Below, one piece after another: positions 1-64,000 of a stretch of DNA of 64,000 nucleotides (positions are counted from its first letter, which is position 1; the number at the start of each line of letters is the position of its first letter). Both the position numbers and the translations under genes were made by a program. Location of the stretch: contig NZ_ATYS01000017.1 in the NCBI RefSeq assembly GCF_000427805.1, positions 1 through 64,000 on the forward strand, written 5' to 3'. Origin of the DNA: Budvicia aquatica DSM 5075 = ATCC 35567. GTDB lineage: Bacteria; Pseudomonadota; Gammaproteobacteria; Enterobacterales; Enterobacteriaceae. The notes under the pieces were generated by a model that saw nothing but the letters and a program-made list of their open reading frames with translations, made no database searches and was not told the origin of the DNA.

Positions 1-322
1 GATAGTTTCAAACTGGTATTGTTGTGGGGAGGCGTCTCTAAGCATGGTAGTCAGTCCATTTTTTGTACTGACCTTATTAGATCAAAGTCCTAGCCTTTTG
101 ACTAGGACTTTGTCATCAGTCTGAGGAGCCGTTCCGGCTCCTTTCTTCTTAATACCGATCTTATTCATAGCGCCTTATGTGCCTTGCTTCGCAATACAAC
201 GCTTATTTATAAACAAATAAGATCAAGTGATAACGGCTCAGCGGTATTTATGTTAAAGTTCAAAAAAATAACATTCCCATTACTTAATAAGTACATACTA
301 TGTACATAGCCAAGGTCATCTT

Positions 323-1768
323 ATGACACCACAACGTATATTAATTCTGGGAGCCAGCGGATATATCGGGCAGCACCTTATCCCCTATCTGACGTCTCAA
401 GGCCATCAGGTTACCGCGGCTGCCAGACGAATACAGTGGCTGGAAGAACAACACATTCCAAACGTCAGCTGCCAGTATGTTGACCTGTTTAAGCCTGAAA
501 CTATTACTCCCGCATTAAAAAATATCGACGTTGTCTATTATCTGGTACATAGCATGGGAGAAAAGGCTGACTTTTTGTATAGCGAAAAAAAATCAGCCCA
601 AAACCTACAGCAGGCCTTGCGCCATTCCAACGTTAAGCAAGTTATCTTTTTAGGCGCTCTTCAGCCAAAAGAAGGGAGTTCGTCACAGCATTTGCTGGCC
701 CGAAAAATAACCGGTGAAGCTCTGCGCGCCAGCGGTATTCCGGTTACTGAATTACGAGCGGCAATCATTATCGGCGCAGGTTCAGCGGCATTCGAAGTTA
801 TGCGGGATATGGTTTACAGCCTACCGATTCTCACGCCGCCACGCTGGGTTCGCTCGAAGTCATCACCGGTCGCTTTAGATAATTTATTGTTCTATCTGTC
901 AGAGATACTGAATCACCCTTCCGATCAAAACCGTATTTTTGACGTTGGTGGTCCTGAATACATTAGCTATCAAACGATGTTTGAACGCTTTATCGCCATT
1001 ACCGGTAAAAAGCGCTGGATTATTCCTATTCCGCTGCCGACGCAATTTATATCAGTGTATTGGCTAAATATGATCACTACGGTACCTACCAACATAGCTA
1101 AAGCGCTGATTGAGGGCTTAAAACACAACCTGCCGGCAGACTCAGAGCCATTACAGAAGCTTATACCTCAACATTTAATTAATTATGATGATGCGGTGTT
1201 AACCACCATGAATAAAGAGCAGTCAGCGGTAAACTCGGCTGATTGGGGATACGACCCTGAAGCCCGAGCCCGCTGGCGCCCCGGCTACGCGTTTTATCCT
1301 AAACATGCGGGTTATACTATAAAGACTACCGCCAGCCCGGAAAGCATCTGGCAAGTATTCCAACAAATTGGCGGACCTGAAGGCTATTTCTATGCCAATT
1401 ATTTATGGAAAACCCGCGCCTGGATGGATGATATTTTCGGCGGGGAACGCCGCTATGGTCGACCTGAAAAAGCAGAGCTGGCCGTAGGCGATCAGGTTGA
1501 CTCTTGGAAAGTTATTTCCATCAAGCCTCTACGTCAAATTGCCATGTTATTTGGGATGAAAGCGCCGGGGCTGGGTCGACTCACTCTAAGTATTAATGGG
1601 ACGGGTGAAATTCATCAGATTGACGTTCGTGCCTGGTGGCACCCGGCAGGATTTGGCGGGTTACTTTACTGGTTTGTGATGATGCCTGCGCATCTGTTTA
1701 TTTTTAAAGGTATGGCCAAGCGCATTGCCTGGTTAGCCGAAGAATTGGAACGAAAAAACAATTCTTAA
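323..1768 (+). CDS. ybjT: NAD(P)-binding Rossmann (NmrA/SDR-like) protein fused to a DUF2867-like C-terminal domain, YbjT-like
   Basis: N-terminal GASGYIG dinucleotide-binding motif. The ~480 aa length and two-domain layout match E. coli YbjT. It is divergently adjacent to amiD as in E. coli. Confidence 0.65.
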   Translation: MTPQRILILGASGYIGQHLIPYLTSQGHQVTAAARRIQWLEEQHIPNVSCQYVDLFKPETITPALKNIDVVYYLVHSMGEKADFLYSEKKSAQNLQQALRHSNVKQVIFLGALQPKEGSSSQHLLARKITGEALRASGIPVTELRAAIIIGAGSAAFEVMRDMVYSLPILTPPRWVRSKSSPVALDNLLFYLSEILNHPSDQNRIFDVGGPEYISYQTMFERFIAITGKKRWIIPIPLPTQFISVYWLNMITTVPTNIAKALIEGLKHNLPADSEPLQKLIPQHLINYDDAVLTTMNKEQSAVNSADWGYDPEARARWRPGYAFYPKHAGYTIKTTASPESIWQVFQQIGGPEGYFYANYLWKTRAWMDDIFGGERRYGRPEKAELAVGDQVDSWKVISIKPLRQIAMLFGMKAPGLGRLTLSINGTGEIHQIDVRAWWHPAGFGGLLYWFVMMPAHLFIFKGMAKRIAWLAEELERKNNS

Positions 1769-1851
1769 TATTTCACAGCATCAAACTAACTTTACGGCGC
1801 TATTTCGTTAAACCCGCGAAATAGCGCCGTAAAACCAATAGCGTCCTGCAA

Positions 1852-2733
1852 TTACGATTTATACTTCTCTAATAAAGCATCCAAAATCGCTAACGTCTCT
1901 GCATCAGCCTCACCCGAATAATTTGCCGGTCTGAAATGCATCTGAAAGGCCTTAATCACTGTTCGGGTTTGATTATCCATCACGCCACTGTCCGATACCT
2001 GATAACCATATCGATTGAGGTTATTCTGTAGCTGTTTGACATCGACGGCTGAGTGTAACTGACGCTTTGCCAAATACCGCTCAACCGTCGGAGAGTCAGG
2101 CCATGCTCCGATGCCAGCATCGGCCAGTTTCTTCCATGGAAATAACGGACCGGGATCAATTTTGCGTCCCGGAGAGATATCACTGTGTCCGACAACGTTA
2201 ATCGCCGCGATCTGATTGCGCTCAATAATATCGCGCGATAAGGCAATCACCAGCGCTATTTGGTTATCCGTAAAGGGCTGCCAATGGCTCACACCATTCA
2301 CCTTAGATGGGCCCTGATTAACAATTTCAACCCCAACGGAAGTATCATTCAAATTGATTCTTCCACGCCAAAAGCTGGCTCCTGCATGCCAGGCTCGCAT
2401 ATTTTCTGGCACCAACTGCAAAACAATAGCTTTACCTGACTGAATATCTGGGTCGGTATCAACTAAATAGTGAGCGCTGACGTTCTCGCCGGTAAGGATG
2501 TTCAACGATGAAGGGAAATCTTCTGCCGTATAATGAAAAACCAAAAACTGAATTCTTGGTTCTGCCCCCAGAGCACGGTGAGTATCATCAACCCAGTAAT
2601 CACCGCGGTCTTTAAGTGAATGACAACCAGAGATTAAAAACGCCAATACGGCCACAGCCAAAATATATATATACCGCCTGCCACTAAAGGGTAGACCAAA
2701 CTTAACCGCCCCTGACGTTGCCATCATATCCAT
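1852..2733 (-). CDS. amiD: N-acetylmuramoyl-L-alanine amidase AmiD (AmpD-fold lipoprotein with C-terminal peptidoglycan-binding domain)
   Basis: Lipobox LISGC. Amidase_2 motifs are present (HYTA, HAG, GHSD). The C-terminal PG-binding repeat is recognisable. The true start is probably one of the internal Met codons near the N-terminus. Confidence 0.75.
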   Translation of the reverse strand: MDMMATSGAVKFGLPFSGRRYIYILAVAVLAFLISGCHSLKDRGDYWVDDTHRALGAEPRIQFLVFHYTAEDFPSSLNILTGENVSAHYLVDTDPDIQSGKAIVLQLVPENMRAWHAGASFWRGRINLNDTSVGVEIVNQGPSKVNGVSHWQPFTDNQIALVIALSRDIIERNQIAAINVVGHSDISPGRKIDPGPLFPWKKLADAGIGAWPDSPTVERYLAKRQLHSAVDVKQLQNNLNRYGYQVSDSGVMDNQTRTVIKAFQMHFRPANYSGEADAETLAILDALLEKYKS

Positions 2734-3011
2734 GACTTAAATTACCTTGTGTTACTTTTATGCTGATCCTGTACTCATTATGCTCGAAAATGTCATATTT
2801 TGTTTCAAACAACGCTATTTTATTTGCCCTAAGCGATAAATACTCCCCCCTCAAAGGGCAATAAACAGACAGATTGAGCAAAAATTCATCGAACTGCTTT
2901 TTCGTCTGCGATAAATATCAAAAAATGTTCGATTGTCGCTGTCCAACAGCGAATAAACCTGATTTACTACTTCAAGCTTTGTAGCCATTAACCGTTTAAG
3001 AAAGGACTCTG

Positions 3012-3662
3012 ATGACGCTCTTTTTACAAAACTGCCTAGCATTTCCAACGATCATTTTCAGCGGACTACTGATTATAGTCTTACTGTATTGGATTTCTGC
3101 TGCCTTTGGCCTTCTCGATATTGATATTCTTAATATTGATGGCGTCGATATAAATACCGACGTTGACGGCTTTGATGCCCCCGGTGTGGCCGGATTACTC
3201 ATGAAGCTGGGGCTAGCCGGTATTCCGCTGACTATTATTATCACCCTGATAACCTTAACCGGCTGGTTTCTGACCTATTTCAGCACTCACCTAATTCTTC
3301 GCTTTATCGATACTGATATTATTCGTTATCTATTAGGAACTGCCGTATTTATTCTGGCTGGCTTTGTATCAGTTTTAGTGACCTCCATGATTCTAAAGCC
3401 CCTGCGTCCTAAATTAGCTAAGTTAAATCAAGCCAAAACGGTTAAGTCACTACTTGGCCAAATCGCTGAAGTCCGCTCTCCGATTGTTACTGAACAACGG
3501 GGAGAAGCTTTATTAGCCGATGGCGGTGCGGGTTTGATTCTTCAGGTCAGAGCATCTGAAGATGCCGGTATTGTTCGCGGAAATCGCATTGTTTTAATTG
3601 CCTACGACGCTGCAACTCACAGTTACACCGTTGTTAGTGAGGCTGAATTTAACCGACTTTAA
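3012..3662 (+). CDS. yqiJ: NfeD-like inner membrane protein (YqiJ/DUF1449 family), partner of flotillin
   Basis: Several N-terminal TM helices. The C-terminal soluble OB-fold-like segment (GEALLADGGAGLILQVRA...GNRIVLIAYD) is typical of short NfeD proteins encoded upstream of SPFH genes. Confidence 0.6.
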   Translation: MTLFLQNCLAFPTIIFSGLLIIVLLYWISAAFGLLDIDILNIDGVDINTDVDGFDAPGVAGLLMKLGLAGIPLTIIITLITLTGWFLTYFSTHLILRFIDTDIIRYLLGTAVFILAGFVSVLVTSMILKPLRPKLAKLNQAKTVKSLLGQIAEVRSPIVTEQRGEALLADGGAGLILQVRASEDAGIVRGNRIVLIAYDAATHSYTVVSEAEFNRL

Positions 3663-4021
3663 TTCATTTTTCCTTTCCCTGAATAATGGATAGGACTATC
3701 TATGGATGGTGGCTTAAGAATGAATCATGGAGGAGCTAAAATGTCCCAATTCCTTTCAAACAGCCGATGTCTGTCAGCTATCTGTTCGCGTTATACATTT
3801 GCCAAGCCCCGAATTTTCTTATATCGAACATTAACAAGAAAGCAGACCACACTTTTACAAGAAATTTTTCTATATTCGAACGTGAGTATCAGGTTTAGTT
3901 AGACACACGGTTATTAGTCATACTTTTGATCGGTAATATTATCGCATTAGCACACATTAGTTGATGATTACATAAGACTTAGCGGGACAGTAATATCCCT
4001 CAATTACACGGAGAAATACTT

Positions 4022-6262
4022 ATGTCTATGGCAGATTTAATGCCGTTCTTTACCATTGTTGGCGCGGTTATCGTGTTCATTTTGGGATTTTTTGGGTTAT
4101 TCAAAGCGTTCTATATCAAGGTGCCACAGGGAACTGCGCTGATTGTCAATGACATGTCATCTCAACCTAAAGTGCATTTTACCGGCGCACTGGTTTACCC
4201 GGTCATCTACAAAAAAGAGTTTATGCGTATCTCTTTGCTGACTCTGGAAGTTGACCGCCGGGGTAAAGATGGCCTGATCTGTAAGGATAACTTACGGGCA
4301 GATATTACCGTCGCTTTCTACCTGCGGGTTAATGAAACGACTGAAGACGTATTGAAAGTCGCGAAATCTATCGGCGTTGAGCGCGCTTCTGACCATCAGG
4401 CCGTCAGCGTATTATTCAGTGCAAAATTCTCCGAAGCGCTGAAAACCGTCGGTAAACAATTTGAGTTATCTAAGCTATTTGAAGATAGACAAAATTTCCG
4501 CGATCGCATTGTCGATGTGATTGGTAAAGATCTTAACGGCTACGCGCTGGAAGACGTTGCCATTGACTACTTAGAGCAAACGCCAAAAAGCTCGCTCGAT
4601 CCAAACAATATTTTTGATTCAGAAGGTATTCGTAAAATCACTGAAATTACAGCGATTCACAATATTGAAACCAATCAAAAAGAACGCGATCAAGAGCTGG
4701 CAATCAAGAAAAAGAACGTGGAAACACGTGAAGCCAGTCTGGCACTAGAACGCCAGCAGGCCGATGCCGAAGCCCGTCAGCAGCGTGAAATTGAAACAAT
4801 TCGCGCCCGTGAAGCGGCAGAAACGTTAAAAGTAAAAGAAGAAGAGCGCCTGAAAGCAGAACAGGCGCGAATTCAGACCCAACAAGAAATTGAAATCCGG
4901 GAAGAAAACCGCCAGCGTGAAGTTGAAGTCGCTCAGCAAAACCGTACTCGTGCAGTTTCTATTGAAATTGAAAAAGTAACCCGAGCCAGAGACCTTGAAA
5001 TAGTTTCGCGCGAGCGTGAAGTTGAACTTCAACGAATAGATAAAGAAAAAGCGCTGGAAGAAGAGCGTAAAAATATTGCTAACGTGGTACGTGAACGAGT
5101 CGCGGTCGAAAAAACCGTTGCTCAGGAAGAAGAACGTATTAAAGAAGTGCGTATGGTGTCTGAAGCCGACCGCCAGAAACAAGTCACGATTATCCAGGCG
5201 CAGGCCGATGCGGAACAAGACTTAGTCCGTCAGGTTAAACAAGCCGAAGCCGATGAGAACAGCGCTAAGCACAAAGCCTTAGAAATTAGCACCATGGCAC
5301 AGGCAGAGTTAGAAGCAGCCGCCAAGCAGGCCGAGTCGAAAAAACGCATGGCTGAAGGCGTTGAGGCTGAACAGGCCGCTCTGGGTCTGGCAGATGCGCG
5401 TGTACGTCAAGCACAGGCTGAAGCTGAAGAGAAAGAAGGTTTAGTTCAGGCTAACGTTACCGCTGAAAAACTGTTGGCAGAAGCCCGCGGTGAGCAAGAG
5501 AAAGGATTAGCCCGCGCCCGTATTCTGGAAGCTCAGGCAGCGGCAGAAGAGAAACAGGGCCTTGCCGAAGCCCGGGTTCTGGAAGAGAAGCTAACGGCTC
5601 AGGCCCGCGGTGACGAACAACAGGCACTGGCTAACGAAAAACAAGGCCTGGTTGATGCTCACGTATTAGAAGAAAAACTGGCGGCTCAGGCTCGAGGTGA
5701 AGGTCAGTTAGGTGCTGCGCAGGCGGAAGTTGTTCGTCAGCGTCTGAAAGCCGAAGCTGATGGCCTGACTGATAAGTTTACCGCTATGGGGAATCTTAAT
5801 ACCACAGCCCGCGAGCACGAAGAGTTCCGTATGCAACTGGAAAAACACTTCGAGCAAAGCATGGCCTCTATCTCTGCAAATAAAGAGATTGCCAGAGAAC
5901 AGGCAGACGTTCTGGCCGCCGCGCTCAGCAAAACGAATATCGACATTGTTGGCGGCGACGGTAGCTTCTTTAATACCTTCTCTAAAGCCCTTAGCGTCGG
6001 TAAAGCCATTAATGGCGTGGTAGAAAAGAGCCCGGTGGTACAGGATGTGGTACAGAAACTGATGGGAGCAGGTAAAGATGGCCAAAAACTGGATATCGAA
6101 GCCCTTTTACAGAATCCGGAAGTATTGGCGCTGATTCAGCAACTGACATCAGCACCGAAACCATCTGCACCACCGGCTTCGCCAGCGCTGCCACTCGCAG
6201 CACCGGTACCGCCAGCACCAGCACCAGCACCAGCACCAGCACCAAGCATGACTGAAGACTAA
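4022..6262 (+). CDS. yqiK: SPFH/band-7 flotillin-like protein (YqiK family) with extended coiled coil and C-terminal Pro-Ala repeat
   Basis: N-terminal TM segment followed by an SPFH domain. Long E/A/R/Q-rich coiled coil with internal AQARGE repeats. C-terminal (PA)n tail. At 746 aa it is longer than E. coli YqiK (553 aa). Confidence 0.8.
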   Translation: MSMADLMPFFTIVGAVIVFILGFFGLFKAFYIKVPQGTALIVNDMSSQPKVHFTGALVYPVIYKKEFMRISLLTLEVDRRGKDGLICKDNLRADITVAFYLRVNETTEDVLKVAKSIGVERASDHQAVSVLFSAKFSEALKTVGKQFELSKLFEDRQNFRDRIVDVIGKDLNGYALEDVAIDYLEQTPKSSLDPNNIFDSEGIRKITEITAIHNIETNQKERDQELAIKKKNVETREASLALERQQADAEARQQREIETIRAREAAETLKVKEEERLKAEQARIQTQQEIEIREENRQREVEVAQQNRTRAVSIEIEKVTRARDLEIVSREREVELQRIDKEKALEEERKNIANVVRERVAVEKTVAQEEERIKEVRMVSEADRQKQVTIIQAQADAEQDLVRQVKQAEADENSAKHKALEISTMAQAELEAAAKQAESKKRMAEGVEAEQAALGLADARVRQAQAEAEEKEGLVQANVTAEKLLAEARGEQEKGLARARILEAQAAAEEKQGLAEARVLEEKLTAQARGDEQQALANEKQGLVDAHVLEEKLAAQARGEGQLGAAQAEVVRQRLKAEADGLTDKFTAMGNLNTTAREHEEFRMQLEKHFEQSMASISANKEIAREQADVLAAALSKTNIDIVGGDGSFFNTFSKALSVGKAINGVVEKSPVVQDVVQKLMGAGKDGQKLDIEALLQNPEVLALIQQLTSAPKPSAPPASPALPLAAPVPPAPAPAPAPAPSMTED

Positions 6263-6270
6263 TATCCGGC

Positions 6271-6314
6271 GGGCCATCCGTGCAATTGCATTCGATGGCC
6301 CGTTTCTTTTTATT
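6271..6314 (+). terminator. Rho-independent terminator after yqiK-like gene
   Basis: Stem GGGCCATC...GATGGCCC followed by a TTTCTTTTTATTT run. Confidence 0.7.
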
Positions 6315-6452
6315 TAACACATTGTATTTACTAAGATAAGTTCACCCAGAAATAGTGCAGTATCAGGTCAACGGTAAATTTATCTTAGTTAATTTCTCTG
6401 AAAAATCATTATCAGAGTCAGCACGGCTAAAAAATATAATTTTATCAAGGAA

Positions 6453-9400
6453 ATGTTAAACGCCATGTCAGATAACCAAGACAATAATCGCGAACAGGAA
6501 TTACTGGATAACGCCGTTGCAGAAGGCGGTGCCTACGATATTTTACGTAAACGCTTATCTGAACAGGGCCAACAACTCCACGAAAAAGCGAAACAGCTAA
6601 ACGGTCGCCGTCTGGAAGAGTTCGGCAAAAGCCAGATGGACATCATTGGCCGTATCCGTATTCGTACTGAAAATAACTGCGTTGCGCGAGATATTGTCCG
6701 CGTCGGTGAGTGGCTGCTGTTTGGCTATAACGTTTTTATTGGCTTGAAAAAAGAGACGCGCATAGAAGATGTCTTCTCTCTTTATCGCCTGACTGAAAAT
6801 GAGGGCGAATACGACGTTGAACCCGTTGCTTTAACCGGCACCTTCCTGAACATCAACAGCTTTGTTCAGGACTTTAACGAGCTCTACACTTACTATAAGA
6901 ATACCCAGTTACTTCAACTTGTTGAACGTGAAGGAAAACTGCTGGCCAGTTTCCAAATCGGCGAGAGAATTACCGACGTCAGGGTTTTCCGCTGGTCAAT
7001 ATCAAGCGATAAAACTGAAATTAAATATATCGACAACCGCGGTGAACGGGATATCGCCCTGCCTCCGGCCTATGACTTTGAGTGGCATAAAACCACCCGT
7101 GAGAATGCGGTCAATGGCCGCTACTCTCATATGAATATTCTGGATACGGTATTCGTCGAAACGATTGGCGGTGACCTGACGATTAAGTGTGAAAACAACA
7201 CCGAAGACGGCTTGGGAATCTATCGGGAAGCGGTATTAGATAAAACCCAATCTCTGGATGATGCGCAGATTGAATATGCTCAGGCCGGCCCCCTGATTTT
7301 GCTAAAAATATTGCCTTATCGGGAAGAGTCCTGGCGCTATCTGGTTTATAACACCTTATCTCAAACAGCTATGCGTATTGATGCCATAGGGCTGGCCTGT
7401 ATTCAGCTACCGGAAGACCACGGCATTATCTTCCCGGGCGGTTACTATTTACAAAACGGCGAGTATAAGACCTTTGACCAGCCGATGGATGGCATGCGTT
7501 TTCGCCGAATTCGTCGTTCACCAAACGGTGAAGACGTATTATATATTTTCTATGAGCCTAACTTTGGCCGTTTAGCCCTGTTTAACTACAACATGATTGA
7601 ACGTAAGCTACACAATCCGTTGTTTGGCCATGGCTATGCCATGCTGGAAGATGGCCGAATGGTGCTGTTTGAAGGCCAATCGAATGAACCTACCCGTATT
7701 CATCCAATGCAGGTTTGGCAAACGCCCTACTACTCAGATGAATATGCCGCCCTTCAGCCGGCAAAAAATAGCTTTTTTGGCCGAATTGGTAATGCCGAAC
7801 TGGTTCGGGGAATTTCTGACCTCTACCACATCGCCAGAGAGATAGAGCAACAGCAAATATCATCTCAGCTTTATGAAAAACTCAGTCAGGATGCACGCCG
7901 ACTGATCGATATCTACTATTGGCTCAATGATGAGCAGAGCCTGCACGCATCCATCTTACTAAAAGAAATATCGCAAACCGGCGAACTGGTACTGGATGAA
8001 TACGAAAAAGTTGAGAGTATCCGCCGCCAGTCCGAACGGGCAATGAGTGAAGCAACATCTCGCCAAAAACAGCTAATTTTATCCTTATTACCGGACAGCT
8101 GGAGTAACGCTCAGCAGTTTGTTGACGCACTCAATGAGCTTAATGTCCACCGCGGGCAGCTCATCACCCTGCGGGATTATCGCTATATTGACTTAGACCG
8201 ACTCGATGAGATGGAACAACAGCTCACCGAGAGTCAACAAAGAATCTCACTCGCCACGGCTGACTTTTTGGCCAGCGATAAAGCCCTGCTGCCTTTTACT
8301 CAGCAGCTTCAGTCACTGGAAAAGCAGACTCAGGAAGCGACGAATAACGTCCAGCTTAACGAGCCCTTAGCCGGCATGGAAAAAATGTCTGCGGATTTAG
8401 ACATGCTTTCCAATCTGATGGCCTCATTGAAGTTCGAAGATACCATTCAACAAACTCATATTATTGAATCAATATCTGAGATCTATGCCAGATTAAATCA
8501 GGCCCGAGCCCGTTTACAACAGCGCCGCAAAGAGCAAGGTTCAGTAGAGTCTATTGCTCAATTCGGTGCTCAATTTAAGCTATTTAGTCAGGGGATTACT
8601 AACGCCTTAACGCTGGCCAGCGATCCTGAGCGTTGCGATGAGCAGCTTTCCCGTTTACTGGTTCAGTTAGAAGAGTTGGAAAGCCAGTTCAGCGAGCAGG
8701 AAGAGTTTTTAAACGATATTCTAAGTAAACGAGAAGAGTTACTTGAAACGTTTGAAAGCCATAAGCAATCCCTGCTGGATGAGCGCCAACGTAAATCACA
8801 AAATCTGACCGTTGCCGCTGACCGACTGCTCGACAGCCTTCAACGCAGAACCGCTCGATTTAACACCCTTGATGAGCTCAATGCCTTTTTCGCCTCTGAC
8901 CCGCTATCGATTAAAACTCGTGAAATTATTGAACGACTGCGCGGGCTAAAAGACAGCGTCAAAGCCGATGATATTGATGCCAAATTTAAAGCCGCCCGGG
9001 ATCAGGCTATCCGCAGCTTAAGGGATAAATCCGAAATATATGAAGACGGTGGCAACGTCATTAAGCTCGGCCCTCGCCATAGGTTTAGCGTTAATACACA
9101 GGAACTGGATCTCACTATTTTACCTCGCGGGGAACAGCTTTATTTGCATTTAACCGGTACCGATTATCAGGAACCCATTGAAAGTGATGAGCTGGAAACG
9201 CTAAAAGAGTATTGGCAGATCTCGATTGAATCTGAATCACCTGAAGTCTACCGGGGTGAATATCTCGCCTACTCTCTGATTTATGCCGCCAGTAAAGAGC
9301 AAGATGGTCTCACTCTGGACAAACTGATCTCCCTACTCCATGAGCCGGAAGCGCTGGAAAAAACCGTTCGTGATTTTGCCTCACCTCGTTATAAAGAGGG

Positions 9401-11402
9401 ATATGAGAAAGGCATTCACGATCACGATGCCGTTGCCATTCTACAAAAATTAATTCCCGTTGGTGAAAGCGCAGACTTACTGCGTTTTAATCCTTTAGCC
9501 AGAAGCATTGCCGTATTGTTCTGGCAGCATATCCAGAAAGAACCGCTGCCTTCCCTCTGGCCCGAGCGTGCCCGGACCAGCATGAATATTTATCAGCTAT
9601 TTCGTAGCGATGCCGGGCTACAGGATTTACAGGCTGAAATCGAAGCAGACCTAAGCCTGTTTTTGTCTCAGTTCCCCATCGCCTGTCAGCCCTATCAGCA
9701 GGCTCAGGCGGCAGAGTATCTCAGTCTGGCGCTGGGCTGTTCGCCAATTGAATTCAGCTTTAGTAAGTATGCTCGTACCCTGTTCGATAGCCTACAAACT
9801 CAGTTAGAAAAAGCCCATATGTGGGGCGACTTTAATCGTTCTCAACAAAATTTAGGCGATCGTCTGGCACAGCGCTGGCTGCTGGTAGAAAACTGGTTAA
9901 CCGGTATGTGTTCACTTCCTGAGTTTTCAGCGCTGGCAACTTATATACCCGAAGCCGTTGCACTGACACTATTAGATAATCGTGTTGCTGCGCGCTTCAG
10001 CGAAGTAGATTTACACTTTACGGTCACTCAGCTAATGGGTGAACATCCGCGAATTCAGGACAGAGCATTAACCCTGAGCCTGGATGATTATTTTGGCCGT
10101 ATGCGCAAACACCGGAAAGTGTTTATTCCAGCCTACCACCGATATCAGGAACTCAGACAAAACGTTTTAAATCAGCAGCGCAAGAACCTTCGTCTGCATG
10201 AATTTAAGGCCCGCCCGCTAAGTTCTTTCGTGCGTAATAAACTGATTAACGACGTATACCTGCCGATTATCGGTGACAACATGGCTAAACAGATTGGTGC
10301 TCTGGGTGAAGGAAAACGAACCGACCTGATGGGCCTGCTGCTAATGATTTCACCACCGGGGTACGGAAAGACCACCCTGATGGAATATATTGCTAACCGC
10401 CTGGGTCTGATTTTTATGAAAATTAATGGCCCGGCTTTAGGCCATGACGTTCTTTCATTAGATCCTGAACAGGCACCCAATGCTACCGCCCGGCAAGAGC
10501 TGGAGAAGCTGAATCTGGCGTTAGAAATGGGAAATAACGTGATGTTGTATGTGGATGATATCCAGCATACTAACCCTGAGTTCCTACAGAAATTTATTTC
10601 ACTGTGTGACGGTACCCGCCGCATTGAAGGGGTATGGAAAGGCAAAACAAAAACCTACGATATGCGCGGTAAAAAATTCTGCGTTGTCATGGCCGGTAAC
10701 CCTTATACCGAATCCGGTGACGTATTCCGCATTCCTGATATGTTAGCCAACCGAGCCGATATCTATAACTTAGGTGAAGTTCTGGGCGGCATGGAGGAAG
10801 CCTTTGCGCTGAGCTACATTGAAAATAGCCTGACCTCTAACCCGGTCTTAGCGCCGCTAGCCCTACGGGATATGAATGACCTTTATCAGTTTGTCGATAA
10901 AGCAATGGGTAAACCTTTCTCAAATAATAACTTAAGCTATAACTATAGCGACGCAGAAATCAATGAAATCGTTGCCGTGATTGAACGCATTATCATCATG
11001 CGTGATACCGTGCTGAAAGTGAACCAACAGTACATTGCCAGCGCGGCTCAGTCCGACAAGTACCGCACGGAGCCAAGCTTTAAGCTACAGGGTAGCTATC
11101 GCAATATGAATAAGCTCAGTGAGAAAATATCTTCCGTGATGAACCCGGCCGAAGTCCGGCGAATTCTCGACGATCACTACTTAGGTGAAGCCCAACTGCT
11201 AACTCACGGTGCAGAGGAAAACTTACTTAAATTAGCTGAAATTCGCGACTTGATGTCGCCAACTGAAGAAACTCGCTGGCAGCAAATAAAGCATGACTTT
11301 ATGCGCAATAAGGCACTCGGCGGTGATAATGCCGAGGTCGGAGATCGGGTGGTTGCGCAGCTTGCTGATTTAGTTGAAAGCGTTCAGGCCTTGGGTAAAT
11401 AA
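6453..11402 (+). CDS. Giant (1649 aa) soluble coiled-coil protein with C-terminal AAA+ (MoxR/AAA_5-like) ATPase domain; function unknown
   Basis: Uninterrupted 4.9 kb ORF. Walker A is PPGYGKTTL and Walker B is VMLYVDDIQ. Sensor-1-like VVMAGNP and an Arg-rich segment lie in the last ~350 aa. Long Q/E/L-rich predicted coiled-coil stretches occupy the middle. No TM segments. The start may instead be the ATG at 6465 (MSDNQ...). Confidence 0.75.
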   Translation: MLNAMSDNQDNNREQELLDNAVAEGGAYDILRKRLSEQGQQLHEKAKQLNGRRLEEFGKSQMDIIGRIRIRTENNCVARDIVRVGEWLLFGYNVFIGLKKETRIEDVFSLYRLTENEGEYDVEPVALTGTFLNINSFVQDFNELYTYYKNTQLLQLVEREGKLLASFQIGERITDVRVFRWSISSDKTEIKYIDNRGERDIALPPAYDFEWHKTTRENAVNGRYSHMNILDTVFVETIGGDLTIKCENNTEDGLGIYREAVLDKTQSLDDAQIEYAQAGPLILLKILPYREESWRYLVYNTLSQTAMRIDAIGLACIQLPEDHGIIFPGGYYLQNGEYKTFDQPMDGMRFRRIRRSPNGEDVLYIFYEPNFGRLALFNYNMIERKLHNPLFGHGYAMLEDGRMVLFEGQSNEPTRIHPMQVWQTPYYSDEYAALQPAKNSFFGRIGNAELVRGISDLYHIAREIEQQQISSQLYEKLSQDARRLIDIYYWLNDEQSLHASILLKEISQTGELVLDEYEKVESIRRQSERAMSEATSRQKQLILSLLPDSWSNAQQFVDALNELNVHRGQLITLRDYRYIDLDRLDEMEQQLTESQQRISLATADFLASDKALLPFTQQLQSLEKQTQEATNNVQLNEPLAGMEKMSADLDMLSNLMASLKFEDTIQQTHIIESISEIYARLNQARARLQQRRKEQGSVESIAQFGAQFKLFSQGITNALTLASDPERCDEQLSRLLVQLEELESQFSEQEEFLNDILSKREELLETFESHKQSLLDERQRKSQNLTVAADRLLDSLQRRTARFNTLDELNAFFASDPLSIKTREIIERLRGLKDSVKADDIDAKFKAARDQAIRSLRDKSEIYEDGGNVIKLGPRHRFSVNTQELDLTILPRGEQLYLHLTGTDYQEPIESDELETLKEYWQISIESESPEVYRGEYLAYSLIYAASKEQDGLTLDKLISLLHEPEALEKTVRDFASPRYKEGYEKGIHDHDAVAILQKLIPVGESADLLRFNPLARSIAVLFWQHIQKEPLPSLWPERARTSMNIYQLFRSDAGLQDLQAEIEADLSLFLSQFPIACQPYQQAQAAEYLSLALGCSPIEFSFSKYARTLFDSLQTQLEKAHMWGDFNRSQQNLGDRLAQRWLLVENWLTGMCSLPEFSALATYIPEAVALTLLDNRVAARFSEVDLHFTVTQLMGEHPRIQDRALTLSLDDYFGRMRKHRKVFIPAYHRYQELRQNVLNQQRKNLRLHEFKARPLSSFVRNKLINDVYLPIIGDNMAKQIGALGEGKRTDLMGLLLMISPPGYGKTTLMEYIANRLGLIFMKINGPALGHDVLSLDPEQAPNATARQELEKLNLALEMGNNVMLYVDDIQHTNPEFLQKFISLCDGTRRIEGVWKGKTKTYDMRGKKFCVVMAGNPYTESGDVFRIPDMLANRADIYNLGEVLGGMEEAFALSYIENSLTSNPVLAPLALRDMNDLYQFVDKAMGKPFSNNNLSYNYSDAEINEIVAVIERIIIMRDTVLKVNQQYIASAAQSDKYRTEPSFKLQGSYRNMNKLSEKISSVMNPAEVRRILDDHYLGEAQLLTHGAEENLLKLAEIRDLMSPTEETRWQQIKHDFMRNKALGGDNAEVGDRVVAQLADLVESVQALGK

Positions 11403-11407
11403 CCTTA

Positions 11408-11974
11408 ATGAAAGCGTGGATAAAACAACGAGTCTGGATTCTAAGCATACTGACTACCGTGCTAATTATTATACAGTGTATAAATTCAGTTACCGGTGAT
11501 GCTTTAAATAATTTCGGCATACTTCCCCGAACCACTCGGGGACTGGTCGGTATATTATGCGCCCCTTGGCTGCACAGTAACTGGGAGCATTTATTCAGTA
11601 ACTTACCAATATTACTGATCTTAAGTGCGTTATTAATTAGCCAGTCTGTCCGCGATTATATTAAGTCTAGTATTTTTATTATTCTATTCAGCGGCCTTTT
11701 GGTTTGGATTTTTGCCCGTACCGCCATTCATATTGGCGCCAGCGGATGGATTTTCGGACTATGGGCTCTACTACTAGCCAGAGCATTTACCCAGCGTAGC
11801 CTGCTGGATTTTATCTTTGCCGCAGTGGTCTTCATCTATTACGGTGGCATAACATCAGGAATGATACCGGGAACACCCGGTATCTCTTTTGAAGCGCATA
11901 TTGCAGGTGTTATCGCCGGCTTAAGTTATGCTCTGCTAACTCGGAAAAAGCCCCGGATAGAAGTAAGTCCGTAG
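11408..11974 (+). CDS. Rhomboid-family intramembrane serine protease (short 6-TM form)
   Basis: Six hydrophobic helices. Motifs present: HxxxN (HLFSN), GxSG (GASG) and AHxxG (AHIAG). The start codon lies 5 nt after the stop of the giant ATPase gene. Confidence 0.6.
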   Translation: MKAWIKQRVWILSILTTVLIIIQCINSVTGDALNNFGILPRTTRGLVGILCAPWLHSNWEHLFSNLPILLILSALLISQSVRDYIKSSIFIILFSGLLVWIFARTAIHIGASGWIFGLWALLLARAFTQRSLLDFIFAAVVFIYYGGITSGMIPGTPGISFEAHIAGVIAGLSYALLTRKKPRIEVSP

Positions 11975-12255
11975 CGCGGCTAATACGTTTCAAATTTATT
12001 TTATTTAAATGCAAAAGAGTATTTTTTCGAATTAAAACCTATTAATTCCAATAAATGCCGTCATAAAGACTGGATGATATATTACAGCCCTATTTTTAGT
12101 ATTAAATGCTTTATTTTGGCTTGCGATTAAAGCAAACTACCTTAAAAGAGACGGGTATAACGTTAACAAGATATTAACGATGGAAATACTCTGTTCCAGA
12201 TCAAAGAATATATATCGCTGACTTCTGATTATTTGAATTTTGATATTTTTATTTT

Positions 12256-12954
12256 ATGGATAACGTGGATATGGATAATGCTGCACTGGAAGATTATCTA
12301 AAAACAACGCTTGCTGATTTATCATTAAGTCAGTCTGAACGTAATCAACTTCGTGAGCTAGGGCAAACATTAAATCTGGAACAGTCCAGCTTTATGCGTA
12401 ATCGCGCATTTGATTTAGTGAGAGCTCAATTAACATCAGCCCCTGAGGACCTCCAGCCAACATTAAAATGGCTGGAGCTTGTGATCAAAACTCTCGATAT
12501 CAGCAGCATCCAACCCAAAATTAATTCCGCCGCCTATTTCTCCCCGGGTGAAGCCTGCCGGGAGAAAATTCGTTCAATGCTGGCTCAGAGCCGTCAGAAA
12601 GCAGACATCTGTGTTTTCACCATCGCAGATGATGTGCTTACAGAAGCGATTCTAAATGCCCACCAACGAAACGTTCAAATAAGAATAATTACTGATAACG
12701 ATAAATCAGAAGACAGCGGTAGCGATATTGAATATCTGCAAAATAAAGGTATCGCCATCGCGATGGATAATAGCCCATATCATATGCACCATAAGTTCGC
12801 GCTTTTCGATAATAGTTTTCTGCTCAACGGCAGTTTTAACTGGACGCGGAGCGCTTCTCAGCAAAATCAAGAGAACGTGTTAGTAACTGACGATATAACA
12901 TTACTCACCGCCTACCAAAAAGAATTTAATAAACTATGGACGCAGTTTAACTAA
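12256..12954 (+). CDS. Phospholipase D-family (single HKD, Nuc-like) nuclease/phosphodiesterase, cytoplasmic
   Basis: Canonical HxKx4Dx6GSxN motif (HHKFALFDNSFLLNGSFNWTRSA). No signal peptide. The gene is low-GC relative to its neighbours and has an AT-rich upstream region. Confidence 0.7.
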   Translation: MDNVDMDNAALEDYLKTTLADLSLSQSERNQLRELGQTLNLEQSSFMRNRAFDLVRAQLTSAPEDLQPTLKWLELVIKTLDISSIQPKINSAAYFSPGEACREKIRSMLAQSRQKADICVFTIADDVLTEAILNAHQRNVQIRIITDNDKSEDSGSDIEYLQNKGIAIAMDNSPYHMHHKFALFDNSFLLNGSFNWTRSASQQNQENVLVTDDITLLTAYQKEFNKLWTQFN

Positions 12955-13147
12955 TGGAAAATTTCATATTAATGCTGGCTATGGAGGTAAAAAAATCGAA
13001 GACTGCATTTAAGTTTACCGCTAAAGAAAAGGTAGATATACTCCCCGCACAAGGAAGTTTCACTCTACGCAAAGATTGCATAAAGTTCCCTCATTTCGTC
13101 GCGCCCTCTATGCAATTCCGTTACTTTCTCTACAAAACAGAATAAAT

Positions 13148-14518
13148 ATGAATAATAAAATAAAACGAATAACTCTTTGTTTTAGTATTGCGCTAACGTT
13201 GGCGGCCTGTTCTAACCCGCCTTCACGCAAAAACTATGATTATGCACTTTCGCAAGGACAGATTGAACTCGCTCAAAAAATAGCATTAGAAGAAGGCGTC
13301 GCACCGGGTACTGATACCGCGACTGAACTTCTTTGGTCTCTTGAAGCGGGTGCCGTATTACGTATGGCAGATCAGGTAGATCGCTCAACCAAAGTTCTTG
13401 ATGGCAGTGAGTTATTGATTAAAGACAACGAAACGCAAAATCTGGCGTCCTCTGGGCTTAGTCAAGCTGCATCAATGATTGTTAATGATAACGTGATGAG
13501 CTACACCCCGCGTGTATACGATCGGGTTATGGTTAACACTTATAAAGCATTAAACTTCTGGCAACAGGCTAACTTTAGCGATGCTCGCGTAGAATGGAAC
13601 CGGGTTGACGATCGTCAACGTCGTGCTGCGGAATATTTCTCTAAAGAAATTAATGCTCAAAAATCAGAAGTTAAAAGTAATAAAATCGGCGACAGTTACT
13701 CTCAGTCAATGGAAGCCCTTGAAGGATCAGGTATTGATGTATCTAAATGGGCACCTTATGATGGTTACATTAACCCGGCATCCCTGTATTTGCATGGCCT
13801 GTACTTCTTAATTAACAGCGAAAGTGCGGCTGATTACACCAAAGCAAAAGAGAGTCTAAAACGCGCTTACGCACTGACTCGCAGCAACCAAATTCGTGCT
13901 GATATTGCACTCGCTAATAAAGGCCGTACCGTTGCTCCCGGCGTTTGGGTTATTTTTGAGAATGGTCTGGCAGCCAGAAAAACTGAACGGCGTATTGATT
14001 TACCTCTGATTCTGGTTACAAAAAGCGTGGCCTATACCGGTATGGCTTTGCCCGTTCTGGAATCAGGTAGCCCGGCTTACCCTTACCTTTCGGTAAATGG
14101 CTCTCAAAAAACCGAGTCGTTTGCCAGTATGGATAAGATCATTGAGGGTGAGTTTAAGACTGAGTTTACCGGCATTTTGATCAAAGAGATCTCTCGGGCC
14201 ATCTTAAAAACCGCGGCTCAGGCGACGATGATGAATTCGGATAACAGCACGGTTAAGCTTATCGGCGCATTAACCGGTATTGCACAAGCCGTCAGTACAC
14301 AGGCTGATATTCGTAGCTGGCATGCTTTACCTTATGATTTCCAGGTTGCTTACGTTAAGTGGCCGAAAAGCGGACAAATTCAAATTAGTCCACCTGGAGG
14401 CGAAGCAATTAACGTTGATTTACCCGCAACGCCTCAACCCGTTGTCGTTTATGTGCGAGTGCTGAACGCTGGTTCTGCTCCACAAGTTAGCGTACTAACC
14501 AGTAAAAATGCGATGTAA
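13148..14518 (+). CDS. Predicted envelope lipoprotein (456 aa), function unknown
   Basis: Lipobox LTLAAC after a short basic N-terminus. The start was reassigned to the internal ATG at 13148; the ORF-track start lies further upstream. Confidence 0.55.
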   Translation: MNNKIKRITLCFSIALTLAACSNPPSRKNYDYALSQGQIELAQKIALEEGVAPGTDTATELLWSLEAGAVLRMADQVDRSTKVLDGSELLIKDNETQNLASSGLSQAASMIVNDNVMSYTPRVYDRVMVNTYKALNFWQQANFSDARVEWNRVDDRQRRAAEYFSKEINAQKSEVKSNKIGDSYSQSMEALEGSGIDVSKWAPYDGYINPASLYLHGLYFLINSESAADYTKAKESLKRAYALTRSNQIRADIALANKGRTVAPGVWVIFENGLAARKTERRIDLPLILVTKSVAYTGMALPVLESGSPAYPYLSVNGSQKTESFASMDKIIEGEFKTEFTGILIKEISRAILKTAAQATMMNSDNSTVKLIGALTGIAQAVSTQADIRSWHALPYDFQVAYVKWPKSGQIQISPPGGEAINVDLPATPQPVVVYVRVLNAGSAPQVSVLTSKNAM

Positions 14519-14575
14519 TGGACTATATCCAAAACGCATCGTGCTGAACTTTTAAACTGTATTGAGAGCTTTATA

Positions 14576-15190
14576 ATGAATATTTTTAATAGAAAAACAT
14601 TTCTTGCCGCTGCAGTAGCGCTGTCTTTAGCTGGCTGTGCACAGGAAGGTGCTTATTACGTAGATAGTTCTTCTGATAATGTTGCCGTTATGGGCCTGGA
14701 CTATAAAGACTTCGAAATGGCTGCTTCTAGCATGGTTGAAGATATGCTGAGCTCAGACTTACTGGTTCACCCACAGGGCGGCCGTTATGTTTTAACCGTT
14801 ACCGGCATCGTCAATGATACTGACCAACGTATCGATACCGACCAGTTAACTAAAAAAATCCGTACCAGCCTGTTAAATTCCGGTCGTTTTGTTGTGACTA
14901 CCGCAATTAGTGCCAACGGCCCGGAAGACGAGATGACGCGTAAAGTTCGTCAATTGCGTAACTCTAAAATGGTTAACCAAAAAACAGTTAAGAAAGATGG
15001 CCGCGTAATTGCCCCAGACTTCTCATTAACGGGTAAAATCATTCAGCAAAACCAACGTGTGAATTCAAAAACACAGCAAGTTGAATACTATTTCCAGTTA
15101 ACGTTAACCAATTTGGATGACGGTTTAGCCTATTGGGAAAAAGAGTATCCAATCATCAAGCGTGGCGACAATCGCACTGCAAGTTGGTAA
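14576..15190 (+). CDS. Predicted lipoprotein (204 aa), LpoB-like/TolB-N-like fold suggested
   Basis: Lipobox LSLAGC. The V/T-rich beta pattern (YVLTVTGIVNDTD...RFVVTT) resembles LpoB/CsgG-like modules. Confidence 0.5.
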   Translation: MNIFNRKTFLAAAVALSLAGCAQEGAYYVDSSSDNVAVMGLDYKDFEMAASSMVEDMLSSDLLVHPQGGRYVLTVTGIVNDTDQRIDTDQLTKKIRTSLLNSGRFVVTTAISANGPEDEMTRKVRQLRNSKMVNQKTVKKDGRVIAPDFSLTGKIIQQNQRVNSKTQQVEYYFQLTLTNLDDGLAYWEKEYPIIKRGDNRTASW

Positions 15191-15268
15191 GGTCGGCGTT
15201 GCACCGTATGCCTGTTTAATCAACATACGGTGCGATTTATATTATTTTTACCCATTAGGGCTTTCTTA

Positions 15269-16639
15269 ATGAAAAAATGGATATTGGTACTAGTAGGTCT
15301 TTTGGCAGTTTCACCTGCAGTGTATGCAAAAATTGAAACTGTTGATGCTCAGGGATATGGCGAGACCTACGAAAAAGCGGTTGATGCTGCTTTGGCTGAT
15401 GCCGTTCGTCAGGTTAACGGAATGACCGTAAGTACTCAGTCAGAACGCGCTGGTGATTATGTTCGGGTTAAAGACAAATCTGATGCCACAATTGAAGGAA
15501 AAGGCACCTACGTTCAAGATACTAAGAACAAAGATGACTCTTTTCTAGGCAACAAAGGTGTAGACAGTACGCTGACCGAGAATTTAGATGTGAATGTTGG
15601 TGGTAACGCTAACCGTGACTTAACCGTAAACACCGGTAAAAGTGCACAAATTAACACTCGCAGCTCCGGTACGGTAAAGGGTTATAAAGTTAAATCCCGT
15701 GACTGTGACCCAAAAGGATGTACCGTTCTCCTGAGCGTTGATATTGATAAAGTTGAGCGTAAAACCTCTCAGGCTAATTCTAAACGCGATCGCCTGGCGG
15801 TCATTACTACCGGTAACCGCAGTCGTTCAGCCTTTGCTAATCAGCTCCGCCAAGAAATCACTGACCGTATCGTTCAGTCGCAGCGTTTCACCGTATTAGA
15901 CCGCAGCACAACCAACGATAAAGCCTTCGAACAGGAAGAAGCCTTCTTGGAAGGTCGCCTGAATAATTCGGTTGATATCAAGCAAGCTGCCCTTCCGGCT
16001 GATTACCTATTGGTTATCAACGTGACGGAAGCGGGTGTTAATACTAAGACTAAAGTGACCAGCGTTGACTTAACCGGTGAATTTGACGTAACCCGCACCA
16101 GCAAAACTAAAGTGACCGTGCGTTATTCCCTGCTTGAAGCGGCCACTCACGGCATTCAATGGTCTGACTCTAGTGTATTTGAGCAAGGTGGCCGTTATTT
16201 AGAAACCGCCCGCCAACAAATCAGCGACGTTATTGCCGATAAAATTGTCAACAAACTGACTCCGGCGAAAGTCGTCAGCGTTTCTAACGGTCAAGTCATT
16301 ATTAACCGTGGTGAAGCAATGACCTACTTAGGCGACCGTTTTGATATTTATTCTCAAGGCGAGGAGCTGATAGACCCTGATACGGGTGAAACCTTAGGCG
16401 CAACAGAAGAAAAAGTAGCGACTATTGCTATCGATAGTGTTAAAGACAAAATCTCTTATGGCATTGTTGAAAGCGGAAAAATTGAGTCTATCGAAAAAGG
16501 CGCAATTGCCCGACTGGCTCCACCTCTGCCGGTAGAGAAAAAAGCGACCGATAAAAAGGTGACTAAGACCAAAACAACGCCAAAACCTAAAGCTGATGCA
16601 CAGAAGCTGGGTGATTCTGGCGGCGTTTTCCTTAAATAG
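15269..16639 (+). CDS. Secreted periplasmic/outer-membrane-associated protein with C-terminal CsgG-like domain
   Basis: Sec signal MKKWILVLVGLLAVSPAVYA. The central region has a CsgG/LPP20-like pattern (RLAVITTGN...RFTVLDRS...ADYLLVINVTEAG). K/T-rich C-terminal tail. Start taken at the internal ATG at 15269. Confidence 0.5.
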   Translation: MKKWILVLVGLLAVSPAVYAKIETVDAQGYGETYEKAVDAALADAVRQVNGMTVSTQSERAGDYVRVKDKSDATIEGKGTYVQDTKNKDDSFLGNKGVDSTLTENLDVNVGGNANRDLTVNTGKSAQINTRSSGTVKGYKVKSRDCDPKGCTVLLSVDIDKVERKTSQANSKRDRLAVITTGNRSRSAFANQLRQEITDRIVQSQRFTVLDRSTTNDKAFEQEEAFLEGRLNNSVDIKQAALPADYLLVINVTEAGVNTKTKVTSVDLTGEFDVTRTSKTKVTVRYSLLEAATHGIQWSDSSVFEQGGRYLETARQQISDVIADKIVNKLTPAKVVSVSNGQVIINRGEAMTYLGDRFDIYSQGEELIDPDTGETLGATEEKVATIAIDSVKDKISYGIVESGKIESIEKGAIARLAPPLPVEKKATDKKVTKTKTTPKPKADAQKLGDSGGVFLK

Positions 16640-16661
16640 GTTAAGCTCGCTTATACACCAT

Positions 16662-16698
16662 AAAAATAGCTAACCTCACGGTTGGCTATTTTTTTATC
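16662..16698 (+). terminator. Rho-independent terminator ending the lipoprotein cluster
   Basis: AAATAGCTAACC...GGTTGGCTATTTTTTTAT hairpin plus T-run. Confidence 0.6.
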
Positions 16699-16932
16699 TG
16701 AAACTAGCGTGTTAAAAATACAGATTGTGAAAATAACACTAGGCCGCTATATCCCCCTGTCTAGATAACCTGAGGCATTAAGCCTTTAAATCAATAAGAC
16801 TCCCGATATCGGCAATAAACTGTTAAACATATCTTACCTTATCAAATACACAGGCTTATAATCGTTGGTAACAGCCTCGTGACTGACTAAAGCGCCCACA
16901 AACTCGTTCGTCCCTGTTCAGGGAATCCGTTA

Positions 16933-18099
16933 ATGGAGCAAGATATGTTTAATTTTGATTACTATAATCCAACCCGCATTATCTTTGGCAGCCATCGAAT
17001 TAAAGATCTCGATGCACAAATTCCGGCCAATGCCCGAGTTCTTGTCACCTATGGCGGCGGAAGTGCTAAAAAGCACGGCACAATGGATGAAGTTATTCAG
17101 GCTTTAGGTTCACGTAAATATATCGAATTTGGCGGTATAGAGCCGAACCCTCACTATGACACCTTGATGAAGGCAGTCGAGATCGTTAAAACCGAGCAGA
17201 TAGATTATCTGATTGCCGTTGGTGGCGGTTCCGTCATTGATGGTACGAAATTTATTGCTGCCGCGGTGTATTTCGAAGGCGACGCTTGGCAAGCTTGGAT
17301 TGGCAGTACGCCAATTAAAAAAGCCTTACCGGTAGGTTGTGTACTGACCTTGCCAGCAACCGGTTCTGAAATGAACGGAACTTCGGTTATCTCTAATACC
17401 GCATTGAATGCCAAGCTCAGTAACAAGAACCCGCTGCTATTCCCTCAGTTTGCTATATTAGATCCAAGAAAGTCATATACTTTACCGCCACATCAAACGG
17501 CTAATGGCGTTGTCGATGCTTTTATCCATGTGGTAGAACAATATCTGACTTATCCGGTTTACGGTAAAGTTCAAGACCGATACGCCGAAGGCCTAATGCT
17601 CACATTGATCGAAGAAGGCCCTAAAGCGCTGGTAGAGCCTGAAAATTATGACGTCAGAGCAGCTATCATGTGGAGTGCCACTCAGGCCCTCAATGGCCTT
17701 ATAGGCGTCGGTGTTCCGCAAGACTGGTCTTCTCATCGGATGGGATATTACTTCACTATTTACCATGGATTAGACCATGCCCAAACGTTGGCTATTATTC
17801 TGCCGGCAGTTCTTGAAATTCAAAAAGAGTCTAAGCGTCTGAAGCTTCTTCAATATGCAGAACGTGTCTGGGGCTTAACTGATGGTAGCGAAGAACAGCG
17901 AATTAACCATGCAATAAGCCTGACCAGAACGTTTTTTGAGGATATGGGTATTCCGACTTACCTCAGGGCATATGGTATTCCTGAATCATCTATTGATGAA
18001 GCCATTATCTATTTAGAGAAATTTAATTTGTTACCATTAGGTGAACATAAAGATATAGGTGTAATAGAAGTACGAAAAATTCTAAGTTTGAGTTACTAA
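16933..18099 (+). CDS. yqhD: NADPH-dependent aldehyde reductase, Fe-containing alcohol dehydrogenase family (YqhD)
   Basis: Near-collinear with E. coli YqhD (GGGSV.DGTKFIAAA, VLTLPATGSE, HGLDHAQTLAI). The start could instead be the ATG at 16945 (MFNFDY). Confidence 0.85.
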   Translation: MEQDMFNFDYYNPTRIIFGSHRIKDLDAQIPANARVLVTYGGGSAKKHGTMDEVIQALGSRKYIEFGGIEPNPHYDTLMKAVEIVKTEQIDYLIAVGGGSVIDGTKFIAAAVYFEGDAWQAWIGSTPIKKALPVGCVLTLPATGSEMNGTSVISNTALNAKLSNKNPLLFPQFAILDPRKSYTLPPHQTANGVVDAFIHVVEQYLTYPVYGKVQDRYAEGLMLTLIEEGPKALVEPENYDVRAAIMWSATQALNGLIGVGVPQDWSSHRMGYYFTIYHGLDHAQTLAIILPAVLEIQKESKRLKLLQYAERVWGLTDGSEEQRINHAISLTRTFFEDMGIPTYLRAYGIPESSIDEAIIYLEKFNLLPLGEHKDIGVIEVRKILSLSY

Positions 18100-18308
18100 A
18101 ATCAGCCGACAGGACAGAATAACGTTATAAAGACTTGTTCATTTCCTGTCGGCATACTATGATAGTGTTATCACTCGGCTATGCTACTGCTCACAACCCT
18201 GTGTTATATAATCTCCAGATATATTACCACCAGCTGTAACATTTAATTAATGATGTACATGGCCGATCTGGATTCACCTTCCAATTAAATCTATTAAAGT
18301 AAAAAATA

Positions 18309-18521
18309 ATGAGCGATATTGATTATTTAATGATGTTCCGCAAATGTTCAAATCATGACAGTTTAGAGCGCCTATATGACAAACTAAACTATTCTTTAGT
18401 TGATAATAATATTCTTGCCAATATGTATCGTGCTGCCGACCATCGGCGTGCAGAGCTAGTCGCAGGTAAACTGTTCGACTTAGGTAAAGTTCCTAAATCT
18501 CTTTGGTCTCAGGTTAAATAG
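18309..18521 (+). CDS. cnu: Hha/YmoA-family nucleoid-associated protein, closest to Cnu/YdgT
   Basis: DYLMMFRKC...[29 protein letters not shown] matches the YdgT/Cnu signature. No tomB-like gene lies upstream. Confidence 0.75.
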
Positions 18522-19478
18522 TTCTATATTTACAACTAAAGCTAATGATAAACACATTGTGTTTACCCTTTGTTTTTAGATAGTTATATAAAACCTGATG
18601 CTAAACTGTAAACATTAGACACACTGTCATGTGGTTTTTTACTAATTTGCCCTGCTGTTTGTTTTTTATGCCATTTACTTCATATGTATCATCGTTATTT
18701 AGATATGACTCTCATGTAATAATAGCTATCTCTTAAGGTAGCTATTAGCATTGAGAAACAAATAAAATATTTCTTAATATACCCACTTTGATTTTACGTA
18801 TATTTAATACGGGGTATAAAATTAATCTAAAATTGCACCAAATCAAAGAATAAGGGACTTAATCTGATAAGCACATCAAACGGTCCAACCAAATAAATTA
18901 ACAATTAAAACCAATAAAAAATGAGCTAATAAAGTTTTTAAGCGCAGTATATAGTCAATAATATGAAACAAACTATTCATATATAGTTTGTTTCCACTTG
19001 CGTTTTGTCCAGCTAACACTAACACGCTCTGTTTATCATATATAAACAATGCCGGTTCCGGTTCAGCCCCGAATCCTTGAGTCTGATTATGACAAAATGT
19101 TAATAATTATTTATTTCCATATTTTTCAATAAGTAATCTAATATCATTTAATACCGCAAGGTCCAATTTCTTCAATCTGATTAAAACACAAAAACCTAAC
19201 CACCTTGTTAACCCTTAAAATCTTTAATATTCATCAATATGATGGCTGCTGTCGCAAATTTTATAGATTCAGTGATATTACTCAGCTAGACGCTGCCAGC
19301 AGGAACATCTGAGCAGTTGGCTGGTTAAAAATCGACTCTGATGGCTAGATAAACAAACACGCCCCTACTCTTAACTAAGATCGCCCCAACAGAGCAGACA
19401 AGTAACCCCAAACGCAGGTTAACAACACACCAATTTGCTCAGTTGGTGAACACTCAGGTTAAAGATAACAATTTAGCG

Positions 19479-19507
19479 TTGACAGTCTATGAGTAGCTAG
19501 ATATGAT
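19479..19507 (+). promoter_or_regulatory. Sigma70 promoter of tRNA-Asn copy 1 (TTGACA, 17 nt spacer, TATGAT, GC-rich discriminator)
   Basis: The -35 TTGACA is at 19479-19484 and the -10 TATGAT at 19502-19507. A GC-rich stretch (gattcgcccc) follows before the tRNA. Confidence 0.6.
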
Positions 19508-19525
19508 TCGCCCCGTTCAAACGAT

Positions 19526-19601
19526 TCCTCTGTAGTTCAGTCGGTAGAACGGCGGACTGTTAATCCGTATGTCACTGGTTCGAGTCCAGTCAGAGGAGCC
19601 A
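19526..19601 (+). tRNA. asn tRNA: tRNA-Asn (anticodon GTT)
   Basis: 76 nt, identical in sequence to enterobacterial tRNA-Asn (TCCTCTGTAGTTCAGTCGGTAGAACGGCGGACTGTTAATCCG...GGAGCCA). Encoded CCA. Confidence 0.95.
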
Positions 19602-19653
19602 TATATAGTTTTATGACGTTTAGATGAGTCTAAGCAAGTCATAAAATAGAGTT

Positions 19654-19688
19654 AAAAAAACCAGAGAATAAACCCTCTGGTTTTTTTA
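19654..19688 (+). terminator. Rho-independent terminator after tRNA-Asn copy 1
   Basis: AAAAAAACCAGAG..CTCTGGTTTTTTT. Confidence 0.7.
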
Positions 19689-19818
19689 CGTCTGCAGCAT
19701 TTGCCAACTCACTTATATAAGCTTAATTCATCGATATTGATATACAGCCCGATTCAGAGGGTTGGCTTATCGATACCCTAATCTGGGCTAGGCACAAAAC
19801 CTATACTGACTCAGAGCA

Positions 19819-22368
19819 TCAATATATTGGCATATCCCATTCTTCTAACGGAATCGGGCGCCCAAAGTAATAACCCTGTGCCCTCAGGCAGCCCAACTTA
19901 AACAGTTTCTGCGCCATTTCTTGTGTTTCGATACCTTCGGCTATCAATGGTACCGATAAGCCGTCAGCTAACCGGATAACGGCTGAAATGATAGCTTCAC
20001 TCTTAGCGCTATTCAGCACGCTGCTGACAAAATCACGGTCGATCTTCAAACAGTCGAAATTCAGGTTATGCAGGTATGAAAGGCTCGAAAAACCAGAACC
20101 AAAATCATCAATTGCAATCGAGATACCGAAAGCGCGAATCCGCGTTAATTGATCCTTAATCACTGGATTGCTTTCCATAATCAGCGATTCGGTAATTTCT
20201 AAGGTGAGGTTTTTAGGCGATAGATTAAACTCATCCAAAACAGTCGTAATATAGCCATAGAAGTCAGGCTGCATCAGTTGCCGCACGGATACGTTGATGT
20301 GAAGTTCAAAGTCCGCCGGCCAGCCGGCTTTTATTTTTTCTGACAGTTGACGACACGACTCATGCAAAACCCACCGCCCAATCGATAAAATCAAACCGGA
20401 CTCCTCAGCCAGCGGGATAAATATATAAGGGGCCACCATGCCATATACTTTGCTGTTCCAACGTATCAACGCTTCAGCCCCAATCACTGAGCTATCTTCA
20501 AGTTTGACTATCGGTTGAAAATAGACCAGAAACTCATTGTTGGTCATCGCCTGGTTTAAATTAGTCAGCATACGGGTGTTATTCACGGCTATAGTCATCA
20601 TATCCGGGTGATAGACTTCATAGGCACCGCTGCCTTTTTTTCTCGCCGCAGCCAGTGCAACAGAGGCATTACGCAGATTATCATTCAGCGCTTTATCATC
20701 GAACTCACCGTTAACAAAACCAATATTCCCAACAAATAGCAAATGCTCGCCTTCATCACTACTTAAGCTAGAAAAGATATCGATATATTTCTTAATTTCT
20801 AGCGAACAAATCTTATGCTCAAAGCTATAGGGATAACAAATCGCAAACTCAGAATCATTGATTCGGGCAAGAAGCGCATTGACGGGTACCGTTTCCAAAA
20901 GGCGTTTAACAAACTCACGCAGGAGTGATTCCCCTTGTTTATATCCAAGAGTGTTATTGATTTCATTTACGTTATCTAAGCTTATCAATATCAATCCTTT
21001 CCAGAGATTCTGTTCTTCCTGAGTTGCTAATTCACGCATTCTTTCCATTAAGCCTTCTTTACTCAATAACCCGGTTATTGAGTCGTAGTAGACCTGACGT
21101 TTTAAACTGGAGAAGGCCTTAGAAAGGGTTAAGGACATATCATTGAAGGCATCATTTAGCAGTTTGATCTCCTTAAGTTCAAACCGGGTCTCTTTTGCCG
21201 GTACCCACTTGAGCTTGGCAATAAGCCTCGCCTGTTTAGCAACCTCTAAAATCGGGGCCGTTATTTTAGCTAACGTGATCCATGCCAGGGTGACGCCAAT
21301 GATAAAAATAAGCACCACTGAAAAGATGGTAATTATCCGGTCTTTATTGAATATACCGACCAAATCATTTTGCGGGACAATAACGGCCATACGCCAGTTT
21401 TGCAGGCCAAGTTCTTCCCCCACGGGAACAACACGTACATAAAAAATTTCATCATCAACATCAAAGGTAATTTTAGTGATATTACGATCGGCCAGATAAG
21501 GGGCAATACTGCGTATAATTTTGCTGTCACTGTCTGCCGGAGACATTAATCGCGCATTTTCCAAACTGGCCAAACCCTGAGATGTCGCCAACACCTCTTT
21601 TTCTACCGTTGAATGGGAAATAATTTTATTATCGCCATTTACAATAAAAATAACCCCGTGACCTAAATTAGGTATCTCTCTGAGATAGTGATTGAATTTC
21701 TCCAGCTTAATGTCGCTGGAGACTACGCCAACGTAACGCTTATTCACATCATAAATCGGGCTATTGTATGAAATGCTAATCCCTTTGAGATCGTCTATAT
21801 CTTGGTAGGCAACGCTCCAGGATGAGAGCTTATTTTTATCTGCGTCACGATACCAAGAGCGCATACGGGGGTCATAATGATGAATTGCATTACGTACCGG
21901 ACTCTCCATTGATATTCCGGAATAAAAATTCAACACGCCGTCCGTTCTGGAATCTTTCAAAATAAGCATAAAGCTGTCTGCCTGAGCCCCTCTGCTTACA
22001 CCGATATAATCCCCATTGGTCGAACCGAAAGCGACAAGGCTTAATTGAGGGGAATACGGAAATATTCGCCGCAATGTTCTTCTTAGCGGAGACTCAAACT
22101 CCTGCAGGTCTTCCAGATCGTCGGTTAAAATCTCGCGCATGGCCATTTCAACGGCGGCGTTAGACTGAACAGGGACTTTAAGAAAGTTAAATAAGTTATT
22201 CTGAACGGTTTCGATCTGGGCTGAGGTTATTTTTTCACCCAGTCCGTTAAATATCAGGTTTTCATTTCGCAGTTGTAAAAAGATGGCCGAACCAAACATG
22301 ATGGTCAAAATAAAAACAAAAAGCGATGTCACTACCAGCTTTAAAGATACTGTATTTAGTACTCGCAC
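19819..22368 (-). CDS. Membrane sensor GGDEF-EAL protein (periplasmic dCache-like domain, HAMP, degenerate GGDEF, intact EAL); probable c-di-GMP phosphodiesterase
   Basis: Two TM helices flank a ~300 aa periplasmic region. The GGDEF signature position reads NDSEF, which is degenerate. EAL motifs are intact (EALIRW, DDFGSGFSSL, KIDRDFV, EGIETQE). Confidence 0.85.
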   Translation of the reverse strand: MRVLNTVSLKLVVTSLFVFILTIMFGSAIFLQLRNENLIFNGLGEKITSAQIETVQNNLFNFLKVPVQSNAAVEMAMREILTDDLEDLQEFESPLRRTLRRIFPYSPQLSLVAFGSTNGDYIGVSRGAQADSFMLILKDSRTDGVLNFYSGISMESPVRNAIHHYDPRMRSWYRDADKNKLSSWSVAYQDIDDLKGISISYNSPIYDVNKRYVGVVSSDIKLEKFNHYLREIPNLGHGVIFIVNGDNKIISHSTVEKEVLATSQGLASLENARLMSPADSDSKIIRSIAPYLADRNITKITFDVDDEIFYVRVVPVGEELGLQNWRMAVIVPQNDLVGIFNKDRIITIFSVVLIFIIGVTLAWITLAKITAPILEVAKQARLIAKLKWVPAKETRFELKEIKLLNDAFNDMSLTLSKAFSSLKRQVYYDSITGLLSKEGLMERMRELATQEEQNLWKGLILISLDNVNEINNTLGYKQGESLLREFVKRLLETVPVNALLARINDSEFAICYPYSFEHKICSLEIKKYIDIFSSLSSDEGEHLLFVGNIGFVNGEFDDKALNDNLRNASVALAAARKKGSGAYEVYHPDMMTIAVNNTRMLTNLNQAMTNNEFLVYFQPIVKLEDSSVIGAEALIRWNSKVYGMVAPYIFIPLAEESGLILSIGRWVLHESCRQLSEKIKAGWPADFELHINVSVRQLMQPDFYGYITTVLDEFNLSPKNLTLEITESLIMESNPVIKDQLTRIRAFGISIAIDDFGSGFSSLSYLHNLNFDCLKIDRDFVSSVLNSAKSEAIISAVIRLADGLSVPLIAEGIETQEMAQKLFKLGCLRAQGYYFGRPIPLEEWDMPIY

Positions 22369-22762
22369 ATACCCACCATATCTAGTGAAAAAACAATCTA
22401 TTATAGCTTAGTTTGAGCAAATCCTTCTGGCCTTGTTGCCCCGACAGTCCTGCGATACTAACTGCCCATGGCTCCCTGCTATTAAGTCTATATTACTTTC
22501 AGTCACAACCGGGCTGATTCAAGAAATATTCTTGAATTACTGACGTAAACACCCAACAGGTAATAATTATCTTACGGTACCCATCCCGCTAGTCATTTTT
22601 ATTCGTAGTCACTAAATTTAAACAGAACCGCTATTAGAGGATTTGGCTTTTTTATCATTGGAATAAATCAATAGCAGACTCACTAAATGACTAAAATAGA
22701 AACACTCATCAGCTTAATTGCACGAAGTATAAGCAAACGAGCCGGATTCACTTTTAGAGCAG

Positions 22763-22791
22763 TTGACAGTACCACTGTTGGCGGATATGAT
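22763..22791 (+). promoter_or_regulatory. Sigma70 promoter of tRNA-Asn copy 2 (TTGACA, 17 nt spacer, TATGAT)
   Basis: Same architecture as the copy-1 promoter, and the leader sequence is duplicated. Confidence 0.6.
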
Positions 22792-22809
22792 TCGTTCCGT
22801 TCAAACGAT

Positions 22810-22885
22810 TCCTCTGTAGTTCAGTCGGTAGAACGGCGGACTGTTAATCCGTATGTCACTGGTTCAAGTCCAGTCAGAGGAGCCA
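22810..22885 (+). tRNA. asn tRNA: tRNA-Asn (anticodon GTT), second copy with one T-loop substitution
   Basis: Identical to copy 1 except a G-to-A change in the T-loop (TTCAAGT versus TTCGAGT). Confidence 0.93.
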
Positions 22886-22941
22886 TATTAGATTTCAAGA
22901 AGTTCAGATGAGTCTGAACAGCTCTTGAGATTAGACAGTTT

Positions 22942-22977
22942 AAAACCCCGGAATGGTGACATTCCGGGGTTTTTTAA
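22942..22977 (+). terminator. Rho-independent terminator after tRNA-Asn copy 2
   Basis: AACCCCGGAATG..CATTCCGGGGTTTTTT. Confidence 0.7.
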
Positions 22978-23065
22978 TATCTGGTCATTAGTATTGTGCT
23001 TCATCGGTAACCTTTCCCTCACTCCATTAGCCAGGCGGGCAATCACAGGTAATTCTCATTGAAAG

Positions 23066-23127
23066 AAAAAGCCCCGATAAACTGTCGGAGCCTTTAGGTT
23101 ACTGCATTCTTAGAAATTAACATTAAC
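23066..23127 (+). repeat. ~60-bp intergenic repeat, copy A (AAAAAGCCCCGAnnAAnTGTCnGnGCnTTTAGGTTACTGCATnCTTAGAAnTTAACATTAA)
   Basis: About 85% identical to copy B at 30596-30657 in the same orientation. Begins with a hairpin-like GCCCCG...GGGC segment. Confidence 0.7.
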
Positions 23128-23310
23128 CAATATTAATTTATTCAATCAACCCGGCTAACGTAAGTTTTAACCTTAATTTACTCAGAGTTTTTATTTTTAA
23201 TACCCAGTCTCGTTACCCTGCCATGTTAATTAAAAATAAAATCAGCCAGCCAAAATTGATTTAATCGATAATGCTATTTTCATTAAATGTGAAAAGGAAA
23301 AAGGGAATAA

Positions 23311-24033
23311 TTAATGGCCTCCCTCTTCTTTTGGTACGACTTCTTCTTTTGGTACAAATAGCACCTTAGCTAATAACATACATGTTACAACACAAATAAT
23401 GATCGAGGCATATCCTCCACCAAAGGGTAACACGGTAAAAATACCTAATATACTTAATAACTTAACAATAAAAATAACCGGTAAAGCACTTAGCGATAAT
23501 CTTAATGGACTATTTAATAACCTATCCATAAAGAGCGCGCCAAAAAGTGCTGGTAATAAAAACTGTAATGCATCCAGTATTGCTTGAGGAAGGTGCTCAA
23601 TGATCACTTGCCCGGCAACGGCAAGAAATGTCATTAAAGTCAGACTGATAAATATAGAAACTGAAATCCCAATAGCGGTAATAATAGTGCCTTCCGGCGT
23701 TCCTAATTGATACCCTGCAGCGTTCAGAGCCTGAGTTGCAGCAGGAACCCGGACCTCTTTGGTATTCCCGGCCATATAGGATAAATAGAGCCCGGGAACC
23801 CCAAAGATAGATTGCAGTGACATTGGGTCGACAATATACCATGGCAATAAAATAGATAGCATCGAGACCATACCCGTAAAAATACTATCTGCCGTTGGCT
23901 GGGCATCAAAATAAAATAATAAAACTAACACAGGTAAATAGGCCACCAGTAATACTGAACGAGTGCACCATTTTCCGCGGCTAACAATATAAGGCATGTA
24001 GTCTTTTTCAAAAATATCACTTTTCGTTTTCAT
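23311..24033 (-). CDS. Polytopic inner-membrane protein (240 aa), putative transporter subunit
   Basis: Multiple hydrophobic helices. The stop lies about 16 bp before the next membrane-protein gene. Last gene of the sigma54 operon. Confidence 0.5.
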   Translation of the reverse strand: MKTKSDIFEKDYMPYIVSRGKWCTRSVLLVAYLPVLVLLFYFDAQPTADSIFTGMVSMLSILLPWYIVDPMSLQSIFGVPGLYLSYMAGNTKEVRVPAATQALNAAGYQLGTPEGTIITAIGISVSIFISLTLMTFLAVAGQVIIEHLPQAILDALQFLLPALFGALFMDRLLNSPLRLSLSALPVIFIVKLLSILGIFTVLPFGGGYASIIICVVTCMLLAKVLFVPKEEVVPKEEGGH

Positions 24034-24048
24034 TATTATGGTCCATTT

Positions 24049-24795
24049 TTATTTAGCGATCACAGCCACAGTCATTCCGATGACCATACAAATGGTTAAT
24101 CCCCATTCTTTTAACCATTGAATATTTGCTTTTCGATTATAAAGAGTAATACCAGCCATTGCGGACGCAGAGGAAATAATGGCTAGGGTATTGGCTCCTA
24201 AGGGATAACCAAAGTTCATGGTTAATGCACCAAAGCTACCAATCAATGCACCACTGCCAATGATTGGAATCAGGTGAACATTGCCTCCGGATATAACCTT
24301 ATTCACTTTATCCATTCGATGAGCGAAGAATGAAACAAATAATAAGAATGGTAGCCCACATGTCGTCATTACAATGGCCGCCGCACAGAGATAGCTGGCA
24401 TTAAGTTCACTTTTACCTAACGTTAATCCCATTCCATCAGCGGTAAAAGCGGCTTCCATAAGGGCATCGGCAACAGAGCCAATGAAATCAACCCTCATCC
24501 AGGCCATCGGGGCACCGACATACAACATCAGTGTCAGAATGCCTGACAACATCATAAAACAAGGGCCAATTGATGCAATTGATGCCCCCCGAATGGCACT
24601 GCTGACTTTAGCATCAGAAATGCCAATCTCTTTTGCCGTGCGTAAACTTTTTCTGAAAAATAGAAAAGCTTGAGCGAAAACAAAACAGAGTGCGGGAGCT
24701 GCTGCCATCCATAAAATCCAGCTATTGGCAATGTCGCTATACTGTTCTGTCATATCACTCCCCTTCTTCCATCTTGAAGCAGAAGGTGCATACAT
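24049..24795 (-). CDS. Polytopic inner-membrane protein (248 aa), putative transporter subunit
   Basis: Hydrophobic helices throughout. Overlaps the upstream small-protein gene by about 40 bp. Confidence 0.5.
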   Translation of the reverse strand: MYAPSASRWKKGSDMTEQYSDIANSWILWMAAAPALCFVFAQAFLFFRKSLRTAKEIGISDAKVSSAIRGASIASIGPCFMMLSGILTLMLYVGAPMAWMRVDFIGSVADALMEAAFTADGMGLTLGKSELNASYLCAAAIVMTTCGLPFLLFVSFFAHRMDKVNKVISGGNVHLIPIIGSGALIGSFGALTMNFGYPLGANTLAIISSASAMAGITLYNRKANIQWLKEWGLTICMVIGMTVAVIAK

Positions 24796-25255
24796 TATCG
24801 GTAAAGAAATGTTTTTGGTGGATGCATTTCAACTTCGGATTAAAGCCATATGCAATAGACGGATCAATCATTTCACAATAGAGCATGCCATATTTTTCCA
24901 TGCCCAATTTCTGAAATTCACTGGCAAAAACACAGCGCGTAAAAAGCTGTTCTACATATCCATCACCATAACTATCAACGCTCTCAAATTCATCGCTACG
25001 GTCCATGTCATAGCTGACTAAATAATTGTCGCTGTCATTTTTTTGTCCGCGAGCATGGGCTCTTCTGGCAATATCTTTTCCTCGCTCCTCGCCAAATTTC
25101 CAGACACCTCGCTTAATAGCCTCTTCACCTTTTTCACCAAACTCATCAACAACCTCTTTGGCTAATGCAACAAACATTCTGGCAAACATTTGATACATAG
25201 ATACAGGCTCTAAATCATCGGCGATTTTATTACTTTCTACTTTATGATCTTTCAT
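24755..25255 (-). CDS. Small cytoplasmic Cys-rich protein (166 aa); possibly an L-2-amino-thiazoline-4-carboxylate (ATC) hydrolase-like enzyme
   Basis: Soluble, with a C-terminal cysteine cluster (CEMIDP...CIHQKHFFTDNVCTFC). The ATC-hydrolase assignment rests only on gene context with an M20 carbamoylase and is speculative. Confidence 0.4.
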   Translation of the reverse strand: MKDHKVESNKIADDLEPVSMYQMFARMFVALAKEVVDEFGEKGEEAIKRGVWKFGEERGKDIARRAHARGQKNDSDNYLVSYDMDRSDEFESVDSYGDGYVEQLFTRCVFASEFQKLGMEKYGMLYCEMIDPSIAYGFNPKLKCIHQKHFFTDNVCTFCFKMEEGE

Positions 25256-25314
25256 GAGTTATTCCTTATTTAATGATTAACGTGTTTATAACGGTATATT
25301 TACGATACAAATAA

Positions 25315-26547
25315 TTAGCTCTGGTCTAATGCAATCATGGTGTGAAATAACACCTCGGTTCCCTTTGCCATATTTTCCCAAGTAACATTTTCATCAGGAT
25401 GATGAGTGATGCCCTTATAGCAGGGCACAAACAGCATGGCTGACGGGCAAACTCCCGCCATAATCATGGCGTCATGGCCCGCGCCACTATTCATGTGTCG
25501 ATATGATAAATTGAGTTTTTCGCATGAATGAATAATCAGCTGTCTTAATGCTTCATTCATCACTACCGGAGATTTATAAGAAATATTGTTAATATCAAAT
25601 GCAGTATTACATTCTTGTTGAATTAATAACGCTTGCTGATGAATATACCTGTCAATATCTTCAAGAATTTTTGCATCGCCAGAGCGGATATCTAAGGTAA
25701 ATTGGCATTGATTTGGAATACAGTTAGCGGAATTAGGCTGCAGTGAAAATTTTCCTACCGTTAACGTTGCACTATCAGCGTATTGACGAAGAATAAAACG
25801 ATTAAGCTCAGTGACGAATAAACAGCCGGCCACCCCCGCATCTTGCCGCAAGGTCATGGGTACCGTTCCGGCATGGCCAGCAAATCCGGTAATTGTAATT
25901 ACCATTTGCTGTATAGCGACGATACTATCGACAATACCAATATCAATATTGGTTGCTTCTAATACCGGCCCTTGTTCATCGTGCAGCTCTAAAAAAGCTT
26001 TGATCGACTCCGGAGCGCGGAAAGCGGGTTGAACAACCCGATGACCTAAATAGTCTGTGAGCACTTCGCGTAGGCTATTTCCCCGATCGTTATACAGCCG
26101 ATCTTTATCCTGCTCGGAAAACTCTCCGGAAATAAACCGGCTGCCTAACAACACCGTCCCAAAATGAGTGCCTTCTTCTTCAACCGTTGCCAATACTTCA
26201 ACGCTATGGCTTAACTGAATATTGTTTTCTTTTAGTATTCTAACGGCTTCTAGCGCACACACTACGCCGGCAATACCATCAAATGCGCCTGAGTTTCTGA
26301 CTGTATCGAGATGAGAGCCACTGACAATGCTCGGTAATGCCGGATCTTTTCCTAGCAAGATCCCATACACATTGCCCACATCATCTTCTTTAATAATCAG
26401 CCCGATTTCCTGCATCTGTTGCTTAAGATATTCCACACCCTGTCGGTATGTAGCAGTAAGCCCAATTCGGGTCACGCCACCATTACAGGGCTCTGAAATA
26501 TGACGCAGTGTCTCAATATCTTTTTTTAAACGTGATTGATTCGCCAT
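25315..26547 (-). CDS. M20-family amidohydrolase of the N-carbamoyl-L-amino-acid hydrolase / allantoate amidohydrolase (hydantoinase-carbamoylase) group
   Basis: Metal-binding motif signature (GSHLDTV...DGIAGV, EEEG, GHAG...). At 410 aa the length is typical of AmaB/AllC-type dimeric M20 enzymes. Confidence 0.75.
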   Translation of the reverse strand: MANQSRLKKDIETLRHISEPCNGGVTRIGLTATYRQGVEYLKQQMQEIGLIIKEDDVGNVYGILLGKDPALPSIVSGSHLDTVRNSGAFDGIAGVVCALEAVRILKENNIQLSHSVEVLATVEEEGTHFGTVLLGSRFISGEFSEQDKDRLYNDRGNSLREVLTDYLGHRVVQPAFRAPESIKAFLELHDEQGPVLEATNIDIGIVDSIVAIQQMVITITGFAGHAGTVPMTLRQDAGVAGCLFVTELNRFILRQYADSATLTVGKFSLQPNSANCIPNQCQFTLDIRSGDAKILEDIDRYIHQQALLIQQECNTAFDINNISYKSPVVMNEALRQLIIHSCEKLNLSYRHMNSGAGHDAMIMAGVCPSAMLFVPCYKGITHHPDENVTWENMAKGTEVLFHTMIALDQS

Positions 26548-26555
26548 AACGCCGC

Positions 26556-27824
26556 CTACTCCCCTAACATAATGTTTAATATTTCTTGATCCGTTTGCCT
26601 CATTCCCTGGCTGGCTAGCCTTCCGACGGCCTTTATCGTGTGGTCTACCGAAGATTTAACGATGCCGTCACCGGGTTGTAATACGTCATTTTTCATTGCA
26701 ATCTCATGACACATAACGGCAGTTTCAACACAGGTAGCAATTTTGGCTGCACACGAAGCCTTTGCACCGTCACAAATCATGCCGGATAGCGTCCCGAGTG
26801 TATTAATGACTGAGTATTCAATTTGCTCATCAGTGCCCTTTCTCAATAAAGTAATCCCTGCGGCACTACCGCTGGCAGCACAAACGACGCCGCAATAAGC
26901 AGACAATTTTCCGATATAGGATTTTTCATACAGAGCAATAAGGTTGCTAAGGAGCAATGCCCGATAGCGCTCTTCTTGAGATGAATTAAGCTCTTGAGCA
27001 TAAATGATAACGGGCAATGAAACGGTGAGCCCCTGATTACCACTCCCGGAATTAATCATAACCGGTAAATCACATCCGCCCATTCTGGCGTCAGATCCGG
27101 ATGCAGCATATGCTTTAGCGCGATTCTTAGGACTATTATCAGATGTTAATAAAATGGTTTTACCCACATTGACACCATAGGGATTATTAAGGCCTTCTTG
27201 CGCTATTTGTAAGTTATATTGAATCTCTTGATCTAATAGATCGATAAGCGAGGTGTAGTCACTATATCGAGAGAAATGGATAATCTCCTGAAGAGTAATC
27301 CCATTTATCGAATGACTATCCTGTGGGTTGTTATCGATCTCATCTAATTGAGAACAGAGTTGTTCACCATTGCGGATAATGCTAACTACATTCGTGTGCC
27401 CATCTCGAATTTCAACGCTGACCGTATCATTCTTATATTTTCCAGTAATAATGATATGCAATGTGGCATGACTTTCAAGCAGCTCTATTGAGCAAGGAAT
27501 CTGTGGAATTAAGCGCTGACATTGTTCAATTTGTTCTGGCGTTATATCAGACAAAACCTCTAGTTTTTTATCTGAACAGCCAAAATAAGCACCCAATAAA
27601 CAGGCTACGGGAATGCCTTTCATTCCACCGGAATTAGGGACAATGACGCTTTTCACATTTTTAACCATATTTGCACTACATTGTGCAAGCAGCGATTCTG
27701 GTTTATGCGCTAAATATTTAGTCACTAACGAAGAGGCATAAGCGATAGAAATAGGTTCTGTACAACCCAATGCCAATACCATTTCATCACGTAATAATTT
27801 AATTAACTTCAATTCAATACTCAT
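26556..27824 (-). CDS. cyuA: UPF0597 / serine-dehydratase-like L-cysteine desulfidase (CyuA/YhaM family)
   Basis: ALGCTEPIS, SGSDARMGG...NSGSGNQG and MICDGAKASCAAK blocks are collinear with E. coli YhaM. Confidence 0.75.
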   Translation of the reverse strand: MSIELKLIKLLRDEMVLALGCTEPISIAYASSLVTKYLAHKPESLLAQCSANMVKNVKSVIVPNSGGMKGIPVACLLGAYFGCSDKKLEVLSDITPEQIEQCQRLIPQIPCSIELLESHATLHIIITGKYKNDTVSVEIRDGHTNVVSIIRNGEQLCSQLDEIDNNPQDSHSINGITLQEIIHFSRYSDYTSLIDLLDQEIQYNLQIAQEGLNNPYGVNVGKTILLTSDNSPKNRAKAYAASGSDARMGGCDLPVMINSGSGNQGLTVSLPVIIYAQELNSSQEERYRALLLSNLIALYEKSYIGKLSAYCGVVCAASGSAAGITLLRKGTDEQIEYSVINTLGTLSGMICDGAKASCAAKIATCVETAVMCHEIAMKNDVLQPGDGIVKSSVDHTIKAVGRLASQGMRQTDQEILNIMLGE

Positions 27825-27859
27825 ATATATCCTTAATTCATGTGTTATAAGATATATAG

Positions 27860-27875
27860 AGCAAGGAGCATGCCA
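27860..27875 (-). promoter_or_regulatory. Sigma54 (-24/-12) promoter, TGGCATGCTCCTTGCT on the minus strand, driving the cyuA-like operon
   Basis: GG and GC elements are spaced exactly as in the TGGCACG-N4-TTGCW consensus. The site lies about 35 nt upstream of the cyuA-like ATG, and an AAGGA RBS follows. Confidence 0.6.
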
Positions 27876-27952
27876 ACCTCATTTAAAATAAAAGCCAATA
27901 TCATTAATTCATTAAAAATCAATAAATAGCTTCGACCCCTAATTAATTATAT

Positions 27953-27968
27953 GTGAGTAGAGTCACAA
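27953..27968. promoter_or_regulatory. Perfect TGTGA-N6-TCACA palindrome (CRP-type site or enhancer-binding protein UAS) ~90 bp upstream of the sigma54 promoter
   Basis: ATGTGAGTAGAGTCACAAA. Confidence 0.45.
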
Positions 27969-28148
27969 AAAATAACAAAATGAGTTGGCGTAGATTTATA
28001 CAAATTTTTATTATTGTTAGGAATATATTTGGCTTTAAGCCTGATTACCAACCTAACATATTGATTTTATTTAATTAACTAAATATGGTAAAAATTCTTA
28101 AAAATAAGAATGAGCATAAGCAACAGCCAGTGAGTAATTTCGCTTGGT

Positions 28149-28934
28149 TTAAACATCCCGTAATTTTTTTCTGAACTCCGCAGGGGACACCCTCATTAAT
28201 TTACGAAAGATAGAAATTAACGCTGATGCGCTGTTATAACCTAGCTCAAATGCAATTGACTCAATGGTATAATCCGTTTCGCCCAACAGAGATAATGCCT
28301 TGATGACTCGTAACCGCTGGCGCCATTCTCCTAATGTAATACCTAGCTCTTGTTTACTTCTGCGCATTAACGTTCTTTCTGTTGTATTAAATTGGCGAGC
28401 TAGCTGCGAAAGAGACAGGCAAGAGTGAGGGTTATCATCCAGAAATTGCAGAATAGGCTTAAGAATGCGATCGTTTGAAGTCGGTAAATAACTGTCCACT
28501 TTAGGCATTTCACACAGTTGATCGACTAAAACTTGGAGTAAACGCTTCTCTTTATCCGTTTCAGGAAAAATAATTTCATTGTTCTGTAAAGTCCATAAGA
28601 TACTTCTAATTAATGGATTTAGGAGCAATATCGTTGGTTGCTTAGGCAGAGACTCACAATATTCAGATAAGATATACAAAGAACAATGTACGACTTCACA
28701 ATTATTAAATGCAATATGTTCAACCCTTGGTGGTAGCCATAAACCATACTGAGGTGGGACAAGAAAATGTTTATCATCTATATGAATTTTCATTACCCCT
28801 CGATAGCAAAAGTTAAACTCTCCGCAACCATGTTGGTGCTTAGGATAAATACCATTCTTAGGCATAAAAACTATGCGAGGAAATATCGGTGATGGCAGCT
28901 CATCGCCATATGCCGGTAAAATTATTTGGCTCAT
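28149..28934 (-). CDS. AraC/XylS-family transcriptional regulator with N-terminal cupin sensor domain
   Basis: C-terminal dual HTH (LSQLARQFNTTERTLMRRSKQELG..., ESIAFELGYNSASALISIFRK). N-terminal beta-barrel region. Confidence 0.8.
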   Translation of the reverse strand: MSQIILPAYGDELPSPIFPRIVFMPKNGIYPKHQHGCGEFNFCYRGVMKIHIDDKHFLVPPQYGLWLPPRVEHIAFNNCEVVHCSLYILSEYCESLPKQPTILLLNPLIRSILWTLQNNEIIFPETDKEKRLLQVLVDQLCEMPKVDSYLPTSNDRILKPILQFLDDNPHSCLSLSQLARQFNTTERTLMRRSKQELGITLGEWRQRLRVIKALSLLGETDYTIESIAFELGYNSASALISIFRKLMRVSPAEFRKKLRDV

Positions 28935-29129
28935 ATCATTTACCCCACAAACAAATTGCTTACCTATTATTCACAATGGCTGTTTAGCGATACATTATGG
29001 CTGAATCTCTCTATATGTATAAGCCAATAAAATGGCACAATCATTTTATATCTAGTTTAAATCAATTTTTGTAACAAAAAAGACCCATTAATAGAACTTA
29101 TCATAATTTGATTATAAATGGTGTAGATT

Positions 29130-30563
29130 ATGACTATGTCCCTTAAGAACATTGAAAATTTTATTCAATCTTATATTAATACGATTGCGATAGTATTAAA
29201 GCTTGATATAACCGTCGTGGATAATAATTTAGTCAGGATAGCAGGGACAAACCGTTATTCTACTGAGATCGGAAATACGATTCATAAAACGAAATTCTAT
29301 CAAGACGTGTTTAGCTCAGGATTACCTAATATCATGTGTAAGAAAACGAGATTTTCCGCTTGTTATTCCTGTGCTAGGTATCGAAGTTGCTCTGAGTTGG
29401 CTGATATAGCCTATCCAATAAAATACAACAATGACATTATTGGCGTTATCAGCCTGATTGCATTTACCGAAGAATCTAAAGAAACGCTGATCAATAATGA
29501 TAAAAGCTATATAGATTTTTTAAAATGCATTAGTACCTTGTTAGCAAGCCAGCTATTAGTTTCAATTGTTAAAATTCCATTAAAGTCTAATCTCAGCCAA
29601 ATACAGAATAAATCTAAAGTTGAATTTATTAGCGCTGATTCCCGAGTTAAAAAACTGCTTGAGACCGCAAAACAAACGGCAAACTCGGATTCAACCACTC
29701 TTATCACGGGAGAGAGCGGAACAGGTAAAGATGTATTAGCCAAAATTATTCATCAATCAAGTAACCGGTCCGCGCATCCGCTCATATCAGTTAACTGTGG
29801 TGCAATACCGGAAAATTTAATTGAAAGTGAGTTGTTTGGCTATGAACGAGGCGCTTTTACCGGCGCCAACAGAGAGGGAAGCATAGGCAAATTCGAGTTA
29901 GCCAATAATGGTATTTTGTTTCTTGATGAAGTGGGAGAGATGCCACTTACCGCTCAAACAAGGCTACTACGCGTGTTGCAAGAAAAGACAATCCAACGTA
30001 TTGGCGGGAAAGATGATATTGCTATTAATGTAAAAATTATCTGTGCAACAAATCAGAATTTACAGCATTTGATTCAAGAGAAAAAATTTCGGGAAGATCT
30101 CTATTACCGGATTCATGTTATTCCGCTTCATATTCCGCCGTTAAGGGAAAGAAAAAACGATATACAGCTGCTTTCAGAGCACTTTCTAAACCACTTTAAC
30201 CATAAATTTAGTAAAGAAATCATCATCAATAATAATGTTCTTGATATATTAAAAACCTACTTATGGCCGGGAAATGTCAGAGAACTAAAAAATTTCTTTG
30301 AATACTTAACCAATATCAAAATGAGCGGAGAGATCGACGAAAGTGATATCCCGCCATCAATGCGTCATATACCAGAGATGAAAACAGAATCTTCCCGGTC
30401 GCTAAAATCAATGCTCAAAATACAAGAAAGCCAGCTGTTACACTCACTAATCTCCACGACGTACAGTGCAAATGGAAAAAAGCAGTTGGCTAATCAACTC
30501 GGTATATCAGTCTCATCCCTGTATCGGAAAATAGCTGAATATAAACTGCAGCAAAGAGGCTAA
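29130..30563 (+). CDS. Sigma54-dependent transcriptional activator (bEBP) with N-terminal Cys-cluster sensor domain and C-terminal HTH
   Basis: AAA+ sigma54-interaction domain (GESGTGKDVLAKIIH, ELFGYERGAFTGAN GAFTGA motif, LLRVLQEK). The N-terminal ~150 aa contain CKKTRFSACYSCARYRSC. C-terminal HTH is KKQLANQLGISVSSLYRKI. Confidence 0.85.
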   Translation: MTMSLKNIENFIQSYINTIAIVLKLDITVVDNNLVRIAGTNRYSTEIGNTIHKTKFYQDVFSSGLPNIMCKKTRFSACYSCARYRSCSELADIAYPIKYNNDIIGVISLIAFTEESKETLINNDKSYIDFLKCISTLLASQLLVSIVKIPLKSNLSQIQNKSKVEFISADSRVKKLLETAKQTANSDSTTLITGESGTGKDVLAKIIHQSSNRSAHPLISVNCGAIPENLIESELFGYERGAFTGANREGSIGKFELANNGILFLDEVGEMPLTAQTRLLRVLQEKTIQRIGGKDDIAINVKIICATNQNLQHLIQEKKFREDLYYRIHVIPLHIPPLRERKNDIQLLSEHFLNHFNHKFSKEIIINNNVLDILKTYLWPGNVRELKNFFEYLTNIKMSGEIDESDIPPSMRHIPEMKTESSRSLKSMLKIQESQLLHSLISTTYSANGKKQLANQLGISVSSLYRKIAEYKLQQRG

Positions 30564-30595
30564 TGGAGGTGCCTTACCCGACAAGCCAGTGAACG

Positions 30596-30657
30596 AAAAA
30601 AGCCCCGACGAATTGTCAGGGCTTTTAGGTTACTGCATACTTAGAATTTAACATTAA
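30596..30657 (+). repeat. ~60-bp intergenic repeat, copy B
   Basis: Direct repeat of copy A (23066-23127), located immediately after the bEBP stop codon. Confidence 0.7.
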
Positions 30658-30844
30658 TTACTTCAATAAGTTATAACTGATACTGCTACTAGATGTACAC
30701 GTTCATAAGAGAAAAATTAAGTATTTGTAGCGAACAATTCCTCCGATTTATTAACTTAAAACACATAATTCCCTAAACATTCATATTAGCTCATCGATTG
30801 TCTGACTCACTAACTTAGTACACCACCCTCGCGATATGTATTTA

Positions 30845-31080
30845 CTACATGGCCTTACATTCGTCGCGATATTCTAAATCAATGTAAAAATACCCATTAA
30901 TCGCGAACATTGACTACAACTACAGGGCCTTTATCGCGCTAATTTTCTGTTCCTGCCGCGATGATACTCTTAACTTCGAGGCCTGACTCCCATCACGATA
31001 TAACTGATTTAATATATCCCCCATCGTGACGATGTCCAATTAACATTGGTTAACTACGAGGCCTTTATCGCGTATATTTA
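30845..31080 (+). repeat. Array of four imperfect ~28-bp direct repeats (consensus ~TAACTACRRGGCCTTTATCGCG.TAT) in the ptsG-like leader region
   Basis: Copies start near 30845, 30918, 30974 and 31054. The two best copies are CTACAGGGCCTTTATCGCGCTAATTTT and CTACGAGGCCTTTATCGCGTATATTTA. Confidence 0.55.
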
Positions 31081-31419
31081 CTAAAACACAGACAACCTAT
31101 AAATCGCCTGAAAGCCCGATTCCGTCTGCGTTAACAACCAATTTAACCATTTAAATTTAGTTGTCAATACTGTTTTTAAATACAGTGCATTTATAATTTT
31201 ATAACCCCTAATTTATTAGTGACTAAGCGAGTTGAAAGTTGCTGATATCACACAATAAAAACCACAAAATATGATCGGGTACCGATATGCTGGGCCCCCA
31301 TACTAAGTAAAAAGAGACCGTTATTGATAAATTTCGCCTCGCTCTTTCTGGTGAATCTCATGTAGTCGTCTACACTCAAAAAACGATTTTATTTACTCAC
31401 CATTCAAATGTATTTAATG

Positions 31420-31441
31420 ATTTGTGATCATAATCACCTAA
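31420..31441. promoter_or_regulatory. CRP-binding site candidate (TGTGATCATAATCACC) ~125 bp upstream of ptsG-like start
   Basis: TGTGA-N6-TCACc with AT-rich flanks. Confidence 0.5.
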
Positions 31442-31561
31442 TGTAACTTTTATTTATTTTACGCTGTGAAATAAATAAGCCTGACTGAAAAATCGACAGT
31501 TTTAGACCAGCTTTACATACACCGTTCTCACTTAAAACATACATGCTCCGGAGCGTTTTTC

Positions 31562-33025
31562 ATGTTCAAAGATCTCTTTGCTAACCTGCAAAAAGTCGGT
31601 AAGGCGCTGATGCTGCCCGTTTCCGTCTTACCTATTGCAGGTATATTACTCGGTGTTGGTGCAGCGCACTTTAGCTGGTTACCCACAATTGTCTCTGACG
31701 TGATGGAGAAGTCAGGAAGTTCGATATTCGATCAAATGCCGTTACTGTTTGCCGTTGGTGTTGCTTTAGGCTTTACCAATAACGATGGCGTTGCAGGTCT
31801 GGCCGCCATCGTCGGCTATGGAATTATGGCGGCAACATTAGGCGTTATGGCCGGCGTTTTGGGCGTTGCTAAGATCGACACCGGTGTTCTGGGCGGTATT
31901 TTAGTCGGTGGCCTGGCGGGTTATCTGTTTAACCGCTTCTATCGTATTAAACTCCCCGATTATTTAGGCTTCTTTGCCGGAAAGCGTTTTGTCCCTATTA
32001 TCACGGGATTTATCTGTATCGCTTTAGGTGTTGCCCTTTCCTTTATTTGGCCGCCAATCGGCAAAGCTATTGGTGCATTTTCACAGTGGGCGGCTTACCA
32101 GAACCCGGCTATGGCCTTCGGTATCTATGGCGTAGTGGAACGTTCATTAATTCCTTTCGGTTTGCACCATATCTGGAACGTTCCGTTCTTCTATGAAGCC
32201 GGCCAAGCCTGCGTTATTGACAATAAAGTTGTTGCTACCATTATCAGCGAAAATATCTGTAAAGCAGAGAATGGTCGCTGGATTACCGGTGAGATCCAAC
32301 GTTATCTTCAGGGCGATCCTACCGCCGGAAATATGGCTGGCGGTTACTTATTTAAGATGTGGGGACTACCAGCAGCCGCTATTGCTATGTGGCACACAGC
32401 TAAGCCAGAAAACCGGGCAAAAGTTGGCGGTATTATGATTTCGGCGGCTCTGACATCATTCTTAACCGGTATCACCGAACCTATTGAATTCGCCTTTATG
32501 TTCGTAGCGCCAGTGCTGTACGTTATCCATGCGCTTTTGGCCGGCTCAGCCTATGTAATTGCCATCCTGCTGGGGATGAAGCACGGAATGACCTTCTCAC
32601 ACGGTGCCATTGACTTCTCGCTGTTTTATCACTTATCGACAAACGGCTGGCTATTCTTTATTGTCGGCCCGATTTACGCCCTGCTCTACTACACAATATT
32701 CCGGGTGGCTATTATCAAACTGAACCTGAAAACCCCGGGACGTGAAGATGATACTCCGAAAGACGCCGTTAAAGCGGCAACCGGCACCAATATGGCTGCT
32801 GACCTGGTTGCTGCATTTGGTGGAAAAGAAAATATCACTAACTTAGATGCCTGTATTACTCGATTAAGAGTCGGTGTTGCCGATGTTTCTCAGGTAGATC
32901 AAGAGAAGCTAAAGCGTCTTGGCGCGGCAGGCGTTGTTGTGGCAGGCTCTGGCATTCAGGCTATTTTCGGGACCAAGTCAGATAACCTCAAGAGCGATAT
33001 GGATGAGTATATTCGTAATAACTAG
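31562..33025 (+). CDS. ptsG: PTS glucose-family EIICB permease (PtsG-like) with ~40 aa loop insertion
   Basis: N-terminus nearly identical to E. coli PtsG ([30 protein letters not shown]). Conserved [11 protein letters not shown] Cys motif [10 protein letters not shown] and C-terminal SDNLK..MDEYIRN. Confidence 0.8.
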
Positions 33026-33049
33026 CTATTCTGTGGGTCTCTAATGAGT

Positions 33050-33085
33050 AAAATGCCGTGACATCAACCACGGCATTTTTATTTC
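33050..33085 (+). terminator. Rho-independent terminator of ptsG-like gene
   Basis: AAATGCCGTG..CGGCATTTTTATTT. Confidence 0.65.
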
Positions 33086-33114
33086 TATTAGTCATTGGCA
33101 ACAATCTCAAATGT

Positions 33115-33145
33115 AAAAAGCCCCGTAAATACGGGGCCTTTGGTA
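33115..33145 (-). terminator. Rho-independent terminator of yeeX (minus strand)
   Basis: The minus strand reads GCCCCGT atttACGGGGC followed by TTTTT. Confidence 0.65.
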
Positions 33146-33165
33146 TTGAGTTACGGCTGAAAATA

Positions 33166-33486
33166 TTACTTAACGTCGGCTTTAGCCTTCATGCTTTGAG
33201 AGATATCACGACGCTCTTTTGACAGCTCAGCATTCTTGATGATGTATTCATCAACACGCTCTTCATAGTCACTCTTCATATTAGCGATGATAGCCTGAAC
33301 GTCTTCAATGCTCATGCCCTGCTTGATATAGTCACTCAGATTTTCCAGTAACAGCACTCGCTTCTGGTTGTCACGAATTTTCTTTTCGTTATCCACAATA
33401 TCACGCTTCAGTTTGTTTTTACGGCGGGACAAACGCACATATTCCAGCACGTTTTGAAATGAAGGTTTGTTCACGTTTTCCATCAT
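33166..33486 (-). CDS. yeeX: UPF0265/DUF496 protein YeeX
   Basis: [48 protein letters not shown]...[15 protein letters not shown] is near-identical to E. coli YeeX. Confidence 0.85.
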
Positions 33487-33601
33487 AGTACCCTTACTTA
33501 AGAAATAAGAAATCTTGGCTGACTAAATCAAAATAGCTCTTTGGAATAGTACGTAACTAAAACCTTAACTGCTACTTAAATGATACTTTTCTATCACATT
33601 G

Positions 33602-34621
33602 TTATTCGGAGGCATAACCGTTTACGTTATTGCTCTGCCAGTTCCAAGTATCTTGCATCATAGCAGTTAAATCACGCGTCGCTTTCCACCCTAGCTTTTT
33701 CTCAGCTAAAGAAGGGTCTGACCAGCACTCTGCAATGTCACCTTCTCTACGGGGAGCAATACGGTAAGGAATAGCTTTTCCTGAAACCTTTTCAAAGGAC
33801 TTAATCATCTCCAATACGGAATATCCGATACCTGTCCCTAAGTTATAAGCACTAAATCCCTGATGGTTTTTCAGAGCATCTAGAGCATTTAAATGGCCCT
33901 GAGCTAAATCCATCACATGGATATAATCTCGAACGCCGGTACCATCTTTGGTCGGGTAATCATCACCAAAAATAGCGAGTTCAGTCAGTTTCCCTACCGC
34001 TACCTGAGAGATATAAGGCAGTAAGTTATTGGGAATGCCGTTAGGATCTTCGCCGATTAACCCTGATTCATGCGCACCTACCGGGTTAAAATAACGCAGC
34101 GTAATAACAGTATAGTCAGGCTCAGCCCGAACAAAATCTTGCAAAATCTGCTCAACCATCAGTTTCGATGTGCCGTAAGGATTTGTGGTACCACCAACCG
34201 GAGCATTTTCAGTAATAGGTACAACGTCGACCATCCCGTAGACCGTGGCCGAAGAGCTGAAAATAATATTTTTAACGCCGGCATGACGCATCTCTTCCAG
34301 CAGAACTAAAGAACCGGTTACGTTATTTTGATAATAAGAAAGCGGTTTTACTACCGACTCACCCACCGCTTTAAGCCCGGCAAAGTGAATAACGCTATCA
34401 ATAGTATGTTGCGCAAAAATCTGTTGTAAGCAGCTTCGATCAAGAATATCACCTTGGTAGAAAACAACTTTCTTACCCGCCAGGGTTTCAACCCGTTTCA
34501 ACGCAACCAGCGACGAGTTAGATAAGTTATCTAATACAATAACCTCATCGCCACGTTTGAGTAGAGCTAAAACGGTATGAGAACCGATATACCCGACGCC
34601 ACCGGTAACTAAAATAGCCAT
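33602..34621 (-). CDS. galE: UDP-glucose 4-epimerase
   Basis: [19 protein letters not shown]-binding motif and SSSATVYG. The catalytic YxxxK context is present. 339 aa. Confidence 0.85.
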
Positions 34622-34651
34622 AACGCTCTATTCCTTCCGTTCATTATTGAC

Positions 34652-34680
34652 AAAAAATCCGGGAATCCCCGGATTTTTGC
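34652..34680. terminator. Hairpin terminator between gnd and galE
   Basis: AAAAATCCGGGAATCCCCGGATTTTTG. Confidence 0.6.
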
Positions 34681-34696
34681 AGATCGCTTAAAGCTA

Positions 34697-36100
34697 TTAT
34701 TCCATCCATTCGGTATGGAATACACCGTCTTTATCAGTACGCTTATAGGTATGCGCACCAAAATAGTCACGCTGCGCCTGAATCAGGTTAGCCGGTAAAA
34801 CGGCGGCACGGTAGCTGTCGTAATACGCAATAGCTGCAGACAAGGTCGGAGTCGGAATACCGTGTTGAACCGCATAAGAAATAACGTCACGCAGTGACTG
34901 TTGATATTCGTCAGCCGTTTTCTTGAAGTAGCTGGCCAGCAACAGGTTAGCAATATCACCATTTTCAGCATAAGCATCGGTGATTTTTTGCAGGAACTGA
35001 GCACGAATAATACAGCCGGCACGGAAGATTTTAGCAATCTCGCCGTAGTTTAAGTCCCAGTTAAACTCATCGGATGCGGCTTTTAATTGCGCAAAGCCCT
35101 GAGCATAAGAGACAATTTTACCTAAATACAGCGCGCGACGAACCTTCTCAACAAATTCAGCTTTATCACCGGTGAATGGCTGAGTTTTAGGCCCTGATAG
35201 CACCTTAGATGCTGCAACTCGCTCAGTTTTCAGCGCAGATAAGTAACGGGCAAACACTGATTCAGTAATCAGAGATAAAGGCACGCCAAGATCTAAAGAG
35301 CTTTGGCTGGTCCATTTACCGGTACCTTTTTGTGCTGCTTCATCCAGAATGACATCAACCAGATAATGGCCATTCTCATCTTTCTTACGGAAGATATCCG
35401 CGGTAATTTCGACTAAATAGCTATCCAGCTCGCCTTTATTCCAGTCGGTAAAGGTTTCAGCCAGTTCAGGATTAGACAGACCGACTGATTTCAGTAATGA
35501 ATAAGCCTCTGCAATTAGCTGCATATCACCGTATTCAATACCGTTGTGTACCATTTTAACGTAGTGGCCTGCACCATCAGCACCAATATAGGTAATGCAC
35601 GGTTCATCGCCTACTCTGGCTGCGATTTTCTCTAAAATTGGCGCAACCAGTTCATAGGCTTCTCTCTGTCCGCCGGGCATGATTGAAGGCCCCTTTAATG
35701 CCCCCTCTTCACCACCTGAAACACCGGTACCGATAAAGTTGAAGCCCAGAGCTGACAGGTCTTTATTACGACGAATAGTGTCTTGGAAATAAGTATTACC
35801 GCCGTCAATGAGGATGTCACCTTTATCGAGATAAGGCTTCAGTGAATCAATGGTTTTATCCGTTGCTTCGCCGGCTTTAACCATTAATAGGATACGACGT
35901 GGTTTTTCTAACGAATTCACAAACTCTTCAATGCTATGGCAAGGAACCAATTTTTTACCCGGATTCTCTGCAATCACCTCATCGGTTTTATCGCTGGAGC
36001 GGTTAAAAATAGAAACGCTATAACCGCGGCTTTCAATATTCAGTGCCAAATTACGGCCCATGACCGCCATACCAACGACACCGATTTGCTGTTTAGACAT
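34697..36100 (-). CDS. gnd: 6-phosphogluconate dehydrogenase (decarboxylating)
   Basis: [21 protein letters not shown] onward is collinear with E. coli Gnd (468 aa). The ORF-track 5' extension to 36367 is an artefact. An AGGAG RBS precedes the ATG at 36100. Confidence 0.9.
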
Positions 36101-36523
36101 AGAGACTCCTAGCTGATAGGTAACATTCACCCGATGGAAATACGACAAGTGAACAACTAATTTATAACAAATATAATAACGCACGAGGGTGGCAATTGGT
36201 ACGACAGAAATTGCGATTACAGAAATTGCTATTATTGATGGTAAATAGTCCCAGATAAGTGCATTTTTGGCTTGGAATGGCCGAGATGACCATTTTAATA
36301 ACGAGTTAAAACCCCGATAGATAAACTCCACTGGATAACTCACTAAATGAGTTAAGCCGTTATTCAATAAGTTAGTGGCGAAAAGATGACTTTATGCTCA
36401 ATTAGCAACTTATTTTGTCTCTGCTATGTTTAAGGTTAATACAAATTATTGTCGTGACCGCATTTACACAATACAATTACCACGCAGCATGTGCTGCGTA
36501 ACTTGAAGGTAACCACCTGACTT

Positions 36524-38104
36524 ATGGAATGGATCGCAGATCCAACAATTTGGGCCGGCCTGGCGACACTGGTTGTGCTCGAAATCGTTCTCGGTATAGA
36601 TAACCTTATTTTCATTGCTATTCTGGCAGATAAGTTACCCCGGGCTCAACGTGACAGGGCTCGTGTCGTAGGTTTAACCTTAGCATTAGCCATGCGTCTA
36701 GCTCTGCTAGCCAGCATTTCGTGGCTTTCAACTCTAACTGCTCCACTATTCAGCGTTTTTGACCACAGCTTCAGCGGCCGTGAACTGATCATGCTCGCCG
36801 GAGGGGTGTTCTTGTTATTCAAAGCCACCATGGAATTGAATGAGCAGTTAGAAGGAAAAGATCACGACCAGCAGTCCCAACAGAAAGGGGCGAAATTCTG
36901 GCCCGTTGTGGCGCAAATCGTGGTGCTGGATGCGGTATTCTCACTAGACTCAGTCATTACTGCGGTAGGTATGGTCGATCATCTTGCCGTTATGATGATT
37001 GCCGTCTGTATTGCGATGGGCCTGATGTTATTAGCCAGTAAGCCGCTAACGCGCTTTGTTAATGCTCATCCGACAATTGTAATTCTGTGTCTTAGCTTCT
37101 TACTGATGATCGGCTTTAGCCTCGTTGCTGACGGGCTTGGCTTCCATATTCCTAAAGGTTATCTGTACGCTGCTATTGGTTTCTCAATTCTTATTGAGGT
37201 GTTTAACCAACTATCGATATCCAATCGCCGTAAGTTTTTGTCATCTAATCGCCCGCTTCGCCAACGTACCGCCGAAGCCGTTTTGCGTATGTTAAGTGGC
37301 AAGCATGAAGAAGCTGAACTGGACGATTACACTGCTCACCTAGTCGCTGATAAACGGGGTGATGAACTGTTTAACCAACAGGAACGTCATATGATTGAAC
37401 GCGTATTGGGATTAGCCCAGCGTTCGGTCGGCAGTATCATGACTTCTCGCCATGATATTGAGAACCTTGATTTAAGCGATACCGATGAAGATATCCGCGT
37501 TATTCTGCATAAAAACCAGCATACTCGCTTAGTGGTGACTGAAGACGGATCGGTTGATGAACCATTAGGCGTATTGCACGTTAATGACTTACTAAAACAA
37601 CAGTTAGAACAAGCCGAGTTGGATATCCGTTCGCTGGTCAAACAGCCGCTGATTTTCCCTGAAACGGTGTCGCTGTTAATGGCTTTAGAACAGTTTCGAC
37701 TGGCTAAAACTCACTTTGCCTTTGTGGTGGATGAGTTTGGTTCGGTTGAGGGTATTGTCACGTTAACCGATGTGATGGAAACCATAGCGGGTAATCTACC
37801 GGTAGATGGTGAAAACATCGATGCTCGCCACGATATTATCCATGAGGAAGACGGTAGCTGGATTGCCAATGGCTATATGCCACTGGAAGATCTTATTATC
37901 TATGTACCCATTGAGATTGAAGAAAAGCGTGAGTATCACACGCTGGCAGGTCTGTTAATGGAGCATGCTCAACGTATTCCTGAAGCCGGTGAACAGCTTA
38001 AAATTGGTGACTGGTTATATGAACCCCTGGAAGTTAATAGCCACCGGTTATTAAAAATCAGAATCACCTCGCTGAAGCCAAAATCTGAAGACGAAGAAGA
38101 ATAA
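36524..38104 (+). CDS. yegH: TerC-family membrane protein with CBS pair and CorC/HlyC C-terminal domain (YegH)
   Basis: N-terminal TerC TM region, two CBS domains, C-terminal transporter-associated domain. 526 aa, as in E. coli YegH. Confidence 0.8.
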
Positions 38105-38184
38105 GTTCTGACGTGCTTTAAAGCAGATAATGCAAAATAAGAAAGGAGCCTATGGCTCCTTTCTTACCGCTGCTCATTAGCTTA

Positions 38185-40047
38185 TCAGAACAGTTTCTCT
38201 AATAGCTTCTGAGCATCTTTCGTTTCTTTCTTATCCTGATTCTTATTAATCCATTTATCAATCGCTTGTCCGACTTTACCTTTCAATTGATCGCGTAAAA
38301 CTTGCTCAACATTAAGCTGATAATTTAGCTTACTCCACGGGCCGTATATCCGCAGAGGAATGGTGCTGTTTTGCAGTATTTGAATAATATCTGATTTGCC
38401 AGTCCAGCCCTGAGTCACTCTGATATTTAAATTCATATCACAAGATTTATTCGGCAGGTTCAATGTACCGGTACCAGCAACGGTTAGCAGTTCAGAAGCG
38501 CCATTAAGGCGAGTTATTTTCACCTGACCTTGATTGAGAACGGTATCAACCACCAACTCTTTAACTTCCGTATAGCGATCGTACTTTTCCTTGCCTTGCA
38601 CGCTACTATTGCTGCGTGAGACGGCCTGCTGAATAAGCTGCTGAATATTCAAACCCTGTAAGCGTGCTCCGACAATATTGATATGAGCATTGCCCTGCCA
38701 GCCCTGTTTGATATCCAAAATATTATCGCCGCTGTTATTGAAGGTCCCTTGCATAGTCAACTGACCGGTTAAGGTTTCAGGATACGCCATGGCTTTTAAC
38801 AGTTCGCCAAGAGCGATATTCTGTACTCTCGGCTTAAGCGTTACCAACGTTTTAGCTCCGGTACTATCAACCAGCCCGTCAATATTAATTGCGCCATTAG
38901 CCAGCTTAGCCTGCAAATCATCAATAGTCGCTTTACCCTGCTGGTTAATAACCTTTAATGCTAGTTGATGAACCGGAATACCTTTATAAATCAGGTTATC
39001 TATATCAACGGATACTGTTGCATCAAACTCTCTTAAGAAAGTCAGGTCTGGCTGTTCAGGAATACCATTGGCCGACGATAACACCGGAGAAGGAAGTTCT
39101 CTTTCTGCTTTACTGGCCGCACTGGTACCAGCATCAGAGGATAAAAATAGCCGATCAAGATTGATATTTTCAGACTTAATCGCCAAAGAATAATGGGGTA
39201 CGTCACCGAATGAAGCTGAAATATCTGCCGTAATTTGATTTTCATTAAACGTAGCGGTAAATGGAAACAGGCGCACACTTTGTGGTGAGCTCTGATAATC
39301 CAGCTTAAATACGCTGTTTCCCTTAATCCCTTCTGCCGGAATACCTGCTCCGGCCAGTTGATAGTCTATGCCGGTAACATCAATATTCACCCCATGTGGA
39401 AACGCTTTTAAGTCCAGCGCGCCGTCAAGGGAAAAGCTCAGTTCTCGCTGATCGCGATTGATTCTGGCTTTAGCCGTTAAAGCTGCCTGACGAGCATCGG
39501 TTCGGGTCAGGGTTAAATTAATATCCCGAACGTTAATAATGTCATTATCCGTCCGTTGCCACACCAGCAGGCTATCTGTGATTTTTATTTTTTCCAGTTC
39601 CAGAGTCCAGACTGAAGCCGATGCCTGAACGACGGGCTTACTGTGACTCTGACTTTCACCCGGTGCAATAGGGGCACCTTGAGAACGTTTAGGTTGGGTA
39701 TCGGGAACCAGTTGAATAACGCCCCCTTTCAACACTACATTCTTGACTGAAAGCTGATGCGAAAAAAGAGGAAGTAACTCAACGTCCAGTCGCATATTTT
39801 CAGCGCTAACGATCGGCATGGTTGCACCCGGCGCCGTCAGCGTCATCTGCCCGGCTAAAATGCTCAATTGAGGCCATGCATGCCAGCGTAAATCGCCGTC
39901 GATCTTTAACTGGTAGCCGGTTTTATCCTCGACCTTCTTCACCATATAGCCACGAAAATCATTCGGATTAACCAGCAGGATCAGCGCGGTCATCCCGGCG
40001 ATAACAACAACCAGAAGAATTGCCAGTGCGGTTAAAAAGCGTCTCAT
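38185..40047 (-). CDS. asmA: AsmA-family outer-membrane biogenesis protein
   Basis: N-terminal signal-anchor MRRFLTALAILLVVVIAGMTALILL. 620 aa. Position upstream of dcd matches E. coli. Confidence 0.8.
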   Translation of the reverse strand: MRRFLTALAILLVVVIAGMTALILLVNPNDFRGYMVKKVEDKTGYQLKIDGDLRWHAWPQLSILAGQMTLTAPGATMPIVSAENMRLDVELLPLFSHQLSVKNVVLKGGVIQLVPDTQPKRSQGAPIAPGESQSHSKPVVQASASVWTLELEKIKITDSLLVWQRTDNDIINVRDINLTLTRTDARQAALTAKARINRDQRELSFSLDGALDLKAFPHGVNIDVTGIDYQLAGAGIPAEGIKGNSVFKLDYQSSPQSVRLFPFTATFNENQITADISASFGDVPHYSLAIKSENINLDRLFLSSDAGTSAASKAERELPSPVLSSANGIPEQPDLTFLREFDATVSVDIDNLIYKGIPVHQLALKVINQQGKATIDDLQAKLANGAINIDGLVDSTGAKTLVTLKPRVQNIALGELLKAMAYPETLTGQLTMQGTFNNSGDNILDIKQGWQGNAHINIVGARLQGLNIQQLIQQAVSRSNSSVQGKEKYDRYTEVKELVVDTVLNQGQVKITRLNGASELLTVAGTGTLNLPNKSCDMNLNIRVTQGWTGKSDIIQILQNSTIPLRIYGPWSKLNYQLNVEQVLRDQLKGKVGQAIDKWINKNQDKKETKDAQKLLEKLF

Positions 40048-40093
40048 GACATCACGTCCCCAGTGGTTAACAAACTTAATCTATCCATTCGAT

Positions 40094-40675
40094 TTAATCT
40101 TTATCTATACGGCTAGCATCAGCACCCTGCTGGCCTTTATATTTAGCATCTTCACGTCGATTGTAAGGTCGAGCCGCCGGGCCGCTCAATGGTTCAAAAC
40201 TCAATGCGCCAATTAGCATGCCCGGGCGCAGTGCCAGCGGTAGTTTACCGGAGTTATAAAACTCCAAAACAATTTTCCCCTGCCAGCCCGGATCGATACG
40301 GTGAGCCGTTACATGGACCATTAGACCAAGCCTTGCCAACGATGAACGCCCGTCAAGCCAGCCGATTAAATCGTCCGGAATGGAGACAGATTCAAGCGTA
40401 ACGGCCAAAGCCAGTTCCCCGGGATGTAAAAAGAATGCTTCATCACCGGTCAGTATAATTTCATCGCTCATAACCCGTTCTAATGCTGCAGACACTTCTT
40501 CTTTCGGCCCGCTAAGGTCAATATAAGGTGCAGTATGACCAAGAAAAACGCGGAACTGATTACCTAACCGGACATCAACTGTCGCACCGCTTATACGTTC
40601 AATGGGTGGTCGAGGAGTGATCGCCAGCCTGCCACTATCAAGGTAAGCTTCAATGTCTCGATCGCATAATCTCAT
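40094..40675 (-). CDS. dcd: dCTP deaminase
   Basis: [17 protein letters not shown]...; 193 aa; collinear with E. coli Dcd. Confidence 0.9.
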
Positions 40676-41083
40676 CCGGTACTTCTCCTGTGTTTATCTT
40701 GTTATAACGGTTTATGACCGCCAGACTTTAAGTTACAAACATGTTGGCTGCATTTATTTATCCAGTCTCTTACCTGAGTCCGACCGAACTCAAATAAAGA
40801 AAATCATCTATAAATACAAAAGTCTGATGCCAGTAGATTCATTTTATGTCGGCTACTTTATGGCTATACCACATGTACTACATACCAAGCACTAATAGTA
40901 TAACTGTAGGAATCATAAGTTCTTTTATCTCAGCACGCATTCACAAAAAAACAAAAACGTTCAGAAGAAACTTCTGCTGAAAAATTAAAGCTAAGTATAT
41001 GATTTTGTAAAGGCGTACGCCAGACTAAAACGCTGGCGTACCAGAGATAAGTCAGGTAATTGCTCACCTGAGCTATATATAGA

Positions 41084-42199
41084 TTACAGTAGCGTTCTGA
41101 TATTAATTTCTGACGGAATTGCACTACCCTGCCAATACAACTCGGCTGCCACTCGAGCCGCTAACTGGCGGTACATACCGCTGAATTCGCTATCAGGATT
41201 GGAAATTACCGTTGGTGCACCGCGATCTAAATCTTCACGAATGCTGATATGCAACGGAAGCTGCCCCAATAGCTGGCTGCCATGTTTTTCAATCAGTTTT
41301 GCTGCACCACCGGAACCAAAAATAGGCTCTTGATGCCCGCAGTTGCTGCATACATGCATACTCATATTTTCAATCACGCCTAATACCGGCACGTGAACTT
41401 TTTCAAACATGATCAAGCCTTTCATTGCATCAACTAAGGCAACATCCTGCGGAGTGGTCACAATAACAGCGCCGGTAACCGGGATGTTTTGTGACAATGT
41501 CAGTTGAATATCACCGGTTCCCGGTGGCATGTCGATAACCAGATAGTCCAGATCCGGCCACAGCGTATCTTGAAGCAATTGCAATAGTGCCTTACTGGCC
41601 ATCGGACCGCGCCACACCATGGCATTGCCATCTTCAACTAAATATCCGATCGAATTAGTCGCTAACCCGTGAGCCATAATCGGAGCCATATGCTCGCCAT
41701 CCGGTGATGTCGGACGCTCGGCTACGGTACCCAACATGGTCGGAATAGAAGGACCATAAATATCGGCGTCCAGAATACCAACCTTTGCGCCTTCGGCGGA
41801 TAAAGCCAGCGCCAGATTAACCGCAGTACTGGATTTTCCTACTCCGCCTTTGCCTGAACTCACGGCAATAATATTTTTAACACCTTTAATTGCAGCCTGA
41901 TCGTTAGCCCGCTTTAACGTAGCAATATTATGGATTAGCTTCCATACCACAGACTTAGCGCCGGTTGCTTTAATCAGTTGCTCATTTTTTTCTGCTTTTA
42001 GTGCTTCAAAACCGGTTTCCCACACAAACGGCATTTGCAACTCAATGTGTAAGACATCATCCAGAATAGTGCAATGATGCAGTGCACGAAGCTGGCCTAG
42101 ATCTTTCTTTAGCGTTGGATGGGTAAAAGTGGCGAGTAGCTCCGCCACCTGATGGTTCAACGCTTCTGGTGTTACCGGCCCTTGGGATTGCTGGCTCAT
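41084..42199 (-). CDS. apbC: Fe-S cluster carrier ATPase Mrp/ApbC
   Basis: ParA/MinD-type P-loop (IAVSSGKGGVGKSSTAVNLALAL). CxxC (CSNCGH) motif. Confidence 0.9.
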   Translation of the reverse strand: MSQQSQGPVTPEALNHQVAELLATFTHPTLKKDLGQLRALHHCTILDDVLHIELQMPFVWETGFEALKAEKNEQLIKATGAKSVVWKLIHNIATLKRANDQAAIKGVKNIIAVSSGKGGVGKSSTAVNLALALSAEGAKVGILDADIYGPSIPTMLGTVAERPTSPDGEHMAPIMAHGLATNSIGYLVEDGNAMVWRGPMASKALLQLLQDTLWPDLDYLVIDMPPGTGDIQLTLSQNIPVTGAVIVTTPQDVALVDAMKGLIMFEKVHVPVLGVIENMSMHVCSNCGHQEPIFGSGGAAKLIEKHGSQLLGQLPLHISIREDLDRGAPTVISNPDSEFSGMYRQLAARVAAELYWQGSAIPSEINIRTLL

Positions 42200-42532
42200 C
42201 CCTACTCCTTATTATTATCAGTGATTTTAATCATGGCTGTTGTTTTATCTATATCCAAAATAATATGACGGATATACCAATATACTGTTGTTAATCACAA
42301 CATATTGCCATCTAGCATAACAGATGCCCGGCCAAAACGCGTATATCGGCTTTTCCGGATTACACAGGATACCTATAGTGAACCTCTCCGTTCAAAAATC
42401 AAAATCTGCCGGCACATAAACAATGAAATATATTGCTAACAACGCTTAATACGGCCTAGCCGAGTCAGGCTCAATCGGTTAACATCTGTAGTTCCCGAAA
42501 ATTAACTACTCAATAAAGATAAGAATCTAACT

Positions 42533-44581
42533 ATGGCTCAAGTCGCGAAAAAAATGTTGGTGACGTGTGCGCTACCATACGCAAACGGTTCAATTCATCT
42601 CGGTCATATTCTCGAGCATATTCAAGCAGATATTTGGGTTCGCTATCAACGAATGCGCGGACATCAGGTTCACTTTATCTGTGCGGATGACGCCCACGGC
42701 ACCCCGATCATGCTTAAAGCTCAGCAGCTTGGCGTGACGCCGGAGAGCATGATTGAAGAGATGAGCCATGAACACCAAAAAGATTTCGCAGGCTTTTCTA
42801 TTAGTTATGACAACTATCACTCCACGCACAGTGAAGAAAACCGCGAATTATCAGAACTGATTTATAGTCGCCTTAAAGCTAACGGTTTTATCAAAACCAG
42901 AACTATTTCTCAGCTTTACGATCCTGAGAAATCCATGTTCCTGCCCGATCGCTTTGTTAAAGGTACTTGCCCTAAGTGCAAGGCACCGGACCAGTACGGC
43001 GATAACTGTGAAGTATGTGGAGCAACGTACAGCCCGACAGAGTTAATTGATCCGCGGTCCGTCGTTTCAGGTGCCACACCTGAGATGCGTGAAACCGAAC
43101 ACTTTTTCTTTGACCTGCCGTCATTTCAGACCATGTTACAGGCGTGGACCCGTTCGGGTGCACTGCAAGAGCAAGTCGCCAATAAAATGCAGGAGTGGTT
43201 TGATGCAGGCCTTCAGCAATGGGATATCACCCGTGATGCCCCATATTTTGGCTTTGAAATTCCGGATGCTCCGGGCAAATTTTTCTATGTCTGGCTGGAT
43301 GCGCCTATTGGCTATATGGGGTCATTCAAAAACCTGTGTAATAAACGTGATGATTTATGTTTTGATGAATACTGGAAAGAAGGTTCAGAGACTGAGCTTT
43401 ATCACTTCATCGGTAAGGACATTGTCTATTTCCACAGCCTGTTCTGGCCTGCGGTATTAGAAGGCAGCCAGTTCCGTAAGCCGACTAACCTGTTTGTTCA
43501 CGGTTATGTCACGGTTAACGGCGCTAAGATGTCAAAATCACGCGGTACCTTTATTCAGGCCAGCACTTACCTGAAACACTTAGATCCGGACTGTTTACGT
43601 TATTACTACGCGGCAAAACTATCATCGCGTATTGATGATATTGACCTCAATCTGGAAGACTTTGTTCAGCGCGTAAATGCCGATATCGTTAATAAAGTGG
43701 TCAATCTGGCCTCGCGCAATGCCGGCTTTATTACTAAGCGCTTTAACGGTCAGCTATCGCATAAATTGGCTGATACTGAGCTATACAAAACCTTTACCCA
43801 TGCCGCTAAAAGCATCAGTGAATGCTATGAGCAGCGTGAGTTTAGTAAAGCGATTCGTGAAATCATGGCGCTGGCCGATATTGCTAACCGCTATGTCGAT
43901 GAACAGGCACCTTGGGTTGTGGCAAAAGAAGAAGGCCGTGATGACGACCTGCAGTCTATTTGCTCCATGGGTATTAATATGTTCCGGGTTTTAATGACCT
44001 TCTTAAAACCGGTCCTACCAGCCCTGACCGACCGCGCCGAAGCATTCTTAAACCAGGAACTGAGCTGGGATGGCATTCATCAGCCGCTGCTCGACCATAA
44101 AGTGAATAGCTTTAAGGCGCTGTTTAACCGTATAGATGCCGATAAAGTAGCGGACATGGTTGAATCATCTAAAGCTGACCTCAAGGCCACTCAGGCCCTT
44201 TCAGCCCCTAAAGCTGCCGCAGGTAGCGTACTGGCGGAAGAACCTATTGCGGAAACCATCACTTTTGATGATTTCGCAAAAGTTGACCTGCGGGTTGCGC
44301 TGATTCAGCAGGCTGAAGCGGTTGAAGGGTCAGATAAGTTACTGAAGTTAACGCTGGATCTGGGGGGAGAAATCCGTCAGGTATTCTCCGGCATTAAGTC
44401 CGCCTATCCCGATCCTAAAGCACTGGAAGGCCGCTTAACGGTTATGGTAGCTAATCTGGCTCCGCGTAAAATGCGTTTTGGCGTTTCAGAAGGCATGGTT
44501 ATGGCTGCAGGTCCCGGGGGAAGCGATATATTCCTGCTTACTCCAGACAGCGGTGCTCAACCGGGCATGTCTGTTAAGTAA
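42533..44581 (+). CDS. metG: Methionyl-tRNA synthetase
   Basis: HIGH ([14 protein letters not shown]) and KMSKS (GAKMSKSRG) motifs. Zn-knuckle CPKCK...CEVC. C-terminal tRNA-binding domain. Confidence 0.95.
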
Positions 44582-44609
44582 TAGATTAATCTAAAGCGAT
44601 TAACGCTAA

Positions 44610-44650
44610 AAACAAAGGCGATGATAAATTCATCGCCTTTGTTGTTTCTA
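44610..44650. terminator. Bidirectional terminator between metG and cirA
   Basis: AAAGGCGATGAtaaatTCATCGCCTTTGTTGTTTC. Confidence 0.65.
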
Positions 44651-44673
44651 CTGATAGCAAACTGACTGATTAA

Positions 44674-46638
44674 TTAGAAGGTATAGTCCGCGGCAATAAA
44701 GTAACGGCGCCCTTCTTCATTATAGCTGTAGTCATCACGGCTCAACTCTTTATCAATCAGGTTAAGCACGCCGGCACGTAGTTTAAGATTTTTTGTCGCC
44801 TGATAAGCACCACCGGTATTCCACACCACATAACCGCCCGGAGTTGCCTCAGTGCCATTAACCGCCCGTTGTTTTCCGGTATAGTTAGCCGATACATAGA
44901 AAGACCAATCCTCAAGTGGCATCCAGTCCACAGTACCATTAGCCGTATGGAACGGACGCTCTTTTAGCGGCTTATTTCCGCCGTTGCTCAGATCCCGTGC
45001 ATCGTTATAGGTGTAGTTAAGTTTTGCTTTCCATTGGTCAGTAATCGGCACCGAGATTTCAGTTTCAACCCCGCGAATACGCGCTTTATTCACGTTGTAA
45101 TAGCCAAAAATAGGCGCTCCGGTGCTCGGATCAAAGCCAAGGAAATTAGGGTACGACGGAGCAAGAGATGTATTTGCCGTACGGTTAATACCAATCATAT
45201 CTTCAAGATTGTTTTCAAATACCGTAATACTACTGTTAACGCCTTCCAGAATACCCTCCTGGCCTGCGTAATAAATACCTAACTCAAAGTTCTCACTGGT
45301 TTCAGGCTTTAGGTCTGAATTGCCAGAAACGATACAGGATCCCCGGCATGATGCAGACTGCCAGTCAGGGCTTAACTGCAGCAATGATGGCGCTTTAAAC
45401 GCCGTTGCCCAACCACCTTTAAGCGTTACTTCGTCCGTTGCGTTATACACTAAATATGCTCTAGGACTCCAATGAGTACCATATTCTTCATGGTTATCCA
45501 TTCGAGTACCGGCGGTCAGCGCCAGGCTATCAAGGATACGCCACTCATCTTCAATAAATACTGCATGTTGCTTAGCCGAAGCAGAGCCGCTGCCTTTGAG
45601 ATTACCCGGATCGGAGAGATCGTCTTTACGCAGCTCACCGCCTAAAGTCACGGTCTGATTGATAGCATCAACCGGTAGAATAAATTTACCGTCAAGCGTC
45701 TTATTTTCTGAGGTGATATGGCTGGTACTGTAATTATCCACTTTCTCGCCGTAGAAACGGATTTCAGTATTCGCCAGGCTCCAGCGTCCGTTATGAGAAA
45801 CCGAGTAGTTCTGACGTTCCAGACGGGTTTTATCTAATGAGTCTGAATTTCGATCCTGACGGTCAAAACCATAACCTAACAGGATTTCCTGCTGTTCGGT
45901 TGGCGTAACGGAAAACTCAACGTTACCATCCCGGCTCTTATAGCCTTCAATTCCGCCCTGTGTGCCGCTGGTACTGGTTTCGGATGGTTTAGCCTGATCT
46001 TTATCGCGCTGAGCAAAATTACCGAATAATTTCACACCCAGCAAATCGTCAATTAAAGGACCGCTGGTATATACGCTGGTATTATAGCTATCACCGGTAT
46101 CACGATGTTCCTGAATAGTACTGTCTACGCTCAGATTGGTAGACCACGTTTTCTTGACTTTACGGGTAATAATATTGACTACCCCGCCCAGCGCATCTGA
46201 ACCGTACAGCGAAGACATCGGGCCACGTACTACTTCAATGCGTTCAATCGCATTAACCGGCACCCAGCTCAGGTCGTAATCATTATGACGAAATACTGCA
46301 TTGCGCGAGTTAACGCGCTTACCATCAACTAAAATCAGCGTATAGCTGCTGTCCAGCCCGCGAATGCTCACGCCGCGCCGGTTATCACCTTCGTTAGTTA
46401 GCTGAACCCCAGGAACCTCTTGAAGAATATCTTTTAAATTTTGAGCCGGTTTACGGTCTAAATCTTCCCGAGTAATGACGCTAATACTGGCCGGTGCATC
46501 CCTCAGGTTTTGTTCCACAGCAGAAGCCGTAACAACCATGGTCTGTTCTTCTGATGCAGCAAACACAGAAGCACTGGTAAGTAAGAGCGGTACATACATC
46601 CCTGACAAAATAATCGGATTAAGTCGTAGCCTTGCCAT
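44674..46638 (-). CDS. cirA: TonB-dependent catecholate siderophore / colicin I receptor
   Basis: TonB box ETMVVTA. Plug and barrel are collinear with E. coli CirA ([17 protein letters not shown]..., [20 protein letters not shown]-terminal F). Start taken at the ATG at 46638, which has a GGAG RBS. Confidence 0.85.
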
Positions 46639-46851
46639 TGAAATCTCCATAATATTAATGTCTATTTGTAATAATTCTTTGTTAAATCTGCGGTTATTAG
46701 TCTTGTTATCAATCAAGTCACTTTATATTTATCAGCCCGACTTCCAGAAAAATGACAAAGAAATCCCTCGCGAAATAAAAGTATTTCAGCGACCAATCAT
46801 CGAAATATATTGTCATTAAAGGTTACAAATCAGAGCATACAAACATTAATG

Positions 46852-46870
46852 CAAATGATTACCATTATCA
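46852..46870. promoter_or_regulatory. Fur box candidate upstream of cirA
   Basis: AAATGATTACCATTATCAAC resembles GATAATGATAATCATTATC. Confidence 0.5.
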
Positions 46871-47103
46871 ACATAAATATTGTAGGGATATTTAATAAGT
46901 GTGAATGCTGACAGCTTTAATAAAGGAACACAGAGCCCGGCAGAAAGTATCGAGTTAATGTTCATCATTGTCTTCCTTTCCCTGAGGTGTAAATACGACT
47001 AATAATAAGAATGATAACTATTACTTAAATAAAGCCAGACTCTGGAGGAAAAATAAATTTTTCCTCAGGTCATTTTTTTGCTTTAAATGCGTTTTTACAG
47101 CGA

Positions 47104-47889
47104 CTAACTTACTGAATGTTCTACCAATCCATCAATTAACACTTGAGGCCGGCCAAAAGAGCAGCGCTCGATTCGCCCACGAACGCCATATACCTTGGCC
47201 AGACTGTCCGGTGTAATCACCTCTTCGGGCTTACCGTCAGCAATTAAATCACCGCTCTGAAGCATCAGAACATGATCTCCGTGGCGCAAAGCTATATTGA
47301 TATCATGAACCACCACAACGGTAATAATATTGCGTTTTTGAGTCTCTTTACGCACCAGATCCATCACGTGGAACTGATAGTTAAGGTCCAGCGCGCTAAG
47401 AGGTTCATCTAACAAGAGTAATGACGGCTGGCGAATCAGTGACTGTGCCAAACCGACTAACTGTTTCTGCCCGCCGGAGAGCTGATCTAAATAGCTCAGC
47501 GCCAGGTGAGAAATCCCTAATTGATGAAGCAAAGCCATCACTTCAGCTTCACTTTTATCATCGCTACTGCCACCGGATGCCCGCTGGGCAACAACGATAG
47601 ACTCAAGCACGTGCAAATGAACCCCAGCCGGTAACGACTGTGGCAGATACACCACTTTTTTAGCCCGTTCAGCAAATGGCATTTGCATTAAGTCATGGCC
47701 ATCGAGAAGCAATTCGCCGGTAGCATGATTTAACCCTGCCAAAGAGCGTAATAGCGTTGATTTACCGCTACCGTTTGGTCCGAGCAAAACGGTAATTTCT
47801 CCGCGGGATAACATCGGGATCGATAAATCTTTAATGATTTGCTTCTTCGGATACCCGGCATTAAAATTTTTCGCCTGCAAGCCGCTCAT
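47104..47889 (-). CDS. ABC transporter ATP-binding protein, FepC/FecE (iron-siderophore) type
   Basis: Walker A GPNGSGKST, signature LSGGQKQ, Walker B LLLLDEP. Start overlaps the permease stop (ATGA). Confidence 0.85.
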   Translation of the reverse strand: MSGLQAKNFNAGYPKKQIIKDLSIPMLSRGEITVLLGPNGSGKSTLLRSLAGLNHATGELLLDGHDLMQMPFAERAKKVVYLPQSLPAGVHLHVLESIVVAQRASGGSSDDKSEAEVMALLHQLGISHLALSYLDQLSGGQKQLVGLAQSLIRQPSLLLLDEPLSALDLNYQFHVMDLVRKETQKRNIITVVVVHDINIALRHGDHVLMLQSGDLIADGKPEEVITPDSLAKVYGVRGRIERCSFGRPQVLIDGLVEHSVS

Positions 47890-48980
47890 TACACGTTCCC
47901 CCTATGGCGCAGAATAATGCTCAAGAAGAACGGAACACCAACCAGTGACGTCACTATCCCAACAGGAATAATTACGCCCGGGATCAAATTCTTAGAGGCA
48001 ACGGAAGCCATGGAGAGTACCAACGCACCAATAAACGCACTGGCTGGCAAATAAAAGCGGTGATCTTCACCGAAGATCAAGCGGGCAATATGGGGGGCAA
48101 CCAAGCCGATAAAACCGATCGGCCCGACAAATGCAACCGCCAAAGCTGACAAAATACTAATACGTAGCAATGTCGTTAACCGTAAACGTCGAACGTCAAT
48201 ACCAAAGCTAATCGCCCGGTCTTCGCCCAACCTTAACGCAGTCAGCTTCCAGGCGTTCATCATTGACCATGGGAATAACACCAAGAATACCACCAGCAAA
48301 ATGGTTAGCTTAATCCAGGTCGCTCTGGCTAAGCTTCCCATTGTCCAGAATACCAGCCCCTGCAAAGTATCTTCTGAAGCAATAAATTGCATCATAGAAA
48401 CCAACGCATTAAAGGTGAAAACCAGCGCAATACCGAATAACACCACGCCGGACGTCGCAACCCGAGTCCAGCGAGTTACGGCATCTAACATAAATGCCGC
48501 TAACAGCGCGAAGATAAAGGCATTGGCCGAAATAAACCACTGAGGGTCAATACCGGGAATACCAATGCCTAAAACAATGGCTAGCGCGGCACCAAATGCC
48601 GCGGCTGACGAAACCCCTAAGGTAAAAGGGCTGGCCAGCGGGTTATTTAAAATGGTTTGCATTTCAGCACCGGCAAGGCCTAAAGCCATACCGACCACGA
48701 TAGCCATCAATGCATAAGGCAGGCGGATATCCCAGACAATAACCTGAGTACCCGCATCCACCGTTTCCGGATGCCATAAGGTCTGCCACAGTTCACTGAT
48801 GGTAAGACCGGAAGGACCCATAATAAAATCAAGCACAAGTGACCCAATAATCGCTAGAATGACAAAAGCCATCACTATCAGACGCTTACGTAAAATGCCA
48901 TGATAACGGCCCATTATGCTGGTATCAGCAGAGGCCTTTTTTGCTGCTATTGAATCTGTACTTGTGCTCATTAATGACAA
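47889..48980 (-). CDS. ABC transporter permease, FecCD family
   Basis: About 10 TM helices. FecCD-type conserved G-rich loop. Confidence 0.8.
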   Translation of the reverse strand: MSLMSTSTDSIAAKKASADTSIMGRYHGILRKRLIVMAFVILAIIGSLVLDFIMGPSGLTISELWQTLWHPETVDAGTQVIVWDIRLPYALMAIVVGMALGLAGAEMQTILNNPLASPFTLGVSSAAAFGAALAIVLGIGIPGIDPQWFISANAFIFALLAAFMLDAVTRWTRVATSGVVLFGIALVFTFNALVSMMQFIASEDTLQGLVFWTMGSLARATWIKLTILLVVFLVLFPWSMMNAWKLTALRLGEDRAISFGIDVRRLRLTTLLRISILSALAVAFVGPIGFIGLVAPHIARLIFGEDHRFYLPASAFIGALVLSMASVASKNLIPGVIIPVGIVTSLVGVPFFLSIILRHRGNV

Positions 48981-49020
48981 CCATTGTTACTTTATTATCA
49001 AATAGTAGTGCAAATTTTTA

Positions 49021-50166
49021 TTATTTTTTATCAGCCTGAGGCCCGACCCAATAGGTACCTGACGGCTCAATCGCTAAGAAATCTTTATACAATGTATCCA
49101 TTGTTTTTTGGGTATCAATATCTTTGAACTGCTCAGGATAGAACCACTTACCAAACTCCTGAATAGCCAGCACGTTATACGGTGAGTTATAGAAGCTATG
49201 CCAAACAGCATAAGTTCTGCCCTCTTGCACCGCAGGCAATGTGTTAATACCTTTGCGGTTAAGTATGCTATTCAGGCTATTACGAGCAACTTCGTAAGGC
49301 ACATCAGCCCCCAGCTTAATCCCTAAACCAGGTGCGTTAGCCGCACGAGCGCCGGTTGCGATGTATACATCTGGATTAGTCGCGATAATCTTCTCAAGGT
49401 TAACGGTACCTAAAGCACCCGGCAGCAAACCTTTTGCGATATTAATACCACCGGCTAAATCAATAAAATCACCCATATTACCGTTACCGGCCGTACCACA
49501 GCACTCATCAGAAGTTGCCGCTTTCAGCTCGATAAACACTTTAGGTTTTTTATCTTCAGGAATTGTTTTGGTGACATCGGTAATTTTAGCCACATTGTCT
49601 TCGTAGAATTTAATGTAGCGCTCGGCCTCGGCTTCACGATGTAAGGCCTTACCTAAAATACGCATGCTCGGCACAGTATTTTTTAACGGGGAAGTACGGA
49701 AATCGATAAATACCACCGGAACGCCCGCTTTTTCTAGCTGAGTAACCAGTTCACTGCTACGGCCCGGGCCATGACCGGATAAGCCAAAAATAGCAACGTC
49801 GGGATTCAGCGTTAGTACTTTCTCAGCGCTAACGCTTTCAGCCGTGGTGTTACCGATTAATGGAATTTTATCAATTTCTGGAAATTTTTCTTTGTAGCGC
49901 GCGTAGGTATGAGGATCTAGCTTGCGGAAATCCCCCTGCCAGCCAGCAATACGGGATAATGGTTTATCGCCTTCGAGTAAAGCAACGGCGTAAATTAAAC
50001 GCCCTTCACCCAACAAAATACGGTCGACTTTTTTCGGTAGTTCAACCTGACGCCCTGCGATGTCGGTAATTGATTCTGCCCATGCTCCGGCGCTCAATAG
50101 TAATGAACTCCCCATTAGCAGAGAGATACTAAAACCCTTAGCCAATGAACTCTTTAATTGCCCCAT
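49021..50166 (-). CDS. Periplasmic substrate-binding protein of iron-siderophore/heme-type ABC transporter (class III SBP)
   Basis: Sec signal. 381 aa. Operon position upstream of the permease and ATPase. Confidence 0.7.
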   Translation of the reverse strand: MGQLKSSLAKGFSISLLMGSSLLLSAGAWAESITDIAGRQVELPKKVDRILLGEGRLIYAVALLEGDKPLSRIAGWQGDFRKLDPHTYARYKEKFPEIDKIPLIGNTTAESVSAEKVLTLNPDVAIFGLSGHGPGRSSELVTQLEKAGVPVVFIDFRTSPLKNTVPSMRILGKALHREAEAERYIKFYEDNVAKITDVTKTIPEDKKPKVFIELKAATSDECCGTAGNGNMGDFIDLAGGINIAKGLLPGALGTVNLEKIIATNPDVYIATGARAANAPGLGIKLGADVPYEVARNSLNSILNRKGINTLPAVQEGRTYAVWHSFYNSPYNVLAIQEFGKWFYPEQFKDIDTQKTMDTLYKDFLAIEPSGTYWVGPQADKK

Positions 50167-50418
50167 AATGATGCCTTTTCCCTACGGTTTCAAAGAGTGC
50201 AAACAATAATGCAAAAGAGAACGATTATCAATAACAAATGGCGTGAAATGCGCTTAGGAAATGGTTTTAGATCAAAATTGAACGCATTAAAAAATAGGAT
50301 AGCGATACGAAATAGCAAACAGAATGATAAAGCCGCAGTGATCGAGTATTAACACGCCGATCAAATAGCGGCTTTTATGGTAGTAAAATGCATCAGTATC
50401 GGGGAGACAACCGCCACT

Positions 50419-51267
50419 TTATTCAGTAAATAGCTGCCGGTCTGATTGATAGCGTTGAATATATTCATCAGCCAGCCTTTTAGAAGGTGCCATTCTGCCC
50501 GACTTCCTCAAGGTTGGTGAAACTCGATTCATCATTGTTCTGGCCTTATCACCCACCCGATCGTTTCTTTGAGCGGCAACGGTGGCATACCAGGCATAGG
50601 CCTGCTGATAGTCTTTTTTAACCCCCTGCCCCAGAAAATAGGAGCCTGCCAGATTAAATTGGGCAATAACATATCCTTGCTCAGCCGCTTTGGTATACCA
50701 GAAAATGGCCCGACCATAATCCTTATCGACCCCTTCACCGTGAGAGTAGGCTGCACCTAAATTATTTTGAGAGCTTGCTATACCCTGCCCTGCGGCCAGA
50801 TTATCCCAATATACTGACTGCTCCAGATTAATATCGGTTCCCCAGCCTTTGAGATAAAAATTGGCAACCTGACTTTGAGCCTTGGCATTTCCCTGACTGG
50901 CCGATTTGGTATACCAGTTCAACGCTTCATCATATTGAGATGACGCAGTATAAATATCACCAAGCTTAGCCTGAGCATCGGCATCTCCGCTTTCTGCAGA
51001 CAGCCGTAACCAGCGATCGGCTTGCTCGCTATTACCGGAAGCCGAAAACATTGCGCCGAGTTGGCGCTGAGCAGCAATATCACCCTTTTCGCCCTGCTGT
51101 TCCAGCGCAGCCATATATTGCTGCAGCCCGCCCAGCATACTTTTATCGGTTGATTTAATCGTTGGTTTAAAGGTAGGCGATTTAGCTTGTTGCACCGGTA
51201 CACAACCCCCTAAGAGCAGGGTGAAAATACTCAAAGCAACGATATAGTATCTATCCTTGTTACCCAT
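50419..51267 (-). CDS. Sel1-repeat (TPR-like) lipoprotein
   Basis: Lipobox LLGGC. Repeated Sel1 units (AQ..LG..Y..G.GV..D...A..WY.KAA.QG). Confidence 0.75.
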   Translation of the reverse strand: MGNKDRYYIVALSIFTLLLGGCVPVQQAKSPTFKPTIKSTDKSMLGGLQQYMAALEQQGEKGDIAAQRQLGAMFSASGNSEQADRWLRLSAESGDADAQAKLGDIYTASSQYDEALNWYTKSASQGNAKAQSQVANFYLKGWGTDINLEQSVYWDNLAAGQGIASSQNNLGAAYSHGEGVDKDYGRAIFWYTKAAEQGYVIAQFNLAGSYFLGQGVKKDYQQAYAWYATVAAQRNDRVGDKARTMMNRVSPTLRKSGRMAPSKRLADEYIQRYQSDRQLFTE

Positions 51268-51272
51268 AATTG

Positions 51273-51638
51273 CTACTTCCCGTCGGCCTGTTCTAGCAAG
51301 AGTCTAAATAACTGGCGATCTATTTCCTGACAGTCACGAGCAATTCTCGCCTGATATACGCTATCCATTACGTTGCTCATATCACCGTCTAAGGTTTCAC
51401 GCAGGGCTAAATATTGAGTTGCCGACTGCATACTTTTATCCAGTGCCAGCTTATTTTGATTGTATAGGCTTGGATCAACACTTTTTAATGACTCAAGCTT
51501 ATCTAAACATCCCTGAAAACGCTGTTGATAGGATTGCCCGCCACGCTGCTGATAATCCTGTCTCACTAAATTGGCACAACCGCTGGTGGCTATCAGGGCT
51601 ACGCCTAATGCGGTCAATATCAATGTTTTTTTCATCAA
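51273..51638 (-). CDS. Small lipoprotein, DUF1311/LprI-like (lysozyme-inhibitor-like)
   Basis: Lipobox ATSGC. Two conserved Cys and the helical DUF1311 pattern. Confidence 0.55.
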   Translation of the reverse strand: MMKKTLILTALGVALIATSGCANLVRQDYQQRGGQSYQQRFQGCLDKLESLKSVDPSLYNQNKLALDKSMQSATQYLALRETLDGDMSNVMDSVYQARIARDCQEIDRQLFRLLLEQADGK

Positions 51639-51966
51639 TCCCTTACCTTAAGTCACGCCATCGCTGGCTATTAAAGTGATATATAAACGAATAAATCCGT
51701 AGCAATACTAAACCGAATAATGGTATCGGAATGGTAAGATAGTCATCAGATGCGCATTATTAAACGGCGGAGAATACTGTCAGGCTGCTATATTACTCTA
51801 TCCTTAAGCGGATATATCGATACAAAATGACATATAATAAGAAATCAAAATATAGAAAACCAATACTCACAAAATATAAAAATATAACTGAACAAAATAA
51901 TATTTATTCAGATACAAAAAAGGCGACATATTAAATGTCGCCTTTCTATATCAATATAAACTGCTA

Positions 51967-53460
51967 TTAATGTTTAATATTGGTATCCGGAAATTCCATA
52001 TCTTTATAGTGAATAAACTTAGTTTTCTTCACCAATTTATAGCCAAACCAAATGGATAAAAACAGCGGAATACCAATATAGGTTGCAGCAACCCCATACC
52101 AGTCAATATTATCCTGCAGGAAAGCCTGATAGTTCTGACCCAGCGTGATGATCAAGCACAGCACAAAGGCAAAAATCGGCCCTAATGGGAAGAACCCTGA
52201 GCGATAAGGTAAATCACTCAAGTCACGCCCCTGCTTGACGTACCCGCGACGGAATCGGTAATGACTAATGGCAATACCTAACCAGGCAATAAATCCGGTC
52301 ATACCGGAGGTATTGAGTAACCACAAGTACACCTGCTGATTACCAAACATTGACGTCAAGAAGCACAAGCCTGCTACGACGGTAGTCGCAATCAGCGCAT
52401 TACGCGGAACGCCACCTTCAGAAAGCTTAGCGAAAATCTTAGGTGCTTTACCTTCGCTGGCCAATGCATACAGCATACGCGTAGAGGCATACATCCCGGA
52501 GTTACCGGCAGAAAGCACTGACGTTAATATAACGGCATTCATCACCGCAGCGGCAGAGAGTAAGCCGGCATGTTCGAATACTAAGGTAAACGGACTAACG
52601 CTGATATCAGTTTCATCATTACGCAACAGGCTCGGGTCTGTATAAGGAATCAGTACGCTGACGATCAGAATAGCGAAGATATAGAACAACAGAATACGCC
52701 AGAACACCTGACGTACCGCGCGCGGAATATTACGCCCCGGATCCTCAGACTCACCGGCAGCAATTCCAATCAGCTCCGTTCCCTGGAAGGAGAAGCCGAC
52801 TATCATCGCGACCCCGATCATGGCAGAAAATCCGCCGGAGAATGGCGCATCCCCGATAGTCCAGTTATGCCACCCGGAAGACGGACCGCCTTTCAGAATA
52901 CCGAAGATCATCAGAACACCGAGCCCGATAAAGATAATCACGGTAACGACTTTAATTAATGAGAACCAGAACTCTGCTTCACCAAATCCTTTTACTGAGA
53001 TGTAGTTCAGTAAGAACATCAGCCCCAGGAATAAGGCACTCCAAATCCAGCTGGGTAAGCCTAGCGGAGTCTCAGGGAACCAGTATTGCATCACTAGTTG
53101 AGCGGCAACCAGGTCAACCGCAACGGTTACGGCCCAGTTATACCAATAGTTCCAGCCCAAGGCGAAGCCAAATCCGGGCTCAACGTATTTAGCACCGTAA
53201 GTAGAGAAAGAACCTGATACCGGCATATACGCCGCCAGTTCACCTAAACTGGTCATCAAGAAATAAACCATTAAACCAATAAGTGCATATGATAATAATG
53301 CACCACCGGGGCCAGCCTGCGCGATAGTTGCACCGGATGCAACAAACAGGCCGGTACCAATCGATCCGCCAACGGCGATCATGGTTAAGTGCCGGGCTTT
53401 CAGCACGCGGCGTAGCTTAGGGGCGCCACTTGTTGAGGTATTAGATTCTACCTGAGCCAT
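51967..53460 (-). CDS. lysP: Lysine-specific permease (APC family)
   Basis: Near-collinear with E. coli LysP (LKARHLTMIA.GGSIGTGLFVASGATI.QAGPGGALLSY...). Start taken at MAQVE (ATG at 53460). Confidence 0.9.
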   Translation of the reverse strand: MAQVESNTSTSGAPKLRRVLKARHLTMIAVGGSIGTGLFVASGATIAQAGPGGALLSYALIGLMVYFLMTSLGELAAYMPVSGSFSTYGAKYVEPGFGFALGWNYWYNWAVTVAVDLVAAQLVMQYWFPETPLGLPSWIWSALFLGLMFLLNYISVKGFGEAEFWFSLIKVVTVIIFIGLGVLMIFGILKGGPSSGWHNWTIGDAPFSGGFSAMIGVAMIVGFSFQGTELIGIAAGESEDPGRNIPRAVRQVFWRILLFYIFAILIVSVLIPYTDPSLLRNDETDISVSPFTLVFEHAGLLSAAAVMNAVILTSVLSAGNSGMYASTRMLYALASEGKAPKIFAKLSEGGVPRNALIATTVVAGLCFLTSMFGNQQVYLWLLNTSGMTGFIAWLGIAISHYRFRRGYVKQGRDLSDLPYRSGFFPLGPIFAFVLCLIITLGQNYQAFLQDNIDWYGVAATYIGIPLFLSIWFGYKLVKKTKFIHYKDMEFPDTNIKH

Positions 53461-53686
53461 TGGTAACCTATATCGAAAACTAAAAGAGCGCGATTGTAAC
53501 AAATGTGAAGATGCCCGATAACCTCAATCCGCCTGATATTAGATTCGTTCATAACTCGCAAGAAGTTATTAGCTAAACCATATAACGTAATAAATACCGA
53601 CAACTAAATAGCCGCTTTAAAACGTCTATTCAGTCGAGTTCAACATCGTGCAGGTCAGGCAGTTAAAGGCTCAACGACAAATTAAC

Positions 53687-54586
53687 CTACTTACTTTTAA
53701 TTTCATTCAGCAATTCTGTCGGGAAATGACAGTAGGTTAAAAACTGCAATAGTCCGGCGGATAAATGCTTCTGACGATGATATATCAGATACAGAGTACG
53801 TTCTAAATCTGCAAATGGGATCTTCAGCTCAACCAGCGTACCCAACTCCAACTGTTCAGCCACAACCCGACGGGACAAGCAACTGATACCGATACCGTGC
53901 CTGACGGCATGTTTAATCGCCTCGGAATTACCCAACTCCATAATAGGTCGGGCGCCGGGCAGGTGTAACATCAGGCTATGTTCTAATACATCACGGGTTC
54001 CCGAACCGGTTTCACGTAAAATCCACGGGGCCTTCGTCAAGGCTTCAATCGAGACCGGGCCTTTTGCCAGAGGATGGTCCGCTGAGGAAAAAACCACCAG
54101 CTCATCACTGACCCAAGGGCGGGATATCAAGTCAGGGTGATGGCATGGCCCTTCGATCAAGCCAAAATCCACTCTAAAATCCACTACGGACTGAATAATT
54201 TCACGGCTGTTGCCTACGTTGAGCTCAAGCGGCGTATGAGGAAACTCATGGCGATAAGCGGCGATGATTTCAGGCAGCATATAATTACCAATAGTGGTAC
54301 TGGCCGCGACCCGTAAAGCACTATCATTTTGCTGAAACAGTTGTTCAACTTCGGTCGCCTGCTCCAGCAGCGCCAACACCTTTGGATAAAGTAATCGGCC
54401 GTTCTCGTTAACCACCAACCGCTTACCCACCCGGTCGAACAGTAAAACGTTAAGCTGCCCTTCCAAATCTGACAGCGCCGCACTGACCGCCGACTGAGAT
54501 AACGCCAGCACCGATGAAGCCTGAGTAGTGGAACCGCTTTTTAATACCTCAACAAAAATCTCAAGCTGTCGCAATGTTATGTGCAT
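53687..54586 (-). CDS. yeiE: LysR-family transcriptional regulator YeiE
   Basis: [40 protein letters not shown] matches YeiE. Divergent from yeiH as in E. coli. Confidence 0.85.
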
Positions 54587-54690
54587 GGCATCCCTCCTTA
54601 CCACTTATACCGATAAGTTATAAATATATAATCAATTTCTCTTTTATAGCCAGTTACTTTACTTTATAGCCATATTTTCAACGATGGAGG

Positions 54691-55791
54691 GTGACTTATA
54701 TGCACCAAATCAGTAGCTGGATGGCATTTAAACGGGATCCGTCAGGATTTATCACGCCACTGCTGCCGGGTTTATTGCTGGCCGGAGTGATTACCGCATT
54801 TTCAATGTATGCCGCTACGCTGCCGATCGTGTCACAGTGGGGTCTTAGTGCCCTGACCTTAGCCATTGTGATTGGCATGATTTTAGGTAATGTTGTTTAT
54901 CCTTCTATTGCCTCAAGCTGTGACGGCGGCGTTCATTTAGCCAAACAAAAATTATTACGGCTTGGCATTATCCTGTATGGATTTCGTTTAACCTTTCAAC
55001 AAATTGCTGATGTTGGCCTCAGCGGTATCGTCATTGACGCCCTGACGCTAACATCTACATTCTTTCTGGCCTGTTGGTTAGGTAAATACCTGTTTGGTAT
55101 GGATCGGCAAACAACCCTATTAATTGGCGCAGGCAGTAGTATTTGTGGCGCTGCAGCGGTTATGGCTGCCGATCCGATTGTAAAATCAGAATCAAGCAAA
55201 GTTGCGGTAGCCGTGGCAACGGTTGTGATATTCGGTACCATCGCGATGTTTCTTTATCCATGGATCTATCAGTTGGATCTAAAGCTGAATATTCTTAGCT
55301 TGTCAGATAATGATTTCGGTATTTATATCGGTTCAACGATTCATGAAGTGGCACAGGTTGTTGCCGCAGGTAAGGCTATTTCTGATGATGCCGGTAACAG
55401 CGCCGTTATTACTAAGATGATTCGAGTCATGATGCTGGCGCCGTTTTTACTAATTCTTTCGGCTTATCTGAGCCGTACTGAAGCCCCATCGGCTTCAGAA
55501 AACGCGCAAGCGCAGAAAAACCCGGTGGTTATTCCTTGGTTTGCCGTTTTCTTTATCTTAGTTGCCGGATTTAACTCACTCGACCTGCTGCCTGCGAAAT
55601 TAGTCAGCATCATTATCGATCTGGATACGGTATTACTCTGCATGGCAATGGCGGCTTTAGGGTTAACCACTCACGTCAGCGCCATTAAGCAAGCCGGGGT
55701 TAAACCTATGCTGCTAGCCGCATTACTGTTTATCTGGCTAATTGTCGGCGGTGCAGCTATCAATTTGCTGATATTGAAATGGGGTATCTGA
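54691..55791 (+). CDS. yeiH: UPF0324 inner-membrane protein YeiH
   Basis: Polytopic membrane protein divergent from yeiE. The start may be one of the downstream Met codons. Confidence 0.75.
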
Positions 55792-55943
55792 TTTTATCTG
55801 CCGCCGGAAACAACCAATCTGGCGGCAGATATTTGATCCAAACGGATATAAGTACGCTGAATCTATTAAAGTTACACATTTGTTAATAGCCGTTACGATA
55901 GAAATTATGCGATACTCCTGCTTATCAACAGAGGAGAATTGAG

Positions 55944-56801
55944 ATGAAGTTTATCGGTGCACATGTGAGTGCAGCAGGCGGTCTAGACCAAGCGGTCATC
56001 CGCGCTCACGAACTTGAAGCAACAGCATTTGCCTTGTTTACTAAAAATCAGCGCCAATGGCGGGCCTCACCGTTAACCGATGAGGTTATATCTGACTTTC
56101 GTCAGGCCTGTGAGAAATATAACTACACTCCTCAGCAAATTCTTCCCCATGATAGCTATCTGATTAATCTGGGTCATCCGGTCGAAGATGCATTAAAAAA
56201 ATCTCGGGATGCTTTTATTGATGAACTTGAGCGCTGTAGCCAACTTGGCCTGACGTTGCTTAACTTCCATCCGGGTAGCCATTTACTACAAATAGATGAA
56301 GACCTCTGCCTGGCCCGTATTGCAGAATCGATCAATATCGCGCTAGATAAAACGGAAGGTGTTACCGCCGTTATCGAAAATACCGCCGGACAGGGCAGTA
56401 ATCTGGGCTTTAAGTTTGAGCATCTGGCGGCCATTATTGACGGTGTAGAAGATAAAAGTCGGGTTGGCGTCTGTATTGATACCTGCCATGCATTTGCCGC
56501 CGGTTATGATATTCGTACTGAAGAAACCTGTGAAAAAACCTTCGCCAGCTTCCAGCGGATTGTTGGTTTTAATTATTTACGCGGCATGCACCTCAATGAT
56601 GCAAAAAGCGAGTTCGCTAGCCGGGTTGACCGCCATCATAGCCTGGGTGAAGGTAATATCGGCAAAACGGTATTCAGCTATATTATGCGTGACAGCCGGT
56701 TTGATAATATTCCACTGATTTTGGAAACCGTTAACCCCGACATCTGGAAAGATGAAATTGCGTGGCTAAAAAGTCAGCAAAAACAGTTAGCAACGGCATA
56801 A
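55944..56801 (+). CDS. nfo: Endonuclease IV
   Basis: [14 protein letters not shown]...; 285 aa; Zn-binding His/Asp/Glu pattern of Nfo. Confidence 0.92.
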
Positions 56802-56821
56802 GATTAGTGTGATGTTAAGAT

Positions 56822-56848
56822 AAAAATCCCGGTGAAAGCCGGGATTTC
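56822..56848. terminator. Bidirectional terminator between nfo and fruK
   Basis: AAATCCCGGtgaaaGCCGGGATTT. Confidence 0.65.
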
Positions 56849-56879
56849 AGACTGATGCTTAACCATCAGATTGGTAGCA

Positions 56880-57818
56880 TCAATTAAATGGTTTTAATTC
56901 AACCCGCGACATCATCGATGCCAGCTGCATACGATCTTTAATGCCTACGTTACTCTGACTGACAGCCAGAACGGCTACCGCCGTCGCTAAACGCAAGGTA
57001 TGCTCGCTGGATTCACGCATCAGCAATCCGTAAATCAGGCCACCTACCATTGAATCTCCGGCGCCCACGGTACTCACTACATCACAACTTGGCGGTTTAG
57101 CTAACCATGCACCGGAGGCATTAACCCACAATGCCCCTTCAACGCCTAATGAAATCACAACGTGGGCAATTCCGTCCTCACGCAGAGCATGGGCGGCTTC
57201 AACAACATCAGCCAAGGTCGGCAAGCGACGCCCCATCCAAATCTCCAGCTCGCGGCGATTAGGTTTGACTAACCAAGGCGACGCTTTTAAGCCCGCGGCA
57301 AAAGCTTCACGGCTGCTGTCAAAAATAATACATGGGCACAGGGATCGTAGCTGGCGCATCCAGTCGCTAAAAGCTTCAGGCGCAACGCCAGAGGGTAAGC
57401 TCCCGCTGACAGCAACCATATCAAACTGCCCCAGCCACGATAAGGAATCGGTGGTGAACCGTTGCCAATCCGCCGGAGTAACTTCAAAGCCTGAAAAGTT
57501 AAAGTCAGTGACTTCATTATCAGACTCGGTTAATTTCACGTTAATGCGAGTGCGCCCGGAAACCACCTGAAAACGGTTGGCGATTCCCAGCTCACTGAAT
57601 AACTGCTGAAAACCATCCTGATTATCTTTACCTAAAAACCCACCTACCGTGACATCAATGCCCAGATCTTTTAATACCTTGGCGACATTGATCCCTTTAC
57701 CGGCCGCATGTAATCCTGCCGTTCTGACCAAATTGACTTCCCCGCGCTCAATCTGAGGGCAGTAGCCAACTAAGTCATAAGCCGGATTCAAGGTTATTGT
57801 TGCAACGCGTCTATTCAT
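56880..57818 (-). CDS. fruK: 1-phosphofructokinase
   Basis: Near-identical to E. coli FruK (RRVATITLNPAYDLVG.CP.IERGEVNLV.T.GLHAAGKGINVAKVLKDLGIDVTVGGFLGKDNQDGFQQLF...). ATG at 57818; the ORF-track start is a TTG one codon upstream. Confidence 0.9.
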   Translation of the reverse strand: MNRRVATITLNPAYDLVGYCPQIERGEVNLVRTAGLHAAGKGINVAKVLKDLGIDVTVGGFLGKDNQDGFQQLFSELGIANRFQVVSGRTRINVKLTESDNEVTDFNFSGFEVTPADWQRFTTDSLSWLGQFDMVAVSGSLPSGVAPEAFSDWMRQLRSLCPCIIFDSSREAFAAGLKASPWLVKPNRRELEIWMGRRLPTLADVVEAAHALREDGIAHVVISLGVEGALWVNASGAWLAKPPSCDVVSTVGAGDSMVGGLIYGLLMRESSEHTLRLATAVAVLAVSQSNVGIKDRMQLASMMSRVELKPFN

Positions 57819-58108
57819 CAATATCTTCTTTTAAACTTATACCGACAGTCAAAACTGTCACTCAATAGCCAAAGAAACGCCTTTGCGTTCCCCTGTTTAC
57901 CTTTGGTGGATCGTTTCAGGTGATTTTAGCCTTATTTTTGTTCAATTGCTCTAGCCGAGCCAATCTTTTAGCTTTCATCACTTGATATGAATCTATTTAT
58001 TATCGGAAATCAGATAAAAAGGTGCCGACGGCGCTGAATGAGGGCACCATCAATAAATGTACTTAAAGCCTATACTCTGCAATCAATAAGAGTCAGTAAT
58101 AGAGATCT

Positions 58109-58363
58109 TCAGGGGGCGGTCAGAAATTCTAACTGACGCAGGTATATGAGCGCTTCATCCCGGTTGTTCAGGCACATATCCGCGCGGGGTTTTAACTGTC
58201 CGCAGACCTTAGGCCTGTCAGGATGTTCAAAAATCTTACACCGAAAAGCATCATCAAGATGAATACAGCGAACATCCGCCGCTTTGCCGTCGGGCATACC
58301 GGGAATAAAGCTGGAAATGGATAATCCGATACAACATGCACCACAACCCGGTCGACATTCCAT
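58109..58363 (-). CDS. yeiW: UPF0153 Cys-cluster protein YeiW
   Basis: [11 protein letters not shown]...PGMPDGK...CIHLD...CKIF matches YeiW. Start taken at the internal Met. Confidence 0.8.
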
Positions 58364-58559
58364 GCAATACATCCGCAGCAGGACATTAAAGTTGCCAGAC
58401 CATATCAGCACGCCAGAATAATAACCAGCTATTTACCGAACGGCTATCACTTCTCCGGACTAACCATATTAATTGATTAATAAAAAGGGGTTTACAAATA
58501 ACAGCATCCACGTATCATTAGACTAGTACAGAAATATAACCTTATCAGGAAAGTCTATA

Positions 58560-59801
58560 ATGTCACAAGATATGCCTTTGCATAAACGCCCTTCCGTATT
58601 TGGCGGCGCGATGATTATCTCTGGCACCGCGGTTGGTGCAGGAATGTTTTCCATCCCAATTGTGACATCCGGCGTGTGGTTCAGTGGCTCAACCCTGATG
58701 CTTATCTATACCTGGTTCTGCATGTTATTTTCAGGCTTAATGTTACTGGAAGCTAACCTAAACTATCCGGCGGGATCCAGCTTTCATACCATGGTTAAAG
58801 GCCTGTTAGGCAGCGTATGGAATAGCATCAACGGGCTGTCTGTTGCCTTCGTTCTTTATATCCTGACCTATGCCTATATCTCCGCCGGTGGCTCAATTAT
58901 TAGCCATACCCTTTCCTCGGTGTTTGCTATTAATCAGACCATGGCCGGGTTGTGTTTTGCTGTTCTGGTGGCATTTATTGTTTGGTTATCAACCAAAGCG
59001 GTCGATCGTATTAATACCATTTTGATCGGCGGTATGGTGATCACCTTTGTCTTTTCCGTCAGTGATATGTTTACCCAGGTCAGTACGGTAGTGCTGTTCA
59101 ATACGGCAGAAAGCGATGCGCAATATTTACCTTATGCTTTAGCAGCACTGCCCTATTTATTGGCTTCATTTGGCTATCACGGAAATATTCCCGGCTTAGT
59201 CAAATACTATGGCAAAGATGCTAAATCCGTAGTGCAGAGCCTGCTCTACGGAACCTTAATCGCGCTGGTCATTTATCTGTTATGGCAGTTTGTTATACAG
59301 GGCAATGTTCCCCGCCCGGCATTCAAACAGGTTATTGAAGAAGGCGGAAACATTGGTAACTTACTGGCTCAGTTAGATAACGGTACCGTCACATCAACCG
59401 TTAAACAGTTACTTAATGCTTTCTCTTATATGGCGCTGGCCAGCTCATTCCTTGGTGTATCTCTTGGGTTACTGGATTACATTGCGGACTTCTTTAAGTT
59501 CGAAGACTCAGCCGCAGGGCGAACTAAATCAGCGCTGGTCACGTTCGTACCGCCAACAATCTGCGCGCTGATATTTCCTAACGGTTTCTTGTACGCCATT
59601 GGATTTGCAGGCTTAGCAGCAACTATTTGGGCCGTTATTGTACCGGCCATGCTGGCCCGGGCCAGTCGGGTACAGTTCCCTCAGGCAAGCTATCGCGCCC
59701 CCGGCGGCAGGCTGATGATTTACTTTGTTATTCTCTTTGGTTTGATTAATATCGTCGCCCACGTTCTTTCAACGTTAAACTTATTGCCGGTGTATCAATA
59801 G
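58560..59801 (+). CDS. Aromatic amino acid:H+ symporter (Mtr/TnaB/TyrP family), Mtr-like
   Basis: GTA.GAGMFS.P, WFCML.SGLM.LEANLNY..GSSF, FGYHGN.P, LLPVYQ are collinear with Mtr/TnaB. Confidence 0.85.
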   Translation: MSQDMPLHKRPSVFGGAMIISGTAVGAGMFSIPIVTSGVWFSGSTLMLIYTWFCMLFSGLMLLEANLNYPAGSSFHTMVKGLLGSVWNSINGLSVAFVLYILTYAYISAGGSIISHTLSSVFAINQTMAGLCFAVLVAFIVWLSTKAVDRINTILIGGMVITFVFSVSDMFTQVSTVVLFNTAESDAQYLPYALAALPYLLASFGYHGNIPGLVKYYGKDAKSVVQSLLYGTLIALVIYLLWQFVIQGNVPRPAFKQVIEEGGNIGNLLAQLDNGTVTSTVKQLLNAFSYMALASSFLGVSLGLLDYIADFFKFEDSAAGRTKSALVTFVPPTICALIFPNGFLYAIGFAGLAATIWAVIVPAMLARASRVQFPQASYRAPGGRLMIYFVILFGLINIVAHVLSTLNLLPVYQ

Positions 59802-60007
59802 CCCACTAAGTTGCCCATACTAAGTTGCCCATATTGGTATCAGGTGAGTTCAATATTTGCCTGATACCACGCATCTCTCCTGAGATTTATGATCTAACGC
59901 CTATCATAAGAATTTTTATCTATTCATAGATGGATTCTTCTTGCCTGTTTTCATACGCGCGAGTAACTTGTCGCCAGATATTTTAAACAGTCAAAACAGG
60001 TCTTTTT

Positions 60008-60580
60008 ATGCCAAGAGCAAATGAAATAAAACGCGGTATGGCGATCAATTACAACGGCAAAATGTTATTAGTCCGTGATATTGAGGTTCAAAGCCCAAGC
60101 GCGCGCGGTGCCAGCACGTTATATAAAATGCGATTCTCTGATGTCCGTACCGGTCTGAAAGTAGAAGAACGTTTTAAAGGTGATGATATTCTCGAGGCTA
60201 TCAGTCTAAATCGTCGTCAGGTCACCTTCTCTTATATTGATGGTGACGAATACATTTTTATGGACGATGAAAACTACACTCCGTACATCTTCAAAAAAGA
60301 ACAAATTGAAGAAGAACTGCTGTTTATCCCTGAAGGCGGTATTCCGGGTATGCAGGTCTTAACCGTTGAAGATCAGGTTCTGGCGTTAGAATTGCCACAA
60401 ACTGTCGATATGGAAATTGTTGAAACCGCTCCCGGCATAAAAGGCGCATCAGCCAGTGCCCGTAATAAACCGGCAACGATGAGTACCGGTCTGGTTATTC
60501 AGGTTCCTGAATATTTAAATCCGGGTGAAAAAATCCGTATTCATGTACCAGAGCGTCGCTATATGAGCCGCGCAGATTAA
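60008..60580 (+). CDS. yeiP: Elongation factor P-like protein YeiP (EfpL)
   Basis: [11 protein letters not shown]...; 190 aa; KOW/OB three-domain EF-P paralogue. Confidence 0.9.
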
Positions 60581-60685
60581 AGATTTAAACTAACGCCATA
60601 GAGTGACTTACTGATATGGCGTTAGTTTTCCAAGTAATAAAAAATTATTCGCTTAAACCTAGCTGTATTTCATTCAATGTTAGAA

Positions 60686-61012
60686 TCAGTTATAGGTGAT
60701 GGTTGCTATACCAAGCTTTCTCGACTTATCCACCCAATTAAAACTCACCATATTTCCATTACCCAACTGTTGTGGCTGTTCAGTCGCTTGATTAATCGGG
60801 ACCTGAGTAACCAGCGGCTGACGATTGTTATGCGAACATGTCAGCGTCACAACGCGATTGTTACTCGAAAAATCACACGGTTCCTCGACCACACGGCCAA
60901 CAAATGTAATCTGCGCGGAGCTTGAAGCCCAAACATTTAGCACTGAGAGTGAAACAATCCCTGTAATAAGTAAGAAAAGCCCTTTAACCGAAGTTTTTAC
61001 TATATCTTTCAT
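60686..61012 (-). CDS. Small secreted protein with fimbrial-subunit-like N-terminal motif (possible pilin remnant)
   Basis: Sec signal. The mature N-terminus SSSAQITFVGRVVEEPCDF resembles the type-1 pilin donor-strand region. Cys pair present. Only ~83 mature residues. Confidence 0.35.
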   Translation of the reverse strand: MKDIVKTSVKGLFLLITGIVSLSVLNVWASSSAQITFVGRVVEEPCDFSSNNRVVTLTCSHNNRQPLVTQVPINQATEQPQQLGNGNMVSFNWVDKSRKLGIATITYN

Positions 61013-61205
61013 ATAAGACCTCTGGCTATATACTTATTAAAGTCAAATTTCCAGCAATAAACTATTCACTCCCTTGGTACTAACGCCCCGAAATTTAATA
61101 TATTGATCCAATATTTCAATATGAATCCGATACCCGATGGCATAGACTTCGAATATCCAACCCATATTTCTATAATATAGTTCGGATTGATAAGGTGATC
61201 CTTCT

Positions 61206-62183
61206 GTGACAAAAACAAATTTAATTACCGGCTTTCTGGGCAGTGGTAAAACAACCACAATCCAACATCTGCTACGCCAAAAACCTGCCGATGAAAACTG
61301 GGCTATTTTAGTCAATGAGTTTGGTGAGGTGGGCATAGATGGCGCATTGCTAGCGAATCAAGGTGCAACCTTAAAAGAAATTCCCGGCGGCTGTATGTGC
61401 TGCGTTAACGGTTTACCTATGCAGGTTGGTTTAAACATGCTGCTCAAGCAGGCTAAGCCAGATCGCCTGTTAATTGAACCGACAGGCTTAGGGCATCCGA
61501 AGCAGATTCTTTCGCTATTAACCTCAGACGTTTATCAACCCCTGCTCGATTTACGTGCGACGCTTTGTCTGGTTGATGCCAGGCAGCTATCAGAACCACG
61601 TTATTACGAAAATGAAAATTTTCGCGATCAGCTCGCCTCAGCTGATATTATCTTGGCCAGTAAAGCCGACACATATTCAGAAAATGACAAAGCCGTATTT
61701 AGCCAATGGCAACAAAATGACGATTTAAAACGCCCATCTTTCTTTATCGAACAAGGCAATGCTCCCGTTGAATTACTCGACAAGCCACGCCTTAATCTGC
61801 AAGAATTACCCGATTCAGCACACCATCATCATCCGAAGAAAAATGGCCTGGCTGCGCTTAGTTTAGCGGGCGATCGGGGCTGGCGCAGGGCATTAAATCA
61901 GGGGCAAGGATATTTTAGCTGTGGCTGGATATTTGACTCGGCCACCTGTTTTTCAACGGCTGCATTACTTGATTGGGTTCGTTTGGCACCGGTGGAGCGT
62001 GTCAAGGGCGTTATGCGCATTGCTGAAGGCACCATAATATTTAACCGCCAAGGGCTAGATTTAAGCATTGAGACTCAGCCCGTTGAACCTGTTGATAGTC
62101 GAGTTGAGCTGATTCACACCAGCGAAGCACCGTGGAACGTACTACAGAGCGAATTATTAAAAGCCCGAACCCCAAAGTCATAA
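61206..62183 (+). CDS. yeiR: COG0523 zinc-associated GTPase (CobW/YeiR/ZigA family)
   Basis: P-loop GFLGSGKTT. CxCC metal motif GGCMCCV. GTG start. Confidence 0.85.
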   Translation: MTKTNLITGFLGSGKTTTIQHLLRQKPADENWAILVNEFGEVGIDGALLANQGATLKEIPGGCMCCVNGLPMQVGLNMLLKQAKPDRLLIEPTGLGHPKQILSLLTSDVYQPLLDLRATLCLVDARQLSEPRYYENENFRDQLASADIILASKADTYSENDKAVFSQWQQNDDLKRPSFFIEQGNAPVELLDKPRLNLQELPDSAHHHHPKKNGLAALSLAGDRGWRRALNQGQGYFSCGWIFDSATCFSTAALLDWVRLAPVERVKGVMRIAEGTIIFNRQGLDLSIETQPVEPVDSRVELIHTSEAPWNVLQSELLKARTPKS

Positions 62184-62235
62184 CTTGTTGTCATGCAAAA
62201 GCAATCTATGATTATGGTGTCAGACTTAAGTTTTA

Positions 62236-62973
62236 ATGTTATTAAATTTATATAAAGGTGTTTTGATGGGCTGCAGTAACTTACCTAAAATCTTACTTTT
62301 GAACCTATTTGGAATTGGGTTATTCCTTTCTTGGTATTTACCTGAAAATCATGGTTTCTGGTTCCAGATTGATTCATCAATTTTTCACTATTTTAATGCC
62401 CATTTAGCCACTAATGCTGCTTTTCTAAAGCTGGTTGCTATCACCAATAATCGAGCCTTTGACGGCGTTTCATTAATGGCGATGGGCTTACTGTTTCTTT
62501 ATTTCTTCTTGAAGCAGGATGCTGCCGGCAAACGTCGGATGATTATTATTGGCGTTGTCATGTTACTGACCGCCGTCCTGATTAATCAGTCAGGCAGGCT
62601 ATTACCCGTTCAACGTCCAAGCCCGACCCTGAGCTTTAGTGATATCAATCGCGTTACCGAGCTGTCAGGAATTCCGACTAAAGACTCATCTAAAGACAGT
62701 TTCCCCGGAGATCACGGCCTGATGCTGATGATATTCGCAGGATTTATGCTGCGTTACTTCACTCGGTGGTCATTTGTCATTGCGGTCGGCTACGTTATTA
62801 TCTTTTCACTACCGCGTATTATGGTCGGTGCACACTGGTTCACTGATATCTATGTCGGTGCTCTTTCAATGGCCTGCGTTGGGCTAAGCTGGTGGTTATT
62901 AACCCCGGCAAGCGACTTCGTCATTAATGGTATCAATAGATTAATTCCGGGATATAAACCCCCATCACGCTAG
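62236..62973 (+). CDS. lpxT: PAP2-family undecaprenyl-pyrophosphate phosphatase / lipid A 1-diphosphate synthase
   Basis: PAP2 motifs (RPSP, SFPGDHG, GAHWFTD). Sits upstream of mepS as in E. coli (yeiU). Confidence 0.75.
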   Translation: MLLNLYKGVLMGCSNLPKILLLNLFGIGLFLSWYLPENHGFWFQIDSSIFHYFNAHLATNAAFLKLVAITNNRAFDGVSLMAMGLLFLYFFLKQDAAGKRRMIIIGVVMLLTAVLINQSGRLLPVQRPSPTLSFSDINRVTELSGIPTKDSSKDSFPGDHGLMLMIFAGFMLRYFTRWSFVIAVGYVIIFSLPRIMVGAHWFTDIYVGALSMACVGLSWWLLTPASDFVINGINRLIPGYKPPSR

Positions 62974-63275
62974 CCTTGTGTATATGACCGGTAGTCATAA
63001 TCACTACCGGTTATATGTCACAAAAAAAGATAAAAAACTCGTTTTGTAACATTTCAAAGCCAGAAAAGTCTCGCAATCAGACTTTCAATACAGTAGTCTT
63101 CCTAGCGTTTGTGTGTACTTACCGCGAATGGAGCATAACAGGAAGACAGGTATTGTCTCGTTTTGCCAGGAATAATTGCCCAATGCCCCTTGATTTTAGG
63201 CGCCTTGAGCGAACCCAGATTAACACCGTGTGTAGCGACTTTTGTCGTTAAGGACTAGAAAGGAATTCCATTAAA

Positions 63276-63854
63276 ATGGTCAAATCTCAACCGATTCTGA
63301 GATATGTTCTACGATTAGCGCCGGCCGTAGCCGCAATCGTAATGCTATCAGGCTGTGGCACATTATCATCTGCAGAAGCTTCAAACTCCAAACATACAGA
63401 GACCAGTGCAGTAAAAGACAGACAAGGGCTTTCACTACAATCGTCTCAAGATGAATTTGAATCAATGGTTAAAAACGTTGATATCAAATCCAAAATTCTT
63501 AACCAGTATGCTGGCTGGAAAGGCGTTCGCTATCGGATGGGCGGCTCGACTAAGAAAGGCGTCGATTGCTCCGGCTTTGTACAGCTGACATTCCGTGAAC
63601 AATTTGGCTTAGTCCTTCCTCGTGATACCTCAAGACAACAGGCTACGGGTAAGCAGATTAAGCGAGAAAAACTTCGCCCGGGAGATTTAGTCCTGTTCCG
63701 CGCGGGTTCAACCGGTCGCCACGTTGGCATTTATATCGGTAATGATAATTTTGTTCATGCGTCTACCAGCAGTGGAGTCATAATTTCCAGCCTTAACGAT
63801 AAATACTGGAACTCACGCTACCATCAGGCTCGCAGAGTCTTAAATAAAAGCTGA
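63276..63854 (+). CDS. mepS: NlpC/P60 peptidoglycan DL-endopeptidase lipoprotein MepS (Spr)
   Basis: Lipobox LSGC. Catalytic DCSGFVQ...H...H triad region matches Spr. Confidence 0.9.
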
Positions 63855-64000
63855 TTAGCATTGAAAAACGCCTGAATAAATTCAGGCGTTTTTGTTTGCG
63901 TTCAATCTGATACCATCTTCAGACAATCCCCCCTGCCGGTACATAACTATCCCCCTGCGCTAACCCGCGCCCTCAAACTAGGTAACCTTCATAACATGAG

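Follow-up and report, generated by a model that had tools for sequence, protein, structure and literature searches.

The closest described relative of the locus analysed here is the bacABCDEF operon of Pseudomonas aeruginosa (PA3732-PA3727; PA14_16140-16200), which encodes, in this order, a DUF2170 protein (BacA), PspA (BacB), proteins of 213 aa, 688 aa and 1746 aa, and a PLD-family protein. The six genes are co-transcribed and co-regulated, and all of their products increase jointly when bacA is mutated (PMC10948618). A sigma-54 (−24/−12) promoter has been proposed for bacA. Expression of the operon rises under stress, during biofilm growth and on phage infection (PA3728-PA3732 in the latter case, PMC12041424), and a single deletion of paFlo3 (= bacD) in P. 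aeruginosa PA14 lowers biofilm by only about 20% (PMC13086221). Neighbourhoods of the YqiJ-like/flotillin/AAA+/PLD type were reported by Ravi et al. 2024 (PMC11237479). Their full form consists of CesT/Tir(DUF2170)-PspA, a band-7-flotillin, a novel AAA+, YqiJ-YuaF and PLD; an “abbreviated operon” class comprises a flotillin, a YqiJ/YuaF-like transmembrane (TM) protein and an AAA+ protein, and together with an HKD hydrolase has the composition found here. The word “rhomboid” is missing from the main text of that paper and of Popp et al. 2022, and no mention of a rhomboid link was found in the Psp genomics papers searched.

The window, a 64-kb stretch of Budvicia aquatica DSM 5075 = ATCC 35567 (GCF_000427805.1 NZ_ATYS01000017.1:1-64000), carries a row of plus-strand genes downstream of amidase and NAD-binding protein genes. 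The first-pass annotation had listed four of them, an NfeD-like YqiJ, a flotillin, a 1649-aa ATPase and a rhomboid protease, and all four open reading frames were recovered at the coordinates it gave. It had left out a fifth, a conserved cluster member at 12256-12954 (+ strand), which encodes a single-HKD PLD-family hydrolase and occupies the position of PA3727. As judged by sequence, order and strand, the locus is the orthologue of bacC-bacD-bacE-bacF in P. aeruginosa (PA3730-PA3727), and we refer to its genes accordingly. It differs from bacABCDEF in four respects: (i) bacA (DUF2170) and bacB (PspA) are absent, (ii) the sigma-54 site is absent, (iii) a hairpin follows bacD, and (iv) a rhomboid gene, which P. 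aeruginosa lacks at this place, lies between bacE and bacF. PspA, DUF2170 and yjfI had no match anywhere in the 64-kb window, and no TGGCAC-N5-TTGCW site with up to two mismatches was found in 2734-3011, 3663-4021 or 6263-6452; any coupling to PspA in B. aquatica is therefore an assumption. The YqiJ/YuaF-like 3-TM protein, flotillin, DUF3686 giant ATPase and PLD/HKD hydrolase of a bac operon are thus present, and what is missing is the sigma-54 promoter and the DUF2170-PspA head, which belongs to the full-length form only. The locus is the abbreviated, PspA-less form (without yjfI-pspA) of the neighbourhood of Ravi et al. 2024. The earlier statement that no characterised system has this composition does not stand, as the composition is described in PMC11237479 and is that of P. 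aeruginosa bacABCDEF (PMC10948618), where only the rhomboid goes unmentioned. We conclude that the locus is a variant, with a rhomboid added, of a system that is already known but whose mechanism is unexplained; what appears to be new is the recurrence of one small rhomboid family in such clusters.

The first gene, bacC (3012-3662, + strand), encodes a protein of 216 aa with three TM segments (residues 14-32, 62-80 and 110-128 in a hydropathy scan) and a C-terminal soluble domain, and is 47% identical to the P. aeruginosa protein at the same position. Searches of Pfam, NCBIfam and the PDB and by BLASTP gave no similarity. A six-sequence profile matched YqiJ weakly (hhalign E 9e-4, probability 23%), and an 80-sequence profile aligned colinearly with E. 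coli YqiJ (probability 93%, E 2.5e-7). The NfeD-like YqiJ identity proposed for this protein is thus supported only at the level of profiles, which point to a remote homologue of YqiJ and of short NfeD proteins, too diverged for detection by the Pfam NfeD or YqiJ models. The flotillin homologue that follows is preceded by a remote YqiJ relative, as in E. coli yqiJ-yqiK and other NfeD-SPFH pairs (YbbJ-QmcA, YuaF-FloT).

That flotillin, encoded by bacD (4022-6262, + strand, 746 aa), belongs to the YqiK family as annotated at first pass, with 30% identity to E. coli YqiK over 444 aa (BLASTP E 7e-50). It has an N-terminal TM anchor, the only TM segment in a hydropathy scan (residues 9-27), an SPFH/Band_7 domain, long helical repeats rich in Glu and Ala, and a tail rich in Pro and Ala. 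The Band_7 domain (residues 33-180, E 6.7e-7) was found when the N-terminal 213 aa were scanned alone; the full-length protein had no match in Pfam, probably owing to its biased coiled-coil composition. The gene is followed on the + strand, at about 6268-6317, by the terminator-like structure that had been noted there, a hairpin of −24.2 kcal/mol (z −3.9; none of 200 shuffled sequences was as stable) with a U-run after it, which a consensus terminator scanner missed. Limnobaculum, Xenorhabdus, Providencia and Proteus have hairpins of other sequence at the corresponding place, and bacD and bacE are co-transcribed in P. aeruginosa (PMC10948618). The hairpin is probably an attenuator that would keep expression of the ATPase below that of the scaffold.

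The giant ATPase, bacE, spans 6453-11402 (+ strand) as an open reading frame of 1649 aa. Its true start is likely the ATG at 6465, giving 1645 aa, because a Shine-Dalgarno sequence AAGGAA lies at 6448-6453 and homologues are 1645 aa long. Pfam finds DUF3686 (E 1.6e-202; residues 42-489, nt 6576-7919), DUF7902 (residues 610-694, nt 8280-8534) and one AAA+ module, which by predicted fold is a MoxR-like module with a lid (residues about 1290-1649, nt about 10320-11399). The predicted fold places this module, called only “novel AAA+” by Ravi et al. 2024 (PMC11237479), in the MoxR/AAA_5 group, close to CbbQ and apart from FtsH and Cdc48. A hydropathy scan detected no TM segment, Pfam detected no peptidase domain (M41 included), and the aromatic-hydrophobic-Gly pore loop of classical-clade AAA modules is absent at GPALGHDV. 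Compared with the MoxR family (CbbQ, NorQ, RavA), in which the solved CbbQ and NorQ chains have 254-267 residues, BacE with its 1,649 aa carries an N-terminal extension of 1,250 aa, and its Walker B motif has DD instead of DE. The motif, DDIQH (D1368, D1369), departs from the canonical hhhhDE and is invariant in 21 diverse homologues, so that ATP hydrolysis may be slow or regulatory. MoxR proteins are usually paired with a VWA partner gene; no VWA/MIDAS match was found in the locus genes scanned or in recurrent downstream genes.

These features bear on the proposal of the first-pass annotation that the locus encodes a split FtsH-like machine, in which a soluble AAA+ unfoldase inside a flotillin microdomain hands membrane proteins to the rhomboid. 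That BacE is a soluble AAA+ protein is borne out, but its predicted fold is MoxR-like, and it has neither membrane anchor nor protease domain nor aromatic pore loop, which argues against an unfoldase that feeds a rhomboid. Rhomboids, moreover, need neither ATP nor an unfoldase. The tight linkage of the two genes, with 5 nt between the ATPase stop codon and the rhomboid ATG here and 4-bp overlaps elsewhere, speaks for such a machine, as do the pairings of an SPFH protein with an AAA protease in HflK/C-FtsH and in SLP2-PARL-YME1L and the action of the B. subtilis rhomboid YqgP as an FtsH adaptor. In sum, and with the distribution of the rhomboid described below, we consider this proposal improbable.

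To place the locus in a wider context, we surveyed 80 genomes that carry the giant ATPase, of which 73 had enough upstream DNA to be informative, and, in the reverse direction, 80 metagenomic loci of the rhomboid. All three core genes (YqiJ-like, flotillin and ATPase) are found together in 73/73 informative loci, drawn from Gamma- and Betaproteobacteria, Myxococcota, Acidobacteriota and one Clostridia MAG, and none of these has the ATPase without the YqiJ-like/flotillin pair. No giant ATPase, rhomboid or PLD gene adjoins E. coli yqiJK, so that it is the ATPase that depends on the flotillin pair. The PLD-family gene is present in 18/80 genome loci, a linkage that is non-random. Such linkage supports a clustering that is functional and not accidental. 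The ATPase family spans 1,382 clusters at 50% identity and occurs in P. aeruginosa, Proteus, Providencia and Stenotrophomonas.

DUF2170-PspA lies immediately upstream of the core genes in 42 of the 80 genome loci. This arrangement raises the alternative that BacE is a Vps4-like recycler that takes apart ESCRT-III-like PspA polymers, with the flotillin as a recruiting platform only. ESCRT-like roles for AAA+ partners of PspA were proposed by Ravi et al. (PMC11237479), and the rhomboid, too, is tied to PspA operons. We regard a role confined to PspA recycling as unlikely overall, and favour remodelling of the flotillin scaffold itself.

The rhomboid gene (11408-11974, + strand, 188 aa) encodes a small intramembrane serine protease, as annotated, with a PF01694 match of E 3.4e-20 (73.1 bits, cutoff 22.6). 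Its predicted catalytic site is intact, comprising the His/Asn of TM2, the serine of GxSG and the histidine of TM6, and H56, H61, N65, G110, S112, G113 and H164 do not vary among 15 operon-linked orthologues. Four TM segments exceed the threshold of a crude hydropathy scan, and the length fits a minimal 6-TM core. An assignment to rhombosortase (TIGR03902) was rejected, the score being 38.4 bits against an NCBIfam cutoff of 84.

The same small rhomboid directly follows the ATPase, often with a 4-bp overlap, in 13/80 genomes, and its position and strand are the same in Budviciaceae, Morganellaceae, several pseudomonad genera, Oleiphilaceae and Cellvibrionaceae. It is missing from more than 80% of ATPase loci, P. 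aeruginosa among them. In the metagenomic set it follows the ATPase in 32/80 loci and DUF2170-PspA in 21/80, the latter without a flotillin or ATPase gene in the vicinity (within 7 kb for the ATPase), and the order ATPase-rhomboid-PLD occurs in 25/80 of these loci and in 11/87 loci of the genome survey. A rhomboid that is absent from most ATPase loci and follows DUF2170-PspA elsewhere does not belong to a fixed three-part machine, which weighs further against the split FtsH-like proposal. Its two recurrent positions argue for a facultative accessory of PspA-type systems whose placement is non-random. It could conversely be a passenger gene with no functional tie to the operon, given that it is facultative and that about a quarter of the metagenomic loci place this subfamily in unrelated contexts (groEL, pseudouridine synthase, ROK kinase). 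We strongly disfavour this explanation, which is very unlikely considering (i) the constancy of position and strand, often with the ATPase stop codon overlapped, from Budviciaceae to Cellvibrionaceae, (ii) the 53 of 80 metagenomic copies that lie beside BacE or DUF2170-PspA, and (iii) the co-variation of pairwise identities of rhomboid and ATPase (r = 0.85). The N-terminal anchor of BacD shows no difference between loci with and without the rhomboid and thus gives no support to BacD as its substrate.

The PLD-family hydrolase BacF (PLDc_2 E 3.5e-29) has no TM segment or signal peptide, which points to the cytoplasm, and in a PDB sequence search matched mitochondrial cardiolipin hydrolase (PLD6/Zucchini, E 1.3e-29) and the Nuc endonuclease (E 2.2e-10). 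PLD6/Zucchini relatives can be nucleases, not lipases. BacF could then be an HKD nuclease that acts on DNA or RNA together with BacE as a McrB/MoxR-like “DNA repair ATPase”, in an anti-phage system whose membrane proteins serve as sensors. The hydrolase is, however, far nearer to cardiolipin hydrolase than to Nuc, and the linkage with PspA and flotillin genes indicates a function at the membrane. PADLOC assembled no system and returned only a P-loop match to mad8 (E 3e-4) and generic PLD-domain matches. No mention of DUF3686 was found in the literature searched, and hence no published basis for the name “DNA repair ATPase”. BacE is also highly conserved, at 67% identity over 1,650 aa between Enterobacterales and Pseudomonas (PA3728), and its P. 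aeruginosa copies fall into a single 90% cluster with 3,222 members, which seems unlike typical, variable defence genes. A nucleic-acid-directed defence function is thus quite improbable.

Combining these findings, we consider ATP-driven remodelling of a flotillin scaffold in envelope stress, with facultative effector roles for the rhomboid and the hydrolase, to be the most likely role of the system; the full reading, a PspA-less bac/Psp-associated flotillin operon (bacC, bacD, bacE, an added rhomboid, bacF) that works by this mechanism, we hold to be somewhat probable. The physical interactions, the substrates of the ATPase and the rhomboid, and the target of the PLD-family enzyme (lipid versus nucleic acid) are, in the following model, those that we infer. 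BacC and BacD would form a flotillin scaffold at the cytoplasmic face of the inner membrane, and soluble BacE would dock on it via its large N-terminal region and work alongside the PspA polymer where one is encoded. Under envelope stress, the MoxR-like ring would spend ATP on remodelling the scaffold or its bound clients, whether by assembly, disassembly or other means. Where present, the rhomboid would act on membrane proteins and the PLD-family enzyme on lipid in the same membrane patch. The hairpin after bacD would allow an abundant scaffold while holding the ATPase, rhomboid and PLD-family enzyme at low levels.

The giant “DNA repair ATPase” (DUF3686) is widespread and lacks an experimental function, and to our knowledge a physiological role has been established for very few bacterial rhomboids. 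An ATPase obligately tied to a flotillin pair, a predicted MoxR-like motor and a rhomboid subfamily recurrent in PspA-type operons offer experimental handles on both, and suggest concrete candidates for the remodeller of bacterial flotillin assemblies and for the setting in which to seek a rhomboid substrate. More speculatively, the rhomboid subfamily might be the dedicated protease of YjfJ/PspA-type systems, cleaving a stress-exposed membrane substrate in a flotillin-delimited patch and forming, with the flotillin cage, the MoxR-like ATPase and the cardiolipin-hydrolase-like enzyme, a bacterial membrane-repair hub that would be a functional counterpart of the mitochondrial SLP2-PARL-YME1L (SPY) complex (PMC10818064); we advance this as a tentative possibility.

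The HflK/C-FtsH analogy drawn at first pass is loose, because the rhomboid is optional and the known abbreviated composition lacks it. The pairing of an SPFH assembly with an AAA+ enzyme is shared, whereas the membrane-anchored protease is not: BacE lacks both a TM segment and an M41 domain and belongs, by predicted fold, to another AAA+ group. By composition, SPY is the nearest precedent. SPY (SLP2/STOML2-PARL-YME1L) and MitoPLD have the same components as the locus, with a scaffold of the SPFH type, a rhomboid, an AAA+ enzyme and an HKD protein of the cardiolipin-hydrolase type, although YME1L is a membrane-anchored classical AAA protease and BacE is soluble, MoxR-like by predicted fold and devoid of a protease domain. 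SPY is a physical complex, whereas the Budvicia parts are linked as genes only, so that the likeness is one of analogy; if the mitochondrial SPFH-rhomboid-AAA parallel is true, it would hint at a general way to organise membrane quality control.

The row of four genes described in the first-pass annotation is borne out, with every open reading frame on the forward strand: a YqiJ-like gene (3012-3662, 216 aa), a flotillin gene (4022-6262, 746 aa), a giant ATPase gene (6453-11402, 1649 aa) and a rhomboid gene (11408-11974, 188 aa) whose start lies 5 nt past the ATPase stop codon. A fifth forward-strand gene, which encodes a PLD-family protein of 232 aa (12256-12954), was absent from that description. 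After the bacCDEF genes of P. aeruginosa, we refer to the YqiJ-like protein, flotillin, ATPase and PLD as BacC, BacD, BacE and BacF, respectively. The longest open reading frame of bacE begins at 6453, but because a conserved Shine-Dalgarno sequence, AAGGAA, occupies 6448-6453 and homologues are 1645 aa long, the sequence points to the ATG at 6465 as probably the true start. The gap between bacC and bacD (3663-4021, 359 nt) is unusually long and contains two weak sigma-70-like matches (3714-3742 and 3915-3942). In Limnobaculum the equivalent gap measures about 200 nt, and in most other loci it amounts to tens of nucleotides. A search for sigma-54 promoters found no site upstream of the cluster genes or near the locus.

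To assess conservation of the linkage, one genome per species was scanned, which yielded 80 loci with 46-89% identity to the ATPase; their open reading frames were called and searched with iterated HMMs, for which the window and Pfam-annotated loci provided the seeds. Seven contigs that end within or just ahead of the flotillin gene were uninformative and were left out of the count for the core genes. The YqiJ-like protein, flotillin and ATPase are encoded in that order in all the others (73 of 73), so that the co-localisation on which the earlier proposal depended is conserved for this core trio. DUF2170-PspA lies upstream of the core genes in 42 of the 80 loci, a PLD gene downstream in 18, and a small rhomboid gene on the same strand directly after the ATPase gene in 13; the order ATPase-rhomboid-PLD recurs among them. 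When the genes 3' of the ATPase were tallied for loci with neither rhomboid nor PLD, no additional conserved member came to light: the adjacent gene varied (MscS/MscK in three loci, TelA and an alpha/beta hydrolase in two each, and an M50B peptidase in one). Some of these neighbours are membrane-stress proteins, namely a MscK/MscS-type mechanosensitive channel, TelA and an M50B-like intramembrane peptidase; examples of such adjacent genes are found in two of the compared loci, L041 (15524-19009) and L042 (15569-19012), and others in alignment A5. In Xenorhabdus (L006, 14976-17885), the interval separating the giant ATPase gene from the rhomboid gene contains two LemA genes with an unannotated gene after each, and in Proteus mirabilis (L005, 4747-6518) a LemA gene and a gene for a 392-aa protein are located divergently upstream of the operon.

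Close homologues of the giant ATPase, which carry the NCBI name "DNA repair ATPase", are 88-89% identical to it in Limnobaculum and Pragia and 67% identical in Pseudomonas; further homologues occur in Xenorhabdus, Providencia, Proteus and Gilliamella. The P. aeruginosa gene order, DUF2170-PspA-213 aa-688 aa-1746 aa-PLD (PA3732-PA3727), is that of the bacABCDEF operon. RT-PCR demonstrated co-transcription of this operon, and in a bacA mutant every one of its products increases 6- to 13-fold (PMC10948618). PA3728-PA3732 are induced in phage-infected cells (PMC12041424), and a single deletion, that of the flotillin paFlo3, in strain PA14 lowers biofilm formation by only about 20% (PMC13086221). 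A computational study by Ravi et al. 2024 described a neighbourhood that combines CesT/Tir(DUF2170)-PspA, a TM-band-7-flotillin, "a novel AAA+ ATPase" and a YqiJ/YuaF-like 3-TM protein, with PLD as an occasional member, and reported abbreviated versions of it that are devoid of PspA (PMC11237479). The whole 64-kb window contains no PspA or DUF2170 gene and, judged by its gene content, the locus is such an abbreviated version. The proposal of a flotillin, unfoldase and protease module holds in part, in that the linkage is real and conserved; its core is, however, an already described system, its ATPase is not FtsH-like and its rhomboid is an accessory. PADLOC identified no defence system at the locus, and megablast against plasmids gave no match to it.

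BacE has no TM segment and comprises DUF3686 (residues 42-489, E 1.6e-202), DUF7902 (residues 610-694) and a single AAA+ module around residue 1300. A literature search on DUF3686 found no papers, and a search of this N-terminal region against PDB sequences gave nothing useful; Ravi et al. 2024 assign a beta-propeller fold to the N-terminus of the novel AAA+ ATPase (PMC11237479). In sequence searches against solved structures, p97 and Rix7 were the only matches to the ATPase, and these were confined to the P-loop region. A first AF2 model of residues 1151-1649, built from a low-diversity alignment (identity at least 71%), reached a pLDDT of 58 and was discarded. With a diverse alignment, residues 1235-1649 were modelled with a pLDDT of 83 and a pTM of 0.73, and this model scores highest against the MoxR-type CbbQ (17.4), followed by NorQ (15.6), Midasin (14.4), Dynein (13.8), ClpA and ClpB (13.0-13.1), p97, NVL and Rix7 (12.3-12.5), FtsH (11.4) and Vps4 (10.9-11.5). 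The motif GNPYTESG...IPDMLANR, which we take to resemble the MoxR signature NPxExEG...P.aqlDRF, and a beta-hairpin ahead of sensor 1 agree with this ranking. The Walker A motif is SPPGYGKT, and Walker B contains an invariant DD instead of DE. MoxR-type enzymes remodel or mature complexes and are not known to thread substrates into proteases. The MoxR-like predicted fold and the lack of an aromatic-hydrophobic-Gly motif at the pore-loop position argue against the FtsH-like unfoldase that had been suggested. No gene for a VWA partner was found at the locus or among the recurrent downstream genes.

The 746-aa BacD is a YqiK-family flotillin (30% identity with E. coli YqiK across 444 aa, BLASTP E 7e-50) with a single, N-terminal TM segment and a Band_7 domain that retains an E of 6.7e-7 after removal of the biased coiled-coil part; its search against PDB sequences gave nothing useful. 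BacC contains three TM segments and a conserved soluble C-terminal domain. It had no match in Pfam, NCBIfam, PDB sequence searches (including a profile search) or BLASTP against E. coli YqiJ, apart from faint Pfam YqiJ_N hits (E 0.15), and a six-sequence profile was suggestive only. The sole convincing comparison was that of an 80-orthologue profile, which aligns colinearly with E. coli YqiJ (probability 93%, E 2.5e-7), and because of it the YqiJ-like label stands as one of remote homology.

The rhomboid retains every catalytic residue. ATPase-linked relatives occur in Limnobaculum, Xenorhabdus, Providencia, several pseudomonad genera, Entomomonas, Oleiphilaceae and Cellvibrionaceae. All belong to a single tight subfamily, 182-194 aa in length, whose catalytic residues do not vary; a 4-bp overlap with the ATPase stop codon is frequent, and rhomboid pairwise identities track those of the ATPases (r = 0.85). 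Conversely, when metagenomes were scanned with this subfamily, the ATPase gene was directly upstream of the rhomboid gene in 32 of 80 loci, 25 of which continue with PLD, and DUF2170-PspA was directly upstream in 21, with flotillin and ATPase absent within 7 kb. The other loci were short contigs or unrelated settings (groEL, pseudouridine synthase, ROK kinase). One PspA-linked locus, checked with Pfam, reads DUF2170-PspA-rhomboid-K+ channel-DUF2491-DUF350-DUF1190-GSP_synth; in L127 (5577-11677), as in L130, L134, L136, L137, L141, L149 and others, the rhomboid gene comes immediately after DUF2170-PspA in an operon that includes DUF2491, DUF350, DUF1190 and GSP_synth genes and is followed by a K+ channel gene. 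This gene set is similar to that of E. coli yjfIJKLMC-type operons and, apart from the inserted rhomboid, corresponds to the second class of CesT/Tir-PspA operons in Ravi et al. Because these 21 loci pair the rhomboid with DUF2170-PspA but not with the ATPase, gene neighbourhoods indicate that it is tied to the YjfJ/PspA network generally, as an accessory common to other PspA operons, and not to the ATPase specifically. In a Pseudomonadales locus (L034, 5173-5721, reverse strand), a rhomboid of the same subfamily lies divergently upstream of yjfI and not 3' of the ATPase. The word "rhomboid" is absent from the main text of both Psp comparative-genomics papers, and, within the literature searched, rhomboid, PspA and flotillin occur together in two papers on cancer and Wnt signalling and in none on bacteria. 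Comparison of the BacD N-terminal anchor in rhomboid-bearing and rhomboid-free loci revealed no difference and no substrate signature.

BacF carries a single HKD motif and neither a TM segment nor a signal peptide. Among solved structures it is closest to the mitochondrial cardiolipin hydrolases (PLD6/Zucchini, E 1.3e-29), the match to the bacterial nuclease Nuc being far weaker (E 2.2e-10), and PADLOC gave generic PLD-domain matches only. The enzyme may act on either lipid or nucleic acid. Downstream of bacF, genes for a 480-aa lipoprotein-like protein, LpoB and a 469-aa protein (13076-16639) follow in an order also seen in Limnobaculum (L004); in other lineages they do not belong to the cluster. 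Farther on, just past a Fe-ADH-like gene, G+C falls to 0.31-0.33 at 18000-19500, compared to about 0.45 in the flanks. This stretch may have entered by horizontal transfer or may represent AT-rich DNA of the H-NS type; Limnobaculum has a small hha-like gene at the matching position.

Combining these findings, we consider a BacC-BacD scaffold remodelled by BacE, with the rhomboid and PLD as optional effectors, to be the most likely arrangement, although the modest biofilm effect of the paFlo3 deletion and the lack of a substrate signature in the BacD anchor advise caution. BacC and BacD would form a flotillin scaffold at the inner face of the membrane, on which the soluble BacE docks, and the MoxR-like ring of BacE would remodel the scaffold or its clients under envelope stress, partnering PspA wherever the latter is encoded. 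The rhomboid would act on proteins, and the PLD on lipids, of the same membrane patch. A strong hairpin with a U-run lies 3' of bacD in the window, and four other genera have a hairpin at this site as well, each unrelated in sequence. The feature is conserved, and its simplest interpretation is attenuation, which would lower the level of the downstream genes. Flotillin and ATPase genes share a transcript in P. aeruginosa (PMC10948618).

Whereas the ATPase is accompanied by the flotillin pair in every informative locus, E. coli yqiJK has no adjoining ATPase. The dependence is therefore in one direction: the ATPase requires the pair, which can do without it. In composition, the nearest analogue of the locus is the mitochondrial SLP2-PARL-YME1L complex (PMC10818064), although the likeness is one of analogy, not of motor homology.

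Follow-up and report, generated by a model that had tools for sequence, protein, structure and literature searches.

A predicted orthologue of Pseudomonas aeruginosa PA3728/BacE in a flotillin operon of Budvicia aquatica

The bacABCDEF genes of Pseudomonas aeruginosa, named the 'biofilm-associated cluster', were found by RT-PCR to be co-transcribed, and in a ΔbacA mutant all Bac proteins, including PA14_16190/BacE, increased 6–13-fold (PMC10948618). Phage infection induces PA3728–PA3732 (PMC12041424). The operon type was already described computationally in a 2024 comparative-genomics paper (PMC11237479). Literature searches for DUF3686/PF12458, or for 'DNA repair ATPase' together with flotillin, returned nothing, and no published report of ATPase activity, physical interaction, oligomeric state or mutant phenotype was found for the protein studied here or for any homologue.

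A contig stretch of 64,000 nt from Budvicia aquatica (the window) was analysed, and by its sequence the gene at its centre of interest is predicted to be the orthologue of PA3728/PA14_16190 (BacE; PMC2587700, PMC10948618), which it matches over the full length with the same Pfam architecture. It belongs to the known and widespread DUF3686–DUF7902–AAA+ family; a clear match to a known family had been named in the original prediction as grounds for rejecting it, and such a match was found, but to a family without an assigned function. Comparison with a 1746-aa P. aeruginosa protein (P0090) revealed 67% identity at 100% query coverage, and the window protein is approximately 100 residues shorter than BacE at the C-terminus. 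The genes of the P0090 locus encode, in order, DUF2170, PspA, a 213-aa TM protein, a 688-aa flotillin-like protein, the ATPase, PLDc_2, YaeQ, RecJ and an M4 peptidase; this locus is presumably PA3732 to PA3724, going by the PAO1 gene order. In the window the order is YqiJ-like protein, flotillin, ATPase, rhomboid and HKD/PLD hydrolase. The flanks thus match BacC (YqiJ-like, three TM segments), BacD (flotillin-like) and BacF (HKD/PLD), whereas the DUF2170 (BacA) and PspA (BacB) genes are missing directly upstream and a rhomboid gene lies between the ATPase and PLD genes. Within the operon class of Ravi et al., the window has the 'abbreviated form', in which flotillin and a YqiJ-like protein accompany the ATPase but PspA is missing, with the PLD in addition. 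A homologue search yielded 1382 clusters at 50% identity, and homologues of approximately 1600–1900 aa persisted down to about 26–30% identity. The family occurs in pathogens, for example P. aeruginosa, Proteus, Providencia and Morganella, and when the complete E. coli genomes were searched by megablast (high-identity DNA), nothing closely matching the gene was found. What is new here is one more orthologue, the family and the operon type being already known.

The forward-strand ORF at 6453–11402 runs for 1649 codons without interruption and, as originally claimed for this 4.9-kb frame, is the longest in the window, the runner-up being 849 aa. The figure of 1649 holds for the codons of the ORF and not for the protein, for which the ATG at 6465 (Met5) is the real start, giving 1645 aa: in Limnobaculum and Pragia the ATG at 6453 reads ACG, and homologues, 1645 aa in length, start with MSD. 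A frameshift or assembly artefact splitting the ORF, raised beforehand as a possible objection, could be ruled out since the same full-length architecture is common to thousands of homologues. The antisense 157-aa ORF inside the gene had been regarded as spurious, and this was upheld because it contains 1–6 stop codons in 26/26 related loci and has no Pfam match. The features are listed in Table 1.

Table 1. Features of the ATPase gene and its surroundings in the window; residue numbers follow the ORF numbering (1649 codons from 6453)
Feature	Position (nt)	Strand	Basis or remark
216-aa three-TM protein with C-terminal β domain, YqiJ/NfeD-like, predicted PA3730/BacC counterpart	3012..3662	+	hhalign, synteny
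746-aa flotillin, YqiK homologue, predicted PA3729/BacD counterpart	4022..6262	+	BLASTP
Hairpin then U-tract, putative terminator or attenuator, between flotillin and ATPase genes	6268..6304	+	-24.2 kcal/mol, z = -4.67
ATPase gene, 1645-aa DUF3686–DUF7902–AAA+	6465..11402	+	mechanical ORF from 6453, conserved start 6465
N-terminal helical hairpin, residues ~9-57	6477..6623	+	AlphaFold model
β-rich propeller-like domain, residues ~63-423	6639..7721	+	core of Pfam DUF3686 (residues 42-489, nt 6576-7919)
Helical repeat region, residues ~429-862, including DUF7902 (610-694, nt 8280-8534)	7737..9038	+	Pfam, AlphaFold model
Small conserved β domain, residues ~869-909	9057..9179	+	model; G873 and F878 invariant
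All-α domain, residues ~934-1173	9252..9971	+	model; pLDDT mostly >92
AAA+ α/β core, residues ~1263-1445	10239..10787	+	motifs, model
Walker A SPPGYGKTT, residues 1300-1308, K1306/T1307	10350-10376	+	sequence
Walker B MLYVDDIQH, residues 1364-1372, D1368-D1369	10542-10568	+	sequence
Pre-sensor-1 β-hairpin, residues 1389-1406	within AAA+ core	+	model
Sensor-1 VVMAGNP, residues 1411-1417, N1416	10683-10703	+	sequence
Candidate Arg finger R1434	10731-10760	+	end of α4, just before β5; invariant
AAA+ lid and C-terminal helical extension, residues ~1448-1649	10794..11399	+	invariant LQGSYRNMNK at 1545-1554
Antisense 157-aa ORF, spurious	10172..10645	-	stops in relatives, no Pfam
188-aa rhomboid intramembrane serine protease	11408..11974	+	GASGW Ser and AHIAG His present
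232-aa soluble single-HKD PLD-family hydrolase (NucT-like), predicted PA3727/BacF counterpart	12256..12954	+	Pfam, synteny

The flotillin consists of an N-terminal TM segment, an SPFH domain, a long E/A/Q-rich coiled coil and a Pro/Ala tail; such C-terminal tails are variable except for an LLxNPEVQ segment and the acidic end. Its identity, part of the original prediction, was settled because BLASTP matched it to E. coli YqiK (30% identity over 444 aa, E=7e-50); it had no Pfam match even at E=10, and the PDB sequence search gave nothing useful. The 216-aa protein received moderate support as a YqiJ relative from hhalign (probability 82%, E=1e-5), with nothing found by BLASTP against YqiJ or by a PDB profile search. 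The window resembles E. coli yqiJ-yqiK, where the gene preceding the flotillin likewise encodes three TM segments and a C-terminal β domain, but the E. coli K-12 locus has no adjoining ATPase gene. The hairpin between the flotillin and ATPase genes was missed by a consensus terminator scan because its loop holds an inner stem, and its presence with a U-tract means that the two proteins need not be produced in equal amounts. No σ54 promoter, as proposed for P. aeruginosa bacA, was found at 2700–4022 upstream of the operon.

Synteny was surveyed in a sample of 113 non-independent loci. A YqiK-type flotillin gene lay directly upstream on the same strand in 91/95 related loci (~96%) and a YqiJ-like three-TM gene upstream in 85/88, and the linkage was kept at 30–35% ATPase identity (L033, L035). 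The survey of orthologues without a flotillin neighbour that had been proposed at the outset revealed at least three with ample upstream sequence (L029, L054, L112), along with the rearranged L026. PspA upstream (28/78 loci), and rhomboid (29/96) and HKD/PLD hydrolase (16/91) downstream, are optional operon members, of which the latter two are present here.

The rhomboid gene starts 5 nt past the ATPase stop, its product retains the catalytic Ser and His, and the 29 loci with a rhomboid after the ATPase gene include non-Enterobacterales contigs. These observations would suit a membrane proteolytic or quality-control hub, in which the ATPase would recognise membrane or membrane-associated clients within the flotillin microdomain and extract them or present them to the rhomboid or another protease. 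Some NfeD-family proteins that partner SPFH proteins are proteases, and a mitochondrial complex of SLP2 (SPFH), PARL (rhomboid) and YME1L (AAA+), reportedly described by Wai and colleagues in 2016, offers an analogue. However, approximately 70% of loci have no rhomboid nearby, so that this cannot be the core function; rhomboids need no ATP, an aromatic pore loop is missing from the ATPase, and this explanation is considered unlikely.

Pfam analysis of the ATPase revealed PF12458 (DUF3686) on residues 42–489 (E=1.6e-202, 673 bits, profile positions 2–448 of 448) and PF25472 (DUF7902) on residues 610–694 (E=2.6e-26), while AAA and AAA_5 both exceeded their cut-offs. The original statement that nothing but the last ~350 residues can be recognised is thereby overturned. 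It had also described the first ~1250 residues as helical and coiled-coil without a motif; helical stretches do exist, but residues ~63–423 are β-rich (51% strand, 10% helix in a confident model), DUF7902 is present, and further small β elements are modelled at ~869–909 and ~1180–1209. The N-terminal third of the protein is thus modelled as a Pfam-defined, β-rich, propeller-like domain. The helical repeat region is 85% helix in the model, with 14 helices of 10–51 residues each, so a multi-domain protein replaces the single long coiled-coil arm that had been envisaged. Solubility could be confirmed, as no transmembrane segment was detected (maximum KD19 1.23). Conservation along the protein peaks over the AAA core.

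In the single C-terminal AAA+ module, the SPPGYGKT, DDIQH, GNP and NR(A)D motifs were invariant among 36 diverse and 12 very diverse homologues. The predicted Walker A PPGYGKTT, Walker B LYVDD and sensor-1 VVMAGNP were all present, and the three motifs stay invariant down to ~30% identity. Of the two residues singled out earlier as indicators of ATPase competence, the arginine finger has an invariant candidate in R1434, whereas an invariant Asp stands where Walker B would have its catalytic Glu. The core is nearest to MoxR proteins by structure and sequence, including the pre-sensor-1 β-hairpin. It differs from the AAA modules of the MoxR class, dynein and midasin in that the MoxR-type Walker B hhhhDE gives way to D1368–D1369; the helix-2 insert site is modelled as a conserved 18-residue loop before α2 (1326–1343) and not as a hairpin. 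MoxR-class proteins such as CbbQ, NorQ and RavA are stand-alone proteins of approximately 300–350 aa with a VWA partner, while the window protein is five times larger, and no VWA-domain partner was found among its neighbours in the window or those tabulated for related loci. The classical AAA clade (Vps4, p97, FtsH, NSF) was rejected: the P-loop region is similar to that of classical AAA proteins, but the features that mark the clade (a second region of homology with two Arg, an aromatic pore loop 1 and no pre-sensor-1 hairpin) are not matched, as the aromatic pore loop is missing and a pre-sensor-1 hairpin is present. PDB sequence searches with the whole protein and with the AAA-module profile returned P-loop-level matches only.

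The loop at 1326–1343 carries an invariant SLDP at the classical AAA pore-loop position; as the aromatic pore loop is absent, the protein is unlikely to unfold clients by classical threading. With its invariant Asp-Asp, the Walker B suggests that hydrolysis is slow or triggered by a partner, so that the protein would behave more like a switch than a fast unfoldase. The same Asp-Asp pair, in place of Asp-Glu, is consistent with a mainly static, coat-like scaffold beneath the membrane, whose AAA+ module would be a nucleotide-gated oligomerisation switch and not a motor. The very large and strongly conserved non-ATPase portion points the same way, as do Foldseek results in which the first 1000 residues weakly match proteins with a propeller and a solenoid, among them clathrin heavy chain, IFT-A, Elp1 and one chain of the nuclear pore complex; even so, we consider such a scaffold improbable.

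The phage induction of PA3728–PA3732 and the likeness of the PLD neighbour to the HKD domains of NucT, DrmC, DpdK and MkoC raise the idea of an anti-phage or abortive-infection module, in which the ATPase, on sensing infection at the membrane, would switch on the HKD/PLD nuclease. Psp-type genes, however, react to many envelope stresses, and PLD accompanies the ATPase in just 16 loci. The locus is part of the syntenic core chromosome in Budviciaceae, and 67% identity between Pseudomonas and Enterobacterales is unusually high for a defence gene. The ATPase, flotillin and YqiJ-like protein match no PADLOC family; a BrxC-type or other PADLOC defence ATPase was rejected, the sole hit being a P-loop-level match to mad8 (E=3e-4) with no stretch passing alone. 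A defence role is therefore held to be quite unlikely. Less likely still, to the point of being barely credible, is a DNA repair ATPase acting on DNA with a PLD-family nuclease. It draws on the NCBI product name 'DNA repair ATPase', which the Pfam description of DUF3686 echoes, on the NucT-like HKD protein nearby and on the proximity of recJ in P. aeruginosa. Homology to SMC/RecN/Rad50, RuvB or RecA-like repair ATPases did not extend beyond the P-loop, no DNA-binding domain was found, SMC- and RuvB-type repair ATPases were rejected, and the label is unsupported.

In bacteria, flotillins and the polymers of PspA/Vipp1 act as dynamic membrane scaffolds, flotillins forming SPFH assemblies and PspA being a bacterial ESCRT-III, and to our knowledge no energy-consuming factor that controls them has been described there. 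The placing of the protein among mechanochemical or scaffold ATPases, as opposed to metabolic enzymes, appears reasonable, and we give about an even chance to its using ATP to remodel or regulate flotillin/PspA assemblies. What is directly observed of the ATPase is its identity, architecture, conservation and synteny, and its mechanism is read from gene neighbourhood and fold class only. MoxR/dynein-class AAA+ modules generally form rings, and the C-terminal module would oligomerise into one. The propeller-like domain and helical repeats may dock on the cytoplasmic side of the flotillin/YqiJ assembly, and also on PspA where it is encoded. Through ATP binding and hydrolysis, the protein would then drive or gate how these scaffolds are assembled, disassembled or turned over during envelope stress. 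Against the remodeller stand the absent aromatic pore loop, the missing Walker B Glu, the flotillin-less loci, the hairpin between the genes and the lack of PspA in this operon. Vps4/ESCRT-III, NSF and p97 are a functional analogy only, sharing an AAA+ ATPase genetically linked to a polymer-forming membrane scaffold.

More tentatively, and with the odds against it, the whole family might be a dedicated bacterial remodeller of SPFH/flotillin and PspA polymers, coupled to a rhomboid as an SPFH–rhomboid–AAA+ hub here and in other lineages, about a third in all. According to a 2025 review, bacteria appear to lack a Vps4-like ATPase for PspA (PMC7619361). If the wider proposal is true, the family would fill that niche by means of a MoxR/dynein-class ring with propeller-plus-helical-repeat arms, and the hub of rhomboid-bearing lineages would parallel mitochondrial SLP2–PARL–YME1L. 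For the window itself, the gene is an ordinary orthologue; what counts is that it be annotated correctly and that the recurrent rhomboid linkage be noted. Should the remodelling role hold, the family would offer a direct way to study by experiment how bacteria build up and dismantle membrane microdomain scaffolds under envelope stress.

The open reading frame at 6453-11402 (+) ran without interruption over 1649 codons and was the biggest in the window, and no transmembrane segment could be found in its product, in agreement with the soluble protein of the original prediction. Since the ATG at 6453 was not conserved (ACG in Limnobaculum and Pragia) and homologues began with MSD... at a length of 1645 aa, the true start is ATG 6465, which is preceded by a Shine-Dalgarno AAGGA at 6447-6451. 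More than 6000 database proteins matched this ATPase, and a search of cluster representatives returned 1382 matching clusters at 50% identity. Homologues of ~1600-1900 aa could be found down to ~26-30% identity, and an assembly artefact as the source of the ORF was therefore ruled out. The antisense ORF at 10172-10645 had been dismissed as spurious, rightly so because it carried 1-6 stop codons in 26/26 related loci and had no family match.

The N-terminal 1250 residues, previously described as unrecognisable coiled coil, proved to be multi-domain. Two Pfam domains were recognised: DUF3686, matched over its full length by residues 42-489 (E=1.6e-202), and DUF7902 at residues 610-694 (E=2.6e-26). 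Two AlphaFold2 models were produced with 99-sequence alignments as input, covering residues 5-1000 (pLDDT 84.3) and 701-1649 (pLDDT 87.9, pTM 0.71).

Features of the ATPase locus (window coordinates) and of the ATPase in the AlphaFold2 models (residues in ORF numbering, counted from 6453)
Feature	Position	Strand	Remarks
YqiJ-like protein, 216 aa	3012-3662	+	three TM, acidic loop, C-terminal β domain
Flotillin, 746 aa	4022-6262	+	one N-terminal TM, long E/A/Q-rich coiled coil
Strong hairpin and U-tract, flotillin/ATPase intergenic	6268-6304	+	-24.2 kcal/mol, z = -4.67
ATPase gene	6465-11402	+	
Rhomboid intramembrane protease gene	11408-11974	+	catalytic Ser (GASGW) and His (AHIAG) intact
AT-rich gap, 280 nt, rhomboid/PLD intergenic	11975-12255		from composition
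PLD-family hydrolase, 232 aa	12256-12954	+	single HKD, soluble, NucT-like
Helical hairpin	residues ~9-57		
β-rich domain	residues ~63-423		51% strand, strands mostly in fours
14 helices	residues ~429-862		10-51 residues each
Small β domain	residues ~869-909		
All-α domain	residues ~934-1173		very high confidence
Few strands and long helix	residues ~1180-1246		
AAA+ α/β core	residues ~1263-1445		
Lid and C-terminal helices	after AAA+ core, up to residue 1649		

Motif invariance was scored in a 36-sequence alignment (30-53% identity) and in a second alignment of 12 sequences, which included the most distant homologues. Walker A SPPGYGKT (K1306), Walker B hhhhDD-IQH (D1368, D1369), sensor-1 GNP (N1416) and R1434 within IPDMLANRAD were invariant in both. 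The AAA+ core of the ATPase is of the MoxR/dynein class, its catalytic residues being conserved; the earlier assignment of the protein as MoxR-like, non-metabolic AAA+ was correct. Where a check for a Walker B Glu and an arginine finger had been suggested, the invariant D1368-D1369 pair was found together with R1434 as a candidate finger. The model places R1434 at the C-terminal end of α4, immediately ahead of β5, which would correspond to the canonical box VII arginine-finger position. A pre-sensor-1 β-hairpin (1390-1403) preceded the sensor-1 strand, and the β2-α2 segment was a loop of 18 residues that carried an invariant SLDP and lacked an aromatic pore-loop residue.

The 216-aa protein aligned with E. 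coli YqiJ (hhalign probability 82%, E=1e-5), and the 746-aa protein shared 30% identity with E. coli flotillin YqiK over 444 residues (E=7e-50). The spacer between their genes (3663-4021) was 360 nt long, compared with ~200 nt in Limnobaculum, and held no convincing ORF. The hairpin following the flotillin gene, which the consensus terminator scan did not pick up, suggests attenuated read-through, with flotillin made in excess of the ATPase. The rhomboid gene started 5 nt past the ATPase stop, a distance short enough to allow translational coupling. The PLD-family hydrolase is the BacF orthologue; it had an N-terminal extension of ~90 residues, and its best models were NucT, DpdK and DrmC. Flanking genes (SDR, AmpD-like amidase, LpoB and others) were syntenic in Limnobaculum, Pragia and Leminorella, which identifies the window as core chromosome of a Budviciaceae relative.

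Further along, LpoB (14576-15190) lay within 13076-16639 (+) between two proteins without Pfam match, of 480 aa (with a weak lipoprotein-signal match) and 469 aa, and this trio was syntenic in the same three genera. GC content fell to ~0.31 at 18.0-19.5 kb, and two tRNA-Asn(GTT) genes (19526-19601 and 22810-22885) flanked a Cache-GGDEF-EAL gene (19819-22368, -). A σ54-like site, TGGCATGCTCCTTGCT (27860-27875, -), with one mismatch to the consensus, was located directly upstream of a minus-strand SDH_alpha / M20 peptidase / DUF5058 run, probably an ordinary σ54-regulated catabolic operon, with a σ54 activator gene nearby (29130-30563, +).

Synteny was surveyed at 26 genome loci, 8 loci obtained by exact-protein look-up and 80 metagenome loci, with neighbours scored by tblastn using several divergent queries per family. 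As descriptive fractions from loci that are not phylogenetically independent, a flotillin-like gene was immediately upstream on the same strand in 91/95 loci for which 2.5 kb or more of upstream sequence was available, a YqiJ-like gene was present in 85/88, and PspA and DUF2170 occurred upstream in 28/78 and 25/78. Flotillin linkage was still kept at 30-35% ATPase identity (L033, L035). Adjacent flotillin was missing at L026 (rearranged), L029, L054 and L112. Among the full-length homologues examined, the L029/L030 protein, P0256, was the most divergent (~26-30% identity); it had no flotillin neighbour and was flanked by a PRiA4_ORF3 protein upstream and an HflX-like GTPase downstream. In Xenorhabdus lircayensis (L026), the ATPase match covered nothing before residue 487 and flotillin was absent; in X. 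szentirmaii (L021) the match fell into separate HSPs. Each locus may hold a pseudogene or have been rearranged. The ATPase is a near-obligate genetic partner of YqiK-type flotillin and the YqiJ-like protein. A rhomboid followed the ATPase gene in 29/96 loci (30%), including Pseudomonas-like and more distant contigs (outside Enterobacterales L036, L037, L042, L047, L092 and L099), and PLD followed in 16/91 (18%). On rival readings, the locus could be a proteolytic hub centred on the rhomboid, or an anti-phage module built round PLD; however, both genes are facultative, which speaks against a core function defined by either one, and no PADLOC match was found.

The P. aeruginosa homologue P0090 (1746 aa) showed 67% identity to the ATPase. 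Its locus comprised DUF2170, PspA, a 213-aa TM protein, a 688-aa flotillin-like protein, the ATPase, PLDc_2, YaeQ, RecJ and M4 peptidase, which by PAO1 gene order we take to be PA3732 to PA3724, with P0090 as PA3728. The ATPase is a BacE-family orthologue. Macé et al. defined PA3729-PA3732 as a biofilm-associated cluster (PMC2587700), which Wallart et al. 2024 extended by RT-PCR to bacABCDEF, naming PA14_16190 BacE and the PLD BacF; in their ΔbacA mutant all Bac proteins were up 6-13-fold (PMC10948618). Phage infection induces PA3728-PA3732 (PMC12041424), which were also induced in an argA suppressor proteome (PMC13637947), and PA3728 is among the recurrently mutated genes of cystic fibrosis isolates (PMC8190622). 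The operon type was already described computationally by Ravi et al. 2024, without mention of the rhomboid (PMC11237479). The ATPase gene is a new member of a known family whose biochemical role is predicted only; within the library searched, no paper mentioned DUF3686 or PF12458 and none gave a biochemical function.

On the favoured reading, the propeller-like and helical domains of the ATPase would attach it to the flotillin/YqiJ assembly on its cytoplasmic side, and also to PspA where present. Nucleotide binding and hydrolysis would then control assembly, disassembly or turnover of these scaffolds under envelope stress. On another rival reading, the protein could be a coat-like scaffold, static for the most part, in which nucleotide acts as a switch. 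The nominal name would imply a DNA-repair role, but no DNA-related domain was found. A 2025 review considered a Vps4-like ATPase for PspA apparently absent in bacteria (PMC7619361). Except for the recurrent rhomboid coupling, nothing in the window exceeds orthology. This family is a credible candidate for the factor that drives flotillin and PspA dynamics in bacteria, an idea already in the literature.

Follow-up and report, generated by a model that had tools for sequence, protein, structure and literature searches.

A predicted minimal rhomboid protease as an optional member of a conserved flotillin–AAA+ membrane-stress operon in Budvicia aquatica

The analyzed DNA is a 64,000-nt stretch of the Budvicia aquatica genome (the window), in which a series of genes runs on the + strand in the order NfeD/YqiJ-like, flotillin-like, DUF3686-AAA+ ATPase, rhomboid (the fourth gene) and, beyond a 280-nt gap, PLD-like. 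An AmpD-like amidase gene lies upstream of this operon on the opposite strand. The features are:

3012..3662, + strand: operon gene 1, YqiJ/short-NfeD-like membrane protein, 216 aa (ORF call)
4022..6262, + strand: flotillin/SPFH-like protein, 746 aa (ORF, TM prediction, names of homologues)
6465..11402, + strand: DUF3686 + DUF7902 + AAA+ ATPase, 1,645 aa (Pfam)
11393..11396, + strand: weak Shine-Dalgarno-like GGGT in the last ATPase codons, 11 nt before the rhomboid ATG
11403..11407, + strand: 5-nt spacer CCTTA between the ATPase stop and the rhomboid start
11408..11974, + strand: rhomboid gene, 188 aa, predicted 6-TM intramembrane serine protease
11588-11590, 11600-11602, 11741-11743 and 11897-11899, + strand: codons of His61, Asn65, Ser112 and His164, respectively
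11975..12255, + strand: 280-nt AT-rich spacer between the rhomboid and PLD genes
12256..12954, + strand: PLD/HKD-superfamily protein, 232 aa (Pfam PLDc_2, E = 3.5e-29)

The NfeD-like protein has three predicted TM segments (residues 14-32, 62-80, and 110-128) and no Pfam match; a homologue occupies the same place in every assessable ATPase locus, including that of Pseudomonas aeruginosa, where the orthologue PA14_16160 is termed a short NfeD (PMC13086221), and the family is described as YqiJ/YuaF-type 3TM (PMC11237479). The flotillin-like protein starts with a single N-terminal TM (residues 9-27), continues as a long coiled coil, and ends in a tail rich in Pro and Ala. At full length it matches neither Pfam nor, by sequence, the PDB; its homologues are named "flotillin family protein," "YqiK," or "SPFH domain-containing," truncated ones carry PF01145, and the orthologue PA14_16180 is PaFlo3 (PMC13086221). 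The ATPase matches DUF3686 (E = 1.6e-202) together with DUF7902, AAA, and AAA_5, and shares 67% identity with P. aeruginosa BacE/PA3728 (P0210); an alternative start at 6453 would give 1,649 aa, and the homologues begin at MSDNQ. Its NCBI name, "DNA repair ATPase," fits the membrane-system context poorly. The 280-nt spacer contains a block conserved in Budviciaceae (12109-12139) and a promoter-like site (12163-12190), with no Rfam match, and the PLD protein that follows is NucT-like (its NCBIfam NucT matches fall under their cut-offs) and is the counterpart of P. aeruginosa BacF. Rhomboid aside, a TM scan found segments only in the NfeD-like (three) and flotillin-like (one) proteins, and none in the ATPase or the PLD protein.

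These genes identify the operon as the P. aeruginosa bac, or PspA-associated flotillin-AAA+, membrane-stress system. The sequence-only reading had spoken of a "giant ATPase" as the partner of the rhomboid; the ATPase does adjoin it, but that description missed the context, in which the ATPase is the DUF3686-AAA+ member of a conserved NfeD-flotillin-AAA+ operon. The adjacent same-strand triplet characteristic of the bac operon (NfeD-like 3TM, TM + band-7/flotillin, and DUF3686-AAA+; Ravi et al. 2024, Wallart et al. 2024) is present, and P. aeruginosa bacABCDEF (PA3732-PA3727) has the NfeD-like, flotillin-like, DUF3686-AAA+, and PLD genes in the same order (PMC10948618, PMC11237479, PMC13086221). 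The two differ in that P. aeruginosa has no rhomboid and its PLDc_2 gene directly follows the ATPase gene, whereas in Budvicia aquatica the rhomboid stands between the ATPase and PLD genes. Ravi et al. (2024) described the comparison operon as CesT/Tir(DUF2170)-PspA + YqiJ/NfeD + band-7/flotillin + a novel AAA+ (+PLD). The DUF2170-PspA dyad, present in 42 of 80 surveyed ATPase loci, has no homologue of either component anywhere in the 64-kb window, and the interval 2734 to 3011 has no match at ≤2 mismatches to the sigma-54 site TGGCAC-N5-TTGCW, a sigma-54 promoter having been proposed upstream of P. aeruginosa bacA. Because both dyad and site are missing, the Budvicia operon is of the "abbreviated" form, and an abbreviated operon without the dyad has been described (PMC11237479). 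A rhomboid in a bac-type operon is not mentioned in the literature that could be searched, and the association of rhomboids with flotillin-ATPase and PspA operons appears not to have been described previously.

Over residues 47-180 the rhomboid protein scores 73.1 bits with Pfam Rhomboid (PF01694, MEROPS S54; gathering score 22.6, E = 3.4e-20). Its catalytic motifs are G110-A-S112-G113 and A163-H164-I-A-G167 followed by G171, with H56-SNWE-H61-LFS-N65 in TM2. A search of the PDB with the single sequence gave no match; when the family profile was compared with Haemophilus influenzae GlpG (2NR9), the Ser and His fell in register with GLSG and AHISG counterparts, and TM2 H56-x4-H61-x3-N65 aligned to HLSNLHILFN. 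The AlphaFold2 model (pLDDT 90.0, pTM 0.86) places helices at residues 3-28, 43-54, 59-77, 81-102, 112-129, 132-149, and 161-177, and Foldseek against the PDB returned GlpG at all of ranks 1-34 (TM-scores 0.62-0.76), with iRhom structures as weaker matches. Shared with GlpG (2NR9 and the Escherichia coli GlpG core) are the ~190-aa 6-TM core, the Ser of GxSG at the start of TM4, the His of AHxxG plus GxxxG in TM6, the TM2 H-x4-H-x3-N pattern, and a conserved Arg in the L1 loop. In contrast to GlpG, to which it is only 15-19% identical, the Budvicia rhomboid has P-R rather than W-R and lacks the cytoplasmic N-terminal domain, and rhomboids of its type are set in operons with flotillin/AAA+ or PspA genes.

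All 24 operon-linked copies keep S112, H164, H56, H61, N65, G167, and G171 unchanged. The GxSG Ser, AHxxG His, and TM2 HxxxN that had been read from the single sequence are thus confirmed by alignment, and the concern that they might be lost on closer comparison was answered by their presence in register with GlpG. Among 33 family members of ~50% mean identity the catalytic residues are invariant or nearly so; Arg41 of the L1 loop is invariant in the 33-sequence alignment (a Leu replaces it in one linked copy, L008), as is the preceding Pro40, which stands where the WR motif has Trp. Fold, catalytic residues, and operon position are shown, and the protein is apparently an active minimal 6-TM protease, as judged from its residues and predicted structure. 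The rhomboid itself is ordinary, and the short-rhomboid family to which it belongs is large (1,526 representative clusters at E ≤ 1e-10).

Two other identities were weighed. That the protein is a dead or non-proteolytic scaffold or receptor of the iRhom/derlin kind, serving the ATPase or PspA, is very improbable: rhomboid-fold pseudoproteases are common in eukaryotes, iRhom appears among the weaker structural matches, and one relative, from an uncultured Moellerella (P0034), has Gly at the catalytic Ser position, but Ser112, His164, His61, and Asn65 are kept in every linked copy and in 32 of the 33 family members although overall identity is only ~50%, and the active-site motifs align with those of GlpG. 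Because the catalytic apparatus is intact, an iRhom-like pseudoenzyme is unlikely, and the residues support the earlier preference for a protease. Even less probable is a rhombosortase acting on GlyGly-CTERM proteins. TIGR03902 is the sole NCBIfam model touched by the rhomboid, but its score of 38.4 bits lies far under the curated cut-off of 84, which effectively refutes this identity, and the genomic context has no GlyGly-CTERM theme.

At the junction with the ATPase gene, the TAA at 11400-11402 ends the ATPase ORF and the ATG at 11408 begins the rhomboid; re-reading of the ORFs gave the same stop, start, and 5-nt gap as first reported. No earlier rhomboid start is possible because of an in-frame TAA at 11396-11398, and the start is well placed, since the N-terminus MKAWIKQRV is kept in homologues in the family alignment. 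Among 24 ATPase-rhomboid loci the gaps are -4 (in 11, as ATGA/GTGA overlaps), -11, -1, +3, +3, +5, +6, +7, +10, +14, +15, +28, +41, and +310 nt, 22 of the 24 being ≤41 nt. The tight junction is therefore common to other genera and not special to the Budvicia aquatica window, and tight or overlapping junctions are conserved across Enterobacterales, Pseudomonadales, and Cellvibrionales. The absence of a convincing ribosome-binding site, claimed at the outset, stood in part: the Shine-Dalgarno (SD) sequence is weak (the GGGU anti-SD duplex, with an internal loop, has -4.1 kcal/mol), but it is present, close to the window median of -4.3, and better in relatives, Leminorella and Limnobaculum having GAGGA or AAGGA at this position. 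On the + strand, the 3' end of the ATPase gene contains no predicted sigma-70-like promoter, and local RNA folding leaves the start codon accessible (z = +1.2).

Same-strand orientation, the 5-nt spacer, and a weak SD (-4.1 kcal/mol at 11-nt spacing) make up the layout of a coupled pair, so that co-transcription and translational coupling of rhomboid and ATPase are plausible from the arrangement of the sequence, and the 4-nt overlaps in many other genera are consistent with coupling there. In P. aeruginosa, RT-PCR detected a transcript that reads through from the 3' end of the ATPase gene into the gene that follows (PMC10948618). The rhomboid would accordingly share a transcript with the ATPase gene, and much of its translation would probably be due to ribosomes finishing the ATPase ORF, or to initiation at the weak SD that they expose. 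The "fixed expression ratio" proposed earlier was overstated: a 5-nt spacer cannot show it, a weak SD is present, and coupling ties translation of the downstream gene to that of the upstream one but sets no ratio. Independent translation from the rhomboid's own weak SD, with the 5-nt spacing as ordinary operon packing and no coupling, is the less favored account, yet one with some weight: GGGU is near the window median, close relatives have AAGGA or GAGGA in the same place, one Xenorhabdus combines the 310-nt gap with a strong SD, and the start is not sequestered. Against it, nearly half of the junctions (11/24) are ATGA/GTGA overlaps, many of them with SDs of only -0.2 to -3 kcal/mol, and an overlap with a very weak SD is the classical signature of termination-reinitiation; moreover, the three operon genes upstream of the rhomboid have stronger SDs (anti-SD -5.3 to -6.6) that lie nearer to their start codons.

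Two surveys located the rhomboid among its relatives. In the ATPase-centered survey (80 species, with 76 loci assessable for the rhomboid), the NfeD-like, flotillin-like, and ATPase genes occur together in every locus that extends upstream far enough to show them; the rhomboid immediately follows the ATPase gene in 22 of the 76 loci and is absent from 54 (~71%), and it is thus a facultative member of the operon. The same gene order is found in a Pseudomonas sp. (L003) with an ATGA overlap, the PLD gene directly following the rhomboid gene. In the rhomboid-centered survey (80 metagenome loci, 69 assessable), 19 relatives follow an ATPase gene, 29 follow DUF2170-PspA, and 21 do neither, which places 48 of the 69 in one of two operon types. 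The second type comprises yjfIJKLMC-type operons, in which the same rhomboid clade recurs directly behind the PspA paralogue, for example in the order DUF2170-PspA-Rhomboid-DUF2491-DUF350-DUF1190-GSP_synth (L148). The two rhomboid-bearing types have no TM protein in common. The remaining ~30% of sampled relatives have other neighbors, among them a pseudouridine synthase, an M90 peptidase, and an Rce1-like protein. Proteus hauseri, Morganella morganii, and Photorhabdus have lone orthologues (53-57% identical) with unrelated surroundings; in the tree these unlinked copies nest among linked ones, and Morganella still has the ATPase operon elsewhere in its genome. Pairwise distances of ATPase and rhomboid correlate (Mantel r = 0.90), a correlation that may come from shared species phylogeny only.

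Based on these results, we favor the explanation that the gene encodes a catalytically competent minimal rhomboid that is an optional, co-expressed accessory of the conserved envelope/membrane-stress (bac) operon, in which a PLD-like gene is often the last member, and we consider this reading probable. The main competing account, to which we give clearly less credence, is a general housekeeping or quality-control rhomboid with a GlpG-like role, which shares the transcript and has no specific tie to the flotillin/AAA+/PspA system. The absence of the rhomboid from 54 of the 76 assessable loci and from P. aeruginosa, the species in which the operon has been studied, the lone orthologues in Proteus, Morganella, and Photorhabdus and the varied contexts of other relatives, membership in a large family, and the activity of bacterial rhomboids in quality control of orphan membrane proteins (PMC7232013) all fit such a role. 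However, in three orders members of this clade are found at the same position, with 4-nt overlaps, and the clade stands also directly behind the PspA paralogue in a second PspA-type operon, so that 48 of 69 relatives lie in either type; the unlinked copies nest within linked ones, with the Morganella operon retained elsewhere, and it is unlikely that a mere hitch-hiker would have entered two related stress operons repeatedly.

If the rhomboid is such an accessory, it would cut a TM segment within the membrane stress/remodeling system. To our knowledge, very few bacterial rhomboids have a known physiological substrate, a long-standing gap. Providencia AarA acts on the N-out/C-in TM segment of TatA, and Bacillus YqgP cooperates with the AAA+ protein FtsH on MgtE; AarA (7-TM) and YqgP (with extra domains) belong to different subfamilies, and their substrates are not known to lie in a flotillin/PspA operon. 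Two operon proteins would supply the best candidates, the flotillin-like protein with its N-out/C-in TM anchor and the NfeD-like protein with its TM1, and a third may be a damaged client membrane protein, confined by the SPFH scaffold and dislocated by the AAA+ ATPase. The N-terminal TMs of the flotillin-like and NfeD-like proteins look alike in loci with and without the rhomboid, and therefore no sequence signature marks either as a substrate.

Cooperation among SPFH, rhomboid, and AAA+ proteins has precedents in RHBDL4-erlin-p97 (PMC9437926), in PARL-SLP2-YME1L (Wai et al. 2016, cited in PMC7966987), in m-AAA-driven dislocation that permits rhomboid cleavage (Tatsuta et al. 2007, cited in PMC12994072), and in the cleavage of an SPFH protein by its protease partner (PH1510/PH1511, cited in PMC13086221). 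PARL-SLP2-YME1L, RHBDL4-erlin-p97, and m-AAA/prohibitin with Pcp1 bring together the same kinds of components (PMC7966987, PMC9437926, PMC12994072), which here are joined by operon structure. The likeness to these eukaryotic hubs is one of analogy only: the bacterial AAA+ protein is an unrelated DUF3686 (beta-propeller/coiled-coil) ATPase without a protease domain, and the rhomboid is dispensable in most lineages. Another related system is the Pyrococcus long NfeD/STOPP PH1510, a membrane serine protease whose operon also has an SPFH protein (PH1511) and an NfeD-type partner (cited in PMC13086221); there a ClpP-fold domain joined to NfeD cleaves stomatin in its soluble C-terminal part. In Budvicia, by contrast, an intramembrane rhomboid encoded as a protein of its own is the protease, and the flotillin-like protein is a candidate substrate.

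A bolder possibility, which we advance tentatively and regard as doubtful at present, is that the clade serves YjfJ-type PspA/flotillin membrane-repair systems as their dedicated intramembrane protease and is a bacterial counterpart of the eukaryotic SPFH-rhomboid-AAA+ hubs. In such a hub, the flotillin/NfeD scaffold would confine its own TM anchor or a damaged client, the DUF3686-AAA+ ATPase would pull or dislocate it, and the rhomboid would then clip it inside the bilayer, so that the complex is released or reset during envelope stress. The occurrence of the clade in two related envelope-stress operon types narrows the search for a substrate to one pathway and two candidate TM segments. It also suggests, by analogy, that the SPFH + rhomboid + AAA+ combination of mitochondria and the ER may have a bacterial counterpart, one that would be open to genetic dissection in Pseudomonas, Providencia, or the Budviciaceae.

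The rhomboid gene comes fourth in a cluster of genes that share one strand, in the following setting.

Features of the rhomboid operon and its flanks
Upstream of the operon, opposite strand: AmpD-like amidase gene
3012-3662, + strand: NfeD-like gene, 216 aa, three TM segments
4022-6262, + strand: flotillin-like gene, 746 aa, a single TM segment at the N-terminus, a long coiled coil, a tail rich in Pro and Ala
6465-11402 (probable start), + strand: ATPase gene, Pfam DUF3686 (E = 1.6e-202), DUF7902 and AAA/AAA_5
11408-11974, + strand: rhomboid gene, 188 codons, Pfam Rhomboid
12256-12954, + strand: PLD gene, encoding a PLDc_2 protein, beyond a 280-nt AT-rich gap
13076-16639: three lipoprotein-like genes in a row beyond the PLD gene, of whose products the first (480 aa, lipobox-like signal) and the last (469 aa) have no Pfam match and the second is LpoB-like (PF13036, 14576-15190)

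The P. aeruginosa operon bacABCDEF consists of genes for DUF2170, PspA, a short NfeD, the flotillin PaFlo3 and the ATPase plus a sixth gene; it forms a single transcript by RT-PCR and is derepressed in a bacA mutant (PMC10948618, PMC13086221). Abbreviated forms of this operon without PspA are widespread (Ravi et al., PMC11237479), and the window operon is one of them: neither a PspA nor a DUF2170 gene occurs anywhere in the 64-kb window. No sigma-54 site was found upstream of the operon, and Megablast against all complete E. coli genomes returned no counterpart. Neither Pfam, at an E-value limit of 10, nor a PDB sequence search gives a match for the full-length flotillin-like protein. Among its homologues, annotated as flotillin family, YqiK or SPFH domain protein, the truncated ones match PF01145 (Band_7). 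The missing Pfam match probably arises because the long coiled coil, rich in Glu, Ala, Arg and Gln, trips composition filters. Its C-terminus is a Pro/Ala repeat, …PAPAPAPAPAPS. The ATPase is unusually conserved for its size, the Budviciaceae and Pseudomonas proteins being 67% identical across 1,645 aa. NCBI and Pfam name its family (DUF3686) "DNA repair ATPase," a name that looks unfounded, since every locus examined is a membrane-associated NfeD/flotillin operon, often with PspA.

Some other readings were rejected. PADLOC, consulted for a defence-system reading, gave no match for the rhomboid, flotillin-like and NfeD-like proteins, only a trivial P-loop match for the ATPase and otherwise only generic PLD matches. 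A link to the Arc2 antagonism-resistance cluster fails because Arc2 corresponds to PA4317-23, and apparent flotillin-ATPase fusions at two ATPase loci in other genomes (L026 and L047) are artefacts, as their translation contains in-frame stops.

The plus-strand ATPase ORF runs from 6453 to a TAA at 11400-11402, and the five bases CCTTA separate this stop from the rhomboid ATG at 11408, exactly the 5-nt gap described in the sequence-only reading. An in-frame TAA at 11396-11398 makes any rhomboid start upstream of 11408 impossible, and the N-terminus encoded from this ATG, MKAWIKQRV, is conserved among homologues. The true ATPase start is probably 6465 (1,645 aa), because homologues begin at MSDNQ; the alternative ATG at 6453 lies four codons before this start, which all close homologues use, and 6465 has the better Shine-Dalgarno (SD) sequence (AAGGA, -5.4 vs -2.6 kcal/mol for 6453). 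With start codons in other loci picked by alignment to the window protein, the distance from ATPase stop to rhomboid start is -4 in eleven loci (ATGA or GTGA), and the remaining values are -11, -1, +3, +3, +5 (the window), +6, +7, +10, +14, +15, +28, +41 and +310. The rhomboid gene keeps one slot in operon loci, right after the ATPase gene, except at L062 from an uncultured Pseudomonadales, where it lies just upstream of a DUF2170 gene and divergent from the operon (5179-5682, minus strand).

The search for an independent rhomboid promoter predicted no sigma-70-like site on the plus strand within the 3′ end of the ATPase gene; on this strand, the closest candidates are at 3714, 3915 and 12163. 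Upstream of ATG 11408, the strongest pairing with the anti-SD is formed by GGGU at a distance of 11 nt; it reaches -4.1 kcal/mol with an internal loop. The earlier view that the gene lacks a convincing ribosome-binding site therefore stands only in part: this pairing falls below those of the three upstream operon genes (-5.3, -6.6 and -5.4), but a weak SD does exist, and it is near the median of -4.3 across the window's long ORFs (a noisy reference because the first start codon of each ORF was used). Initiation may thus proceed at the weak SD independently of ATPase translation; Leminorella and Limnobaculum carry GAGGA or AAGGA at the homologous position, and the -4 overlap junctions mostly have very weak SDs. 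Folding of 11340-11450 revealed nothing unusual or stable around the rhomboid start (z = +1.2), and no Rfam family matched within 2500-13200. With no internal promoter predicted, a weak SD and overlap junctions in relatives, the rhomboid and ATPase genes are very likely co-transcribed and translationally coupled plausibly; the coupling appears to have been kept in evolution. From these sequence features, we consider it likely that the rhomboid gene is co-transcribed and at least partly coupled. The further proposal of a fixed expression ratio with the ATPase is not retained, as nothing in the sequence sets a stoichiometry. Of the terminator-like hairpins in the region, the strongest is located within the rhomboid coding sequence, ~90 nt before its stop (11863-11894, GATACCGGGAACACCCGGTATC; 9 bp with six G-C pairs, then TCTTTTG).

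In Budviciaceae, an AT-rich spacer separates the rhomboid and PLD genes. In the window (11975-12255), it contains a promoter-like site at 12163-12190 and a 31-nt block at 12109-12139, CTTTATTTTGGCTTGCGATTAAAGCAAACTA, which is conserved in three genera of the family (also Limnobaculum and Leminorella) and may serve to regulate the PLD gene. This gene probably has its own expression signals in the spacer; in Pseudomonas, it directly follows the rhomboid gene. The PLD ORF has two candidate ATGs five codons apart, at 12256 and 12271 (MDNVDMDNAAL…), both conserved in relatives and both without a good SD (+0.4 and -3.1 kcal/mol). The lipoprotein-like genes beyond it probably form a separate envelope module.

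To characterize the protein itself, we combined profile alignment with structure prediction. The Pfam Rhomboid match scores 73.1 bits against a threshold of 22.6. A PDB search with the single sequence returned no match, so that a family profile was needed: built from 33 members, it aligns over its full length with H. influenzae GlpG (2NR9, E = 0.005), placing GASG/Ser112 against GlpG GLSG, AHIAG/His164 against AHISG, and H56-x4-H61-x3-N65 against the TM2 motif. An AlphaFold2 model from the 33-sequence alignment (pLDDT 90.0, pTM 0.86) consists of six long helices and a short L1 region, and its best 34 Foldseek matches in the PDB are all GlpG (TM-scores 0.62-0.76), with iRhom structures ranking far below. 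All 24 rhomboids encoded behind an ATPase gene carry Ser112, His164, His56, His61, Asn65, Gly167 and Gly171 without exception, and 23 of them keep Arg41. Closer alignment thus uncovered no loss of catalytic residues in linked copies, and the proposal of an active protease rather than a pseudoenzyme is well supported by the Pfam, GlpG, fold-model and conservation data; the protein is very probably active, as predicted from sequence and model. The sole catalytic exception in the alignment (~50% mean identity) is Ser112Gly in P0034, a family member from an uncultured Moellerella. This close relative reads GAGGW at the catalytic site, while Moellerella wisconsensis (L045) retains Ser; either the sequence is in error here or the protein is a natural pseudoprotease of recent origin. 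In the window protein, both termini are basic (K2, K6 and R8; C-terminal R-K-K-P-R), which fits an N-in/C-in topology as in GlpG cores. With its 188 aa, the protein represents the ordinary minimal 6-TM type. The sole NCBIfam model that it touches, rhombosortase, scores 38 bits against a cut-off of 84, so the protein is not a rhombosortase. The family is large (1,526 representative clusters at E ≤ 1e-10); its longer members, checked for Rosetta-stone fusions, were uninformative, with no second Pfam domain except in one with ARM-like repeats.

To examine how regularly the rhomboid accompanies the ATPase, we scanned one genome per species and kept the best 80 ATPase loci with 10-kb flanks. The NfeD-like, flotillin-like and ATPase genes occur together in every locus reaching far enough upstream. 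Among the 76 loci with enough downstream sequence, 14 carry both the rhomboid and PLD genes, 8 the rhomboid gene alone, 12 the PLD gene alone and 42 lack both, with absence scored per locus rather than per genome. The rhomboid is therefore a facultative member, at 29% of assessable loci. These loci belong to Budviciaceae, some Morganellaceae (Providencia, Moellerella and one Xenorhabdus), many pseudomonads, Entomomonas, Cellvibrionales and Oleiphilaceae; no rhomboid is present at the loci of Xanthomonadales, Gilliamella, P. paraeruginosa and P. aeruginosa. In P. aeruginosa, the gene after the ATPase, bacF, is a PLDc_2 gene. Rhomboid and PLD genes tend to co-occur (L007-L086), PLD being found in 14/22 rhomboid-bearing vs 12/54 rhomboid-less loci, uncorrected for phylogeny.

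In the converse survey, the rhomboid alignment was run against metagenome contigs; of the best 80 loci, 69 have enough upstream sequence. Directly upstream of the rhomboid lies the ATPase gene in 19, a DUF2170-PspA pair in 29 and neither in 21; as in the ATPase survey, these are best hits of pattern-based scans rather than random samples, and the counts are not phylogenetically independent. Loci with the rhomboid behind a PspA paralogue, termed type B here, include L109, L116, L122 and those of this type among L124-L170; one of them, L148 (4532-9678), has the order DUF2170, PspA_IM30, Rhomboid, DUF2491, DUF350, DUF1190, GSP_synth. This is the E. coli yjfIJKLMC order with a rhomboid added after the PspA paralogue, and it corresponds to the second CesT/Tir-PspA operon class in Ravi et al. 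A neighbour-joining tree groups the type B rhomboids into a single clade whose sister is the set of ATPase-linked pseudomonad copies. Identity is 53-57% for the orthologues of Proteus hauseri, Morganella morganii and Photorhabdus, which stand alone in unrelated contexts but branch within the linked copies in the tree. Morganella has the ATPase operon elsewhere in its genome, without the rhomboid; in its place, 270 nt past the ATPase gene, is a Pfam-less 201-aa ORF (L090, 11210-11815) equal in length to the stand-alone rhomboid, and nearby IS elements suggest that the locus was rearranged. Other unlinked relatives have mixed neighbours, including a pseudouridine synthase, an M90 peptidase and an Rce1-like protein. 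Within a marine unlinked subclade (L111, L113, L131, L141, L146 and L150), the pseudouridine synthase gene (PF00849, 183 aa) is conserved downstream on the same strand, 1-13 nt away. Pairwise distances of rhomboids and ATPases correlate (Mantel r = 0.90, 0/2,000 permutations), which fits vertical co-inheritance, although a shared species phylogeny would produce the same.

Besides the rhomboid, only the flotillin-like and NfeD-like proteins of the operon have TM segments. The flotillin-like TM helix is preceded by a short acidic N-terminus and followed by Lys, and it is thus probably N-out/C-in. TatA, the known rhomboid substrate in Providencia, has an N-out/C-in orientation. Near the outer end of the flotillin-like TM is a Pro...GxG motif, present with and without a rhomboid. 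This TM and TM1 of the NfeD-like protein are candidate substrates; for any particular substrate, however, we regard the assignment as doubtful. No feature of the flotillin-like N-terminal TM or the NfeD-like protein distinguishes rhomboid-bearing from rhomboid-less loci, and the two rhomboid-bearing operon types have no TM protein in common, which makes it at least as likely that the enzyme acts on client proteins. The SPFH scaffold would confine a damaged membrane protein, the AAA+ ATPase would pull on it, and the rhomboid would clip the client being pulled. Precedents exist as analogies, not tests: RHBDL4 cooperates with the erlin SPFH complex and p97 (PMC9437926), PARL is described as part of a hub that includes SLP2 and YME1L (Wai et al. 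2016, as cited in PMC7966987), m-AAA-driven dislocation is described as permitting Ccp1 cleavage by a rhomboid (Tatsuta et al. 2007, as cited in PMC12994072), a long-NfeD protease is described as cleaving its operon-partner stomatin (Yokoyama and Matsui 2005, as cited in PMC13086221), and bacterial rhomboids clear orphan membrane proteins (PMC7232013).

The rhomboid is ordinary as an enzyme and the operon is already known. The rhomboid-bearing operon variant appears to be undescribed, as does the preference of this clade for two PspA-type operons (48/69 sampled relatives): neither Ravi et al. nor the bac papers mention a rhomboid, and a full-text literature library that covers few subscription journals yielded no paper linking one to this operon. 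The rhomboid clade is repeatedly embedded in two PspA-type stress operons. We infer that the enzyme acts within a membrane-stress or remodelling system, and on balance it is probably tied functionally to the system that the operon encodes.

Follow-up and report, generated by a model that had tools for sequence, protein, structure and literature searches.

The closest described counterpart of the locus analysed here is bacABCDEF (PA3732–PA3727) of Pseudomonas aeruginosa, a system that is induced by phage infection and has effects on virulence, on biofilm formation and on the secretion of rhamnolipids. In PA14, bacA to bacF form one transcript, as determined by RT-PCR, and the bac papers do not discuss the domain or function of BacF (PMC10948618). 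Phage infection induced PA3728-PA3732, and PA3727 was not in the list (PMC12041424). Ravi et al. 2024 placed a PLD hydrolase in a 'CesT/Tir-PspA + band-7/flotillin + novel AAA+ + YqiJ/YuaF' operon, recognised 'abbreviated operons' as a variant of this PspA-flotillin-AAA+ arrangement, and proposed that its flotillins serve as markers of membrane subdomains rich in cardiolipin. BacF itself is known in P. aeruginosa by gene neighbourhood and co-transcription only.

Here, we analysed a 64-kb stretch of DNA from Budvicia aquatica (contig NZ_ATYS01000017.1, hereafter the window), in which an original prediction had described a horizontally acquired single-HKD PLD nuclease without an obvious partner. 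We are highly confident that this gene is an orthologue of bacF (PA3727 by position) and encodes the PLD component of a PspA/flotillin/giant-AAA+ envelope-stress operon. It adds a further member to a family already noted by Ravi et al. 2024 and biochemically uncharacterised.

Results

Gene neighbourhood of Budvicia bacF

Budvicia BacF shared 52-54% identity with the BacF-position proteins of Pseudomonas over 97-98% of its length, the N-terminal domain included. P. aeruginosa BacF (PA14_16200) has the same predicted four-helix N-terminal domain and one HKD PLD domain in 227-230 aa, and it occupies the same place as the Budvicia gene, directly after the DUF3686/AAA+ ATPase and flotillin-like genes. 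In the window, bacF (12271-12954) is preceded on the same forward strand by four genes. The first (3012..3662) encodes a BacC-like small polytopic membrane protein, which had no Pfam match and was assigned by orthology, with its YqiJ/YuaF-type 3TM class taken from Ravi et al. 2024; its identity was 42% to gene three of the bac operon in P. paraeruginosa (L024), and 70-72% to the same-position genes of Limnobaculum and Pragia. The second, bacD (4022..6262), encodes a 746-aa protein with a single N-terminal TM segment, an SPFH/flotillin-like region and a long coiled coil, and was likewise assigned by orthology: it was 73% identical to gene four of the L024 bac operon, which by position is BacD/PA3729, and its counterparts in Limnobaculum and Pragia reached 92-93%. 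BacD gave no Pfam match even at E ≤ 10 and no PDB sequence match, and its putative flotillin-like label rests on Ravi et al. 2024 and on orthology to PA3729. An eLife paper on the Arc pathway was set aside as a functional clue, PA3729 being there a background co-IP protein only.

The third gene, bacE (6453..11402), encodes a 1,649-aa protein in which Pfam recognised DUF3686 (E = 1.6e-202), DUF7902 (2.6e-26) and a C-terminal classical AAA+ ATPase (AAA/AAA_5, ~1e-5). Its AAA module was nearest to the p97/Cdc48 D1 P-loop region, and the whole protein shared 67% identity with its P. paraeruginosa orthologue; a literature search for DUF3686 found no papers. Only 5 nt past the bacE stop begins the gene of a 188-aa minimal six-TM rhomboid intramembrane serine protease (11408..11974; Pfam Rhomboid, E = 3.4e-20). 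Among 31 orthologues, H56/H61/N65, G110-x-S112-G113 and H164 were invariant or at least 93% conserved, and judged by these catalytic residues the rhomboid is probably active. The remaining neighbours in the window are ordinary metabolism and envelope genes.

No homologue of BacA (DUF2170/CesT-like) or BacB (PspA) was found in the window, and the loci of Limnobaculum and Pragia lacked both as well. The window therefore carries an abbreviated form, bacC-bacD-bacE-rhomboid-bacF, without the CesT/PspA dyad, and since abbreviated operons are recognised (Ravi et al. 2024), this absence is compatible with membership of the broader system. The Budvicia operon also differs from P. aeruginosa bac in the rhomboid gene before bacF, in a 281-bp AT-rich spacer and in that no sigma-54 site was found, the -24/-12 element being absent from all four cassette spacers. 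Because this spacer precedes bacF and the RT-PCR evidence comes from PA14 only, co-transcription of Budvicia bacF with bacE and the rhomboid gene is putative.

Linkage across genomes was then read from 80 genome loci. In 58 of them, spread across Gammaproteobacteria and belonging to Budviciaceae, Pseudomonas and related genera, Lysobacteraceae, Oceanospirillales and Oceanimonas, the PLD gene immediately followed the flotillin-like gene and the gene of the ~1,650-aa DUF3686/AAA+ ATPase; 30 of these 58 loci had a rhomboid gene inserted after bacE and ahead of bacF. The P. paraeruginosa locus L024 reads DUF2170 - PspA - BacC - BacD - DUF3686 ATPase - PLD - 225-aa gene - recJ. In three distant Bacteroidota-type loci (one named Cryomorphaceae, two metagenomic), the PLD gene divergently adjoins CesT-PspA-BacC-BacD-DUF3686 ATPase and is preceded by, and translationally coupled to, the gene of an XRE-type regulator; linkage of PLD and cassette therefore outlives both rearrangement and change of phylum. 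In the other 22 of the 80 genomes, bacF stood in unrelated, non-conserved neighbourhoods, for which all-against-all neighbour clustering found no alternative conserved partner, so physical coupling to the cassette is not obligatory. The family as a whole has ~340 representatives at 50% clustering with E ≤ 1e-30. Far from lacking a partner, as had been supposed, bacF is the conserved terminal gene of a flotillin-like/DUF3686-AAA+/(rhomboid) cassette.

Composition, inheritance and the defence reading

The gene and its upstream region had been described as markedly AT-rich and, on that ground, as horizontally acquired. Results showed that the coding sequence is ordinary: its GC of 0.420 compares with 0.450±0.030 for 45 window genes (z = -1.0), its GC3 of 0.408 with 0.433±0.048 for the same genes (z = -0.5), and its Karlin codon bias ranked 15th of 43, typical of its length. 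The AT-richness is confined to the spacer before bacF (11975..12270, GC 0.28-0.29), and even there the 281 bp at 11975-12255 (GC 0.28) fall at the low end of the intergenic range of the window, 0.27-0.42. A block at 12108-12139 is conserved in Budviciaceae; in the alignment of the Budvicia, Limnobaculum and Pragia spacers, CTTTATTTT..ATTA..GCAAACTA was conserved. The spacer held no Rfam family (11975-12270) and one weak sigma-70-like match (12163-12190), with fewer promoter-like sites than in shuffles, and a terminator-like hairpin (11863-11884) lies upstream of bacF inside the rhomboid gene. Most loci of the Pseudomonas group (L003-L028) are without such a spacer, their rhomboid match ending ~60 nt or less before the PLD start.

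Orthologues of BacF were found in every sampled Budviciaceae genus, and in Limnobaculum and Pragia bacF stands at the same locus between the same flanking genes. The P. aeruginosa BacF cluster was present on >1,000 contigs, and bacF looks like a core gene in that species. By tblastn, full-length BacF was absent from 50,697 phage records and, among 72,556 plasmids, occurred only on two 1.7-2.1-Mb replicons of Photobacterium and Vibrio; the full-length type is thus absent from phages and true plasmids. Horizontal acquisition was rejected on these grounds, and vertical inheritance is supported by composition, by synteny with Limnobaculum and Pragia and by the absence of phage and true-plasmid copies. 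Ordinary composition together with same-locus orthologues in relatives is just the pattern that speaks against the origin first proposed.

The same data bear on the proposal that BacF is a horizontally acquired stand-alone anti-phage effector or toxin, similar to DrmC or MkoB, which lies beside the ATPase by chance or forms a new two-gene system with it. PLD nucleases are genuine defence effectors in other systems, and the PADLOC models MkoC, DrmC, MkoB and DpdK matched BacF at E = 6e-10 to 8e-7, in the PLD domain only; the AT-rich spacer and the phage induction of the Pseudomonas operon (PMC12041424) point the same way. However, the NCBIfam scores fell far below their cutoffs (DrmC_I, 26.8 bits vs 133; DpdK, 28.8 vs 100), and in PADLOC neither the rhomboid nor the flotillin-like protein was matched, the ATPase giving just a weak P-loop match (mad8, 3e-4). 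DISARM DrmC, Mokosh MkoB/MkoC and Dpd DpdK share the PLDc_2 domain with BacF, but their defining partner genes are absent here, so that membership of a DISARM- or Mokosh-type system, as once suggested, comes down to sub-threshold matches at the level of one domain. The coding GC and codon usage of bacF, its place in Limnobaculum and Pragia, its orthologues in all sampled Budviciaceae genera, its core-like status in P. aeruginosa, the lack of full-length copies on phages or true plasmids, and the ordinary metabolism and envelope genes that adjoin the cassette all stand against it. These results indicate that composition and synteny largely refute the defence-nuclease reading, which we regard as very improbable.

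Domain architecture of BacF

The open reading frame as called (12256..12954, forward strand) is real, and its 232 aa are probably an overestimate. Since homologues are usually 226-230 aa long, and since in the alignment the first ATG of Limnobaculum bacF is out of frame relative to the second, the start is most likely the ATG at 12271, which gives 227 aa. Residues 1-84 (12271..12522) form a family-specific N-terminal domain of ~85 aa with a pI of 4.9, predicted to fold as an acidic four-helix bundle and beginning with an acidic helix rather than a hydrophobic signal sequence. It had been described as a motif-less extension of ~100 aa; it indeed matched neither Pfam nor NCBIfam, yet it is shorter than that, and 19 of its positions were invariant in a 17-sequence alignment (A4) and 12 in 64 full-length homologues. 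The domain carries no catalytic motif and is confined to the BacF family.

The catalytic PLD domain, with the stop codon, occupies 12523..12954 on the forward strand and covers positions 2-132 of the 132 of Pfam PLDc_2 (101.7 bits, cutoff 27, E = 3.5e-29). As predicted, it holds a single, exact HxKx4Dx6GSxN motif at nt 12787-12840 (H173-H-K175-FALF-D180-NSFLLN-G187-S188-F-N190), whose H173, K175, D180, G187, S188 and N190 were invariant in the 64 full-length homologues. An AF2 model (pLDDT 90) adopted the Zuc/Nuc/NucT fold, its alpha/beta PLD core being superposable on Nuc and Zuc, and its top Foldseek matches were mZuc (4ggk, E = 1.4e-12, TM(target) 0.78), NucT and Nuc (1byr, TM(target) 0.85). 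With its HKD residues all invariant and this fold, BacF is predicted to be catalytically competent. With a median pI of 6.1 and a net charge of -3, the PLD domain is slightly acidic. Because neither a signal peptide nor a transmembrane stretch is visible, a cytoplasmic location for BacF is plausible. The observations behind the original prediction were thus partly borne out: the reading frame and the motif stand, the AT-richness holds in part, and the missing partner does not hold.

Relatives of the catalytic domain

The best solved relatives of BacF were human and mouse PLD6/MitoPLD (E = 1e-29, 42% identity over 116-135 aa), which together with the Foldseek matches agrees with the assignment to the Nuc/Zucchini type. 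MitoPLD/PLD6/Zucchini (PDB 4ggj, 4gel, 9lkx) share with BacF a single HKD motif, which in BacF too would need dimerisation, and they act at or beside a membrane, as BacF is predicted to do. They carry an N-terminal transmembrane mitochondrial anchor, whereas BacF has a soluble acidic four-helix bundle in its stead, is bacterial and operon-encoded, and has no link to piRNA. Moreover, K145, D148 and D152 never vary among BacF homologues, the aligned residues of PLD6 being Y, L and Q, and substrate specificity may therefore differ from that of Zucchini.

Nuc and NucT are secreted or periplasmic proteins of about 155-180 aa, and are plasmid- or competence-associated. Nuc (pKM101/Salmonella, 1byr) and NucT (Helicobacter, 6ehi) share the fold and HKD chemistry of BacF but are far more distant from it than PLD6 (E = 2e-10 and 1e-7). 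Homologues annotated as Nuc/NucT-type were found on ~1,800 conjugative plasmids; BacF, unlike Nuc and NucT, is chromosomal, plausibly cytoplasmic and equipped with an N-terminal domain. We rejected its membership of the secreted NucT/Nuc nucleases, given a best NucT NCBIfam score of 54.5 bits, where the cutoff is 211, and no secretion signal. Among relatives close in the catalytic domain, one is fused to two KH domains (P0306, 50% identity) and another to helix-hairpin-helix DNA-binding domains (P0194). Weak PP_kinase_C_1 similarities were seen in one relative.

Discussion

Taken as a whole, the account that we consider best, and hold with middling confidence, is that the gene encodes the BacF of a flotillin operon, which docks on its partners and cleaves nucleic acid. 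Like Nuc and Zucchini, two BacF monomers, each with one HKD half, would jointly build a single active site; through its acidic four-helix domain the enzyme may dock, on the cytoplasmic side of the inner membrane, to the assembly of flotillin and BacE; and under envelope stress, docked BacF would cleave a phosphodiester substrate. We tentatively take single-stranded nucleic acid, RNA or DNA, to be the most likely substrate, which would make BacF a membrane-recruited phosphodiesterase. Its nearest fold matches (mouse and fly Zucchini, Nuc and NucT) are nucleases in vitro; its KH- and HhH-fused relatives and the lack of a membrane-binding element of its own also favour a nuclease. The choice draws on a parallel with membrane-anchored Zucchini and with flotillin-scaffolded RNases and is offered by analogy, flotillins being known to organise membrane-associated RNases (PMC7492731). 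Against it, the PLD domain is mildly acidic, unlike typical basic nucleases; pI and charge proved uninformative in discriminating nuclease from lipase.

All partners of BacF are associated with membranes, BacE at least by its link to membrane proteins, and a lipid substrate fits them no less naturally than a nucleic acid. The main rival is a MitoPLD-like lipid phosphodiesterase that would convert cardiolipin or another anionic phospholipid into phosphatidic acid at flotillin microdomains; the altered local curvature and fluidity would let PspA, flotillin and BacE repair or remodel the stressed inner membrane. Choi and colleagues are said to have reported in 2006 that MitoPLD makes PA from cardiolipin, but in the crystallographic studies of Zucchini and mZuc, ssRNA was reportedly cleaved in vitro and cardiolipin was not hydrolysed. 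A lipid substrate suits PspA, SPFH/flotillin, the YqiJ-type 3TM protein and the rhomboid, all membrane proteins or remodellers, as well as induction by envelope or phage stress, the depositors' name of the nearest solved relative ('mitochondrial cardiolipin hydrolase') and the cardiolipin-rich subdomains proposed for these flotillins (Ravi et al. 2024). It suits less well an enzyme that has neither a TM segment nor an amphipathic basic surface, whose acidic N-domain (pI 4.9) should be repelled by anionic membranes, and whose close catalytic-domain relatives are fused to KH/HhH nucleic-acid-binding rather than lipid-binding domains. We consider lipid hydrolysis possible but doubtful.

The PLD superfamily is chemically versatile, as Tdp1, polyphosphate kinase and PLD3/4 illustrate, and BacF might act on another phosphodiester (a nucleotide second messenger, polyphosphate, or a protein-nucleic-acid or protein-lipid adduct) or serve mainly as a regulatory subunit of BacE. 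The BacF-specific K145, D148 and D152 in place of Y, L and Q, the coupling of the Bacteroidota-type gene to an XRE-type regulator rather than to structural genes, and the weak PP_kinase_C_1 similarities of one relative would fit such a role. Nothing positive was found for any particular alternative substrate, however, and conservation of the complete HKD set argues against a purely non-catalytic BacF; we regard this proposal as unlikely.

The mitochondrial SLP2-PARL-YME1L (SPY) complex is a membrane quality-control complex. Its make-up resembles that of the Budvicia cassette, a rhomboid protease and an AAA+ machine being united with an SPFH scaffold in one membrane module, and we draw this as an analogy only, not as membership; BacE, unlike the AAA+ of SPY, is not an FtsH/YME1L protease, and the likeness is one of shared superfamilies. 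On a bolder view, which we think improbable, eukaryotic MitoPLD/Zucchini has its bacterial sister group, or its source, in the BacF-type enzymes, which act as the catalytic effector of an SPFH, AAA+ and rhomboid membrane-surveillance machine. If that were true, the cassette would be a bacterial counterpart of mitochondrial membrane quality control, with a PLD tethered to the membrane that cleaves RNA, DNA or cardiolipin upon membrane damage or phage entry, and the bacterial substrate could help settle the long-running lipid-versus-RNA debate on PLD6.

For the original interpretation, the result is mainly corrective: the single-HKD Nuc/Zucchini type stands, and horizontal acquisition, defence membership and the missing partner fall away, bacF being no horizontally acquired orphan defence nuclease. 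Instead, the BacF family is widespread and genetically welded to the PspA/flotillin/giant AAA+ envelope-stress system. BacF is the only obvious catalytic effector of that system, and its substrate would therefore tell what the machine does; with 42% identity to human PLD6 in the catalytic domain, BacF is also a tractable model for the dispute over whether MitoPLD/Zucchini acts on lipid or on RNA.

BacF is the terminal gene of an abbreviated bac operon

We surveyed one genome per species for relatives of the PLD-family protein, which gave at least 588 loci, and compared the neighbourhoods of the best 80 by tblastn with the proteins neighbouring the gene in the window. Results showed that in 58 of these 80 (best of at least 588) the PLD gene lies directly 3' of genes for the 746-aa flotillin-like protein and a DUF3686/AAA+ ATPase, so the original prediction of an isolated nuclease without a partner did not hold. 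Linked loci span Budviciaceae, many Pseudomonas-group genera, Lysobacteraceae, Oceanospirillales, Cellvibrionaceae, Corallincola and Oceanimonas. The PLD gene had unrelated neighbourhoods at 22 of the best 80 loci, and comparison of their neighbours found no common alternative partner. Synteny with the window extended over the entire locus in Limnobaculum and Pragia and took in the lipoprotein cluster further downstream; the alcohol dehydrogenase gene was also kept in Limnobaculum. The PLD protein of the window shows 100% identity to P0001, a cluster with members named Budvicia aquatica.

At the Pseudomonas paraeruginosa locus (L024) the genes encode, in order, DUF2170, PspA_IM30, a 213-aa membrane protein, a 688-aa flotillin-like protein, a 1,746-aa DUF3686/DUF7902/AAA protein and the PLD protein, followed by a 225-aa gene and recJ. 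The first six are the bacABCDEF operon (PA14_16140 to PA14_16200; PA3732 to PA3727 by position), which gave a single transcript by RT-PCR in PA14 and for which a sigma-54 promoter was proposed, in a paper that does not state the nature of BacF (PMC10948618). The same neighbourhood has been described by comparative genomics (Ravi et al. 2024, PMC11237479), and expression of PA3728-PA3732 was reported to rise in every sample of phage-infected P. aeruginosa (PMC12041424). The window carries the abbreviated operon form of Ravi et al. (PMC11237479), with genes for a BacC-like protein (3012-3662), BacD (4022-6262), BacE (6453-11402), a 188-aa rhomboid with six TM segments (11408-11974) and BacF (12271-12954). 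Unlike the P. paraeruginosa operon it lacks the DUF2170 and PspA genes, homologues of which were found nowhere within the 64 kb. The gene under study is thus a further member of BacF, a family already described but biochemically uncharacterised, whose linkage to BacC, BacD and BacE is conserved.

The 746-aa product of 4022-6262, labelled band-7/flotillin in the literature, had no match in Pfam, even with the threshold relaxed to E <= 10, or among PDB sequences; its C-terminal tail is Pro/Ala-rich (APKPSAPPASPALPLAAPVPPAPAPAPAPAPS). At Pseudomonas loci L003-L035, a PA3726-like gene and recJ come after the PLD gene, past position 10681; they follow bacF directly in L024 and L008, and 1.3-6 kb of variable DNA intervenes in most other Pseudomonas species. 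The P. aeruginosa BacF cluster held 399 member sequences, single members of which occurred on as many as 1,000 contigs or more.

Rhomboid gene, spacers and flanking features

The rhomboid gene begins 5 nt past the ATPase stop codon. Among the 58 linked loci, a rhomboid gene stood between ATPase and PLD in 30 and was missing from 28; besides the window, a rhomboid gene in this position was seen at L001-L015, L017-L022, L026-L029, L038, L043, L062, L071 and L078. Conservation of the HxxxxHxxxN and GxSG motifs and of the catalytic His was 93% or higher across 31 orthologues. The word 'rhomboid' is absent from the operon paper of Ravi et al. (PMC11237479). Single-TM BacD or polytopic BacC may be considered candidate substrates of this protease.

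Spacers in the Budvicia cassette were AT-rich and unusually long (3663-4021, 359 bp; 6263-6452, 190 bp; 11975-12270, 281-296 bp), whereas at Pseudomonas-group loci with a rhomboid (for example L003 and L015) the rhomboid match ended about 60 nt or less before the PLD start. Budvicia, Limnobaculum and Pragia share a conserved block at 12108-12139, which may serve as a regulatory site. Of the terminator-like hairpins in this region, the strongest (11863-11884), with a T-rich tail and a 9-bp stem that includes 6 GC pairs, sits inside the rhomboid gene near its 3' end, about 90 nt ahead of the stop codon. Downstream of BacF, the lipoprotein cluster syntenic with Limnobaculum and Pragia (13076-16639) encodes a 456-480-aa protein, an LpoB-family protein (TIGR02722, 160 bits) and a 456-469-aa protein; the two large proteins had no Pfam or NCBIfam match. 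Between the Fe-ADH and Cache-GGDEF-EAL genes lies a 1.7-kb stretch (18100-19818) free of ORFs of at least 100 aa, where GC is the lowest in the window (0.31 for 18001-19000).

Composition, mobility and defence affinity

The original prediction had also proposed an AT-rich, horizontally acquired gene. GC was 0.377 in the 1-kb bin 12001-13000, because the spacer 11975-12255 has a GC of 0.28, itself at the low end of the range of the other 26 intergenic regions (0.27-0.42). Coding GC of BacF was 0.420 against 0.450±0.030 in 45 window genes (z = -1.0), GC3 was 0.408 against 0.433±0.048 (z = -0.5), and Karlin codon bias against other genes was 0.324, ranking 15/43 and mid-range among genes of 190-260 codons. 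Composition and codon bias are therefore ordinary and give no signal of foreign origin. The full-length BacF type was absent from all phage records searched, and among 'plasmids' it occurred only on two megabase-sized replicons, of Photobacterium and Vibrio. About 1,800 other plasmid matches were confined to the PLD domain, with identities of ~35% at most; these plasmids were mostly conjugative, and the listed proteins were annotated 'phospholipase D family protein'.

A role as defence effector, also suggested at first, would agree with PADLOC matches to MkoC (6e-10), DrmC (5e-8), MkoB (6e-8) and DpdK (8e-7). These were domain-level only, PADLOC found no defence partner genes near BacF, and NCBIfam scores for DrmC and DpdK membership were 4-5-fold below cutoffs; we regard this role as very improbable. 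Genes near the cassette (amidase, NAD-dependent epimerase-like, LpoB, Fe-ADH, GGDEF-EAL, PTS component, serine dehydratase) are ordinary.

BacF combines a Zucchini-like catalytic domain with a family-specific N-domain

The ORF called at 12256-12954 (+) matched Pfam PLDc_2 over the full model length (E = 3.5e-29), scoring 101.7 bits where the cutoff is 27. Its true start is almost certainly 12271, giving 227 aa, because homologues are typically 226-230 aa and the first ATG in Limnobaculum does not share the frame of the second, which, with the next codons, is conserved in the alignment with Budvicia. The protein carries a single HxKx4Dx6GSxN motif (H173-H-K175-FALF-D180-NSFLLN-G187-S188-F-N190, 227-aa numbering; nt 12787-12840), and the catalytic set was intact and invariant among homologues. 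The AF2 model (64 homologues, mean pLDDT 90) has four N-terminal helices followed by a PLD fold, with mZuc, NucT, Nuc and fly Zuc ranking top in Foldseek. The ORF and the single-HKD enzyme class predicted originally were thus confirmed by motif, Pfam match and fold, while the start codon was probably misplaced and the AT-richness overstated. The catalytic domain is nearest to eukaryotic PLD6/MitoPLD/Zucchini (human 9lkx, E = 1.3e-29, 42% identity; mouse 4ggj, E = 3e-26), whereas bacterial Nuc (2e-10) and NucT (1e-7) are much more distant.

The N-terminal ~85 aa had no Pfam or NCBIfam match. This N-domain (residues 1-84) is acidic (median pI 4.9), was modelled by itself as a four-helix bundle (pLDDT 86), and has 19 invariant positions in an alignment of 17 sequences (A4) and 12 over 64 full-length homologues, including L10, L19, E23, L27, R43, N44, F47, R51, W67, L68 and E69. 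It is a family-specific module, since a profile search of 5.8 billion proteins returned it elsewhere only in truncated BacF fragments, and it bears no recognisable catalytic or membrane-binding signature.

The wider PLD family and the likely substrate

When the PLD domain by itself was used as query, exhaustive phmmer searching gave 13,095 representatives at E <= 1e-3, of which 338 reached E <= 1e-30. A strict profile detected the BacF N-domain in 77 of the 150 best relatives; many others had an N-terminus that is divergent but also helical and shares the 'LSxxEkxxL' signature. Three representatives of the latter were examined (one named Cryomorphaceae, two metagenomic), and in all three an XRE-type HTH regulator lies immediately 5' of PLD (L081, 9226-10684; L083, 9214-10693; L085, 9214-10675), with an 8-nt overlap between the two genes at L081 and L085. 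The L085 regulator had a weak Peptidase_S24 match, and an SF1 helicase (AAA_11/AAA_12) comes after PLD at that locus. Each pair divergently adjoins CesT, PspA, 215-aa (BacC), ~726-aa (BacD) and DUF3686 ATPase genes. That the linkage persists beyond Proteobacteria, and with the genes arranged differently, is strong evidence that PLD is functionally connected to the PspA-flotillin-ATPase machine.

The best-scoring non-BacF relatives (P0306, P0194, P0182, P0183-P0193) were tandem-PLD or fusion proteins: P0306 has two KH domains and 50% identity to the BacF catalytic domain, P0194 is fused to helix-hairpin-helix (HhH) domains, and P0182 has a weak CCCH finger match. They probably come from microbial eukaryotes, as protist Zucchini-like families; N-terminal MG(N/G)C motifs in some are suggestive of eukaryotic acylation.

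A lipid substrate, with BacF turning cardiolipin into PA, would fit the all-membrane context of the operon partners and the historical MitoPLD assignment; BacF has no lipid-binding feature, and we consider this activity rather unlikely and other substrates improbable. To our knowledge, all characterised close relatives (Zuc, mZuc, Nuc, NucT) are nucleases in vitro. On this ground, and because of the KH and HhH fusions, the missing lipid-binding feature and the organisation of membrane RNases by flotillins (PMC7492731), we tentatively favour nucleic acid as the substrate.

BacF would form a homodimer through its single HKD halves, its N-domain would recruit it to the assembly of flotillin and BacE at the inner membrane, and it would act during envelope stress. 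Homodimerisation is obligatory for single-HKD enzymes. The interest of BacF lies mainly in its substrate, its close kinship with MitoPLD/Zucchini and the combination of SPFH, AAA+, rhomboid and PLD proteins.
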